A stretch of 64,000 bases of DNA, taken from Eledone cirrhosa (taxonomy: Eukaryota). The stretch lies in the NCBI GenBank assembly GCA_964016885.1, contig OZ024744.1, positions 97,216,001-97,280,000 on the forward strand. The letters run 5' to 3'. Under the pieces are notes generated by a model that saw only the letters and a list, made by a program, of their open reading frames with translations, did no database searches and was not told the DNA's origin. Of this stretch, positions 1 through 64,000 are shown piece by piece. The translations under genes were made by a program, and so were the position numbers. Every line of letters begins with the position of its first letter. Position 1 is the first letter of the stretch.

Positions 1-1648
1 ATTTAAATCATATATTCAAATTTGTCTCAATATAAATTTAAATCATATATTTTAATTTGTCTCAATATATATTTAATTCATATATTTAAATTTGTCTCAA
101 GGATAAATATTTAAATCATATATTCAAATTTGCCTCAATATAAATATTTAAATCATATATTAAAATTTGTCTCAATATATATATTTAAATCATATTTTTA
201 AATTTGTCTCAAGGATAAATATTTAAATCATATATTTAAATTTGTCTCAATATATATTTAAATCATATATTTTAATTTGTCTCAATATATATTTAATTCA
301 TATATTTAAATTTGTCTCAAGGATAAATATTTAAATCATATATTTTAATTTGTCTCAATATAAATATTTAAATCATATATTTAAATTTGTCTCAATATAT
401 TTAAATCATATATTTAAATTTGTCTCAAGGATAAATATTTAAATCATATATTCAAATTTGTCTCAATATAAATATTTAAATCATATATTCAAATTTGTCT
501 CAATATAAATATTTAAATCATATATTTAAATTTGTCTCAATATGTTTAAATCTTATATTCAAATTTGTCTCAAGGATAAATATTTAAATCTTATATTCAA
601 ATTTGTCTCAATATAAATATTTAAATCATATATTCAAATTTGTCTCAATATAAATATTTAAATCATATATTCAAATTTGTCTCAATATAAATATTTAAAT
701 CATATATTTAAATTTGTCTCAATATATTTAAATCTTATATTGAAATTTGTCTCAAGGATAAATATTTAAATCATATATTCAAATTTGTCTCAATATAAAT
801 ATTTAAATCATATATTCAAATTTGTCTCAATATAAATATTTAAATCATATATTCAAATTTGTCTCAATATAAATATTTAAATCATATATTTAAATTTGTC
901 TCAATATATATATTTAAATCATATATTTAAATTTGTCTCAATATAAATATTTAAATCATATATTCAAATTTGTCTCAATATATATATTTAAATCATATTC
1001 AAATTTGTCTCAATATAAATATTTAAATTATATATTTAAATTTGTCTCAATATATATATTTAAATCATATATTCAAATTTGTCTCAATATAAATATTTAA
1101 ATCATATATTTAAATTTGTCTCAAGGATAAATATTTAAATCATATATTTAAATTTGTCTCAATATATATATTTAAATCATATATTTAAATGTGTCTCAAT
1201 ATAAATATTTAAATCATATATTTATATTTGTCTCAATATATATATTTAAATCATATATTTAAATTTGTCTCAATATAAATATTTAAATCATATATTCAAA
1301 TTTGTCTCAATATATATATTTAAATCATATTCAAATTTGTCTCAATATAAATATTTAAATTATATATTTAAATTTGTCTCAATATATATATTTAAATCAT
1401 ATATTCAAATTTGTCTCAATATAAATATTTAAATCATATATTTAAATTTGTCTCAAGGATAAATATTTAAATCATATATTTAAATTTGTCTCAATATATA
1501 TATTTAAATCATATATTTAAATGTGTCTCAATATAAATATTTAAATCATATATTTAAATTTGTCTCAATATAAATATTTAAATCATATATTTAAATGTCT
1601 CAATATAAATATTTAAATCATATATTTAAATTTGTCTCAAGGATAAAT
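1..1648. repeat. AT-rich tandem satellite, unit ~33-37 bp (ATTTAAATCATATATT(C/T)AAATTTGTCTCAATATAAAT)
   Basis: Dozens of head-to-tail copies of TTTGTCTCAA...ATTTAAATCATATATT; a recurring variant carries CTCAAGGATAAA. Confidence 0.97.
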
Positions 1649-1679
1649 CAAGGCTTTGTTTTTTTTCTCAATATGTTGC

Positions 1680-2068
1680 GTGTAATTGTGTGTATGGGGG
1701 TGGTGGTGTGTGTGTATGTGTGTGTGCATGTGTGTGTGTGGGGGGGTATGTGTTTGTGTGTATGTGTGTGCATGTGTGTGTTATGTGTGTGTGGGGGGCA
1801 TGTGTGTGTGCATGTGTGTCTGCATGCTTGTGCCTTTGTGTGTGTGTGAGTGTGTGTGTCTTTGTGTGTGTGTGAGTGTGTGTGTGTGAGCATGTGTATG
1901 TGCGTGTAATTGTTTGTGTGTGGGTAATAGTGTGTGTGTGTTTGTGTGTGTATGTGTGCATGAGTGTGTGTGCATGCATGTATGTGTGTGTGTGTTCGTG
2001 TGTGTTCTGTGTGTTCGTGTGTGTGTGTGTGTTCGTGTGTGTTCGCGTGTGTTCGTGTGTATGTATGT
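1680..2068. repeat. Degenerate (GT)n microsatellite
   Basis: GT/GTAT/GCAT repeats; the ORFs called here are artefacts. Confidence 0.95.
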
Positions 2069-2859
2069 TGAGTATAGCTGAGGAAATATACCTTAACCCA
2101 GCGATCTGTAAAATAAATATAAATTAGGTAGGGTTAATGATACATTGAGTTGGAATTTGTCGATTAAATGAGACCACCCATGCAATTAAAAGCCTAAAAT
2201 CCCCTCTAGGAGAGCTTAATATCTAAAAACACTATAAACCTTCAATAGAATCACTAATTGAAAATTTTGAAAAAAAACAAAAAACTAAAATTTCCAGTAT
2301 TTGAAGCGGGGTCTGGTCATTCGAAATAACTATAATGAAAGTAACGGCCATGTTTCGTTCTTAATAGTCCTCCCAGTGAAGTATATTTTACACACTTGGC
2401 AGGACCAAGAATGACCAATACACACACACACATATATGTATATATGTATATATATATATATATATATATAGAAAAATAGCCGTTTCGACGAAACAGCTTG
2501 AGTTCTGCCGTCGGAGTCATACATTTTCCTATTACCCACTAAGTACTCTGGTGCGTTGTGGTCCATCTGGTTCCTTCGTTGTATATAATATATATTTGAA
2601 AAATGGAAAAGAATGACTTCACTTGTAGTTCTAAATAATTTGATTTAATTTTATAATATTATAATATTCTTTTCCTTTTTTGCAAATATACATAACTGTA
2701 TCACGGATCTCATACATTTTCCAATATAATATATTAATATAATATATTTGATAAGATTCAGGACCCTGACGGCTGAGCTCCGGCCGTTTTGACAGCTAGA
2801 TCCACGCCCTATCTGGTGTATATATGTATATGTATAACTTTTGTTTTTTTGTTTTTATT

Positions 2860-3790
2860 TCTTAGACATTAATTTAGACCTTCGCACACACACACCCACA
2901 GACCCTTCCATAAGCTAAACGAGAAACTCAGTTACATTCACAAGGACTCATGCCACCCTCCCACTGTTTTTAGAAACTTCGTTAAGAATATCAGTACTAG
3001 AATATCAAACCTCTCCTCTAATAAGGCTATCTTTGACAGGGCGGCACCCTACTATAACACGGCGTTGGCTAACAGCGGCTTCTCACAACCTATCACCTAC
3101 TCTCCCACTAGCAACAACACCTTTAAGAAAAGTAAGCGCATCAATAGACAAACTATCTGGTTCTCTCCTCCCTTCTCACTCAACGTTAAAACCAATGTAG
3201 GAAAGAAATGTCTAGCCCTCTTAGATAGACACTTTTCCATAGGTCATAAATACCGCTCCATCTTTAACCGACACAAAGTTAAACTAGGATACTCCTGCGC
3301 TAAGAACATGAAGGCCCACATCCCCAGCAGCCCTAGGAGCAACACCCCCACCAGGGTGCTCTTGCCTCCTTCAACAGCAATGCAATACACCAGATGTAAT
3401 TTATGAAGCTGTGATCACTTCCAACCGACCAAACGAACCACAGGAGGTCAAATCCTATGTGGGAATGGCGGAGGGCCGATTTAAGGAACGTTTCCTGAAA
3501 CACCAGTCTACCTTCAGGTACCCGGACAGACGTTCATCCATGAAACTCGCGAGTCACGTAAGGTTCCTCAAGGACTCAAGTATAGATTACTCCATCCAAT
3601 GGAAAGCCATCACTAAGTCCAAGCCATACGCAAGGGGAAATCCGACGTGTGGCTTATGTACTGACAAACGAATAACTATTCTAAAGAGATTACGCAATAG
3701 TGATTTCCTAAACAGAAGAAATGAATTTTTCACACGTTGTCCACACGTCACCAAACACCTATTGCATAACTACAATGCTCCGGACTGATT
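2860..3790 (+). mobile_element. Penelope-like element 3' fragment (RT C-terminus/linker plus GIY-YIG endonuclease), frameshifted
   Basis: FLDINLD, IWFSPPFSLNVKTNVGK, KLGYSC..NM, SYVGMAEGRFKERF, C..C and LNRRNEFFTRCPH motifs typical of PLEs. Confidence 0.88.
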
Positions 3791-3945
3791 TCTTGTAATT
3801 TTATTTTCAGCTAAAAAATTTCGGACTTTCGCAGTTATCTCCCTTACACTCCTCGCACGCATTCTAGTATTGCCTGTGTGAGGTGACCGGGTTTCTACGC
3901 ATGCGCGTTCGTACGGTTGTCCTTCCTGTTCCTATAACCATGTCC

Positions 3946-3992
3946 AATACGAGCTGAGGATCCGGTAAGGTGAAACAATTGTTCTCGGTATG
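3946..3992 (+). ncRNA. Minimal type I hammerhead ribozyme in the PLE 3' UTR/pLTR
   Basis: ATACGAG-CTGAGGA-TCCGGTAAGGT-GAAAC-AATT-GTT-CTCGGTAT: CUGANGA and GAAA cores, palindromic stem III (ACAATTGT), stem I CGAG/CTCG. Confidence 0.7.
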
Positions 3993-4014
3993 GTGACTTA
4001 ACTGTTGTGTAACC

Positions 4015-4125
<111 letters not shown>

Positions 4126-5136
4126 CATTGATGCAATTCCATTCAAGAACTCAACGTACTTTATCCGCATAGGGATGACGGAGTATTTATAGAATAATGA
4201 AATACAAAGTAGTTCAGATGTTAACATTCCTTTATTGATAGTCCGTTATATATATTTCAATGACAGCAGAGGCGACGTAATTCCGTGTTAAATCCAATGC
4301 CATGATTTAATCAGACAGCTTCTTGCATAATAAGGTTACTTTTATTAGGCAATCCAAGTGCGAAGTGACAAGAGAACGGACGAACACGATGTTTTTGAAG
4401 CGATCGCCCGTTTCCCTATGAGCTTCAATCATCTACCGCTGTGCGCAGGCGTAAAAGAAAACCACAGCAGCCCAGTTCTATGTAGTTTCCTTTCTTCATT
4501 CTTGAAGGGTCAGAGAGTTCATGCTAGCCATCTCTATTGGTGTTGCAGGCTATTTGGGACGTGTGGTAGTGGATGGTTATGATTATTAACAAGTTTCATA
4601 TTAACCTCCTAGTTCAGTTTGGACAATATAACTCGTAAATTTGCCGGTTACATATTTATTTGTATTGTCTTTCTCTCTCTCGTCTTTCCTCCTACCCTCC
4701 TTTCCATCTGTCCTCCTTCCTCTGTTTCTCTCTATATCTTTATTATTAATATTAATATTGATGTGGTAATTTGAATTTGTAAATTTACCGTTACGCATAT
4801 TTATTTTATTTTCTCTTGGTCTCTGACGAAATGATAGAGATAATTTGTATTTTAAATTGAGTGCCACTACCTTCTGTGTTTAGCAATTTTTAGACAACTC
4901 TATCATAGAAACAATTGTTAGACTGTAAATAAATTTCCTTGTTTGTACTGTCGACCATGTTATTCTTCAATTTTTCAATTTTATTACTCCAAGATATACT
5001 TACACAGGAATACAAGTGAAGTCATAAACTCGTGATCCACGTAAACCTCTTGTTGAGTCTTACAACGCCGTACGCTTAAACTATTCATGATAAGAAGGTT
5101 TCACAACCTCTAATCGGATTGCCTTTAACGATATCT

Positions 5137-5186
<50 letters not shown>

Positions 5187-5439
5187 GAGAGTGTTGAAGT
5201 TTGCTTGAAGCATTATGGAATAATAAAAATGGTCATTTTGGAAGCCTCAACAATGCAGATGGGTAAATCTCCAGGTAATCGAATCAGGTGGTAATGAGAG
5301 AGAAATGTAAGCGGAAGTATAGAAAGAGACGTAGAGAGCGTAAGGAACATCCACAGTTGATGGATGCCAAATCCGAAAATATAGGGACTATTATATCACT
5401 TCCAAGGTAACTCTATCTCGTGCTATTATTATTTTTTAC

Positions 5440-5610
5440 CGGTAGAGGGTCTGACGCCATGCTTTGCAACAAAGAATTAGGGCCCTTTATGAGTTCAAAT
5501 CCCGCCAAGGTTAACTTTGTCTTTCATCCTTACGGAATCGATGAAATAAAGTACCAGTAATACACTGAGTATAATTGCTGGCCTTGTGCCAAAAGTAGAC
5601 ACAATTATTT
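5440..5610 (+). mobile_element. SINE copy (tRNA-derived-like family repeated throughout the window)
   Basis: GAGTTCAAATCCCGCC (B-box-like)...TTTCATCCTTACGG..TCGAT..AATAAAGTACCAGT shared with copies at 42.7-43.3, 51, 61-62 and 63 kb. Confidence 0.75.
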
Positions 5611-5897
5611 TTTACACTTTTCCTACGTTCCTTTACGCTCTCTACGTCCCTTTCTACACTCCCTCTTATATTTCTCTTTCATTACCACCTGATTCTGTTA
5701 CCTGGAGATTTACCCATCTGCATTGTTGGGGCTTCCAAAACAACCATATATATATATATATATATAACGAAGGAAATGTGGTAAGGAACCAGGTGGACCA
5801 TAACGCACCAAAGTACTCAATACTTGAGGTAGTAGAGTGGGTAATAGGAACCAGTAAGACCCCGACAGCTGAGCTCAAGCCGTTTCGACGGCTAATT

Positions 5898-5898
<1 letters not shown>

Positions 5899-5957
<59 letters not shown>

Positions 5958-5967
5958 TTGTTTTGGA

Positions 5968-6012
<45 letters not shown>

Positions 6013-6620
6013 TGTGTGTGTGTGTGTGTGTGTATGCGTGCTTGTGAATGTATGCATGACAAATATCAACTATATAAACACAAGAGAAATCCACGATACA
6101 ATAATGATGTATTAGTTCAACGCTTGATATGATTGGAAAGAAAATCCTTAACGTTTTGGACGTTAGTCTTTCGTCCGACGAGAGATAGAAAAAGATAGAA
6201 TGAAAAAAAAGGATAGACAAGCGAGAGCAAAAAAAAAGGAAAGAACGTAGAAAAGAGAGGAGAGGAAACAGGTGTTGTTGTTAGTCGGCCATCATTCACA
6301 CACACACACTCACACACACACATAGATAGACACATACACAAAGACACAGACAGACAGACAGACACACACACACACACATATATATATGTCTGTGTGTGTG
6401 TATGTGTGTGTATGTGTGTGTTTGTGTCTATGTACGTATGTGTGTTTGTTTGTGTTTATGTATATATGTGTGTTTGTGTATGTATATATATGTGTGTGTA
6501 TGTGTGTGTATGTGTGTGTATACGTGTGTGTGTGTATGTGCGTGTGTATGTGTGTGTGCATGTTTGTATACGTGTGTGTGTGTGTGTATGTGTGTGTGTA
6601 TGTGTGTGTGTGTGTGTGTA
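5899..6620. repeat. (TA)n, (GT)n and (CA)n microsatellite cluster
   Basis: Direct reading. Confidence 0.9.
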
Positions 6621-7388
6621 GTCTGAGATGTGGAAACGTAGTGGCACTTGATATATATATTTATATAATTTTTTTTTTTCTGGGGTTCAAAAATTCCACT
6701 TAAGTGATTGTATTGGAGTTATCGTCCTTGGTTGTTGTTTTCAGATTGTAAACATCACTAGAGGGAGTTTTTATAATCAACTTTTATACTCAACATTGCT
6801 GTAAGGAATCTGATTTAAGAAATACATGACGTATATCCGTTCAGAAATAAAAACAAAAATAAGTTATTTGTGTATTTTGTTGGACTGTTGTGGTGTTTGT
6901 TAACCCTTTTACATTTAAACCGGCAGTTCCGGCCAGAATTTTCTTGCCCCTTTCTGTTCAAACCGGCTATTACCAGCCATTCATACTTACGTTAAATTAT
7001 GGTTCTCGAAATAAATAACATCAAAATCTCATAGAGTCGATATTATGTGAGGTATTATATGAGGTAAAGCCTTTACCATGAAAATACAATAGTAAATATA
7101 GTGAATAATGTGAATTATAAAGGGTTAAGGCGTGCGGTTTAATTGTTGCAGTGTTCGGTTCATGAGTTCGATTCCCGGCATCGTTTGGAGTCCTTAAGCA
7201 AGACACTGTATTTCACGTTCCTCCAGCCCTCTTATTTCGTAAAAAAAAAAAAAAAATTGTAACTGTAATTCAAAAAGCCAACCTTTTCAGGCTCTGAATC
7301 TCCCTACGAACTACGTTAACAAAGTACACATATATGTCTGTGGAATACTCATCCACTTGCACCTTATTTACACATGAACAGGATGTTC

Positions 7389-7392
<4 letters not shown>

Positions 7393-7451
<59 letters not shown>
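7393..7451. repeat. (ATT)n tract, left boundary of the retrotransposon stack
   Basis: About 19 ATT units immediately before Tx1 copy A. Confidence 0.95.
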
Positions 7452-7452
<1 letters not shown>

Positions 7453-10400
7453 GGTCACGAAAACCGGACACCGAGCAATCTGCAAGGCAGCCGAAGAATT
7501 TTTCGAAACCCAACAGCACTGTACGGTCACGTACCGTACAGTAAGCACAAAATCACGTAGGGTTGAAAGAGCCACAGAGGTTCAAATACAAAAAGCCTTA
7601 GGGTCTGTGTGGCAGCGGAAAACACATATCACCCGAGGCAAGAAATATGCCACCGTGGACGTGCTTTTTGCCACACCCCAGGAGGCAAAGGTTCAATCCT
7701 TAGTAACCCTAAGGAGCGAGGAAATGGTGTTGGTGCCCTCCTACTGCGGGCAAAAAATTGTGAGGGTCAAACTAACCCAAGTACCCCCCGGGATGGCTCC
7801 TTTTTGGCTGGCTGCGTCTGTTCTCGTCGGAATCGAGGACAAAAAAACCGTACTGCAAGTACAGAAAAAAATACGAGAAGATTGTGTCGGCGCCTCCATT
7901 GAGATGTTAATTCAAACCAACCAGGAGTGTATCGAAGCTATCCCGGATGTGATAGACTTCGATAACGGCACTCAACTTCCCATAAGTGTTGAGGGCAAAC
8001 GCCCGAAATGCTTTCGCTGTGGGTCGAAGACTCACCCCAGGGTTTTCTGCAAAAAGAAGATCCTGAGAAAGGAGAACCCCCCCTCCTTCCGGAACCGGCT
8101 CCCCTGCTACCAGCAACAGGACAGGCGGCAACCAGGAATGATAGGTCCGTGGCACCCATAGCCACGCCACGGAAATCAAGAACAGCAGCAGCAGTGGAAG
8201 TATTAACAACAACAACAGTAATACCAACTGCAGCTGCAACAGAGACTACACTGCAAACATCACCAACAACAAAAAGTGAAAGAGTGGAGCTGGTACCCCT
8301 CCCCGACCTCACAGAACCACCGCCAACAACAACAACACCTTCAACAACACCACCACAAGCACCAACATCGCAAACACAACAACAAAACACACACACCCAG
8401 CAACAACGACAAGAAAATAACAGAACCACACGCCACCCCCAGAAAAAAAATACACAGCAATAAATACACACAACAAGAAACTAATGACTGACATAACTGA
8501 ACACAGACATTTCACAGCACGACTACATAATACCAGCACCAATCAAAACTCCTACGAACATAAGACTGGTAAGAATATCACAGAAACAATACTCAAAATT
8601 AAAATGAAATTCCCCAACGCAGTTGGTGATTTCAGAGACCTAGGAGGGACACTCAACCGGAGAGTATACTCGGATATACTCACAGAAGAGCCGACGACCA
8701 GCTGAAGGGTCGATTCAACGGCATTCAACAGCGACATCCCCTCAGTTGTGAGGGTGAACGGTCACCTGTCGTAGCCGTTCAGCATCATGCACTCGATTCG
8801 CCAGGGTTGTCCCCTCTCGTCCCTCTTGTACGTATTGGCTCTCGAGCCGCTACTGCTCAAACTGGGGGCGATGAGGGGCATCCCACGCGAACTAGGATGC
8901 GGGAAATGCGATTCGGCTTACGCCGACGACGTCACCGTGCTGGTGTCGAGCACCAGACACGTCCAGAACTCGACACCGATTTCAAAGAATACGAAGCGGT
9001 GACAGGAGCAAAGATAAACCAGGAAAAGTCGGTGGGCTTTCAGCTCGGCACCTGGAGAGGCAAGTCCATGCCGTCCGACAGCGTCGTAGGGGCGTTGGAC
9101 GGACGGACCGGTTAAATTGCTCGGGATCTGGTTCGGACCGGCATTCCAGATGGAGAAAAACTGGGGCGAGGTGACGAGCAAGGTGGCCTTCCTCACCCAA
9201 AAATGGGCCGCGAGGAAACTGTCCCTGAAAGGCCAGACGAAGGTGGCGAATGCGTACATCGCATGCGTCATCTGCTACCGCCTCGCCGTCGTCCCTTGCC
9301 CCTGCCGAACTCTCACCAAAATGGAGCGCCTCCTCTTCCGCTTTTTGTGGAAGGGACGCGCTCCCATGGTCAGACAATCCATCTGCTGTCAACACCCGTT
9401 GTGTGGAGGACTGGGCATGCCATGGCTGATTATGCGCAAACATGCGCTGAGGCTGCGAGATCTCTGGTGCTTCCTTGACGGTGAACAGGTGTGGTCGCCG
9501 TTCGCCAGGCACGTTTTCCCACAGTTCATCTCCTTGACGGAGCTGCAGTCATGGGTCAGGAAAAGACCGAGGGATAGCGCTTGGAAACTGGATGTCTCCA
9601 GGCGCTCACTGCCCTCTGCCAGCTGGGCACCAGTATCGGCGGAACATCCACCTCGGCGTTCTATAGAGGACTAGTGGAGGGGAAGAGTGACGACGTTCTC
9701 GGAGAGATCCTGGGCGTCCAAGAAAATCAGCTGTTTGCTCTCTTCCGGAGAACTTTCAGCCCAGGGCCTATGGATAACTTCCAGAAATCCCTTGCCTGGC
9801 AGTGCTACCGGGGAGTGTTGCTGGTTAGAGATAAGCTCTACAGGCACGGAAGTGTCGTCAGCCGAGCCTGTCCGAGATGCGCGCAGAGTGACGAATCTGG
9901 CGTGCACGCACTCGTTCAGTGCCCGAGTATTGCTGACTTGTGGAGCTATGTCGAACAGTTGCTGTCGCGTGTATGACTGATCCGGTTATCGACTGAGTCC
10001 ATTGTGCAGATGGTCTCGCCGTCTTCCTTCGAGGAGGAAGGGCAGGCGGTTTTCATCTGCCTGGTGGCCATGACGAAAGAGATTGTGTGGTGGACAAGGT
10101 TGAAAGGGTTAAAGACAGACACTTTCGTCTTCGGCGAATCCCTGATTAACTTTTTCAAGTTTCAGACTGAAGAGGAAAATCAGGGTGGAGAGGCAAGTGC
10201 TGCCTTCTAGCAAGTTTGTTGAAAGGTGGGTGAATGTAGCGAGAATGGTCCGAGTGAACGGACGCTCTGAATATACGTCTGTAGTTTGAGAAATGGAAAA
10301 ATTGAGAGAGGGCGCTTGCCCTGGTGGTCAGTGTGGCCGTGGTCTTTTGTGTGGTTTTCGCCACGAGTCACCCTCGGAGGTTTCCCCCATATTGGGGAAT

Positions 10401-11692
10401 TTTTCATTGTTTCAATTTTCATTTTTATTGTTTATATATATATATGTTTCTATGTCTTTTTTTTCTTTTCTTATATAAATAATGTTTCATTGTTTATATA
10501 TAAATATGTGTTTCCATGTCTTTTTTTTTCTTTTCTTATATAAATAATAAAAATATTTACACGCACAAAACCCATATCGTACCGTCCTGTGCCGTCTGTA
10601 ATGTTTTTCTTGATGTCAGCCCTTGTGCCCGATCCTTGACGGAGCTGCAGTCCTGGGTCAGAAAAAGACCGAGAGATAGCGCTTGGAAACTGGAATGTCT
10701 CCAGGCGCTCACTGCCCTCTGCAAGCTGGGCACCAGTATCGGTGGAACATCCACCTCGGCGTTCTATAGAGAACTAGTGGAGGGTAAGAGCGACGACGTT
10801 CTCGGAGAGAACCTGGGCTTCGAAGAAGATCAGCTGTTTGCTCTCTTCCGGAGAACTTTCAGCCCAGGGCCTATGGATAACTTCCCAAAATCCCTGGCCT
10901 GGCAGTGCTACCGGGGAGCGCTGCCTGTTCGAGATAAGCTCTACAAGCACGGAAGTGCCGTCAGCCGAGCCTGTCCGAGATGCTCGCAGAGCGACGAAAC
11001 CGTCGTGCACGCACTCGTTCAGTGCCCGAGCATTGTTGACTTGTGGAGCCATGTCGAACAGTTGCTGTCGCGTGTAGGACTGATCCGGTTATCGACTGAG
11101 TCCATTGTGCAGATGGTTTCGCCGTCTTCCTTCGAGGAGGAAGGGCAGGCGGTTTTCATCTGCCTGGTAGCCATGGCGAAAGAGATTATGTGGTGGACAA
11201 GTTTGAAAGGGTTAAAGACAGACACTTTCCTCTTCAGCGAATCCCTGTTTAACTTTTTCAAGTTTCACTTGAAGAGAAAAATCAGGGTGGAGAGGCAAGT
11301 GCTGCCTTCTAGCAAGTTTGTTGAAAGGTGGGTGAATGTAGCGAGAATGGTCCGAGTGAACGGGACCGCTCTGAATATACGTCTCTAGTTTGAGAAATGG
11401 AAAAATTGAGAGAGGGCGCTTGCCCTGGTGGCCAGGGTGGCCGTGGTCTTTTGTGTGGTTTTCGCCACGAGTAACCCTCGGAGGTTTCCCCCCTATTGGG
11501 GAATTTTTCATTGTTTCAATTTTCATTTTTATTGTTTATATATATATATGTTTCTATGTCTTTTTTTTCTTTTCTTATATAAATAATAAAAAATATTTAC
11601 ACGCACAAAACCCACATCGTACCGTCCTGTACAGTCCTGAGCCGTCTGTAATGTTTTTCTTGATGTCAGCCCTTGTGGCCAATAAAGAAATC
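7452..11692 (+). mobile_element. Tx1/L1-type non-LTR copy A: 5'-truncated, lacks APE and N-terminal RT, 3' ~1 kb present twice in tandem
   Basis: ORF1 (KRPKCFRCGSKTH..C) joins at ~8720 to RT (RQGCPLS, AYADD) and C-terminal CPRC..E..H..C; 3' end at ~9530-10630 repeated at ~10632-11692; AATAAA at 11681 then (ATT)n. Confidence 0.9.
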
Positions 11693-11702
11693 ATTATTAT
11701 TA

Positions 11703-11735
<33 letters not shown>

Positions 11736-11736
<1 letters not shown>

Positions 11737-14230
11737 AGCTGCATTTATCTTGCTTTATGTTCATACGAGTTATCACCAAGTCACAACCAGTGACCTCAAG
11801 AGACAACAAGGTCCACCATATTCAAGAAAGAACATACATACTCACACATGCATCTTTAGTGTTTAGACTTGTGATGTACTTATATTGACAGGATCTTCCT
11901 TAGTATATGGGCAGTTCCCATTAGTACTATCTTTTGTATTTCTCCTATACGCGGGTTTCCTGGGATTTGCGATAAGTAATCATTAGACCCCTTAGGTATC
12001 ATTCCTAGAGCGCCTACAACCACTGGTATTGTTTTAGTTCTCAATTTCCACATTTTTCCAATTTCTATCTCCAGGTCCTTATACTTGCTCAATTTTTCAA
12101 ATGTTTTTATAGATACATTCTTGTCTATTGGAACAGACATATCAATTAGCAGGCATACCCTCTTTTTAAAGTCCTTCAATATTATATCAGGTCTATTTGC
12201 ATCTATTTTTCTGTCTGATTGGATGCTAAAGTTCCACAAGATTGAGATGTGATCTTTTTCAAGTATGGGAGGTGGTTGATGCTCCCACCAATTCTTTTGA
12301 TGGGGCAGGTCAAAATGCTTACACATTATCCAATGTATGTATTGTGCAGCTCTGTCATGCCTGTTTAGGTATTCGGTTGGAGCTATAGGACTGCACATTG
12401 AAATTATATGGTCAATGGTCTCTGGTTGTTTTTTACATACACGGCCTAATGGGCTGCATCCATTTTTTATTATGTTGGCTTGGTAATATTTTGTTTCAAA
12501 CACTGATCTTGTGCTGATATAATCAGTCCTTCAGTCTCCGATTTCAGTCCAGATGATGCCAACCACTGATGGGTTAAAGTTTTGTCAACATCAGGATTGT
12601 TAGCTCGTTCTGGGTATTTTCCATACAGAGGCTTTTCTTGCCATTTCTTAGCCAGTTTCTGTAGCAGTTCTTTCTTTGCAGTTACTTTTTCTATGTTTTC
12701 CATTTCAGCAGTAAATGGGACTTCTGAAATGTGTAGTCCATTACTGTATCTTTGTGCATCTTTTGTAATGGAGTATGATCTTTTGATGCTTTCGTGTTTC
12801 AAAACGAGTTTGATCATCCAATCATGTGATTCCCTTAGATATGTAGATAATCCAATTGTTGCAGTTTTCAACGCAATGTCTAACTGGAATAACCCACGTC
12901 CTCCTTCTTTCCTAGGGAGATATATTCTATCTGTATTTGCCTTAGGGTGATATATTCTGTGCATGGTTAAGAATTTTCGAATTTTTGTATCGAGCCTACG
13001 GATCTCTGTACTTGACCAGTTGATGACATTGTAACTGTAGGTTACTACTGGTATGGCAAGCGTGTTTATGGCATCGATCCTATTCCTTGCATTCAATTCC
13101 GTTCTTAAGATTGCTCTTACTCTGCGGTAACATTCCTTCCTTATCCTTTCCCTCATTGTCGAGTGCTTGATTCCGTCTCCTTCACAAACACCTAGATATT
13201 TGTAAGTTTCCTCTTGTTCAAGTTCTCTTATCACATTCCCTCGTTCAAGATTAATGTCTGAACTTTTCAGCAGCTTTCCTCTGGTGAACGTTGCTTTGGC
13301 GCATTTATCTAGTCCAAACTCCATTTTAATGTCATCACTGAACTGCTCCACAGTGGATAATAGCCCTTGCAATTGTTCATCCTTTTTTTGCAAATAGTTT
13401 CAGGTCATCCATGTAGAACAAGTGATTAATGGTTTTGTCATAGACTTTATATCCATGTTTTGTTTCATTGAGCATTTTACTTAATGGTATAAGTGCGATG
13501 CAGAATAAAAGCGGTGATAAAGAGTCACCCTGAAAAATTCCACAATTAATATTAACTTCTCCAGCTTCCAGTGATTTTGTTTCACTATTCAAAAGGAGTG
13601 TCGTTTTCCATGTCTTCATACCGAATGACAAAAACCTCCTGACAACGGGGGATGTTTTGAAAATCTCTAAACATTTTTCAATCCAACTGTGTGGCAAACT
13701 ATCGAATGCTTTTTTATAATCTATCCAAGCAATTGATAGATTTTTGTGTCTATTACGACAATCTTCCAGTATCATTTTGTTAACCAAAAGCTGATCCTTA
13801 CAGCCATATGAGCCTCGTTTACACCCTTTCTGCTCAATGGGAAATAGGTCATTTGTTATCAGGTGGTCATATGTATATTCAGTTAGGACTGATGTTAAAA
13901 TTTTATACATTGTGGTCAAGCAAGTTATCGTTCTGTAATTTTTGGGATTGTTTGTCTCATCATTCTTCGGAAGCAGGAATGTAATGCCGTTAACTAGCCA
14001 TGGTGGTATCTTTTCTGGCTTATTTCATTGTAAAGTTGGGCTAACAGCTCATGAGACTCTGTGAAGGCATTTATCCAAAAATTTGGTATTTTGTCTTTTC
14101 CTGGGGATTTCCATTTGCTGGTTTTTCTTAGAGCCAAACGCAACTGTTCAACTGTTATATTTTCCCATATTTGTTCCTCAAGGTGAGCTGTATCTTTCAT
14201 TTGTCTGTCTATCCATGGGGCATGTATATT
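11736..14230 (-). mobile_element. R4/Dong-type RLE non-LTR copy B, 5'-truncated and frameshifted
   Basis: QGDSLSPLLF, FYMDDLK, C..ETIDHIISMC, RHD, RPDII..IDMSVP..KLSKY (PD-D/E-K RLE); no APE seen; 3' end abuts (ATT)n at 11693-11735. Confidence 0.92.
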
Positions 14231-14274
14231 ATGAACTTATTATTATTATTATTATTATTATTATTGTTGTTATT

Positions 14275-14823
14275 CCTTGAATCTCAGTCATTGATGTTGG
14301 TTAACTGGAAAGTCCGTTGGAATGAATATCAAGCCACTACCTGCAGCCTCAGATATTCAGGACGTATCGGAGGGTTCTTGCTGTTCCAAGCAAGCATGCC
14401 TTTTGAAGCGTTCCAAAAAGCGTGAAGGGGCCGATTTTCTTTAACCATCCCTGGAAACTTTTGGAGATAGTCCCCAGTGCGCCTATGACAATCGGGATCA
14501 CTTTGACTTCATGGCAGTTCCAAATCCTTTTCACCTCCCACTTTAGGTCCTGGTATCGGTTAATTTTCTCCCTCTCCTTCTCTTGCACTCTCGTGTCGAA
14601 AGGGCAGGCCACATCCACAATCAGACATGATCTTTTTTCTTTGTCCACAACCACCAGGTCAGGTCTATTGTGTTCCAGTTTTTTGTCCGTCTGTATCCTA
14701 AAATCCCACAGCACCTTCACCTGATTGTTCTCCATCACCGCCTCTGGCCTATGCTCATACCATTTCTCAGAATGTGGTAAATTGTTTACTTTGCACAGGT
14801 GCCAGTGGATCACCCTGCCCATC
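14275..14823 (-). mobile_element. R4/Dong-type 3' fragment C (RLE domain plus 3' UTR), same family as copy F
   Basis: Near-identical to 26413-26960; (ATT)n on both sides (14238-14274, 14825-14853). Confidence 0.93.
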
Positions 14824-14853
<30 letters not shown>

Positions 14854-14854
<1 letters not shown>

Positions 14855-17800
14855 GGCCGCACATGTGTGAAGACAGACAAGTCTGCGGGGAAAAGGTTCG
14901 TAGCTTTAAGCTGTTTTAAAGTGTCTTTTTTTTGTATTTTCTTGTCATTAACGAAACTTAAGGTACACATCTTGATTTAAAGAGAGGGATACCTCTCAAT
15001 ATTCGGGCTTTAAGCCCGAATATTCAGATTTATTTTTTAAAATCTTCGATAAAAATCGCTGCTCCACCAAAAGAAAATTATGGAAATTTTCGACCTTGAA
15101 ACGGTAAACAACGTTCAGGTCAAAAGTTTAAAGGCAGCCACTGCAGATTTCACCATGACTACGACGGCTACAGTCATGCCTGTCATCCACTCTACTGAAT
15201 GTGAAGGCAAAACTAAAAAGCTACCATTACAACCTTCTGCCATAGCAGCAGTATCATCTGAAAACGACATCACCACCACCGCCACCACCACCACCACCAC
15301 CACAACAACAACTCAGAGCAATAACGACAAAAACACCGACAGCTTCAATGTAAACAAGGATGGCGGTGGCAACAGCAAGAATGACAACAACAACAATAAG
15401 AGCATCAGAAACACCACATTTGCTGCAGCAGCAGCAGCAAAAACAAAGCGCTTATTGAATATCGATATTGATATTAGCGATAAAGACGAACAGTTGGCCA
15501 AAGCGTGGAGGCTAATTAAACGGGAGAAGTCCTGGGCAAACCTGGCCATCCCGGACGGGGCAATAGCGGCCATGCAAAGGAGGATGGTGTTCTTTCCATG
15601 CATTTCGGTGCAGACACGAAAAGTGGAACTTGCGAGCCAAGCAGAGGTAGAGGCTGCTTTGGAGTACATCGGAAGTAACATAGAGTACAAAGCAAGAGGC
15701 AAACAGTTCGGTACCATCTCGGTACTGTTCAAATCCGAGGCCCTCGCTATTAAGCACTCGGTGACCCCTGCAGAACGGAACGCATTATCATGCATCCGTC
15801 CTATATGGGTAAAAGGACAGTGAAGGTACGCATTCCCAGCATCCCACCAGGAATGAACATATGGTGGCTGCTGGGATGCGTAATCGAGGAGGGGACAGAC
15901 ACCACCCTCCTGAACATCAAAAGGACAGAGAGAGAAGACTGGTCCGGAATGGATTTGGAGATTCTTCTCCAAATGAAACCGGAGGATATAAATAACATCC
16001 CAGATTTTGCCCGCCTGCAGGACGGGACAACAATCCAACTAATGATTGACGGAAGAAGGCCACGTTGCTTCGTTTGCGGGGAAGCCACGCATCTTCAAGC
16101 CTTCTGCCCTCAGCGCAAAAATGCAGGGGGTCGCAAACCTCCTTTGTTGCCAACGCCAGTGTCAGCACGGAAAGCTGCACCACCACCACCACCAAAAACA
16201 ACATCAACAAAAACACGGACACCAACATCAAAAGCAGCCGGATCACCACCAACACCAAAACCAATCCAAGGAGAAAACGAGGAAAGCTCTCCCACTCCCC
16301 CCCCCCCCCCCCAACTATATACATAGACAAAAAAAAAATAAACGCACACACAGACACAGAGACACTCACAGACACAGACCCTTTGTCTTCCAGCAGCGAA
16401 GATGAAGGAAAACCCAAAAGTGCAAAAAAAACAGAAAACTCACAAAAAAAAAAAAAGCCCCAACAAAACACAAAAACACACACAACAAAAAATACAGACA
16501 CCACTAACGCAGACACTTCCCCAATAACATCAGCACCATCAGCAACATCGACACCACCTCCACAATCCCCGAAACGCAAACAACCTAAACAAACAAGTAC
16601 AAATAAACACACAAATACCTGAAATTGCAGACACCACACCTACAACAAACATAGACATACCCGAAACAACACCACCAAAACCATCGCCACCACCTTCACC
16701 AAAACGAAAACAAATAAAACCACACCAACAAAATGTTAAAAACTTCGTGCTTGTCAGAAGGGCCAACGATAAACTGATGGCCCTCTTAGCGCGAAGCGAG
16801 GACATTCAAACAGAGGGGGAGATTTTTGAAATGAGCACATTTTGCGTGCCAGACGATTTGCTTCTGGTCCGAATGTCACTCAATTCCTTCAAAGAAATTC
16901 GAGAGAGCTTTCCTCAAGACGTGGGAAACCCGAATGTGAAACCCACATCAAGACTTTTAAAGGGGTTCCCAAAAGAAACCCCACCAACCATGGAGGTCGA
17001 ACCACCCGACCTTCACAAGACCCGGGAGGTAAGTAAACCTTCCCTCTCTCTCTCTCTCTTAGCTTACCAATATGGCCATATTAAGAGTAGGAAGTTTAAA
17101 TGTTCGCGGCCTGGGGTCACCCTGGAAGCAGGGTCGCCTGATCAACGACCTCCGGTCGCTGGAAATGGATGTGATTGCCGTAAGCGAGACCAGAATTTCC
17201 GACACGCGTGCACTAGCCCCCATTTTCGACGACTATCAGATCTTCGCATCTGTTAGCAGGCCGGGAATGGGGGTGGGGTGGCAGTGCTGTTTAGGAAAGG
17301 ACTGGATCTCGAGGTAAGGTCGATCTTCCGGGACCCGGACGGTAAGTTGGTGGTCTTGGATGTGAGCAGTAGCGAAGGTGGTGCCTTTAGACTGCTGGCC
17401 GTCTACGCCCCTACAGGGGCCGGACGACCTGACTTCTTTAGGCGCCTGGAGACCTTTCTGGGTACGTCTCGCCCTTTACTGTTAGCGGGGGACTGGAATG
17501 GCATCTTAGACGCACGCTAGGATTGTGTGGGAGTAGCCGATAGGAGCGGGGGGTGCAAAAGCCTCAAGCACCTACTCAGCCAGTTCCAACTGTTTGACAG
17601 GTATCGACTAGACCACCCCAATGTGCCAGTATGGACATGGACCAACCGAATGGGGTCATCTAGATCGTATATAGACAGAATCTTCATTAGGAAAATAGAT
17701 AGCAATAGTGTGGGCTGTCCGCTTTTTAAAACGGTCGCCTATTCAGATCACAAATTTGTGATCTGTACGGTCGACCTAAATAAAACGCGTAGGTTAGGAC

Positions 17801-20765
17801 CGGGTTACTGGAAGCTGAACATGTCATTTCCGGCACGTAAGGCTTACAGGGACCGAGTCAATAAGTTAGTTAAGCAAAAGTTGACAGGGGGGATCATCAA
17901 CAACAGATGGTGGGGGGCTCTCAAAAGAGAGATTAGAGTAACTTCGATAGAGTTCAGCAAAGAACTAGCGTTAGAGAAAAATAGAAAGGAGGGGGAGCTG
18001 GTAGATAAGTTAGACGAGGCTATTTGTAGTGGCATCGCAACTGACGTGCTAGCGGCGAGAATGGCATTAGACCATTTCTTCAATGCCAAACACGAAGGTT
18101 GCATTGTCAGAGCTAAGGCGCGTGCGCTGAGAAACGAGGGAACTAAAGCTGTTCGATGGGCCCGCGTGGCGGAGGCGCAGCGTGGTAATAAAACCACAAT
18201 TCGGTCTTTGGCGGACCGAGACGGACACGAGATAAGCGATTCCAAGCGGATGTGTGAGGCCTTTCGCCAGCACTTTGCTCGGTTGTTCGGGGAGAGTGGC
18301 GAGTCAGAGAGAGTAGCGGATTTTAGTCCCTACCTTGACGGCTTGCCGCGCATCTCGACGGTCGACGCTGAGCGCTGCGAAAGGCCGATTACTTCAGCCG
18401 AAATTCAGGACGCCCTTGTCGGCTGCATGAGGCGCAAGTCACCCGGTTTGGATGGCCTGCCCTACGAGCTTTACGTAAATATGCCAGACTTATTCTCCGA
18501 ACTCCTCGAAGCACTCTACTGTAACTGGCAGCAGAATGGCAGTATTCCCAGTTCTGTGAGCAGGGAAGTGGTGACGCTGATAAGGAAAGACGAGAACAAG
18601 AGGGATACATTAGACAACTTCAGGCCCATAACTCTGCTCAACACAGAGTTTAAGATTTTGGCCAAGGTGTTAGCAAAGAGATTGGCGCTTGTCGTCGAGG
18701 ATTTGGTTGGGGAGGCGCAAACTTGCGCAATCCCAGCCAGGTCCATACACGACAATCTCCACCTCATGCGATACATCATAGAGAGGGTAGGTGTAAACCT
18801 GGCTTGGGGGGGGGGGGGGCACTGATCAATTTAGATCAATCGAAAGCATTCGATAGGGTCGACCATCGGTATCTGGAGTTTGTCCTCAAAGCAGCTGGCT
18901 TCGGCCCTGTCTTTAGAAGCTGGATCGTTGCAATGCACAGCGGCACACGCTCGGTGGTCAAGGTTAATGGCCATCTCTCGGAACCATTTCGGCTCTCCCG
19001 ATCGGTCCGTCAAGGGTGCCCTCTCTCTTCCCTTCTGTACGTATTGACTCTCGAGCCTTTACTGCGGAAGCTGGAGCTGTTGCAGGGCATCCCGCTCGAA
19101 CCGAGACGTGGAAAGGCGGTGTCGGCTTATGCGGACGACATCACCGTGATGGTGTCGAACACCTCAGAAATCGAGGTGGTCGGCACCTTATTGAAGGAAT
19201 ATGAAAGGTTGACAGGAGCCAAACTTAACCCGGAAAAGTCGGTGGGCTTGCAGCTCGGAACCTGGAGAGGCAAGCCCATGCCGTCCAACAGCGTCGTGGG
19301 GCGCTGGACGGACGGACCAGTAAAGTTGCTCGGGGTTTGGTTCGGACCAGACCTCCAGGTGGAAAAGAATTGGTACGAGGTAACGAGCAGAGTAGCCAGT
19401 CTCACCCAAAAATGGGCTGGGAGGAAGCTATCACTGAAAGGTCGCGCGGAGGTGGCGAATGCGTACATCGCGTCCGTCATCTATTACCGCCTAACCGTCG
19501 TGCCTTTCCCCCGTCCGCGCCTCGTCAAGTTGGAACGGCTCCTCTTCAAATTCTTGTGGAGGGGACAAGTTCCGTTGGTGAGGCGGTCCATCTGCTGCCA
19601 GCACCCTCTGCGCGGAGGGCTGGGCATGCCGTGGCTAATGATGCGCAGACATGCGTTGAGGCTGCGACATCTCCAGCCTTAATGGTGAACAGGTGTGGTC
19701 GCCGTTTATCAGACGGGCCTTTCCGCAGCTCATTTCTTTGACTGAGCTGCAATCCTGGGTCAAGAAGAGACCGAGACTGGGTGACTGGCACCTGGAATGT
19801 TGCCAGGCACTCACTGCCCTCTACCAAGCGGGCAATGCGATCAGTGGAACTTCCACTCTCGAGTTCTATAGAGGATTAGTGGTGGGCAAGTGCGATGACG
19901 CACTCGGAGAAGCTTTGGGCCTCGACGAAGTCGAACTGACCAGTCTGTACCGGAGGACTTTTGAGCCGGGGACGATGGACAATTTACAGAAATCCCTCGC
20001 TTGGCAGTGCTACCGGGGGGCACTGCCGGTTCGGGATAAACTCTACAGGCACGGAAGTGCTGTCAGATGGACCTGCCCGAGATGCGCGCAGAGCGACGAA
20101 ACCGTTCTGCACGCATTTGTCCAATGTCCGTGCATTACTGACTTGTGGAGTTATGTCGAACAGCTACTGTCGCGTGTGGAACGAATCCGGGTATCGGCCG
20201 AGTCCATAGTGAAGATCGAGCCGCCACCTTCCTTAGGTCAGGAAGAGCAGGACATTTTCCTCTGTCTGGTGGCAGTTGCGAAAGAGATTATATGGTGGAC
20301 CAGGTTGAAAGGCCTGAAGACAGACACTTTTCTCTTCGGCCAATCCCTCATCAACTTCTTCAAGTTTCACCTGGAAAGGAAGGTGAGGGTGGAGAGAGAA
20401 GTGCTGCCCCCCAGTACATTTGCTAAAAGGTGGGTGAATGTGGCGAGAATGGCTCCTGTGAATGGGCCTACTCTGACCATGCGCCTATAGGCTAGCTAAC
20501 TTGAGGAGAGGGGTGCTCTCCTGGGTGCCCTAGAAGCGCAGGGTGGTTCAGGATTGATGGGGTACCCGAATCACCCCCGGGTCGTCCACCCCCTATCGGG
20601 GAATTTATTTTGTTATATTTTGCATAGTTTATTTTATATTTTTATATTTTCATTGTTAAATTAGTCTTGCCATTGTGCACTTTTACTCGACCTTATTGTA
20701 AACCCCCACTGTCCCTGTCTTTGTATTGTCCCCTACATGTCGGCCCTTGTGGCTAATAAATGAAA

Positions 20766-20767
<2 letters not shown>
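14854..20767 (+). mobile_element. Tx1/L1-type copy D, apparently full length, divergent family, disrupted
   Basis: ORF1 from 15080 (CFVCGEATHLQAFC knuckle); ORF2 17072-20490 (SLNVRGL, GDWN, SDH, FRPITLLN, RQGCPLS, AYADD, CPRC) with frameshifts and a stop; AATAAA at 20755; (ATT)n at 20768-20799. Confidence 0.93.
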
Positions 20768-20799
<32 letters not shown>

Positions 20800-23700
20800 C
20801 TAATGCTATGGTTGACGGAGGCTCGGTTATGTAAGGTATTGTAAATTTTGACCGCTTTAACAATTGTAAATTTTTTAAAACTTTAACCAAATTGTAGACA
20901 AAAACACCCTCCTCCTCGTGAGAGGGGTCTTTCTGCCCGTTATTTGGCCCTTCGGGGTTAAATAACTGCTTATTGGGGTTTCGTACCCAATATTTATTTT
21001 AAACCAAAAAAAAACATGGCTACGAAAAAGAAATTTCATACGTCACTCCCACTCATTCCGTCTTCTTCTTCCTCAATGGTCAATACAGCAGAGAGAAGAT
21101 TGTCTCTCTCCCTCCCTTCTCTAAATGTGTCTCTCTCCCTCCCTTCTCTTTCGCAAGCGACGCCAATAAAGAAAAATCTCGTAGAAAGCGTGCAACATTT
21201 CTCCACGACGACGACGACAACGACGAAAAAGGTGTGCGGGAAATACGAAAACCCATTTCATTCATCTGACGTCATGAATAATAGCAGTAGCAGCCGTAAT
21301 AACAGCAGCAGCAGCAACAGTGACAAGGATAACAACAGTAGCAGCCGCAACAGCATCAGCAGCAGCATAAACAACAACAGCATTAGCAGCAACAGCAACA
21401 ACAGCAGCAGCAGCAGCAACAACAACAACAACCACAGCAACAGCGGCGGCGGCAGTAATCGTAGTACCTGCTGCAACAACAAAAGTAACAGCAGCTCTGA
21501 CGATAACAACAGCAGCAAAGAAAAACCAATCTCGTTTGCAGGTATCGCAAAGAACCTGGAAACCATCCTCATAACAAATGAGGAATTACAGGAAGCGAAG
21601 AAGATGGTGACGAAAACCGGACTCTGAGCAATCTGCAAGGCAGCCGAAACATTTTTCGAAACCCAACAGCTCTGTACGGTCACGTACCGTACAGTAAGCA
21701 CAAAATCCCGTAGGGTTGAAAGAGCCACAGAGGCTCAAATACAAAAAGCCTTAGGGTCTGTGCGGGAGCGGAAAACGCATATCACCCGAGGCAAGAAATA
21801 TGCCACCGTAGACGTGATTTTTGCCACACCCCAGGAGGCAAAGGCTCAATCCTTAGTGACCCTAAGGAGTGAGGAAATGGTGTTGGTGCCCTCCTACTGC
21901 GGGCAAAAAATTGTGAGGGTCAAACTGCCCCCCCCCCCCCGATGGCCCCTTCTTGGCTGGCCGCGTCTGTCCTCGTCGGAATCGAGGACAAAACAACTGT
22001 ACTGCAAGTACAGAAAAAAGTAAGAGAAGATTGGGTCGGCACCTCCATTGAGATGTTAATCCAAACCAACCAGGAGTGCATCGAAGCTATCCCGGATGTG
22101 ATAGACTTCGATAACGGCACTCAACTGCCCATAAGTGTTGAGTGCAAACGCCCGAAATGCTTTCGCTGTGGATCGAAGACTCACCTCAGGGTCTTCTGCA
22201 ACGAAAAGACCCTGAGAAAGGAGAAAACCCCCTCCTTCCGAAACCGGCTCCACGGCTATCAGCAACAGGACAAGCGGCAACCAGGAACGATAGGTCCGTG
22301 ACACCCATACCCACGCCACGGAAATCAAGAACAGCAGCAGCAGTGGAAGTATTAACAACAACAACAACAGTAATACCAAATGCAGCTGCAACAGAGACTC
22401 CACTGCAAACATCACCAACAACAACAAGTGAAAGAGTGGAGCTGGTACCCCTCCCCGACCTCACAGAATCAGACATGGAGTGTGAGGTGGGTAAGGGATG
22501 GCAAAAGGTCGTAAGCAGGCACAAACGCAGAAGCAGCGCATCGTCGCCTTCGAAAAAGGGAGGAAAGAAATGAAAAAAGGGTAAAGGGCAAAGAGACTCA
22601 CAGCAGCAACACCACCAACATCATCACCACCGCCAACAACAACAACACCTTCAACACCACCACCACAAGCACTAACATCGCAAACACAACAACAAAACAC
22701 ACACACCCAGCAACAACGACAAGAAAATAGCAGAACCACACCCCACCCCCAGAAAAACAAATGCACGGTAATAAATACACACAACAAGAAACTAATGACT
22801 TACATAATTGAACACACAGACATTTCACAACAGGACTACATAATACTAGCACCAATCAAAACGCCAACGAACATAAGACTGGTAAAAATAGCACAGAAAC
22901 AATACACAAACATTAAAACGAAATTCCCCAACGCAGTTGGTGATTTCAGAGACCTAGGAGGGACTCTCAACCGGAGAGTATATTCGGATATACTCACAGA
23001 AGAGCCGACGACCAGACGAAGGGACGATTCAACGGTCCCTCCACCAGACGATCAAGTGAAAAGGGATGGTGAAACCATCCTTCCTCTACGAAAAGTACGG
23101 TAAGTGGTCTTTCCTATCTTTTCCACTCCATTTTAAACATGACCTCACTCAGAATAGGCAGCATAAATGCGCGTGGCTTGGGGTCGTCATGGAAGCAGAG
23201 TCACCTGCTCAACAACCTCAGGTCACTAAACATAGATGTAGTGGCCATCAGCGAGACCAGAATCTCCGAAGCAGGGGCTTTCGCACCGATCTTCGGCGGC
23301 TACGTGTGGACGCATCTCCCAGCCGTCCTGGATCGGTGGGAGGAGTTGCTGTGCTTTTTCGGAGAGGTTTGGATCTCGCCATACGGGCCATCTTCCTGGA
23401 CCCAGAGGGTAAGTTGGTGGTGCTGGACGTGACCAGCGGAGACGGGCAAGCTTTCAGGCTAGTGGCCGTCTATGCCCCGACAGGAGCAGGGCGGCCTGAT
23501 TTCTTCCGGCGTCTGGAGACCTTTCTTGGAACGTCCCGCTCTTTAGTGTTAGTGGGCGACTGGAACGGGATCTTAGATGCACGCTGGGACTGTGTGGGAT
23601 TAGCGGATAGGGGAGGAGGGTGCAAGAGCCTCACCAACCTGCTCAGGCGTTTTGAACTGTCTGATAGGTACCGATTGGATTTCCCGAATGTACCAATGTG

Positions 23701-26381
23701 GACTTGGACAAATCGCATAGGGTCATCCAGATCATATCTAGATAGAGTATTTTGTAGCGAAATAGATAGGTCTAGCATAGGCTGTCCACAATTCAAGATA
23801 GTCAGCTACACGGACCACACATTCGTGATCTGTGTGCTTGACTTAGATAGGCTTCATAGACGAGGACCCGGCTACTGGAAGCTAAACGCGTCCTTACCAG
23901 CGCGCAACGCCTACAGAGACCGGATTAGCGAACTAGCTAAGCGGGCGTTGACGGGGGCCATCGTCAACAAGAAGTGGTGATTTGCTCTGAAAAGAGCGAT
24001 TAGAATAGAATCCATTAGGTTTAGTAAGGCTTTAGAAATAGAGAAAAATAGAGCAGAGGGAGAACTAGTTAGAAAATTAGACGAGGCGCTTAGCAAAGGC
24101 ATCGCGACCGACGTGCTTGCGGCGAAATTGGCCCTTGACAAATTCTTCAATGCAAAGCACGAAGGCTGCGTTGTCAGAGCTAGGGTGCGTGCTCTCATAC
24201 ACGAGGGGACGAAAGCTGTTCAATAGGCCCGAGTGGCGGAGGCGCGTCGTGGCAACAAAGCCACGATCCGGTCTTTGGTGGACCACGACGGGCGCATGCT
24301 ACTCGATCCCGAGCAAATGTGTGAAGCTTTTCAGCGACACTTCGCTCAGCTGTTCGGGGCAGCGGTGTGCCGGGTCGAGGGATGGACTTTAGTGTCTACC
24401 TCGACGGACTGCCGCGGTTCTCGGCCACTGAGGCGGAGTGTTGCGAAAAGCCGATAACAGCCGCTGAAGTACGGGAGGCAATGACTGGCTGCACAAGGGG
24501 TAAATCGCCTGGTTTGGATGGTCTGCCCTATGAACTTTACGTACAGATGCCAGACTTGTTCGGAGGCCTCTTGGCGGATGTCTACTGCAACTGGCAACAG
24601 AACGGGAGAATTCCCAGCTCTGTGAGCCGAGGAGCGGTAGCACTGCTGAGAAAGGATCCGAACAAGGGGGATAACATAGATAATTTCAGGCCCATAACTC
24701 TGCTAAACACAGAGTTCAAGATTTTGGCCAAGGTGCTAGCAAACGTGCGAGCCATTACTGCACAAACTGGAGACGTTCTGGGGGGTCCCGCGCGAACTAG
24801 GATGCGGAAGATCCGTGTCAGCATATGCGGACGATGTCACCGTAGTGGTGTCGAACGCCAAACACATCGAGGCGATCGGCACTACACTAAGAGAATACGA
24901 AGCGGTGACAGGAGCAATGATCAACCAGGAAAAGTCAGTGGGCCTGCACCTCGGCACCTGGAGAGAAAGGTCCATGCCGTCCAACAGCGTCGTCGGGCGC
25001 TGGATGGACGGACCAGTTAAATTGCTCGGCGTCTGGTTCGGTCCGGATCTCCAGACGGACAAAAACTAGGACGAGGTGACGAGCAGGGTGGCTTCTCTCA
25101 CCCAGAAATGGGCCGAGAGGAAGCTATCCCTGAAAGGTCGAGCGGAGGTGGCTAACGCGTATATCGCGTCCGTCATCTACTTCCGCCTGACCGTCGTACC
25201 TTGTCCTAGCCCCGCCTGACTGCGCTGGAGCGTTTGCTCTTTCGCTTTTTGTGGAACGGACGCGCTCCGATGGTCAGGCGGTCCATCTGCTGTCAACACC
25301 CGCTACGTGGATGGCTGGGAATGCCGTGGCTGATGATGCGCAGACGGTGATCAGGTCTTTCCCCAGCTCGTCTCCTTGGCGGAGCTGCAGTCCTGGGTCA
25401 AGCGAAGACCGAGAGGGAACGCTTGGCGACTGGAATGTCTTCAGGTGCTCACAGCCCTCGACCAATCGGGCAATGTGATCAGTGGAAACTCCACCTTGGC
25501 GTTCGATAGAGGATTAGTGGAGGGGAAGAGCGACGACGTACTTGGGGAAACTTTAGGCGTCGACGAAAATCAACTAGCCAATCTCTTCAGAAGAACTTTC
25601 GGGTCGGGGCCTATGGACAACTTCCAGAAATCCCTGGCCTGGCAGTGCTACCGAGGAGCTTTGCCAGTTCGCGATAAACTTTACAGGCATGGAGGTGCCG
25701 TCACCGGGCATGTCCGAGATGCGCGCAGGGCGACGAAACCGTCCTGCACTCACTCGTCCAGTGTCCGAGCATTGCTGACTTGTGGGTTTATGTCGAACAC
25801 CTGCTGTCGCGTGTAGGACGGATCGAGCTATCAGCTGAGTCCATCGTGAGGATTGCCCCGCCCTCTTCCTTTAGCCGGGAAGGGCAGGCTGTTTATATCT
25901 GTCTGGTGCCCATGGCGAAAGAGATAGTATGGTGGACACGTTTGAAAGGGCTGAAGACGAACACTTACCTCTTCGGTGATGCCCTGATTAACTTTTTCAA
26001 ATTTCATTTGAAAAGGAAAATCAGGGTAGAAAGGGAAGTGCTCTCTTCCCAGCATTTTGTTGAAAGATGGGTGAGAGAAGCAAGACTGGCCCGAGTGAAT
26101 GGCCTACTCTGAGTATGTGTCTGTAAATTAAAGGTGGAAAACTGGGAGAGGGCACTTGCCCTGGTGGTCAGGGTCACTGTGGCTTTTTAATGGGCTTTCT
26201 CCACCAATGTCCCTCGGAAGTCTCCCCCCTCCCCCTATTGGGGAATTTTTTCATTGTTCTATTATTACATCCTCTGTTTCTTTTTTTTACACGCAGAAAT
26301 GCCCATTTGTACCGCCCTGTATTGTCCTGTACTGTCCTTAATGTCTACTTTATGTAAACCCTTGTGGTTAATAAAGAAATC
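20800..26381 (+). mobile_element. Tx1/L1-type copy E with intact ends, degraded, internal deletion in RT at ~24745
   Basis: Same 5' UTR/ORF1/ORF2 as copy G; multiple stops and frameshifts; AATAAA at 26370; (ATT)n at 26382-26412. Confidence 0.93.
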
Positions 26382-26412
26382 ATTATTATTATTATTATTA
26401 TTATTGTTGTTA

Positions 26413-29400
26413 TTCCTTGAATCTCAGTCATTGATGTTAACTGGAAAGTCCGTTGGATTGAATATCAAGCCACTACCTGCAGCCTCAGATATTCAGGACG
26501 TATCGGAGGGTTCTTGCTGTTCCAAGCAAGCATGCCTTTTGAAGCGTTCCAAAAAGCGTGAAGAAGCCGATTTTCTTTAACCATCCCTGGAAACCTTTGG
26601 AGATAGTCCCCAGTGCGCCTATGACAATCGGGATCACTTTGACTTCATGGCAGTTCCAAATCCTTTTCACCTCCCACTTTAGGTCCTGGTATCGGTTAAT
26701 TTTCTCCCTCTCCTTCTCTTGCACTCTCGTGTCGAACGGGCAGGCCACATCCACAATCAGGCACGATCTTTTTTCTTTGTCCACAACCACCAGGTCAGGT
26801 CTATTGTGTTCCAGTTTTTTGTCCGTCTGTATCCTAAAATCCCACAGCACCTTCACCTGACTGTTCTCCATCACCGCCTCTGGCCTATGCTCATACCATT
26901 TCTCAGAATGTGGTAGATTGTTTACTTTGCACAGGTGCCAGTGGATCACCCTGCCCATCACATCGTGTCTCCAGCCCTTATAGTGGGTCTGGGCTAGGTG
27001 TTTACACTCGGACACAATGTGAGCCACAGTCTCCTCTCTCTCTCCACAGATCCTGCACAGTGGGCTAGCCTCCTCCTTGTAGATATGGTGCTTCAACCAC
27101 TTCGTTTTGAGGGCCTGCTCCTGCGCAGCCATTAGCATTCCTTCTGTAGCCTTTTTGAGGTCTCCTCTTCTCAACCAGTTCCATGTCTGTGGATCTCTAA
27201 ATTCAGTTTTCTCAAAGAAGGTACTATGAAGGGATTTTCCCTTAAGGCTGCTCTTCCTCCTTGATGTTATTTCCTCCTTGGGTATCCCCTGGCCTACTGT
27301 CCCCTCCTTCAGTACAGCTCTGAGCATTGGCTCCTTACTATAGGTCACGTATTTGTATAGGTTGTTTTTCTCCATCTGAACACAGTCCTCTATGCTGATA
27401 AGACCTCTTCCACCCTCAGATCTCCTTAGGTAGAGTCTATCGACATCACTCCTCTTGTGGAACATGTTGTAGATAGTCAATAGCTTCCTAGTCTTCCTAT
27501 CCATTTCTTTTTGTTCAGCAACATTCCATCTCAGAATTCCCGCACTGTACCTAATAATAGACACAGCTCGGGAATTTACTGCGCTTATGGCATTTCTGCT
27601 GTTCAGATGTGACTTCAATACGCTCCTTACTCTCCGAATGTATTCAGTTCTTAACAATTCCTTCATTTTTTTGTTCTTTATGCCATCAGCCTCCAGAACG
27701 CCCAAATACTTGTATCCTTCCTCAGAGTCAATTTCCTTTATCATCTCACCTGTTGGTATCTGGATCCCGTTACTTCTGCTCAACCTACCCCTCCTCATCA
27801 CAATGACTCCACATTTACCAATACCAAACTGCATACATATATCACTGCTGAAAATACGGACAGTGTCAACAAGCACATCCAACTCCTTCTCACTTTTCCC
27901 GAAGAGCTTAAGATCGTCCATGAAGAGGAGGTGATTGATGGTAAGCTCTCCCCTTCCCAACTTGTATCCTGCTCTCACTTTTCGCAGCATAATGGTCAAG
28001 GGCATCAGGGCAAGGACAAACAACAGAGGGGACAGGCTATCTCCCTGGAAGATACCTCTCTTGATCTTCACGCTTCCCAAGGATACTCCAGTTGATGTCA
28101 ACTCTGTCTCCCAGGACCCCATACTCCTGCCCAGCAACTGTCTGATGTTATCTGCCACCCTGAAGATCTCCAGGCTTTTGGTGATCCAGGAATGAGGCAC
28201 CATGTCAAATGCCTTTCTGTAGTCTATCCATCCCATGGCAAGATCAGTGTGTCTCCTCCTGCAATTCCCCATTACCATCTTATCAATAAGCAACTGGTCC
28301 TTTGTACCACGTGACTTCTTTCGGCATCCTTTCTGTTCGTCCGGCAACAAGTTGTTTGTGTGGAGGTGATGGTAGATTTCCTCAGACACAATGCTCGTCA
28401 ACAGTTTCCACATTACGGGCAGACATGTGATAGGTCTATAGTTGGTAACATCATTACCCTTGATTCGGTCTTTCATTATCAGAACTGTGGTACCTTTTGT
28501 CAACCACTCTGGCACCTCACCCGACACCAAGCAGTCATTGAACATGGCCGTCAGCTTCGGGTGGAGGGATGTTAAATGTTTAATCCAATACCCCTGCACA
28601 CCATCTGGGCCTGGTGATTTCCAGTTGGTTAGTTTTTTGGCTTGCCCCTTAAGAGTTTCAACTGTGATACTCAAATCAGTCTGTTGCTGTGCCTGCTCAC
28701 CGATCTCCCTCTGTACTGTCTCAATCCACCCTGCCTGGGCATTGTGTCTAACATCCTGCTCCCATATTCCTCTCCAGAATGTTTTAGCTTGTTCCGCCCC
28801 AGGGATCAAGTCGGTGCCTCTTTCTTTCCCCTCAAGCTGTCCAAACAGCATCTTCTGGTTGTTGTCGAACATGCGGTTCTGTTTATACTGACTGACTCTG
28901 TTCTCGTATCGCCTGATTTTGGCACTCTTTGCTACAATGCGTTGCTTCAATTCCTCTATGATAATATTTAGCTTTTTACTCCTAGTTTTGTATTTTATTT
29001 CCAGTCTATTTTTAGTGCCTATGTTTTTTAGTGTCCCATTCAGTAGTGACTCAAGCTTTCCTATGTCATTTCTCATTTCCCCGATTTGCCCACTCAGTCG
29101 CTTCTTCCACCACGGCTCTGCTCTTTCTTGTCTGTTGTTTCCTCTCGCTTTTATACCAAGTAGTTTCCTCACCGTATTTGCTGTTGCTTTGAGGATATTG
29201 TTGCACTGGTGAAGACTCCTCGCCTCAAGGTATGGGATGACTTTGTTTACCTTAGCTGTTGTTTCTTTTAACTTTTTCCTGTCTACAAATCTTAGGTTCA
29301 TAGGTCTCCCACTATCATTGTTCAACTCATCTACCACTAAATTTAGGATGTCAACCGAATCTTGTCCTAGCCCGTCAGCATTCATCTCCTCAGTGGCCGT

Positions 29401-29994
29401 ATCTCTGTTCCAGGTATTATTTATCTCAGTATTCAGATCATTGTCTGCTTCGGGTGGTTCCTCCGCTCTCAGGACCTCCTCACCTACATTTCCCGCCGGC
29501 TCGCTTGTCTGGCATACTACACCCGCCATCTCCAAGCCATTCTCTCTGCTCAGTTCCTCCAGTTCCAGCTCGCTTATCCACCCATTAGTTCTTATTACCC
29601 GAGCCTGCCCGGCCAATTTTTGTTCATCTAATTTAAATAAACCAATCTCGTTCCAGATGTTATGCATCCGTCTCCTGTAGCCCCTCTCCTTGGGGTTACT
29701 TTTCAGGTAGCATTGCATAACAGTTCTATTCAATTCTTTCGTCCAGTTGGTTCTGGCCCCTTTCCTTCTTCTTCTTCCTCCAACATCAGCAGTATTCCGT
29801 TGACAGTCAGGTTCCTGCTGCTGAGCCAGGGGGCACCTGTTGGGTGAGAGTCTGTCACATGACGTTCTAGTCTCCATTTCACCGTTATTCGAACTGTTTA
29901 TGTTCGATATTTAAACACTCTTATCGAGGATTGGCGAATGTATGTTTACATAGCCATCTGTGGATCCGCCATCCCACTTGGCCCTTGTGTGGCA
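26413..29994 (-). mobile_element. R4/Dong-type RLE non-LTR retrotransposon copy F, probably full length
   Basis: Intact single ORF with a short 3' UTR ending in (AAT)n on the sense strand; 5' end uncertain. Confidence 0.9.
26485..29877 (-). CDS. Intact 1130-aa RT-CCHC-RLE protein (R4/Dong clade)
   Basis: N-terminal RTNWTKELN..CY; KSPGPDG, YRPITCLP, QGDSLSPLLF, FMDDLKL; CRICGEREETVAHIVSEC; RHD; RPDLVV..VDVACP..KINRY. Confidence 0.95.
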   Translation of the reverse strand: METRTSCDRLSPNRCPLAQQQEPDCQRNTADVGGRRRRKGARTNWTKELNRTVMQCYLKSNPKERGYRRRMHNIWNEIGLFKLDEQKLAGQARVIRTNGWISELELEELSRENGLEMAGVVCQTSEPAGNVGEEVLRAEEPPEADNDLNTEINNTWNRDTATEEMNADGLGQDSVDILNLVVDELNNDSGRPMNLRFVDRKKLKETTAKVNKVIPYLEARSLHQCNNILKATANTVRKLLGIKARGNNRQERAEPWWKKRLSGQIGEMRNDIGKLESLLNGTLKNIGTKNRLEIKYKTRSKKLNIIIEELKQRIVAKSAKIRRYENRVSQYKQNRMFDNNQKMLFGQLEGKERGTDLIPGAEQAKTFWRGIWEQDVRHNAQAGWIETVQREIGEQAQQQTDLSITVETLKGQAKKLTNWKSPGPDGVQGYWIKHLTSLHPKLTAMFNDCLVSGEVPEWLTKGTTVLIMKDRIKGNDVTNYRPITCLPVMWKLLTSIVSEEIYHHLHTNNLLPDEQKGCRKKSRGTKDQLLIDKMVMGNCRRRHTDLAMGWIDYRKAFDMVPHSWITKSLEIFRVADNIRQLLGRSMGSWETELTSTGVSLGSVKIKRGIFQGDSLSPLLFVLALMPLTIMLRKVRAGYKLGRGELTINHLLFMDDLKLFGKSEKELDVLVDTVRIFSSDICMQFGIGKCGVIVMRRGRLSRSNGIQIPTGEMIKEIDSEEGYKYLGVLEADGIKNKKMKELLRTEYIRRVRSVLKSHLNSRNAISAVNSRAVSIIRYSAGILRWNVAEQKEMDRKTRKLLTIYNMFHKRSDVDRLYLRRSEGGRGLISIEDCVQMEKNNLYKYVTYSKEPMLRAVLKEGTVGQGIPKEEITSRRKSSLKGKSLHSTFFEKTEFRDPQTWNWLRRGDLKKATEGMLMAAQEQALKTKWLKHHIYKEEASPLCRICGEREETVAHIVSECKHLAQTHYKGWRHDVMGRVIHWHLCKVNNLPHSEKWYEHRPEAVMENSQVKVLWDFRIQTDKKLEHNRPDLVVVDKEKRSCLIVDVACPFDTRVQEKEREKINRYQDLKWEVKRIWNCHEVKVIPIVIGALGTISKGFQGWLKKIGFFTLFGTLQKACLLGTARTLRYVLNI

Positions 29995-30794
29995 TTATCA
30001 CCACGCTGTATACGGACACACATAAACAAACAAACACACGGGCAGAAAGGGCCCCAAAAATGAATAAGCATAAGTTTCATTGTAATGTAGTATTCGAATG
30101 TCTGACTTAGTTTTTGTTTTTTAAGTTTTACTTTTTCCCCCCTCTTCTCTGTCCGTCCGCCTGCTTCTCTCTTCATTCTTATTTTCTTTACGTTTTTGGG
30201 GTTTCTTTTTTTGTTTTTGTTTTTCTCTGTTTTTCTCGTTTTTTACTGTTGTTGCTGTGCTGCTTTTGTTGTTTGTTTTTTCTTTTTTCTTTTGAGTCTA
30301 TCTATATATTTTGATGCCTTCCTCTTTGTTAGTAGTAGGAATTCTATAATGTGGAAGTGGTAGCCAGCAGAGACTGGCGGCGTTGGCGATACTGAGACAG
30401 TGGTGGTGGTGATGTCGATACCGAGGCAGTGGTGGCGGTGATGCGACCGTATTACTGTAGTGATGGTGCTGTAGCGGTGGCAGCAGCAGTGAAGGAGTCA
30501 GGAGGTGGTGGCGGCGGTGATGGGATAGTGGTGGTAATGATGGCCGTAGTGAGCGGTGGCGGTGAAGGTGAAAATGCTGTTGTGTTTAGTGTACACAGAT
30601 GATGGGGTGAGTGGTGTATCTAGTTTCTGGTGTTGGTGAGTTTCGCTGTCCTATATAGTGTAGCCAGAGGAGAGGAGGGGGGGGGGGTTCTTCTTCTTCC
30701 ATTTATAGCCATTTTATTTTTTTTTTTGGATATACAGTGTACAATACAAAGTTGAATATTTGAATATTTGAGCCGCATTACTGTAGTGATGGTA

Positions 30795-30795
<1 letters not shown>

Positions 30796-30838
<43 letters not shown>

Positions 30839-30839
30839 G
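30796..30839. repeat. (ATT)n tract
   Basis: Direct reading; immediately precedes Tx1 copy G. Confidence 0.95.
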
Positions 30840-31051
30840 AATGCCATGGTTGACGGAGGCTCGGCTCTGTAAGGTATAGTAATTTTTAACCGTTAAAACA
30901 ATTGTAAATTGTTTAAAACTTGAACCAAATTGTTGATAAAGACACCCTCCTCCTCGTGAGAGGGGTCTTTCTGTCCGTTATTTGGCCCTTCGGGGTTAAA
31001 TAACCAGTTATTGGGGTTTTGTACCCAAAATTTCATTTTAAACAAAAAAAC

Positions 31052-33148
31052 ATGGCTACGAAAAAGAAATTTCATACGTCACTCCCACTCATTCCGTCTT
31101 CTTCTTCCTCAATCATCACTACAGCAGAGAGAAGATTGTCTCTCTCCCTCCCTTCTTTAAATGTGTCTCTCTCCCTCCCTTCTCTTTCGCAAGCGACGAA
31201 AGAAAAGAAAAGTCTCGTGCAAAGCGTGCAAGGTTTCTCCACGACGACGACGACAGCGACGAAACAGGTGTGCGGGAAATACGAAAACCCAGTTCATTCG
31301 TCTGACGTCAGGAATAATAGCAGTAGCAGCCGTAATAACAACAGCAACAGTGACAATGAAAACAACAGTAGCAGCCGCAACAGCATCACCAGCAGCATAA
31401 ACAACAACAGCATTAGCAGCAGCAACACCAACAACAACCACAGCAACAGCGGTGGAGGCAGTAGTCGTAGTACCTGCAGCAACAACAAAAGTACCAGCAG
31501 CTCTAACGACAACAACAACAGCAGAGAAAAACCAATCTCATTTGCAGGTATTGCGAAAAACTTGGAAACAATCCTCATAACAAATGAGGAATTAGAGGAA
31601 GCGAAGAAGATGGTGACAAAGAACGGACACCGAGCAATCTGCAAGGCAGCGAAAAATTTTTTCGAAACCCAAGAGCACTGTACGGTCACGTACCGTACAG
31701 TAAGTACAAAATCCCGTAGGGTGGAAAGAGCCACAGAGGCCCAAATACAAAAAGCCTTGGGGTCTGTGTGGCAGAGGTAAACGCACATCACCCGAGGCAA
31801 AAAATACGCCACCGTAGACGTACTTTTTGCCACACCCCAGGAGGCAAAGGCCCAATCAGTAGTGACCCTAAGGAGCGAGGAAATGGTGTTGGTGCCCTCC
31901 TACTGCGGGCAAAAAATTGTGAGGGTCAAACTGACCCACGTCCCCCCCGGAATGACCACTTCTTGGCTGGCCGCGTCTGTCCTCGTCGGAATCGAGGACA
32001 AAACAAATGTACTGCAAGTACAGAAAAAAGTAAGAGAAGATTGGGTCGGCTCCTCCATTGAGATGCTAATCCAAACCAACCAGGAGTGCATCGAAGCTAT
32101 CCCGGATGTGATAGACTTCGATAACGGCACTCAACTGCCCATGAGTGTTGAGGGCAAACGCCCGAAATGCTTTCGCTGTGGATCGAAGACTCACCTCAGG
32201 GCCTTCTGCAACGAGAAGACCATGAGAAAGGAGAAAACCCCCCTCCTTCCGAATCCGGCTCCACGGCTACCAGCAACAGGACAAGCGGCAACCAGGAACG
32301 ATAGGTCCGTGGCACCCATACCCACTCCACGGAAATCAAAGACAGCAGCAGCAGTGGAAATATTAACAACAACAACAGCAATACCAAATGCAGCTGCAAC
32401 AGAGACTCCAGTGCAAACATCACCAACAACAAAAAGTGAAAGAGTGGAGCTGGTACCCCTCCCCGACCTTACAGAATCAGACATGGAGTGTGAGGTGGGA
32501 GAGGGATGGCAAAAGGTCGCAAGAAGGCACAAACGCAGAAGCAGCGCATCGTCGCCTTTGAAAAGGGAGGAAAGAAATGAGAAAAGCGTAAAGTCTACTG
32601 CAAAGAGACCCACAGCAGCAACACCACCAACACCATCACCACCCACACCAGCACCACCATCACCACCGGCGACAACCCCACCGCCAACAACACCTTCAAC
32701 ACCACCACCACAAGCACCAACATCGCAAACACAACAACAAAACACACACACCCAGCAACAACGACAAGAAAATAGCAGAACCACACCCCACCCCCAGAAA
32801 AACAAATGCACGGCAATAAACACACACAACAATAAACTAATGACTTACATAATTGAACACACAGACATTTCACAACAGGACTACATAATACCAGCACCAA
32901 TCAAAACGCCAACTAACATAAGACTGCTAAAAATAGCACAGAAACAATACACAAACATTAAAACGAAATTCCCCAACGCAGTTGGTGATTTCAGGGACCT
33001 AGGAGGAACCATCAATCGAAGAGTATATTCAGACATTCTCTTAGAAGAGCCGACGACCAGCCGAAGGGACGATTCAACGGTCCCTTCACCAGACGATCAA
33101 GTGAAAAGGGATGTAAAAACCATCCCTCCTCTACCAAAAGTACGGTAA
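31052..33148 (+). pseudogene. ORF1 of copy G (~698 codons; S/N-rich N-terminus, CCHC knuckle, T/P/Q-rich linker) with one nonsense codon
   Basis: ORFs 31019-31780 and 31862-33148 share a frame; TAA at 31778-31780 corresponds to AAA in copies A and E. Confidence 0.85.
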
Positions 33149-33182
33149 GTGGTCTTTCCCATCTTTTCCACTCTATTTAAAC

Positions 33183-36100
33183 ATGACCTTACTCAGTATA
33201 GGCAGCATAAATGCGCGTGGCTTGGGGTCGTCATGGAAGCAGGGTCACCTGCTCAACGACCTCAGGTCACTAAACATAGATGTAGTGGCCATCAGCGAGA
33301 CCAGAATCTCCGAAGCACGGGCCTTCGCACCGATCTTCGGCGGCTACGATGTGTACGCATCTCCCAGCCGTCCTGGATCGGGTGGAGGAGTTGCTGTGCT
33401 TTTTCGGAGAGGTTTGGATCTCGCCATACGGGCCATCTTCCTGGACCCAGAGGGTAAGCTGGTGGTGCTGGACGTGACCAGCGGAGACGGGCAAGCTTTC
33501 AGGCTAGTGGCCGTCTATGCCCCGACAGGAGCAGGGCGGCCTGATTTCTTCCGGCGTCTGGAGACCTTTCTTGGAACGTCCCGCTCTTTAGTGTTAGTGG
33601 GCGACTGGAACGGGATCTTAGATGCACGCTGGGACTGTGTGGGATTAGCGGATAGGGGTGGAGGGTGCAAGAGCCTCACCAACCTGCTCAGGCGTTTTGA
33701 ACTGTCTGACAGGTACCGATTGGATTTCCCGAATGTGCCAATGTGGACTTGGACAAACCGCATAGGGTCATCCAGATCATATCTAGATAGAGTATTTTGT
33801 AGGGAAATAGATAGGTCTAGCATAGGCTGTCCACAATTCAAGATAGTCAGCTACACGGACCACAAATTCGTGATCTGTGTGCTTGACTTAGATAGGCTTC
33901 ATAGACGAGGACCCGGCTACTGGAAGCTAAACGCGTCCTTACCAGCGCGCAAGGCCTACAGAGACCGGATTAGCGAACTAGTTAAGCGGGCGTTGACGGG
34001 GGCCATCGTCAACAACAAGTGGTGGTTTGCTCTGAAAAGAGCGATTAGAATAGAATCGATTAGGTTTAGTAAGGCTTTAGCAATAGAGAAAAATAGAGCA
34101 GAGGGAGAACTAGTTAGAAAATTAGACGAGGCGCTTAGCAAAGGCATTGCGACCGACGTGCTTGCGGCGAAATTGGCCCTTGACCAATTCTTCAATGCAA
34201 AGCACGAAGGCTGCGTTGTCAGAGCTAGGGTGCGTGCTCTCAGACACGAGGGGACGAAAGCCGTTCAATGGGCCCGAGTGGCGGAGGCGCGTCGTGGCAA
34301 CAAAGCCACGATCCGGTCTTTGGTGGACCACGACGGGCGCATGCTACTCGATCCCGGGCAAATGTGTGAAGCTTTTCAGCGACACTTCGCTCAGCTGTTC
34401 GGGGGCAGCGGGGGGCCGGGTAGAGGGATGGACTTTAGTGTCTACCTCGACGGACTGCCGCGGCTCTCGGCCACTGAGGCGAAGTGTTGCGAAAAGCCGA
34501 TAACAGCCGCTGAAGTACGGGAGGCAATGACTGGCTGCACAAGGGGTAAATCGCCTGGTTTGGATGGTCTGCCCTATGAACTTTACGTACAGATGCCAGA
34601 CTTGTTCGGAGGCCTCTTGGCGGACGTCTACTGCAACTGGCAACAGAACGGGAGAATTCCCAGTTCTGTGAGCCGAGGAGCGGTGGCACTGCTGAGAAAG
34701 GATCCGAACAAGGGGGATAACATAGACAATTTCCGGCCCATAACTCTGCTAAACACAGAGTTTAAGATTTTGGCCAAGGTGCTAGCAAAGAGGTTGGCGC
34801 TTGTCGTTGGTGGTCTGGTGGGAGAGGCGCAGACATGCGCCATTCCCGACAGATCCATCCACGACAACCTCCACCTCATGCGATACATCGTAGAGAGGGT
34901 AGCTAGGGAACCTGGCACGGGTGGGTCCTTGATCAATTTAGATCAGTCGAAAGCTTTCGATAGGGTCGACCATCGTTACCTAGCGGCAGTCCTGAGGGCG
35001 GCTGGCTTTGGGCCCGTCTTCAGAGGCTGGATCGCTGCCATGCACAGCGACATCTGCTCTGTGGTGAGAGTGAACGGTCACCTGTCGGAACCGTTCAACA
35101 TCATGCGCTCGGTCCGCCAAGGATGTCCCCTCTCGTCCCTCTTGTACGTATTGACTCTCGAGCCATTACTGCACAAACTGGAGACGTTGAGGGGAGTCCC
35201 GCGCGAACTAGGATGCGGAAGATCCGTGTCAGCATATGCGGACGATGTCACCGTAGTGGTGTCGAACGCCAAACACATCGAGGCGATCGGCACTACACTA
35301 AGAGAATACGAAGCGGTGACAGGAGCAATGATCAACCAGGAAAAGTCAGTGGGCCTGCAGCTCGGCACCTGGAGAGGCAGGTCCATGCCGTCCAACAGCG
35401 TCGTCGGGCGCTGGACGGACGGACCGGTTAAATTGCTAGGGGTCTGGTTCGGTCCGGACCTCCAGACGGACAAAAACTGGGACGAGGTTACGAGCAGGGT
35501 GGCTTCTCTCACCCAGAAATGGGCGGAGAGGAAGCTATCCCTGAAAGGTCGAGCGGAGGTGGCTAACGCGTACATCGCGTCTGTCATCTGCTACCGCCTA
35601 ACCGTCGTACCTTGTCCTAAGCCTCGCCTGACTGCGCTGGAGCGTTTGCTCTTTCGCTTTTTGTGGAAGGGACGTGCTCCGATGGTCAGGCGGTCCATCT
35701 GTTGTCAACACCCGCTACGTGGAGGGCTGGGCATGCCGTGGCTGATGATGCGCAGGCACGCGCTCAGGCTACGACATCTCCACCTTTTCCTCGACGGTGA
35801 TCAGGTGTGGTCGCCGTTTGCTAGACGCGTTTTTCCCCAGCTCGTTTCCTTGACGGAGCTGCAGTCCTGGGTCAAGCGAAGACCGAGAGGGAGCGCCTGG
35901 AGACTGGAATGTCTTCAGGCGCTCACAGCCCTCGACCAATCGGGCAATGTGATCGGTGGAAACTCCACCTCGGCGTTCTATAGAGGATTAGTGGAGGGGA
36001 AGAACGACGACGTACTTGGGGAAACTCTAGGCGTCGACGAAAATCAACTAGCCAATCTCTTCGGAAGAACTTTCGGGCCAGGGCCTATGGACAACTTCCA

Positions 36101-36602
36101 GAAATCTCTGGCCTGGCAGTGCTACCGAGGAGCCTTGCCAGTTCGGGATAAACTCTACAGGCATGGAGGTGCCGTCAGCCGGGCATGTCCGAGATGCGCG
36201 CAGGGCGACGAAACCGTCCTGCACGCACTCGTCCAGTGTCCGAAAATTGCTGACTTGTGGGTTTATGTCGAACACCTGCTGTCGCGTTTAGGACGGATCC
36301 AGCTATCATCTGAGTCTATCGTGAGGATTGCCCCGCCCTCCTCCTTTAGCCGGGAAGGGCAGGCAGTTTTTATCTGTCTGGTGGCCATGGCGAAAGAGAT
36401 AGTATGGTGGACACGTTTGAAAGGGCTGAAGACGAGCACTTACCTCTTCGGTGATGCTCTGATTGACTTTTTCAAATTTCATTTGAAAAGGAAAATCAGA
36501 GTAGAGAAGGAAGTGCTCTCTTCCCAGCATTTTGTTGAAAGATGGGTGAGAGAAGCAAGAATGGCCCGAGTGAATGGGCCGACTCTGAGTATATATCTGT
36601 AA
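33183..36602 (+). CDS. ORF2: APE endonuclease, reverse transcriptase and C-terminal zinc finger (1139 aa, intact)
   Basis: SINARGL, ISETR, VYAP, GDWN, YLDR, TDH; FRPITLLN, DQSKAFDRV, RQGCPLS, AYADD; CPRCAQGDETVLHALVQC. Confidence 0.96.
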   Translation: MTLLSIGSINARGLGSSWKQGHLLNDLRSLNIDVVAISETRISEARAFAPIFGGYDVYASPSRPGSGGGVAVLFRRGLDLAIRAIFLDPEGKLVVLDVTSGDGQAFRLVAVYAPTGAGRPDFFRRLETFLGTSRSLVLVGDWNGILDARWDCVGLADRGGGCKSLTNLLRRFELSDRYRLDFPNVPMWTWTNRIGSSRSYLDRVFCREIDRSSIGCPQFKIVSYTDHKFVICVLDLDRLHRRGPGYWKLNASLPARKAYRDRISELVKRALTGAIVNNKWWFALKRAIRIESIRFSKALAIEKNRAEGELVRKLDEALSKGIATDVLAAKLALDQFFNAKHEGCVVRARVRALRHEGTKAVQWARVAEARRGNKATIRSLVDHDGRMLLDPGQMCEAFQRHFAQLFGGSGGPGRGMDFSVYLDGLPRLSATEAKCCEKPITAAEVREAMTGCTRGKSPGLDGLPYELYVQMPDLFGGLLADVYCNWQQNGRIPSSVSRGAVALLRKDPNKGDNIDNFRPITLLNTEFKILAKVLAKRLALVVGGLVGEAQTCAIPDRSIHDNLHLMRYIVERVAREPGTGGSLINLDQSKAFDRVDHRYLAAVLRAAGFGPVFRGWIAAMHSDICSVVRVNGHLSEPFNIMRSVRQGCPLSSLLYVLTLEPLLHKLETLRGVPRELGCGRSVSAYADDVTVVVSNAKHIEAIGTTLREYEAVTGAMINQEKSVGLQLGTWRGRSMPSNSVVGRWTDGPVKLLGVWFGPDLQTDKNWDEVTSRVASLTQKWAERKLSLKGRAEVANAYIASVICYRLTVVPCPKPRLTALERLLFRFLWKGRAPMVRRSICCQHPLRGGLGMPWLMMRRHALRLRHLHLFLDGDQVWSPFARRVFPQLVSLTELQSWVKRRPRGSAWRLECLQALTALDQSGNVIGGNSTSAFYRGLVEGKNDDVLGETLGVDENQLANLFGRTFGPGPMDNFQKSLAWQCYRGALPVRDKLYRHGGAVSRACPRCAQGDETVLHALVQCPKIADLWVYVEHLLSRLGRIQLSSESIVRIAPPSSFSREGQAVFICLVAMAKEIVWWTRLKGLKTSTYLFGDALIDFFKFHLKRKIRVEKEVLSSQHFVERWVREARMARVNGPTLSIYL

Positions 36603-36872
36603 ACTAAAGGTGGAAAACTGGGAGAGGGCACTTGCCTTGGTGGTCAGGGTCATTGTGGCTTTTTACTGGGCTTTCTCCACAAATGTCCCTCCGAAGTCTC
36701 CCCCCTATTGGGGAATTTTTCATTGTTATTTTCATTGTTATTTTTGTTACATCCTCTGTTTTTGTTTTTTTACACGCAGAAATGCCCATTTGTACCGTCC
36801 TGCATTGTCCTGCACTGTCCTTAATGTCTACTTTATGTAAACCCTTGTGGTTAATAAAGAAATCATTATTAT

Positions 36873-39800
36873 CCAAAACTTTCTTTGAAAAAAATGGCTA
36901 ATTCCCCTCTGCACGAAGCAGCTGAAAGCCTTCCTCACAAAATAACACCTCACACCGACACCACCATTGTAAATGTTACTACGTTTGCCAACACAAAAAA
37001 ATATATAAGCAGTAGCAATATTTTAAATTTGTCTCAGGCAGACATTCATTTCCCGCCATTACCTATGACTGCAGGTGTTAAACCCTCCACCACCACCACC
37101 ACCGCGACAACCACCACCACCACCACCACCACCGCGACAACAGAAACAAAAGAAGAAAAAAATAAATTAACTCGTGACGTCGAAATGAAATCAAGCAAAA
37201 TGGACTCTTCCCCACCAAAGACGACTGACGTCACAACCACCACAACTGAAAATAAAATTAATATTAACGATAGCAACAACAACAACAATGACATTATAAA
37301 ACCGACCCTCAGTTTCGCCATCGTAGCAAAACAATTCGAAGCGTTCACGGTAACCCAAGAAGATTTAGAAAATGCCAAACAAATGGTAAAGAAAGATGGG
37401 TACAGGGTCAGCCTCACCCCCCCCACCTAATAAAATGGAGCATCGGCGCCTGTGCACCGTGTCGTATAGAACAATAAATGTAAAATCGCGCCGAGTGTAA
37501 CGGGCATCCGAGTCCCAAATCCAAAAAGCTTTGGGACATGTGTGGGCAAGAAAAACCCACATCAGACGTGGGCAAAAGTATGGAACCGTGGATGTGTTCT
37601 TTGAAACACCAGAGGAGGCTAGAGAACACTCCATGGCCCCATTAAAAAGTGACGACCTCACACTCGTCCCAAGCTATTGTGGCCAGAGACTCGTAAAGAT
37701 CAGGGTGACCCACGTTCCACCGGCCATCGAAATTCCCTGGCTAATAGCGGCCGTCCTCACCGGCATCGAAGCCAACACGAAAATAATAGCAGTAGCAAAA
37801 GAAAAGCAGGAAAACTGGTCCGGATCTGGGATGGAGCTCCTGATCCAAGCGGACCAAAAAAGCATTGAGGAGATCCCAGAGGTAATAGACCTCACTGACG
37901 GCAGCCACCTCACGGTAATTGTCGAGGGCAGAAGACCTAGGTGTGTCGTTTGTGGTGAAGGAACCCACCTAAGGGCTTTCTGCCCTCAGGCTAAAAGGTT
38001 GAGGCCACCTCTCCTACCCACCCCAGTGACAAAACCATCAACACCACCAGTAGCAGAGATGGCAGCAACAACTGTAGCAGCAACAACAGAAGCAACTATA
38101 ACAGCAACAACCCCAGCAACAGTAGCAAAACCAACACCACTACCACCACCAGCAAAACCAACACCACCACCCAACGCTTCAGAACTAGCACCAGCGCCTA
38201 CACCATCCACCACACCACAACCAAAACTAACGGCTGTGGAGGATTTTCCACTCCCCGGCCTATCACAACTGGAGACAGATTGTGACGACGAGGAGTGGGA
38301 AACGATATCCGGAAAAAAAAAAAGAAACCAAAAAAGAAAAAATTCTCTTCCTTCCCCCTCCAAAAACAAAATACAGAGGGAAACAAATAAACTAAGAAAC
38401 AAAAAAGTTAGGACAGATATGCCACCATCCACACCAGCATCACCAACCCCATCAACCCAAACACCAACACCATCACCATCATCATCCCCAGCACCACCAT
38501 CACCTACACCACAAAAGTCACCAAAAAGCGAAACAGAAACAAACCCACAACAAACGCAAACAAAACAAAACAACCAAAACGATACACACTACACAGCATT
38601 AAATTTGAACAACAAGCAATTATTACACTACATCCAACACAACACCAGCATCACAGAAAAAGACTACACAACAACCCCAAAATTCACACCACCCCCACAC
38701 ATACAAATCACTCGCATCACACAGAAAACGTACATGACACTAAAACAAAAATTCCCCAAAGACATCGGAGACTTCCGACAAGCACTCTCCAGGAGGATTT
38801 ATAAGGACATCCTTCCTGAGGAGGCCACAAGCAGTGAAAAGGATGGAAAAGCCGTCCTTCCCCTACGAGAAGTAAGGTAAGTGGTCTTTCCCATCTTTTC
38901 CACTCCTTTTCAACATGACCTCACTCAGAATAGGCAGCATAAATGAGCGTGGCTTGGGGTCGTCATGGAAGCAGGGCCACCTGCTCAACGACCTCAGGTC
39001 ACTAAACATAGATGTAGTGGCCATCAGCGAGACCAGAATCTCCGAAGCACAGGCTTTCGCACCGATCTTCGGCGGCTACGATGTGTACGCATCTCCCAGC
39101 CGTCCGGGATCGGGGGGAGGAGTTGCTGTGCTTTTTCGGAGAGGTTTGGATCTTGCCATACGGGCCATCTTCCTGGACCCAGAAGGTAAGTTGGTGGTGC
39201 TGGACGTGACCAGCGGAGACGGGCAAGCTTTCAGGTTAGTGGCCGTCTATGCCCCGACAGGAGCAGGGCGGCCTGATTTCTTCCGGCGTCTGGAGACCTT
39301 TCTTGGAACGTCCCGCTCTTTAGTGTTAGTGGGCGACTGGAACGGGATCTTAGATGCACGCTGGGATTGTGTGGGATTAGTGGATAGGGAAGGAGGGTGC
39401 AAGAGTCTCACCAACCTGCTCAGACGTTTTGAACTGTCTGACAGGTACCGAATGGATTTCCCGAATGTACCAATGTGGACTTGGACAAGTCGCATAGGGT
39501 CATCCAGATCATATCTAGATAGAGTATTTTGTAGGGAAATAGATAGGTCTAGCATAGGCTGTCCACAATTCAAGATAGTCAGCTACACGGACCACAAATT
39601 CGTGATCTGTGTGCTTGACTTAGATAGGCTTCATAGACGAGGACCCGGCTACTGGAAGCTAAACGCGTCCTTACCAGCGCGCAAGGCCTACAGAGACCGG
39701 ATTAGCGAACTAGTTAAGCGGGCGTTGACGGGGGCCATCGTCAACAACAAGTGGTGGTTTGCTCTGAAAAGAGCAATTAGAATAGAGTCCATTAAGTGTA

Positions 39801-42575
39801 GTAAGACTTTAGCAATAGAGAAAAATAGAGCAGAGGGAGAATTAGTTAGAAAATTAGATGAGGCGCTTAGCAAAGGCATCGCGACCGACGTACTTGCGGC
39901 GAAATTGGCCCTTGACCAATTCTTCAATGCAAAGCACGAAGGCTGCGTTGTCAGAGCTAGGGTGCGTGCTCTCAGACACGAGGGGACGAAAGCCGTTCAA
40001 TGGGCCCGAGTGGCGGAGGCGCGTCGTGGCAACAAAGCCACGATCCGGTCTTTGGTGGACCACGACGGGCGCATGCTACTCGATCCCGGGCAAATGTGTG
40101 AAGCTTTTCAGCGACACTTCGCTCAACTGTTCGGGGGCAGTGGCGGGCCGGATCGAGGGATGGACTTTAGTGTCTACCTCGACGGACTGCCGCGGCTTTC
40201 GGCCACTGAGGCGGAGTGTTGCGAAAAGCCGATAACAACCGCTGAAGTACGGGATGCAATGACTAGTTGCACAAGGGGCAAATCGCCTGGTTTGGATGGT
40301 CTGCCCTATAAACTTTACGTACAAATGCCAAACTTGTTCGGAGGCCTCTTGGCGGACGTCTACTGCAACTGGCAACAGAACGGGAGAATTCCCAGCTCTG
40401 TGAGCCGAGGAGCGGTGGCGCTGCTGAGAAAGGATCCGAACAAGGGGGATAACATAGATAATTTTAGGCCCATAACTCTGCTAAACACAGAGTTCAAGAT
40501 TTTGGCCAAGGTGCTAGCAAAGAGGTTGGCGCTTGTCGTTGGTGGTCTGGTGGGAGAGGCACAGACATGCGCCATTCCCGACAGATCCATCCACGACAAC
40601 CTCCACCTCATGCGATACATCGTAGAGAGGGTAGCTAGGGAACCTGGCACGGGTGGGTCTTTGATCAATTTAGATCAGTCGAAAGCCTTCGATAGGGTCG
40701 ACCATCGTTACCTAGCGGCAGTCCTGAGGGCGGCTGGCTTTGGGCCCGTCTTCAGAGGCTGGATCGCTGCCATGCACAGCAACATCTGCTCTGTAGTGAG
40801 AGTGAACGGTCACCTTTCGGAACCGTTCAACATCATGCGCTCGGTCCGCCAAGGATGTCCCCTCTCGTCCCTATTGTACGTATTGACTCTCGAGCCATTA
40901 CTGCACAAACTGGAGACGTTGAGGGGGGTCCCGCGTGAACTAGGATGCGGAAGATCCGTGTCAGCATATGCCGACGATGTCACCGTAGTGGTGTCGAACG
41001 CCAAACACATCGAGGCGATCGGCACTACACTAAGAGAATACGAAGCGGTGACAGGAGCAATGATCAACCAGGAAAAGTCAGTGGGCCTGCAGCTCGGCAC
41101 CTGGAGAGGCAGGTCCATGCCGTCCAACAGCGTCGTCGGGCGCTGGACGGACGGACCGGTTAAATTGCTAGGGGTCTGGTTCGGTCCAGACCTCCAGACG
41201 GACAAAAACTGGGACGAGGTGACGAGCAGGGTGGCTTCACTCACCCAGAAATGGGCCGAGAGGAAGCTATCCCTAAAAGGTCGAGCGGAGGTGGCGAATG
41301 CGTACATCGCATCCGTCATCTACTACCGCCTGACCGTCGTACCTTGTCCTAAGCCCCGCCTGACTGCGCTGGAGCGTTTGCTCTTTCGCTTCTTGTGGAA
41401 GGGACGCGCTCCGATGGTCAGGCGGTCCATCTGCTGTCAACACCCGCTACGTGGAGGGCTGGGCATGCCGTGGCTGATGATGCGCAGACACGCGCTCAGG
41501 CTACGACATCTCCACCTCTTCCTCGACGGTGATCAGGTGTGGTCGCCGTTTGCAAGACACGTTTTTCCCCAGCTCGTCTCCTTGACGGAGCTGCAGTCCT
41601 GGGTCAAGCGAAGACCGAGAGGGAGCGCTTGGAGACTGGAATGTCTTCAGGCGCTCACAGCCCTCGACCAATCGGGCAATGTGATCGGTGGAAACTCCAC
41701 CTTGGCGTTCTATAGGGGATTAGTGGAGGGGAAGAGCGACGACGTACTTGGAGAAACTCTAGGCGTCGACGAAAACAACTAGCCAATCTCTTCGGAAGGA
41801 CTTTCGGGCCGGGGCCTATGGACAACTTCCAGAAATCCCTGGCCTGGCAGTGCTACCGAGGAGCTTTGCCAGTTCGGGATAAACTCTACAGGCATGGAGG
41901 TGCCGTCAGCCGGGCATGTCCGAGATGCGCGCAGGGCGACGAAACCGTCCTGCACGCACTCGTCCAGTGTCCGAGCATTGCTGACTTGTGGGTTTATGTC
42001 GAACACCTGCTGTCACGTGTAGGACGGATCCAGCTATCAGCTGAGTCCATCGTGAGGATTGCCCCACCCCCTTCCTTTAGCCTGGAAGGGCAGGCAGTTT
42101 TTATCTGTCTGGTGGCCATGGCGAAAGAGATAGTATGGTGGACACGTTTGAAAGGGCTGAAGACGAGCACTTACCTCTTCGGTGATGCCCTGATTAACTT
42201 TTTGAAATTTCATTTGAAAAGGAAAATCAGGGTAGAGAGGGAAGTGCTCTCTTCCCAGCATTTTGTTGAAAGATGGGTGAGAGAAGCAAGTATGGCCCGA
42301 ATGAATGGGCCTTCTCTGAGTATGTGTCTGTAAATTAAAGGTGGAAAACTGGGAGAGGGCACTTGCCCTGGTGGTCAGGGCCACTGTGGTCTTTTAATGG
42401 GCTTTCTCCACAAATGTCCCTTGGAAGTCTCCCCCCTATTGGGGAATTTTTCTTTGTTATTTTATTTCAACCTCTGTTTTTTTACACGCAGAAATGCCCA
42501 TTTGTACCGTCCTGTATTGTCCTGTACTGTCCTTAATGTCTACTTTATGTGAACCCTTGTGGTTAATAAAGAAAA

Positions 42576-42577
<2 letters not shown>
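36873..42577 (+). mobile_element. Tx1/L1-type copy H with a distinct ORF1 but ORF2/3' UTR near-identical to copy G
   Basis: ORF1 36894-38880 (CVVCGEGTHLRAFC; disrupted at ~37420-37500); ORF2 38915-42333 with one frameshift at ~41780; AATAAA then (ATT)n at 42578-42618. Confidence 0.94.
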
Positions 42578-42618
<41 letters not shown>

Positions 42619-42719
42619 TTAAAGTGCGGCAATTACCCAGTACATTACTAATAAATTACCAGTAATATACTGGGTTATTGCTGGTCTTGTGCCAAAAGTA
42701 GAAATATTTATTTTAAAGT

Positions 42720-43290
42720 GCGGTGGATTGGCAGTATTGGTAGAGGGTCGGACGCCAAGCTTTGCAGCATAGAATTATGACCCTTTACGGTCTGAGTTCA
42801 AATCCCGCCGAAGTTAACTTTGGCTTTCATCCTTACGGGGTCGATAGAATAAAGTACCAGTAATGCACTGGGTAATTGCTGGCCTTGCGCCTAAAGTAGA
42901 AACAATTATTTGTATTAGCAGTATTGTTACAGGGTTGGACTCCAGCCTTTACAGCATAGAATTATGGCCCTTTACGGTCTGAGTCCAAATCCTGCCGAGG
43001 TTAACTTTATCTTTCATCTTTTCGGGGTCGATAAAATAAAGTACCAGTAATGTACTGGGATAATCGCCGGCCTTGTGCCAAAAGTAGAAACAATTAGTTA
43101 ACAGTATAAAAGAGCGGTGGATTGGAAGTATCGGGAGAGCGTCAGACACCATGCTTTGCAGCTCAGAGTTATGACCCTTTACGGTCTGAGTTCAAATCCT
43201 GCCGAGGTTAACTTTGCCTTTCAGCCTTTCTTACGAGGGTCGATAAAATTCACTACCAGTAATACACTTGGGTAATTGCTGGCCTTATTA
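42720..43290 (+). mobile_element. Tandem array of about 3 SINE units (plus a partial unit upstream)
   Basis: Repeated TTTACGGTCTGAGTTCAAATCC.GCCGAGGTTAACTTT..CTTTCATC..GGGGTCGATAAAATAAAGTACCAGTAAT. Confidence 0.8.
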
Positions 43291-43639
43291 TTATTTTTTT
43301 CTTTTTCTTTTTATCAATTGAAATATTCCTCGTCGAAATCGACTGAGGTCCAAGCACACTGGTGTTTATATCCTGTTTACTACTCGTCGAAACTAATCAA
43401 TAAACAACTATGTTGTTTGTGTGATCTACAGAGTGAATGATAGTGTTAAACACTAACTACAAAATCATTATTACTTGCCAGCCACAATTTTTCTTTCCAT
43501 TTGATAATAAAGGGGACAATTGATGTAATTATATATACACATAGTCGCGAATGCGCGAGCTCATACATACATACAACACACACGACACACACACGCAGAC
43601 AGGGAGGCACGTACGCTCACATACAAGCGTGCGCATCAC

Positions 43640-43867
43640 ACAGACACACACACACATTCACACATACATTCATGCAACATGAACTGGCGTACAAAGATAC
43701 ATAATTAAGTATACACATACACACACACACACACCCATGTATGCATACACACACACATACACACTCTCACACACAGAAAGGCACACACACACACACACCC
43801 ATGTATGCATACACACACACATACACATCCTCACACACAGAAAGGCGCACACACACACACACACACT

Positions 43868-43898
<31 letters not shown>

Positions 43899-43994
43899 TT
43901 TCATACATACATTCACACATACATTCATGCAACATAAACTGGCGTACAAAGATACATAATTAAGTATACACACACACACCCATGCATGCATACA

Positions 43995-44047
<53 letters not shown>

Positions 44048-44284
44048 ATACACACTTTCATACATACATTCATGCAACATGAACTGGCGTACAAAGATAC
44101 ATAATTAAGTATACACACACACCCATGCATGCATACACACACACCCATGCATGCATACACACACGTACACACACGCACACACGCACACACACACACACAC
44201 ATACACACTTTCATACATACATTCATGCAACATGAACTGGCGTACAAAGATACATAATTAAGTATACACACACACCCATGCATG

Positions 44285-44360
<76 letters not shown>
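43640..44360. repeat. Composite minisatellite: 4 copies of a ~50-bp core (CATTCATGCAACATGAACTGGCGTACAAAGATACATAATTAAGTATAC) separated by variable (CA)n
   Basis: Cores at ~43667, 43922, 44067 and 44220. Confidence 0.9.
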
Positions 44361-44362
<2 letters not shown>

Positions 44363-44760
44363 CATATATATATACACCCTTACACCCCCACCCACCCCCA
44401 CACACACACAGAAAGACACACACACACACACACATATATATATACACCCTCACACACCCACACATACACCCTCACACACACACACATACACTCTCTCTCT
44501 CACACACACACACAAAAAGACACACATACACACATATATATATATGTGTGTATGTGTCTGTATGTGTGTGTATGTTTGTTTGTGTGTGTGTAGGTGTGAG
44601 TGCATATATTTACCCATGCATTAATGTACAAGCACAGACATGTACACACATATATATCTGATATATACATATATATATATGTGTGTGTATAGTTAGGCAT
44701 AGATATAGATATATATTTGTGTGTGCATGTTTTTGTATATACTGTATATATATATGTATG

Positions 44761-44830
<70 letters not shown>

Positions 44831-45012
44831 TATAGATATAGTGAAAAGATAACAAGGACTATTGGTTACTCCTTCATTACATTTATTGGTTGGTGGCGCG
44901 CGTTTCGCCACTGATCAGCTCAAGGTTTGATCTGTATCGATCTTACCCGACTCTGTAATCTGCGGCTCGTCGGACCCCTTGTAATGCTAGTAGAAAATAA
45001 ATACATGCTATG

Positions 45013-45077
<65 letters not shown>

Positions 45078-45660
45078 GGTGGCTGCCAACTCGTTTTCGA
45101 GTACGGCCACTACTTTATATCCATGTAGGAGAACCCCTACCGATGCGCTGAACGAATGTGACTTTTTAGTCCAGCCAGCGACTTGAAAACTCTGGTGCAA
45201 AGACTACACTTGTGACCATTATTGACACATAGTGCAGGGCCCATGGTACCATGTGATGACAAGTGCAGAGAGATCTCCAGATATAAAGCAATGCCTGTGC
45301 TGTGAAGCTTTTATAGTGAGCAAAGGCACTGCACAAAGCCAGTCCCACTCTCTTAACCAAGATGATATTTACCAAAAAGAAGAACAAGTCAACATCACTG
45401 GATACCATCAGGGTTGCAGGTGTTATATCAGAGTTTTCCTTCTCCTAGAATTCTGCCTTGACAAAGGCTAAGGGGTCATCTCTCCCGGTGATTTTGGATG
45501 GCTATTGACTCTTAAGAGCTCCCTTGCCCTTTGACAGGTTTTGTTTTTAGTCCTGCAGGATGTCCAAAGTCACCCTCCTCACCAAGAAACCTTGGTGGGG
45601 TTGCCAGTTTAGTCGCCAACGACCCGACCATGAGACAGGTTGTACTGGGATACATGTTAC

Positions 45661-45696
<36 letters not shown>

Positions 45697-45782
45697 GTAG
45701 GTTCCGGGTTGAGTCGGGGATAACCACAGTAAGTAAGGTACTCAATACATGGCAGAGTAAACATTTTTTATTTTATAGAAGG

Positions 45783-45833
45783 AGCTTCTACAGGACTAGT
45801 ACTGTTTCATTTAGATGAGATCTTCAGGAAGCT
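45783..45833 (-). ncRNA. Type I hammerhead ribozyme motif
   Basis: Reverse strand AGCTTC-CTGAAGA-TCTCATCTAAAT-GAAAC-AG..CT-GTA-GAAGCT: perfect 6-bp stem I, weak stem II; degenerate sister copy on + at ~50508-50552. Confidence 0.6.
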
Positions 45834-46044
45834 GGGTGTCATATTAAGTTCTGGTATTTATACATTTAGGTAGTGGTAAGGGAGGGGTGGTGGCTGGGGG
45901 GGGGGTATTTAAATACACAGGACCACAACATGGCACAGGCCGTTTTTTTTTTTGGGGGGGGGGGAGTGGTCAATTAGCCAGAGACTGTTAGGTAATAAAA
46001 CAATGTATTTCTAAGCGCTCTTTGGTTATTCCTATAACTATATA

Positions 46045-46346
46045 TATAGTAATAATAATAAATTCGAAGACTAAAATCCAAAGAGGGCTCGATAAGGATA
46101 AATATATATCAAGTAGAGCAAATATTTATTAAAATAAGAGATTAAAGTTTAAGCAAAGAATCGCTGCTTTCACCCTTACCGGGATGTTTCAGAAGATCCC
46201 GTTAAGGGTGAAAGCAGCGATTCTTTGCTTAAACTTTAATCTGTTATTTTAATAAATATTTGCTCTACGGTTCTTATATATTTGATATATATTTATCCTT
46301 ATCGAGCCCTCTTTGGATTTTAGTCTTCAATTTTATTATTATTACT

Positions 46347-46349
<3 letters not shown>
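46045..46349. repeat. Fold-back palindrome (~140-bp arms) centred on a broken HHR-like core
   Basis: Arms are reverse complements; the centre reads CAGAAGA-TCCCGTTAAGGGT-GAAA. Confidence 0.85.
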
Positions 46350-46415
<66 letters not shown>

Positions 46416-46575
46416 TATATAGATATATATATATATATATATATATAACAGGGAGAAAGAGACGATCATTAGGAAGAAAAATATATTTTTTTCCTTTTCT
46501 ATTTCTTTCTCTCGTTTTTTCTGGGTTAGAAAATGATTAAAACGAAATGTTTTACTTATATATATATATATACTG

Positions 46576-46617
<42 letters not shown>

Positions 46618-46711
46618 GTATATAAGGGAGGGGATTAGGAGTGTGTAACACTCCACTTATCAAATAGGCAGTATAAGGTTAGCTCGATGTCTGAGGACAG
46701 AGCCGTAATAC

Positions 46712-46873
46712 AATTAACAACAAAGAACGCTTAGAGCATAGGTATATCTTTACTTGCTGACAGTGTTTCGTCCACACTATAAGTCCACACTATGAGTCCC
46801 ACTTATAGTGTGGACGAAACACTGTCAGCAAGTAAAGATATACCTATGCTCTAAGCGTTCTTTGTTGTTGATT
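46712..46873. repeat. Fold-back palindrome (~70-bp arms) containing an HHR 3' half
   Basis: Arms are reverse complements; right arm CTATGA-GTCC..GGAC-GAAAC-ACT-GTC. Confidence 0.85.
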
Positions 46874-46960
46874 ATATATGCTAGCGTAAACCTCTTCAAA
46901 TGAAGTTGATGTTTATTACGGTATGTCGAATATATTTATCTATAAAACTGTTTATATTGT

Positions 46961-47024
46961 ATTTTGTCTGATGAAGGCATAGCATATTGTTAATATGATA
47001 TCCCCGAAATATATATAATGAAAT
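46961..47024 (+). ncRNA. Type I hammerhead ribozyme motif in an AT-rich dispersed repeat
   Basis: ATTTTGT-CTGATGA-AGG(hairpin)CCCC-GAAAT-ATAT-ATA-ATGAAAT; same family at ~48.05-48.3 kb and 56.5-56.98 kb. Confidence 0.65.
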
Positions 47025-47183
47025 AGATATGGTTTTATAAATATAGTTTTCCATTTATTTAATATTGTAAATATACTCCAAATATTTGTCGAGTGCTTTT
47101 ATATCAGTTATAAATATTTACTAGTTGTAACCCAACAATTTTAAATATAACTTTACATGTATATATATATATATATATATATA

Positions 47184-47962
47184 AATGGAAAAAATGAAAC
47201 GAAATTTCATTTCCCACTCTTAATACGGCTGTTACTTAAATATAAGTATGTACACGTACATACATATATATATACAGACATACAGTAGTATGTATATATA
47301 TATATATATACATACATGCACACATATATATATATGTACGTATGGATTCGCCGAACATTTATTATAATGCTCGGTGTGTTTGTAAACAAACATCCTGAAT
47401 TAAGCCGTAGTGTCTAGCAACCATTGTTGCTCATTTGTTCAACACTGACAAAGGAACGCTGTACTAGTTTCAAGCTTATTAGCTATCGTCAGCAACGTAT
47501 ACCGTCCCGCCGATTGTTGAACATATACTTACCTTATGCATATTAACGGCTGAGTAGCCCAATTTGCATATCGAGTGGGTTAATCGGCCGGGTGCACCGA
47601 AAACGATAAACGGAAAAAATGAAACGAAATTTCATTTCCCACTCTTAGTACGGTTGTTACTTAAATATAAGTATGTACACGTACATACATATATGTATAC
47701 AGACGTACAGTAGTATGTATATATATATATACATACATGCACACATATATATATGTACGTATAGAGTCACCGAACATTTATTATAATGCTCGGTGTGTTT
47801 GTAAATAAATCATCCCGTATTAAGCCGTAGTGTCCAGCAACCATCGTTGCTCGTTTGTTCAACACTGACAAAGGAACGCTGTACTAGTTTCAAGCTTATT
47901 AGCTATCGTCATCAACGTATAACTTCCTGCCAGATTGTTGAACATATACTTACCTTTTGCAT
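47184..47962. repeat. Direct tandem duplication, period ~425 bp
   Basis: GGAAAAAATGAAACGAAATTTCATTTCCCACTC...ACATATACTTACCTT at ~47187 and ~47612. Confidence 0.9.
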
Positions 47963-47967
47963 ATCGA

Positions 47968-48041
<74 letters not shown>

Positions 48042-48346
48042 GATATTAACAAATGGAAACTATATTTATAAAACCATATTTATTTCATTATACATATTTC
48101 AAGGAAATCCAAGTTAAATTATGGTGTGCTTTCATTAGATAAAATATAATATAGAGCAGTTTTATAAATAAATATTGACATACCCTTAAAGAATGCGACC
48201 ATTACTGTTGGAAGCTCCCGGATAGATATGGTTTTATAAATATAGTTTCCATTTGTTAATATCGTATTTTTACTCCAATTATTTGTTGAGTGCTTTATAT
48301 CAGTTATAAAAGTATTTGCTTGTTGTATCCCAACAATTTAAATGGA

Positions 48347-48482
<136 letters not shown>

Positions 48483-48495
48483 TCCATTTAAATTG

Positions 48496-48563
<68 letters not shown>

Positions 48564-49529
48564 ATACTTGGGGAGGGTCATATTTGTGTAATATTGCCAG
48601 AATTAATAACAGAACACACTCACTGTTTGGTTGGTTTTCACTTTTCGTTTCTGTGTCTTTTATATCGGTAATCTAATTTATTCGGTCCTCAATGTTGCCA
48701 TTGACTGACCAACTGTCAAAAATAATACAGATACAATATAGACACAAACACATATATATAGTTTATCAAAGTTCTTTCGTTGCACATCTGCAACATCGTC
48801 AGTGGTGCTATTGTTTCCTCCCGTTGCATTGTATTTTCTACGCCATCTTTATTTAGTCTGTTTATATATTTATTTATTTGTTTATTTTATTTTGTCTTCT
48901 TTGCGCATGCGTTTGCGTGTGTGTATAGTGTTTTGTTTGATGTGTGTTCGTGATTGGGTGACTGTGTATTGGTTAATGTATTCTATCTTAGTGTGTGTTT
49001 ATATGTGTTTGTTGTTATTGTGCTTGTGTATGTATTTATTTATTTTCCAAAATACAAACTACATTATTGATAACGAATCATGGTCTGTCATTGTCAGAGT
49101 CTGTGGTTATAAAGGTCTTCACACTACTCAGACTATGAGATCGATCTCGTCTGTGAGGAGCAAGCCAGAGTTGTGTCCTCAATGCTAACAGAAAGACAGC
49201 AACACACTAGTAGTGATGTGTTGCATTCATTTTGTGGGTCTCATAAGCAGCCTTTAAATCAACATAGCCACAGAAGCAATAGCTTCATTTAAATCTTCCA
49301 TTTTGTAAGAACCTTTTCTTGATAAGAAAATGAGTTATATTTTCTTTCACCGTGTAAATAGAATGTTACTAACTGAGATCTGAAGACAAGTATATTATTA
49401 CAATGTTCGTCACAGAGCCGAACTCCCATCACCATCACCCCCCATCTCTCTCGCCCTCATCATCTCTCTGTATAGTGAGCAAAAGGGGACCCACGAGCTG
49501 GCCGCCCCACGGCCCCGGCAGCTTTGTTG

Positions 49530-49730
49530 CTACCCCTTTTTTTATTCCAACTTCGATATGTTCGCACTGGTCTGATATCCATTTCTCTTTGGCTTCCCTC
49601 ATTTTCTTCTTGCCCTTTCAATTAACAGCGTTTTATTGTTGTCTTGCCTCCTGGTATGTTAGCTTGGTTTTCCTCAAGTCACGTCTTAAATCACATATGA
49701 CTAAGATGTCATCAGTGACCCATGGTTTAC
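49530..49730 (-). mobile_element. Possible degraded RTE-like LINE fragment
   Basis: Reverse strand encodes KKKMREAKEKWISDQCEHIE, resembling the APE-RT linker of RTE elements. Confidence 0.35.
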
Positions 49731-50026
49731 ATTTGTTTTCTATTTCTCCCCCAGAACTTCTAAAGCTGTTTTATGAAGAGCTTCCTTGATGTCGGTTAAG
49801 GAGTTAATAGCTTCTCCTAGAAGTGTGAGGGCGAAGACAACATAGCTTGACAACAGTGATGTCACGACATATTTCTACAGCTGAGTGAACAGTAACAATT
49901 TAACATAAAGTGTCTTGTTCAAGGACTCAACACATCATCTAGTCCAAGAATCGAACTCACAACCTCACGATTGCAAACCCAACGCTCTACCAATAAATCC
50001 ATATACATTCACACACACAGACACAG

Positions 50027-50067
<41 letters not shown>

Positions 50068-50068
50068 A

Positions 50069-50147
<79 letters not shown>

Positions 50148-50246
50148 GCATATATGTATGTAAAAAGTAAACAGAAATAATAACACAAACGGTACAGTAT
50201 ATGGAAGGAATATATTACTTTCCGGCTTGAAATAGCAGGAAGAAGG

Positions 50247-50282
50247 TCTTAACGTTTCGGACGCTAGTCCTTCATCAGAAGA
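50247..50282 (-). ncRNA. Minimal hammerhead ribozyme motif (PLE pLTR type)
   Basis: Reverse strand TCTT-CTGATGA-A-GGAC-TAGC-GTCC-GAAAC-GTT-AAGA. Confidence 0.7.
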
Positions 50283-50358
50283 AAGAATGAGAAATAAGAA
50301 GTGAGCGAGAGACACAGAGGGATGTAGAGAAAGAGAGAGAGAGAGAAATATAGAGAGA

Positions 50359-50415
<57 letters not shown>

Positions 50416-50924
50416 GTCATTTATCGGCGTGTCTTCGTTCTTGTCCTGATAACATACTGATAACATACAACGAGAAACTGAGTAGAGACTTTAAAAAACT
50501 CAACTTAGTGATGATTTCTCCCGAATGAAACAGTTCTAGTCCTGTAGAAGCCTTTCTATATTAAATAGTTATACTCTACTATGTAGTCAGTGATCATGAG
50601 TGAGTTGGGTCTTCCATACGAGAGGTGAACGAGGAGGGTAAATGGAAAAGGACTCGTTTGAGACACATCTCTAGGACGTAAACTGTCTAAGGCTGTTGAA
50701 GGCGTTTGTCATGTCCAGCTTCACAAGGTGGGGGTGATGAAGGAGGCGCGTGCTCTATAAAATATCTGACCGTATGAGCTGCGGCCTCACATCCGTACGT
50801 GATTCCCATTCCGGGCTGTACAGGGCTTAACACCTCACTCACATCGTCTTTGACTGACTTGCAAGTCGTCGGAAGATGTTGCCCACAATCTGTGTGTTGT
50901 TATTTTTAACATTACCTGCCTTCA

Positions 50925-51305
50925 TAATAATTGTTTCTATTTTTGGCACAAGGCAAGCAATTACCCCAGTACATTACTGGTACTTTATTTTATCAACCCC
51001 ATAAGGATGAAAGGCAAAGTTAAGCTCGGCGAGATTTGAACTCAGATCATAAAGGACCGTAACTCTATGTTGCAAAGCATGACGTCCGACCCTCTGCCAA
51101 TACTGCCAATCCAATGCTTTCTGATTTAGGCACAAGGTCAACAATTTTGGGAGAGCGGAAAGTCAATTAAGTCGACCCCAGTACATTACTGATGCTTAAT
51201 TTTATCTACGCTTAATTATGAAAAACAAAGCTAACCTCGACAGGATTTTAACTCAAACCGTAAAGGGGCGCAACTCCATGCTTCAAAACATGGTGTCTGA
51301 CACTC
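50925..51305 (-). mobile_element. Two SINE copies
   Basis: Reverse complement of the SINE body (CTGGTACTTTATTTTATC..CCCC..AAGGATGAAAGGCAAAG..CTCGGCG.GATTTGAACTC). Confidence 0.75.
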
Positions 51306-51925
51306 TTACCGGCAAAATAGCTTGGGCGTCTATTTTACCGGGCCCGTCAAAATAGCCTCTTCTTGTTTTTGTAATTTTAAATTTAAGATTTAGAATCATG
51401 AGCTTTCTGGTAATCTAGAAGGCAATTATTGTATCGTTGTCAGAGCCTCTATATCGCATGGACACACTGGTTTCTATTTGTTTTATATATTTGCTATGTT
51501 TGGAAGAAGGGTATGCATCCACAGTCTTCACAGGCGCTCTGGAACAGGAGAGGGCGATGCCGTTAATATTGAACTTAGACTATTGGCAGTCCACTGTTTT
51601 GGGGGAAAGACATGAACAGAGAGGGACTAACAAGTTGGACACAACATGGGTGTAGTGAGTCGGGAACACCTGAGTGGATGTGGCGTAACACAAGTAAGCA
51701 CTAACTAACAGAGACCATTGCTGTAGCAGTAGAAGAGACAGAAATAGCACATCTGTGGGTTAGATACTGGAGAATGTCTGTGAGTGGTTTTATTTCGGTT
51801 AACTGGAAGGAGGGACGCTTTTCTCTGGACGCAGTCTAGGATGTCAGTGTAAGTAGTATATTATTATCGTGGGCTTTACATAAACTTTGTAGAGAGCTAG
51901 TACTTGTTGGGGGTTGAAATATATA

Positions 51926-52815
51926 CAGGGTGCGGACGATATTTGTTCGCAAGATTACTGTCTAGGAAAAAGTAACACAGTTGTTTTATTTTTAAAGATA
52001 TATTTATCAAACTTGGGTCAGTTTGTCTTCATGACTTGTTCGTTCGATCACACGTGATAAACCCGCCATTGGCTTTGATGACAGCCTCAAGGCGGCCTCG
52101 AAATCGGCTACAGGCCTTCGTCACTGTCCCCCGACTTAGGCCCCTAAAGGCACTTGTGATCCTGGCCTTCAGATCGTCTTTCGTATTGCAGCTAGATCTG
52201 TTGGTGTCTCGTTCCACTGCGGCCCACACAAAGAAGTCGAGGGGGTTGCAATCAAGCGAGCTGGGAGACCAGATGTCAGGTGAAGTGTGGTCGACAAAGT
52301 TCTCTGACAGCCAGGGTTGTGTCTTTCGGCTGGTATGGCAGGGTGCTGAGTCTTGCTGCCACACGTACGGCCTACCTGCAGCTACCTGGTCGATCCAGGG
52401 CTTTACTACCTCGCTCAGAACGCGGATGTAGCCATCGGTGTTCAGCTTGAGGCCCTCAAGGAAGAAGTGAGGTGGCATGACGTCACCTTGACTGCTGACG
52501 ACACCTAACACCAATGTTGTCGCTGGAAACTTTGTCTGCATGACTCTGGGCACGTCTTTGGATGAGACAGCGAGCCACCTGTTGTACTGGGAGTTGATCT
52601 TCTGGTCTTATTTGTCCTCCAGACGTGGATCCCAAGAAGAACTCCGTGTCTCTTCCACAAATTTGGAGGTTCAAAATTATTCATAATCAATTATTCTGAA
52701 GATAAATAATGGAAATATAGTCACTGTTTTTATGAAGACAAGAGTAACAACGTAAGTAAATAAGAAATTGCATAAAATTAGCAGTTGAAAATTGCGAACA
52801 AATATCGTTAACACC

Positions 52816-52818
<3 letters not shown>
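51926..52818 (-). mobile_element. Internally deleted Tc1/mariner DD37D (maT-type) DNA transposon
   Basis: TIRs CAGGGTG...ACGATATTTGTTCGCAA at both ends, TA-flanked; transposase C-terminus QQDSAP-(37 aa from D to D)-NPLDFFVW at 52029-52553. Confidence 0.9.
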
Positions 52819-52905
<87 letters not shown>

Positions 52906-53064
52906 GGTGTTTAGCAAGATTCTTTATCTGAAAACGTGTGTTGAAACCGATATTGTTATGCTTTGGGAAGGTTATGTTGACAATAATAAACACACGTACC
53001 AGTTGCTTTCACTTCAATTTATTATAAATTAAATTTATAAATTTAAGAATTTATAAATTTCCGG

Positions 53065-54692
53065 TTGGTTGGTTCCATAACCGGACGGTTGTTCATATAT
53101 TGTCAAAGTTCTTTCGTCACAGATTCTGTGACCTCTTCAGTGACTGGGGATTCTTTTCTTTGTTTTGTGCCTCTCCTTTGTTCTGTCCTACGCCATCTTG
53201 TTTTGTGTGTTGTGTGCTTAGTTTGCGCATGTGTTACATCCGGGTGTCTGTGTGTGTTTTTATTTGTTTATTTATTTGTTTATTTGCATGTTGCTGGTTG
53301 GTTGTTTGTTCTATGTGTGTGTGTGTTTTCATTTTGTCCTTAATTGTAAGTTGTGATGTTGCTATTCCATTCATGTTTTCCATTTAATTTTGGTTGGAGT
53401 TCATTTATATTTATTGCCTCTGTGATTTGTCTAAACATTGCGTCTTTTCTGTGTGTAGATTCTATTTTTATTTCTATGTTCTCTAATTTACCCCTATGTT
53501 CTATTTTAGCATGTTGGTGGAGTACAGATGATTCTTTTCTATCTTGAAGCTCTCGCCAGTGTTCATTTAACCGTTCTCCTATACTACGAGCTATCTCACC
53601 TATGTACACTATATTTTTATCGTTACATTGTCCTTCAGTACATCTTATGCTATATACTACATTTCTAGTTTTACAGTTAATATGGGGGCTTAGTTTACAG
53701 ACTGTGCATTTCTTATCTATACAGAGAGGTCTTTGAAAAGGGTATGTATTGCTAATAAGTGTTTTTATGGAGGTACCTGGTCCTTCTACTATCTTAATAT
53801 TAAGTTTAATGTTATCTTGAGCCCTTCTAAATTTGTAAGCTAATTGACCTCTAGGGGTTGTATTGATGAACATTACCCTCTGGTATTTATTGCTATCATA
53901 CCATGAGTTTATTCTATTAACCTTATTCCTAGTTCTCTCTATTCTATTCCAAAATTTGCTCCTATACTAGGGGCAGGTCCCGTTTGTATCATTATTTACC
54001 ATTTTTTCCCATTTGGTTCTGGCTCCTCTATATACTCTGATTTTATCTCTCTGATTGTAGCCAGAGAACTGCATACGGTGGATGAAGTGTTGTATGTGTC
54101 TCTCCAGTTCTTTGGAGTTGCATATGCGGGACACGTTTCTCATCACCCGTACCAAATCCGCAATCAGTATGTTGATTTTGGTGTGATCCGAAACAGCTGA
54201 GTTTCGGTGGATCAGATATTTGGAAGTCATGGGTTTGGCATAATGGGAATGGAGGATTTATTTTTTGTTATTAATGGTTTCTAACCAGAGCTCTGTGTCT
54301 AGTACAGGTGATCGATGGTTGGGGTGTTTGCTTGGGTAGTTTATAGTAACTCTAATACTCTGGTGGATGGAGTTAGCTATTTGCTGGATGCTTTCCATGG
54401 TGTTTTTCTCTAATTCCTGACTGTTCTCTAGTGGGGGTATTTTTACTACGATGTTTATATCATCAACGTAGCGGGAGTACATTATCAGGGTTAAGAGGTT
54501 GCTGTTTTCTAATTGTTCTTTAAGTTTAAGTTTAAGTTTATTGTCCCACCATACCATGAATAGGTTAGCTATGTCACCTGCAATGCTAACACCAATGGCT
54601 GCTCCCTCCTCTTGGGCATATGTTTTTCCATTAAATTTGAACATATGTTCCTTAAGGGTTAGTTTTATACCTATATAGGTGTTATGTAACAT
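53065..54692 (-). mobile_element. Penelope-like element, 5'-truncated (RT, linker and GIY-YIG), disrupted
   Basis: GAAIGVSIAGDIANLFM, YSRYVDDI, NVVYSIRC..C..YIGE.ARSIGER, EA..I...PKLN; 3' UTR resembles ~48760-49040. Confidence 0.9.
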
Positions 54693-54701
54693 TTAGTCTT
54701 A

Positions 54702-54791
54702 TCTCTCGCTGACGAAATGCCTACGGATTACTTGTTACAAACACGATTCATTCAGGGCGAAACAGATTAAATCTTTAGTCTGTCCGGGAGA
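54702..54791 (+). ncRNA. Hammerhead ribozyme motif in an inverted pLTR-like segment abutting the PLE 5' truncation
   Basis: TCTCTCG-CTGACGA..GCC...GGGC-GAAAC-AGATTAAA-TC-TTTAGTCT-GTC-CGGGAGA: 7-bp stem I, 10-bp stem III, GUC site. Confidence 0.7.
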
Positions 54792-55062
54792 AGAAATGGC
54801 TATTGATATGGTATGTATGAGAAATCTTGTAAGAAATCTTGTAAAATCCCATATGATTCAGGTTGAATGATATATAACATTTGTGGTGTAATCTACCCTC
54901 GTAATTTTAGACACGGGTTTACTGTGTTTACTTCTACACATATTAATATTATAATGCTCAGTATTTATACTTTGAGATTGTTAATTGCAGGGTATCTATA
55001 TGAGTTAATAACTCTATATTTTATTTGTATTTTATTTGTATATATATATATATCTTTATATA

Positions 55063-56262
55063 TCTTATATATAAAAGTGAGGATGTGTGTGTGTCTGTGT
55101 ACAACTTTGCATGCATAAGGCTTTCACAATTACCAACTGAATTTGACCAAATGTTCTGTGCATGTTGCACACGTTGCTAAGATTGTCACATCACAAACAT
55201 TTTTCAAATCGACCCAAGTTGAGCAATAAAAAATCGATATCAAAATTATCGGTAGAAAAATTGATGTAACGGAGATAACAAACTTTATTGACAATCCTTA
55301 TAAAAAAGGGAGATAACCAACTTTTCAGAAATTGGTTGACCTCCTAATACATTGGTTCTGAAAGAGGGAACACCAGTTATTTTGCTGAGAAATATCACTC
55401 CTCCAAAACTATGCAATGGTACACGCCTTGTGGTTAAAAAACTGTCTCCACTTAGTATTGACGCTACCATTCTATCCGGATGTGGAAAAGGCGAGGATGT
55501 GAGAATAACAAAAATTAGCCTGACTACATCAGGCATGGATACTCCCTTCTCCTTTCGCCGAACCCAATTTCCCCTTCGTGTTGCCTTTGCTATGTTCATA
55601 AACAAGTCGCAAGGTCAAACTCTGTCCGTCACTGGAATTCACTTGGATGAACCTTGCTTTTCGCACGAACAATTCTACGTTGCCTGATCACGAGTTGGCA
55701 GTCGAGATAATCTCTTTGCGTTTGTTCCGAAAAGAAAAACAAAGAATATCGTCTATCCTCAAGTGTTTTAGTGTTAACAAAATAACTTATTACAGCTCTG
55801 CCTTGGCTTCACCTTACTCATTACAAAACATACCAATGAATATGTCATGCAGGATATTTTGGATTATAAGTTAAAAATTTAACTATACACAGCAAAGGAT
55901 GCTCTCAAAGAATAGATTTTCTCTTATTCTACTCTCATTGTTTTTTTTTGTTTTTTTTTTTTATACAACTCTGCTTTCATTACAACTTTTTGTACTTTAG
56001 CAAAACTGCCTGTTTTTTTTACAGATTTGCAACGTGTATTGTCTTTAATCATTTGTATAACTACATCTTGTTCAGTGTTTTCCTTCATTATCAGCATAGT
56101 TTTATGTGTTCAAAGATTGCACTAAATATTCGTTTGCATTAATTATTGAAGACTTCTGCTTATTTTGACAGGCTGGGGACAAATAATGTTCTTCTTTTAC
56201 TTCCTAGCTGTATATTCTTAGCATAATTTCAAACCCGAGCCACGCGGAGTTAATCTGATAGT
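55063..56262 (+). mobile_element. Non-autonomous Helitron-like element carrying a PIF1 helicase C-terminal fragment
   Basis: LKEGTPVILLRN...LCNGTRL...RRTQFPLRVAFAM.INKSQGQTL...FSH.Q.YVA*SRV at 55352-55770; 5' TC-TTATATATAAAA; GC-rich 3' hairpin CCCGAGCCACGCGG before a degenerate terminus (ends approximate). Confidence 0.75.
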
Positions 56263-56478
56263 ATCAACTAGAAATAGATTGACACATATATATATAAAAT
56301 AAACACATGAAATTAATTTAATTTTGTATATATATATATATATATAAAAGTTTACATATATATATACATACATATACATATACGTGTTTTGCAACGGGTC
56401 ACTTTGTGGCTCAATGAAAATTTAATAAATTAAACAATCAGAGCTATATATCATAAAACATGTCTATAGAATCTTTTA

Positions 56479-56527
<49 letters not shown>

Positions 56528-56530
<3 letters not shown>

Positions 56531-56890
56531 GATATTAAATAAATGGAAACTATATTTATAAAACCATATTTATTTCATTATATATATTTCAGGGATATCA
56601 TATTAAAAATATGTTATGCCTTCTTCAGACAAAATACAATATAAACAGTCTTATAAATAGATAGATTTGACATACCTTTCAACTTCAACTTCCATTTAAA
56701 AAGTTGATTTGGTAGTTTTTAAATGGAAGTTGAAGTTGAAAGGTATGTCAAATCTATCTATTTATAAAACTGTTTATATTGTATTTTGTCTGAAGAAGGC
56801 ATAACATATTTTTAATATGATATCCCTGAAATATATATAATGAAATAAATATGGTTTTATAAATATAGTTTCCATTTATTTAATATCGTA
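56528..56890. repeat. Near-perfect palindrome (~175-bp arms, ~13-nt spacer) with one HHR motif per arm
   Basis: Arms are reverse complements; CTGAAGA..GAAAT-ATAT-ATA at 56783-56846 (+) and its mirror at ~56573-56636 (-); lies between (TA)n tracts. Confidence 0.92.
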
Positions 56891-56973
56891 AATATACTCC
56901 AAATACTTGTTGAGTGCTTTTATATCAGTTATAAATATTTACTCGTTGTAACCCAACAATTTAAATAAAACTT

Positions 56974-57032
<59 letters not shown>

Positions 57033-57468
57033 AAATTGAAAGATGGTTAAAAGAGTTCCAAGTATTTTATTATGCGCATTTAAAAAACAAATATCATCAT
57101 GGGATGCTATCTGCGTTTTCATCAGATAAAATAGGGATACATGATATGAAGCTTAAAAAACACTTGTGTATAATGAAGTTTTAAATCAACATATGAAAAA
57201 TAATTTAAGATTGATGTGTGAGATTGTGAAAAAGTGAGCGGGGGGAGGGGGATATATATGTATATATATTTATATATTTCATTAGAGATTTAAAGACGCT
57301 GGTCTGAGACCTTTACTTCCCTCCGAAGAAGAGATATTATCTCGAAAATTAAGGATATTTAAATAAATTCAAGGTAAAAGACGAATTCACATCAATATCT
57401 TTCACTATTGCATTCTTTTTTCTATGTCCATACCTGCATTGTCTTGGCCTTATTACACATATTCTAAC

Positions 57469-57527
<59 letters not shown>

Positions 57528-57724
57528 CACACACACATAAGGTGAGAGTGTACTATTGTGATCAAACCAACTGAAGCAGAAGTTGCACTTTATCTGCGGC
57601 TGCAGTGATGGACGACTCACTGTAAAATGTTAATGAATGTAGACTGGATGGCGTGGAGGACATGTTTGTGTCATGTATTGATCACAGACGCCATATACAC
57701 CACCACCGTTCTTATACACCTGCA

Positions 57725-59660
57725 TATGTGTCTGCATGTGTATATGTGTATGTGTGTGTGTATATGAGAGTGTTTATGTGAGTATGTGTGAGAGTGTATG
57801 TGAGTGTATGTGTGAGAGTGTGTGTGAGTATGTGAGAGTGTATGTGTGAGTGTTTATGTGTGTATGTGTGAGAGTATGTATGTGTGAGAGTGTGTGTGTG
57901 TGTGTGTGAGAGTATGTGTGAGTGTTTATGTGTGTATGTGTGAGAGTATGTATGTGTGAGAGTGTGTGTGAGTGTGTGTGAGAGTATGTGTGAGTGTTTA
58001 TGTGTGTATGTGTGAGAGTGTATGTGTGAGAGTGTATGTGAGTGTGTGTGAGAGTATGTGTGAGTCTTTATGTGTGTATGTGTGAGAGTATGTATGTGTG
58101 AGAGTGTATGTGAGTATGTGTGAGAGTATGTGTGAGTCTTTGTGTGTGTATGTGTGAGAGTATGTATGTGTGAGAGTGTATGTGAGTGTGTGTGAGAGTA
58201 TGTGTGAATGTTTATGTGTGTATGTGTGAGAGTATGTATCTGTGAGAGTGTATGTGAGTGTGTGTGAGAGTATGTGTGAGTGTATGTGTGAGAGTGTGTG
58301 TGAGTATGTGAGAGTGTATGTGAGTGTGTGTGAGAGTGTATCTGAGTATGTGTGAGAGTATGTGTGAGTGTGTATGTGTGTATGTGTGAGAGTATGTGTG
58401 AGTGTTTATGTGTGAGAGTATGTATGTGTGAGTGTGTAAATGCATGTGTATATGTGTATGTGTGTGTGTATATGAGAGTGTTTATGTGAGTATGTGTGAG
58501 AGTGTATGTGAGTGTATGTGTGAGAGTGTGTGTGAGTATGTGAGAGTGTATGTGTGAGTGTTTATGTGTGTATGTGTGAGAGTATGTATGTGTGAGAGTG
58601 TGTGTGTGTGTGAGAGTATGTGTGAGTGTTTATGTGTGTATGTGTGAGAGTATGTATGTGTGAGAGTGTGTGTGAGTGTGTGTGAGAGTATGTGTGAGTG
58701 TTTATGTGTGTATGTGTGAGAGTGTATGTGTGAGAGTGTATGTGAGTGTGTGTGAGAGTATGTGTGAGTCTTTATGTGTGTATGTGTGAGAGTATGTATG
58801 TGTGAGAGTGTATGTGAGTATGTGTGAGAGTATGTGTGAGTCTTTGTGTGTGTATGTGTGAGAGTATGTATGTGTGAGAGTGTATGTGAGTGTGTGTGAG
58901 AGTATGTGTGAATGTTTATGTGTGTATGTGTGAGAGTATGTATGTGTGAGAGTGTATGTGAGTGTGTGTGAGAGTATGTGTGAGTGTTTATGTGTGTATG
59001 TGTGAGAGTTTGTGTGAGAGTGTATGTGTGAGAGTGTATGTGAGTGTTTATGTGTGTATGTGTGAGAGTATGTATGCGTGAGAGTGTATGTGAGTATGTG
59101 AGAGTGTATGTGTGAGTGTGTATGTGTGTATGTGTGAGAGTATGTATGTGTGAGAGTGTATGTGAGTGCGTGTGAGAGTATGTGTGAGTGTTTATGTGTG
59201 TATGTGTGAGTGTATGTGTGAGAGTGTATGTGAGTGTGTGTGAGAGTATGTGTGAGTGTTTATGTGTGTATGTGTGAGAGTATGTGTGAGAGTGTATGTG
59301 TGAGAGTGTATGTGAGTGTGTGTGAGAGTGTATCTGAGTATGTGTGAGAGTATGTGTGAGTGTGTATGTGTGTATGTGTGAGAGTATGTGTGAGTGTTTA
59401 TGTGTGAGAGTATGTATGTGTGAGTGTTTATGTGAATATGTGTGAGAGTATGTGTGAGTGTTTATGTGTGTATGTGTGAGAGTATGTATGTGTGAGAGTG
59501 TATGTGAGTGTGTGTGAGAGTATGTGTGAGTGTTTATGTCTGTATGTGTGAGAGTATGTATGTGTGAGAGTGTATGTGAGTGTGTGTGAGAGTATGTGTG
59601 AGTGTTTATGTCTGTATGTGTGAGAGTATGTATGTGTGAGAGTGTATGTGAGTATATATA
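57725..59660. repeat. Complex GT/GA-rich satellite with internal block duplication
   Basis: Repeats of GTGTGAGAGTATGT / GAGTGTTTATGT; the block starting at ~57735 recurs at ~58441. Confidence 0.93.
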
Positions 59661-59991
59661 TGTGTGTGTGTTTGCATATGTTTGTGATTTTTGTTGTGTA
59701 AATGCGTATATATGCGTAAAGTTCTTTGTGTGTAGATATATGCATATGTGTATGTAAGTGAGTTTGTATGTGAATGTGTGAGTGTATGCTTGTAAGTTTT
59801 GGTGTGTATATATATGCATATGAGTTCTTTCAGTGTAGATGTAAGCATATGTGTATCTGTGTGTGTGAGAGTATTTGTGAGTGTGCTTGTTAGTGTGTGA
59901 GCAAGATTTGATCTGTAAATGTGTATATATCTGTATGAATTTTTTATGTGTAGATGTATGAGTGTGCGTGCGTGCGGGCGTGTGTGTGAGT

Positions 59992-60030
<39 letters not shown>

Positions 60031-61004
60031 GCAGGTGCTTCAATGTATTAATTTGTTGATTGATTTTTGTTGTTGTTGTAATGCAAGCATTGTTTTTATT
60101 TCGTTTCTGTATAACGTAATAGATGATAATTTTTCTATTGTATTTTCTATTATTTATAGTTGTTTCACGATTTTTGTTTAGTCTCCACCTTTGCATGGCA
60201 TTAATATGTTCCAGCAACCTTAAATTAACTAGCAGAAAAACCACCCTTAGGGTGGTTTTCTGCTAGTATATATAGTGTGCATATTGATATTATACGCAAG
60301 TATATATACATGTAGATATGATACATCAAAGAAAATCGTAATTGACAATATACACAGAAATTGAACGAAGACTGTGTTACACTGTTTTATGTAATCAGTA
60401 ACGTAATCCATGATACATTAAAAAAAGACGATATTATATATAAACTGCATTATGAAAAAATTAGTGACGGAAATATATGAATGTTTATTTAAGCGATCGC
60501 TACCCGGAAGTGTTGATATTTGAAAATGTTTAAGAAGTGAATCTTAAATAAGTAATAAAATATATTTAGTCAACAGCCACGAAATTTTGTAGATAAATTA
60601 TGTAATATTCATTCATTATTTATTCAAAGTAATCTAACTTATTTTACTAAGGAGATAAAAAATTATAAACCGTACGCAGTCCCGCACTTCTTACTTCATT
60701 ATAGTTAAGATATGTTTAGAATATTGTTTGTCTTCTTAACTACCTATGTACAACGTTCTATAGGATTTGGTTTTCTTTAATATCATATAAAGACGAATAC
60801 ATACGCTAGTGTTCCATATACTCTTAAAATCAATTTATTCCCTGTCATTGTTCATTCTTGTTCTGTTTGGATCTTCTTCTAACTCTACACCTTGTTTTTG
60901 TTTATTTTGTCTTATCTGTTATACATTTCAGCAAGATGGATGTTCTTACTTTTGATAGAAATGTGTTATACTTGCGAGAAAATACACATCATTTTTTAAT
61001 TTTC

Positions 61005-61305
61005 TATAGAGTTACGGCCCTTTCCATTCTAAGTTCAAATCCCGCCGAGGTGTACTTTGCCTTTCATCCTTACGGGGTCAATAAAATAAAGTACCAGTAA
61101 TGTACTGGTAATTGCTGGCCTTGTGCCTAAAGTAGAAACAATTATTTAATTTTCTATAGAGTTACGGCCCTTTCCTTTCTGAGTTCAAATCCCGCCGAGG
61201 TCAACTTTGCCTTTCATCCTTACGGGGTCGATAAAATAAAGTACCAGTAATGTACTGATAATTGCTGGCCTTGTGCCAAAAGTAGAAACAATTATTTAAT
61301 TTCTA
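61005..61305 (+). mobile_element. Two tandem SINE 3' units (~150-bp period)
   Basis: TTTCTATAGAGTTACGGCCC..AGTTCAAATCCCGCCGAGG..AAAGTAGAAACAATTATT occurs twice. Confidence 0.8.
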
Positions 61306-61604
61306 TAAAATAAACATTTTTTCGTTTACCTATGAACTTTAAAATTAAAGTCTAGATCTAGATCTAGATTAAGCATTGCTTAAGACATGATTGTTGGATG
61401 TATTTATGATTCATAATATTGGTATTTAAATGTAAACACTAATTTCTGTAAGAACTAATTTCTAAAATTCTCTGTTGAGAAAAAATCAATTTCTTGAACT
61501 AACATTATTTGAGTTGGCGGCGACAACATAGATATGAAGTATACACATTCAATAATATCACAACATAAATTATTTCAGCCTTCCTTAAATGCTTGCACTG
61601 TCAG

Positions 61605-61654
<50 letters not shown>

Positions 61655-61750
61655 CGCGCGTTTAAAAGGTAAACAGAAAAAAAACAACACAATCAGTATA
61701 GTATATGGAAGGATTATATTAGGTTAACGTTTGAAATAGCAGGAAGAGGG

Positions 61751-61786
61751 TCATAACGTTTCGGACGCTAGTCCTTCATCAGAAGA
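61751..61786 (-). ncRNA. Minimal hammerhead ribozyme motif, same family as 50247-50282
   Basis: Reverse strand TCTT-CTGATGA-A-GGAC-TAGC-GTCC-GAAAC-GTT-ATGA; about 130 bp of flanking sequence shared with the 50.2-kb copy. Confidence 0.65.
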
Positions 61787-62739
61787 AAGAATGAGAAATT
61801 AGAAAGGTGTGTTTGTGTGTGTGTGTACACAGAGAGACCGTTCGTCTCGAATTCGAGAAATATAGAATAAAATTCTTCTTAGCGGCTACGGTTAAAGTTA
61901 TCTTCTGCCGAGGTTAGCTTTGCATTTCATCCTTACAGGGTCGATAAAATAAAATACCAGTAATGCACTCGGGTCGATTTAATCGACTTTCCCCTCCCCC
62001 AAAATTGCTGGCCGTGTGCCTATCATAGAAGTCATTGATAGTATATTTTTAGCTGTGTAAGAAACATTTTTTAGCTGTTTGTCTTTAGCTGTATATCTAT
62101 CAAGTGAAGGTGCATCTCTTAGTGAATTAAGCAATTGGATTCACAATTATATGGTCATAAGTTCTATTTTTAGTGCGGACTAAGCTTTATGTCACTGAAA
62201 AATGCACTATCTATCACGCAGATTGAGTTCATTTAGTTAAAAATATATACCAGCAGCAGCTTTAGATTAGCCTGGCGATTGACTGGCATCCCATCCAGAC
62301 GAGAAATTTTGTCGTTTAAAACCTATAAAATAGGAGCAAAGCTCTGCGTGTCCAGCAACCCGCAGAAGCATACAAAAATGATCGTAAATCATTACACGGT
62401 ACTCGAACTTTGTATATTCTGAATTCAATACCAACTGGAGGTCAATTTTCGTTTTGATCCGAGGTTCAGTAAAATAATCAACAGCTCTCAAATATACATG
62501 TAATCGATTGTATTTCTCAAAAGTGTTATCTTAGGCCAGTGTAAATTTGGTCATGTCAGGATTGTAGCTATACTCACCACGATTGGTTAATTATGGGTTG
62601 GTAAAGTTATTTAATCCATAGTTGAGGTGGAAGTTGATCCACCCTTTTAACACCTCTTGTTTTGTTTTGTTGTTGTTTTTTTTTTTTATGTGTGTGTGGT
62701 GCTTGGGTTCCACTTACTCTCCTCACCGGATCAGGGTCT

Positions 62740-63112
62740 TCTGGGGGGAGCCGCCCACTCGATTATAAAGCAGGTTGTACTGGGTGACATGGTACCAGTA
62801 GCCAACAGAAGTCTGACCAAACAAGGGTATGGTGAGGCAACCAGTTTAGTCACTGACCACTCGACTGTGAAGCAGGTTGTTCTGGGTTACATGGTACCAG
62901 TAACAAACAGAAGTCTAGCCTGACCGCATCAGGGTATGGTGGGGGAACCAGTTCAGTCACTGACCACTCGATCATGACGCAGGTTGTTCTGGGTTACATG
63001 GTTCAACTAGCAGGCAAAAGTATGACTTGACCACACCAGGGTATGGTGGGGAAACCAGTTCAGTCACTGACCACTCGACCATGAAGCAGGTTGTACTGCG
63101 TTAGATGGTACA
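62740..63112 (+). repeat. Tandem ~105-110-bp repeat (about 3.5 units)
   Basis: CCAGTT.AGTCACTGACCACTCGA...GCAGGTTGT.CTGGGTTACATGGT repeated; related copy at ~45595-45660. Confidence 0.85.
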
Positions 63113-63139
63113 ACATTTTCTCAATACTAACTGACCTAG

Positions 63140-63650
63140 AAAGAAGTTGAGGCACAAGGACAGCAATTTGGGAGGAGGGATATTAATTGATTATATCGAC
63201 CCTAGTACCTAATTGGTACTTTACTTTATCGATCCCGGAAGGATGAAAAGCAAAGTTAAACCGGAACGAACACTGAACACTATTCTATCCGACATGAGTT
63301 CAAATCCTGCCGAGGTTAACTTTGCCTTTCATCCTTACAGGCTCGATATAATATTACCAGTAATGTACTGAGGTTAATTGCTGGCCTTGTGCCAAAAGTA
63401 GAAACTATTTTATCCGACATTCTAACAAATCAGCCAATCCGCTACCTTAAAGCAAGAAAAATAATAATTGTTTCTACTTTAGGCACAAGGCCAGCAATTA
63501 CCCCAGTGTATTACTGGTGCTTTATTTTGTCGACCCTGTAAGGATGAAAGGCAAAGTCAACCTCGGCGGGAATTGAACTCAGATCGTAAAGGGACGTAAC
63601 TATGCTGGAAAGCATGGCGTCCGACCCTCTACCGATACTGCCAATATGAC
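63140..63650. mobile_element. SINE cluster (+ copies, then an inverted copy)
   Basis: SINE body on + at ~63295-63410 and on - at ~63465-63645. Confidence 0.7.
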
Positions 63651-63663
63651 TGCATTTAGAATA

Positions 63664-64000
63664 CACCACCACCACAATCACCACCACCACTACTACCACC
63701 ACCACCACAATTACCACCACCGACAACAACACAGCTACCACCATAATCACCACCACCACCACCACTACTACCGTCACCATCACAATTACCACCACCGACA
63801 ACAACACAGCTACCACCACAATCACCACCACCACCACTACTACCACCACCACCACAATTACCACCACCGACAACAACACAGCTACCACCATAATCACCAC
63901 CACCACCACCACTACTACCGTCACCATCACAATTACCACCACCGACAACAACACAGCTACCACCACAATCACCACCACCACCACCACCACCACTACTACC
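63664..64000. repeat. (ACC)n-derived minisatellite with higher-order units
   Basis: Repeats of ACAATTACCACCACCGACAACAACACAGCTACCACC; runs off the window edge. Confidence 0.9.

Follow-up and report, generated by a model that had tools for sequence, protein, structure and literature searches.

The window, that is the whole stretch of 64,000 nucleotides of Eledone cirrhosa DNA analysed here (positions 97,216,001 to 97,280,000 of contig OZ024744.1), carries on its forward strand, at 31052-36873, a two-gene element that we call copy A. Its ORF1 (31052-33148, + strand) consists of two ATG frames, 31052-31780 and 31883-33148, gives no Pfam match and contains a CX2CX4HX4C knuckle, which was read directly from the ORF1 translations. 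It is followed by an intact ORF2 of 1139 amino acids (33183-36602, +) with an APE endonuclease, a reverse transcriptase and a zf-RVT domain (Exo_endo_phos, RVT_1 and zf-RVT, all above the Pfam cut-off), and by a 3' UTR (36603-36873, +) that contains a predicted helix arm, a conserved short hairpin near 36702-36714, an AATAAA hexamer at 36853-36858 and an (ATT)n end. A separate ORF1 with a CCHC knuckle is a feature of Tx1-clade non-LTR retrotransposons, and the Tx1-clade label that had been given to the element from its letters is consistent with this anatomy. The 3' ends adjoin (ATT)n or (TATC)n, whether these are tail or target, and the ESM Atlas returned only generic LINE ORF2 clusters, with no named Tx1 reference among them.

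Sibling copies lie on the same strand: copy E (donor and spacer at 23097-23152, 3' arm at about 26118-26174), copy H, which has a different ORF1 (38874-38928, 3' arm at about 42325-42381), and a member of a diverged family D with 74% amino-acid identity in ORF2 (17026-17074, 3' arm at about 20482-20537), the donor of which is in phase 0 and reads Val-Ser inside ORF1. A chimera at about 8730 was considered as a product of splicing and rejected, as it breaks about 50 nt upstream of where the donor would be.

In copy A the ORF1 stop codon (TAA, 33146-33148) lies inside a 5' splice-donor-like motif, ACG|GTAAGT (33142-33150, +), where the codons GTA CGG TAA at 33140-33148 place the GT at 33145 in phase 2. 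A sequence-only reading of this locus had described a perfect donor, CG|GTAAGT, around the stop, a spacer free of AG up to a CTCAG in codon 5 of ORF2, and a 52-nt micro-intron (33145-33196, +) that would fuse the two ORFs in frame. On the letters this description is correct: the ORF2 ATG is at 33183, the first AG after the donor is that of the CTCAG, at 33195-33196, and removal of the 52 nt joins the ORF1 and ORF2 frames. Copies E (23100-23152, 53 nt) and H (38877-38928, 52 nt) have a like junction at which the frames join too and, as had been stated, the spacers of A, E and H are not independent; they belong to one spacer family, the pattern of which is matched by 4,559 intact genomic junctions. 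The 52 nt are real sequence, but their status as an intron is unsupported; by eye they contain a single match to the yUnAy branch-point, the A of which is followed by the end of the 52 nt at a distance of 5 nt.

Across families, the donor is conserved as a U1-type motif regardless of the reading frame, beyond what chance would give. The pattern G|GTDDGT was found in 17/17 family representatives (ORF2 53-80% amino-acid identical to the copy at 33183-36602), with five positions invariant and only donor-type states at the variable positions +3 and +4. Among the first 100 listed ORF2 starts, which were chosen by their endonuclease motif, ignoring the donor, 89 by eye carry G|GT[AGT][AGT]GT and the remaining 11 are one base off or have a one-base gap. 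Of 90 four-fold sites compared over 14 families only 26 never vary, and deep clades share a four-fold identity of about 0.5. The donor is kept in phases 2, 1 and 0, and a relative from another host, 41% identical, has it too, placed after the stop. The prediction that sister families would share the junction therefore holds for the donor and fails for the phase (0, 1 or 2) and for the acceptor (first AG 28-61 nt from the donor), neither the acceptor nor the frame match being independently conserved across families. Scans for further relatives gave nothing beyond relatives of 25-42% identity; the 17 distant ones (25-31%) are mostly without the donor and without the ORF2-closing helix presented below.

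That the 52 nt are spliced out to give an ORF1-ORF2 fusion protein, as first proposed, is highly improbable. The donor is strong and the join is in frame in A, E, H and several other phase-2 families, but phase-1 families are out of frame, as is one phase-2 subfamily with its first AG at 61 nt; in other families the first AG is merely 28-42 nt from the donor, and the 41%-identical relative has only 13 nt between donor and ATG. A spliced RNA, favoured by cis-preference, would be copied first, yet genomic copies precisely lacking the 52 nt number 0 beside 4,559 intact junctions (one unrelated deletion turned up), whereas the rate of spliced SpIREs in human L1 (116/6,609; PMC5860796, in part) would predict about 80. 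With no precise spliced copies, and with phase and acceptor varying between families, the regulated splicing into a polyprotein that had been suggested is unsupported. Two other family types likewise gave 0 spliced copies (their intact copies are uncounted), the searches covering families outside the D type and phase 1, and a general genomic search for exon ends that run on into sequence other than the donor, with a pattern blind to joins that have T at +2 or G at +5, returned 7 local small deletions. The joint 33144/33197 is absent among the 14 joints listed for four contig sets of uncertain kind, and no joint leaving the donor is among the 15 shown of 353, also from contigs of uncertain kind; rare forms are lost in contigs, so that these joints count neither for nor against splicing. 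One contig in X5, which seems 3'-biased, spans 31799-33209 and runs across the donor unspliced. No figure for the minimum intron length of the host was found in the literature. Any phase-2 donor that meets an AGR arginine codon near the beginning of the endonuclease is bound to give an in-frame join; the fusion is very likely a coincidence of the two, and ORF2 is likely a separate protein, not fused with ORF1.

Family by family, the donor, the spacer and the ORF2 AUG have their complement in the ORF2 stop and the beginning of the 3' UTR. In copy A the 5' arm of the predicted helix (33131-33187, +) comprises the last ORF1 codons, the donor, the pyrimidine spacer and the ORF2 AUG, and the 3' arm (36595-36650, +) comprises the ORF2 stop, a purine tract and an anti-donor; the helix is present in a 3.8-kb whole-element fold of this copy, in which 33131-33172 and 36609-36643 pair. 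Predicted helix energies run from -36 to -56 kcal/mol, with z from -2.6 to -7.2, in 14/14. Arms of the same family pair better than swapped arms (permutation p 5e-5) and, for the complex part around the donor, own-family pairing ranks 1/120 in two five-clade subsets, although the permutation p-values are too small because the families are related by descent and some representatives are mosaic. The ORF2-end window is the top one of about 180 in 11/12 families and also comes first in 7/7 further copies in which a 3' end was found; in same-query controls it reached the top 5 in 2/17 distant LINEs as against 9/12 focal families. Donor variants are mirrored by partner changes in three states. Joint folds close the helix at the ORF2 AUG and the last ORF2 codons in 11 cases out of 12, and the donor core is fully or nearly paired in 7/12 families and partly or wholly unpaired in 5/12, so that any masking of the donor would be incomplete. 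Rfam gave no credible family match. The helix is predicted to close ORF2 as a 3.4-kb RNA loop, and it is predicted in at least two lineages that share only 41% identity, of which one has no donor. This donor-less family, the distant L275, lacks a donor at the ORF1 end and is predicted to form the helix; in another relative, L249, the helix window, shifted and chosen post hoc, ranks 1-2 of 391 and is absent from two whole-element folds, and no helix was found in L249 when only the sequence after the stop was tested.

A helix so placed could be a translation device, which sets ORF2 reinitiation or makes ORF2 synthesis depend on the 3' end being intact; the donor-like letters would then be an inherited by-product of the Arg-stop context and of the pairing. 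The closure at the ORF2 AUG and last codons agrees with this, as do the helix of L275 and the fact that the three commonest donor variants equal G, each of the three stop codons, and GT; reinitiation in SART1 and caliciviruses is moreover governed by RNA structure (PMC5972666, in part). We nevertheless regard this explanation as quite unlikely, the motif being retained where it is not a stop (phases 0 and 1, and after the stop in L249) and where it is unpaired, and relatives having second donors, variable between GTAAGT and GTGAGT, behind the ORF2 stop.

Alternatively, splicing might link the donor to an acceptor that lies at the ORF2 stop or farther downstream and so yield a message for ORF1 alone, with the helix regulating the step and the ORF1:ORF2 ratio controlled in the manner of copia/EVD. 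Copy A has downstream of ORF2 an acceptor-like pyrimidine tract with a CAG at 36779 (36742-36779, +), a YAG is found at the ORF2 stop in 11/12 families, and strong acceptor-like sites in the 3' UTRs of three lineages, accompanied in the distant L249 and L275 by second donors, fit real splicing. The CAG was considered as a clade-wide acceptor and rejected, being of the A/E/H-type UTR only. The UTR acceptor is otherwise variable, several families having none after the hairpin, and the helix pairing also accounts for the stop-codon TAG-G. Among 4,559 junctions and at least 5,082 A-type 3' ends, 0 copies join the donor to the UTR CAG and 0 join it to the start of the A-type UTR, and 0 copies joined to the stop-codon AG were found in five family types. 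Such a join would lie near the 3' end; the absence of joined copies is partly excused because an RNA without ORF2 cannot retrotranspose in cis, although other RNAs are likely moved in trans by the Tx1 machinery (PMC4494074, in part). ORF1-only splicing is, on this evidence, possible and rather doubtful.

The reading that we prefer, with a probability of about 40%, is that the motif is an unspliced docking site for U1 which is covered by the ORF2-closing helix once ORF2 has been transcribed. It starts from the conservation of the donor, the absence of spliced copies and the family-matched complementarity of the arms. The conserved donor at the end of ORF1 would dock U1 snRNP on the nascent RNA without splicing, and we infer that U1 would shield the unspliced RNA against premature cleavage or decay during transcription. 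When ORF2 is fully transcribed, the 3' arm of the predicted helix would pair and displace or crowd U1, so that the 3' end could be formed about 210 nt downstream and the unspliced RNA exported. In the cytoplasm, the helix would cover both the stop of ORF1 and the AUG of ORF2 and so throttle ordinary termination-reinitiation. Against U1 docking stand the helix of L275, which has no donor at the ORF1 end, and the scarcity of poly(A) hexamers in ORF2 (22 representatives together have 3 in the first kilobase behind the donor, fewer than expected); before the donor 25 hexamers were seen against 11.8 expected, an excess that is non-independent and lacks U-rich downstream elements. As a test of premature polyadenylation this is weak. 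As an unlikely further step, the helix may let the RNA sense its own full length by pairing the ORF1 stop, the spacer and the ORF2 start with the ORF2 end: in the nucleus it would release U1, and once in the cytoplasm it would hold the ORF2 start beside the ORF2 stop and the 3' tail. If true, such a completeness switch would set the frequency of ORF2 output and supply the newly made enzyme with its own RNA.

A conserved U1-type site in a co-varying predicted helix, with a loop that is exactly ORF2, offers a precise experimental handle on two questions: how LINEs keep ORF2 output low when their two genes share one RNA that is not spliced, and how it comes about that the RNAs they copy are mostly complete. 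The negative result on the attractive micro-intron fusion matters too. No description of a U1 site within an ORF2-closing helix was found in the open-access literature, supplements aside.

Tx1-clade elements of the L1 group with microsatellite targets include Kibi, (TC)n, Koshi, (TTC)n, and crocodilian Tx1 (PMC4494074, in part), and Octopus vulgaris has L1-Tx1 families (PMC13282606, in part). The present elements have in common with them the two ORFs, the APE-RT-zinc-finger ORF2, the CCHC knuckle of ORF1, ends that adjoin (ATT)n or (TATC)n, be it as tail or as target, and tandem arrays, whereas the cited parts of both descriptions mention neither a conserved donor at the ORF1 stop nor an ORF2-closing helix. 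In foamy virus, U1 at the major splice donor suppresses polyadenylation and RNA structure blocks this effect (PMC3694450, in part); the likeness would be a donor that acts without splicing and is gated by RNA structure, but the viral switch acts locally and is set through the duplication of the LTR, while the partner predicted here is 3.4 kb off and the loop is exactly ORF2. The Ty1/copia element EVD, with its shGAG RNA, likewise has a strong donor, conserved in position close to where its structural ORF ends, and U1 there also prevents premature termination; EVD has, however, a conserved acceptor and an observed spliced RNA, whereas the present element is non-LTR, with no conserved acceptor and no spliced product found (PMC5580714, in part). 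Human L1 is also a LINE with splice sites, and from it spliced RNA would be expected to leave precise genomic copies: SpIREs account for about 1.8% of full-length L1PA1-6, compared with 0/4,559 here, and use donors in the 5' UTR, whereas the donor here is at the end of ORF1 (PMC5860796, in part). Termination-reinitiation in L1, SART1 and caliciviruses resembles the present junction in its short spacer, its separate AUG and the RNA structure near the stop-restart site; the structures described there are local, whereas the predicted partner of the AUG here lies at the opposite end of ORF2 (PMC5972666, in part).

The window, from a genome of 3.0 Gb, contains a LINE array. In its focal element ORF1 ends at 33148, and the intact ORF2 (33183-36602; 1139 aa) encodes endonuclease, RT and zf-RVT domains, its best named homologue being from Argonauta hians (74% identity over the RT region); the Tx1 assignment, taken from the sequence-only reading, fits this anatomy. 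That reading had proposed that a donor (CG|GTAAGT, at 33145) over the ORF1 stop and the first AG downstream delimit a 52-nt micro-intron (33145-33196), the removal of which would fuse ORF1 and ORF2. The donor, first AG and in-frame join are present as described in the focal element and in its sister copies E and H, all three of which belong to a single spacer family. Copy H shares spacer and ORF2 with the focal A type and has a different ORF1 (36874-38880 vs 31052-33148), switching about 45 nt upstream of the donor. A chimeric element (7334-10432) joins an A-type ORF1 to the mid-ORF2 of another family near 8730, its break lying about 50 nt upstream of the donor position, and at one locus (L098) an A-type ORF1 continues straight into the donor of another family. 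On the minus strand, another non-LTR family (26485-29877 and 11880-14864, with one intact 1130-aa RT ORF) is interleaved in the array, and a Tc1/mariner transposase-like fragment was recognised by eye at 52029-52541 (minus strand).

Because LINE proteins mostly copy their own encoding RNA, according to PMC5860796, a spliced RNA that served as source of ORF2 would be expected to be the one that is copied. At the rate which the same paper gives for human L1 (116 spliced copies for 6,609 full-length elements), about 80 spliced copies would be expected here, against 4,559 intact junctions recovered by a genome pattern search (same flanks, 45-62 nt between). Retrotransposed copies precisely lacking the 52 nt numbered zero in this search, the one match with 0-25 nt between the flanks being a non-splice deletion. 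Pattern searches for spliced copies of two other family types, in which total intact copies were uncounted and which by eye make up about one third of the first 100 ORF2-start matches listed, also returned none.

An endonuclease motif that takes no account of the donor was used to sample ORF2 starts and matched 4,269 times; among the 100 matches listed, 89 were seen by eye to carry G|GT[AGT][AGT]GT. All 17 representatives picked to span the family types, with 53-80% ORF2 identity to the focal element, carry the donor motif 25-46 nt upstream of the ATG. Deep clades share an identity of about 0.5 at four-fold sites, and over 14 families (one interrupted representative excluded) 26 of 90 such sites are invariant. 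At that rate, five invariant donor positions come to roughly 0.002, an approximation, since in many families one of them belongs to the stop codon. Donor phase relative to ORF1 is 2, 1 or 0 by family, with 28-61 nt between the donor and the first AG. The join keeps the frame in phase-2 families whose AG falls in codon 3 or 5 and also, over only 28-34 nt, in a phase-0 family; it is out of frame in phase-1 families and one phase-2 subfamily. Conservation in sister families therefore holds for the donor and not for the phase or in-frame acceptor, that is, not for the micro-intron, and with no spliced copies recovered by the pattern searches this leaves an ORF1-ORF2 fusion by splicing unsupported and very improbable. 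In the diverged family D (17029-17062; loci L031-L050), the ORF1 frame stays open across the donor and ends at a TAG 9 nt upstream of the ORF2 ATG. ORF1 and ORF2 share a frame in 16 of 20 copies; in the others the ORF1 end is moved by (CT)n run length. The criteria applied for splice sites, branch points, U1 complementarity and the CCHC motif are general background.

The donor might instead be spliced past ORF2 to yield an ORF1-only message. Genome pattern searches, set against at least 5,082 A-type 3' ends, found no donor joined to the acceptor-like UTR CAG at 36779, which is not conserved among families, or to the A-type UTR start, and, for five family types, none joined to the AG of the stop codon. 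These results weaken the ORF1-only message, which we consider unlikely, but not decisively, since its RNA would require mobilisation in trans.

In every one of the 14 representatives analysed (two of the 17 with broken 3' ends and one sister copy of an included type being left out), the spacer is predicted to pair with the start of the 3' UTR, at energies of -36 to -56 kcal/mol and z-scores of -2.6 to -7.2. A whole fold of 33060-36870 places 33131-33172 against 36609-36643. Predicted pairing is better between arms of the same family than between swapped arms (p 5e-5), and this advantage persists for the complex stretch surrounding the donor in 12 of the 14 families, the two mosaics being left out (rank 1/120 in two five-clade subsets); all helix statistics given here are inflated by shared ancestry. 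GTAAGT, GTAGGT and GTGAGT each have a matching partner in the opposite arm. A family's own arm is not always its best single partner (row ranks 1 to 11). Of about 180 windows, the one at the ORF2 end ranks first for predicted pairing in 11/12 families, as it does in 7/7 further copies with a detected 3' end (14 of the 21 had none). Short joint folds predict stem closure at the AUG and last ORF2 codons in 11/12 families, with the donor core fully or nearly paired in 7/12. The anti-donor strand (36623-36636 and homologues) can also form a local hairpin, and in several families its loop contains a piece of the anti-donor; this suggests a two-state switch. A 3' UTR hairpin of CCCC-TATT-GGGG type (36702-36714) and the CCCTTGTGG motif upstream of AATAAA (36842-36858), both conserved across the families compared, are candidates for ORF2p recognition.

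Tandem arrays 41% identical to the focal ORF2, from another host, were found in one genome record (26 of 47 loci examined), CAXXMW01, which is filed as a bacterial MAG and contains many tandem eukaryotic LINE arrays, evidently eukaryotic contamination. In its main family (L249), AAG|GTAAGT directly follows the ORF1 stop, 13 nt upstream of the ATG, too short a distance to accommodate an intron. A second donor lies 17 nt past the ORF2 stop, the UTR has an acceptor-like site at about 260-280 nt, and this stretch is unspliced in 47/47 (overlapping) matches. A second family (L275) lacks the first donor and has a UTR donor at +43 and an acceptor at +187. Both 3' UTRs contain textbook intron-like segments (donor GTAAGT/GTGAGT variable, pyrimidine tract, YAG), retained in the copies seen. 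A fixed query placed the predicted pairing in the top five in 9/12 focal families vs 2/17 distant LINEs. The equivalent helix is predicted in the whole-element fold of L275 and did not form in those of two L249 copies; in L249 the ORF2-end window ranks 1-2 of 391 for predicted pairing and one helix column co-varies (G-C 25, A-U 5, mismatch 3). Donor-like motifs near the junction are rare in distant metagenome loci (32 of 80 examined; 25-31% identity, one 42%).

Two separate constraints, donor and helix, overlap at this site. Retention of the donor depends neither on its containing the stop codon nor on its being paired, and this points to a reader acting in trans, for which U1 is, we infer, the simplest candidate. 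The predicted helix is retained even without the donor; that it is purely translational, as its predicted closure at the AUG would allow, seems distinctly improbable beside a donor kept irrespective of pairing. We favour, with a probability of about 0.4, the reading in which an unspliced U1 site at the donor would protect the nascent RNA, the helix, able to form only once the polymerase is beyond the ORF2 stop, would cover that site when the RNA is complete, and the same stem would throttle reinitiation at ORF2, because the donor persists irrespective of stop codon or pairing, the helix persists without it and could form only past the ORF2 stop. That premature polyadenylation is the danger averted has little direct support. 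According to PMC3694450, the foamy virus donor is covered in the way proposed here. The real feature is a donor that is conserved and sits at the foot of a helix predicted to close ORF2, a combination that may represent a new form of known retroelement RNA control.
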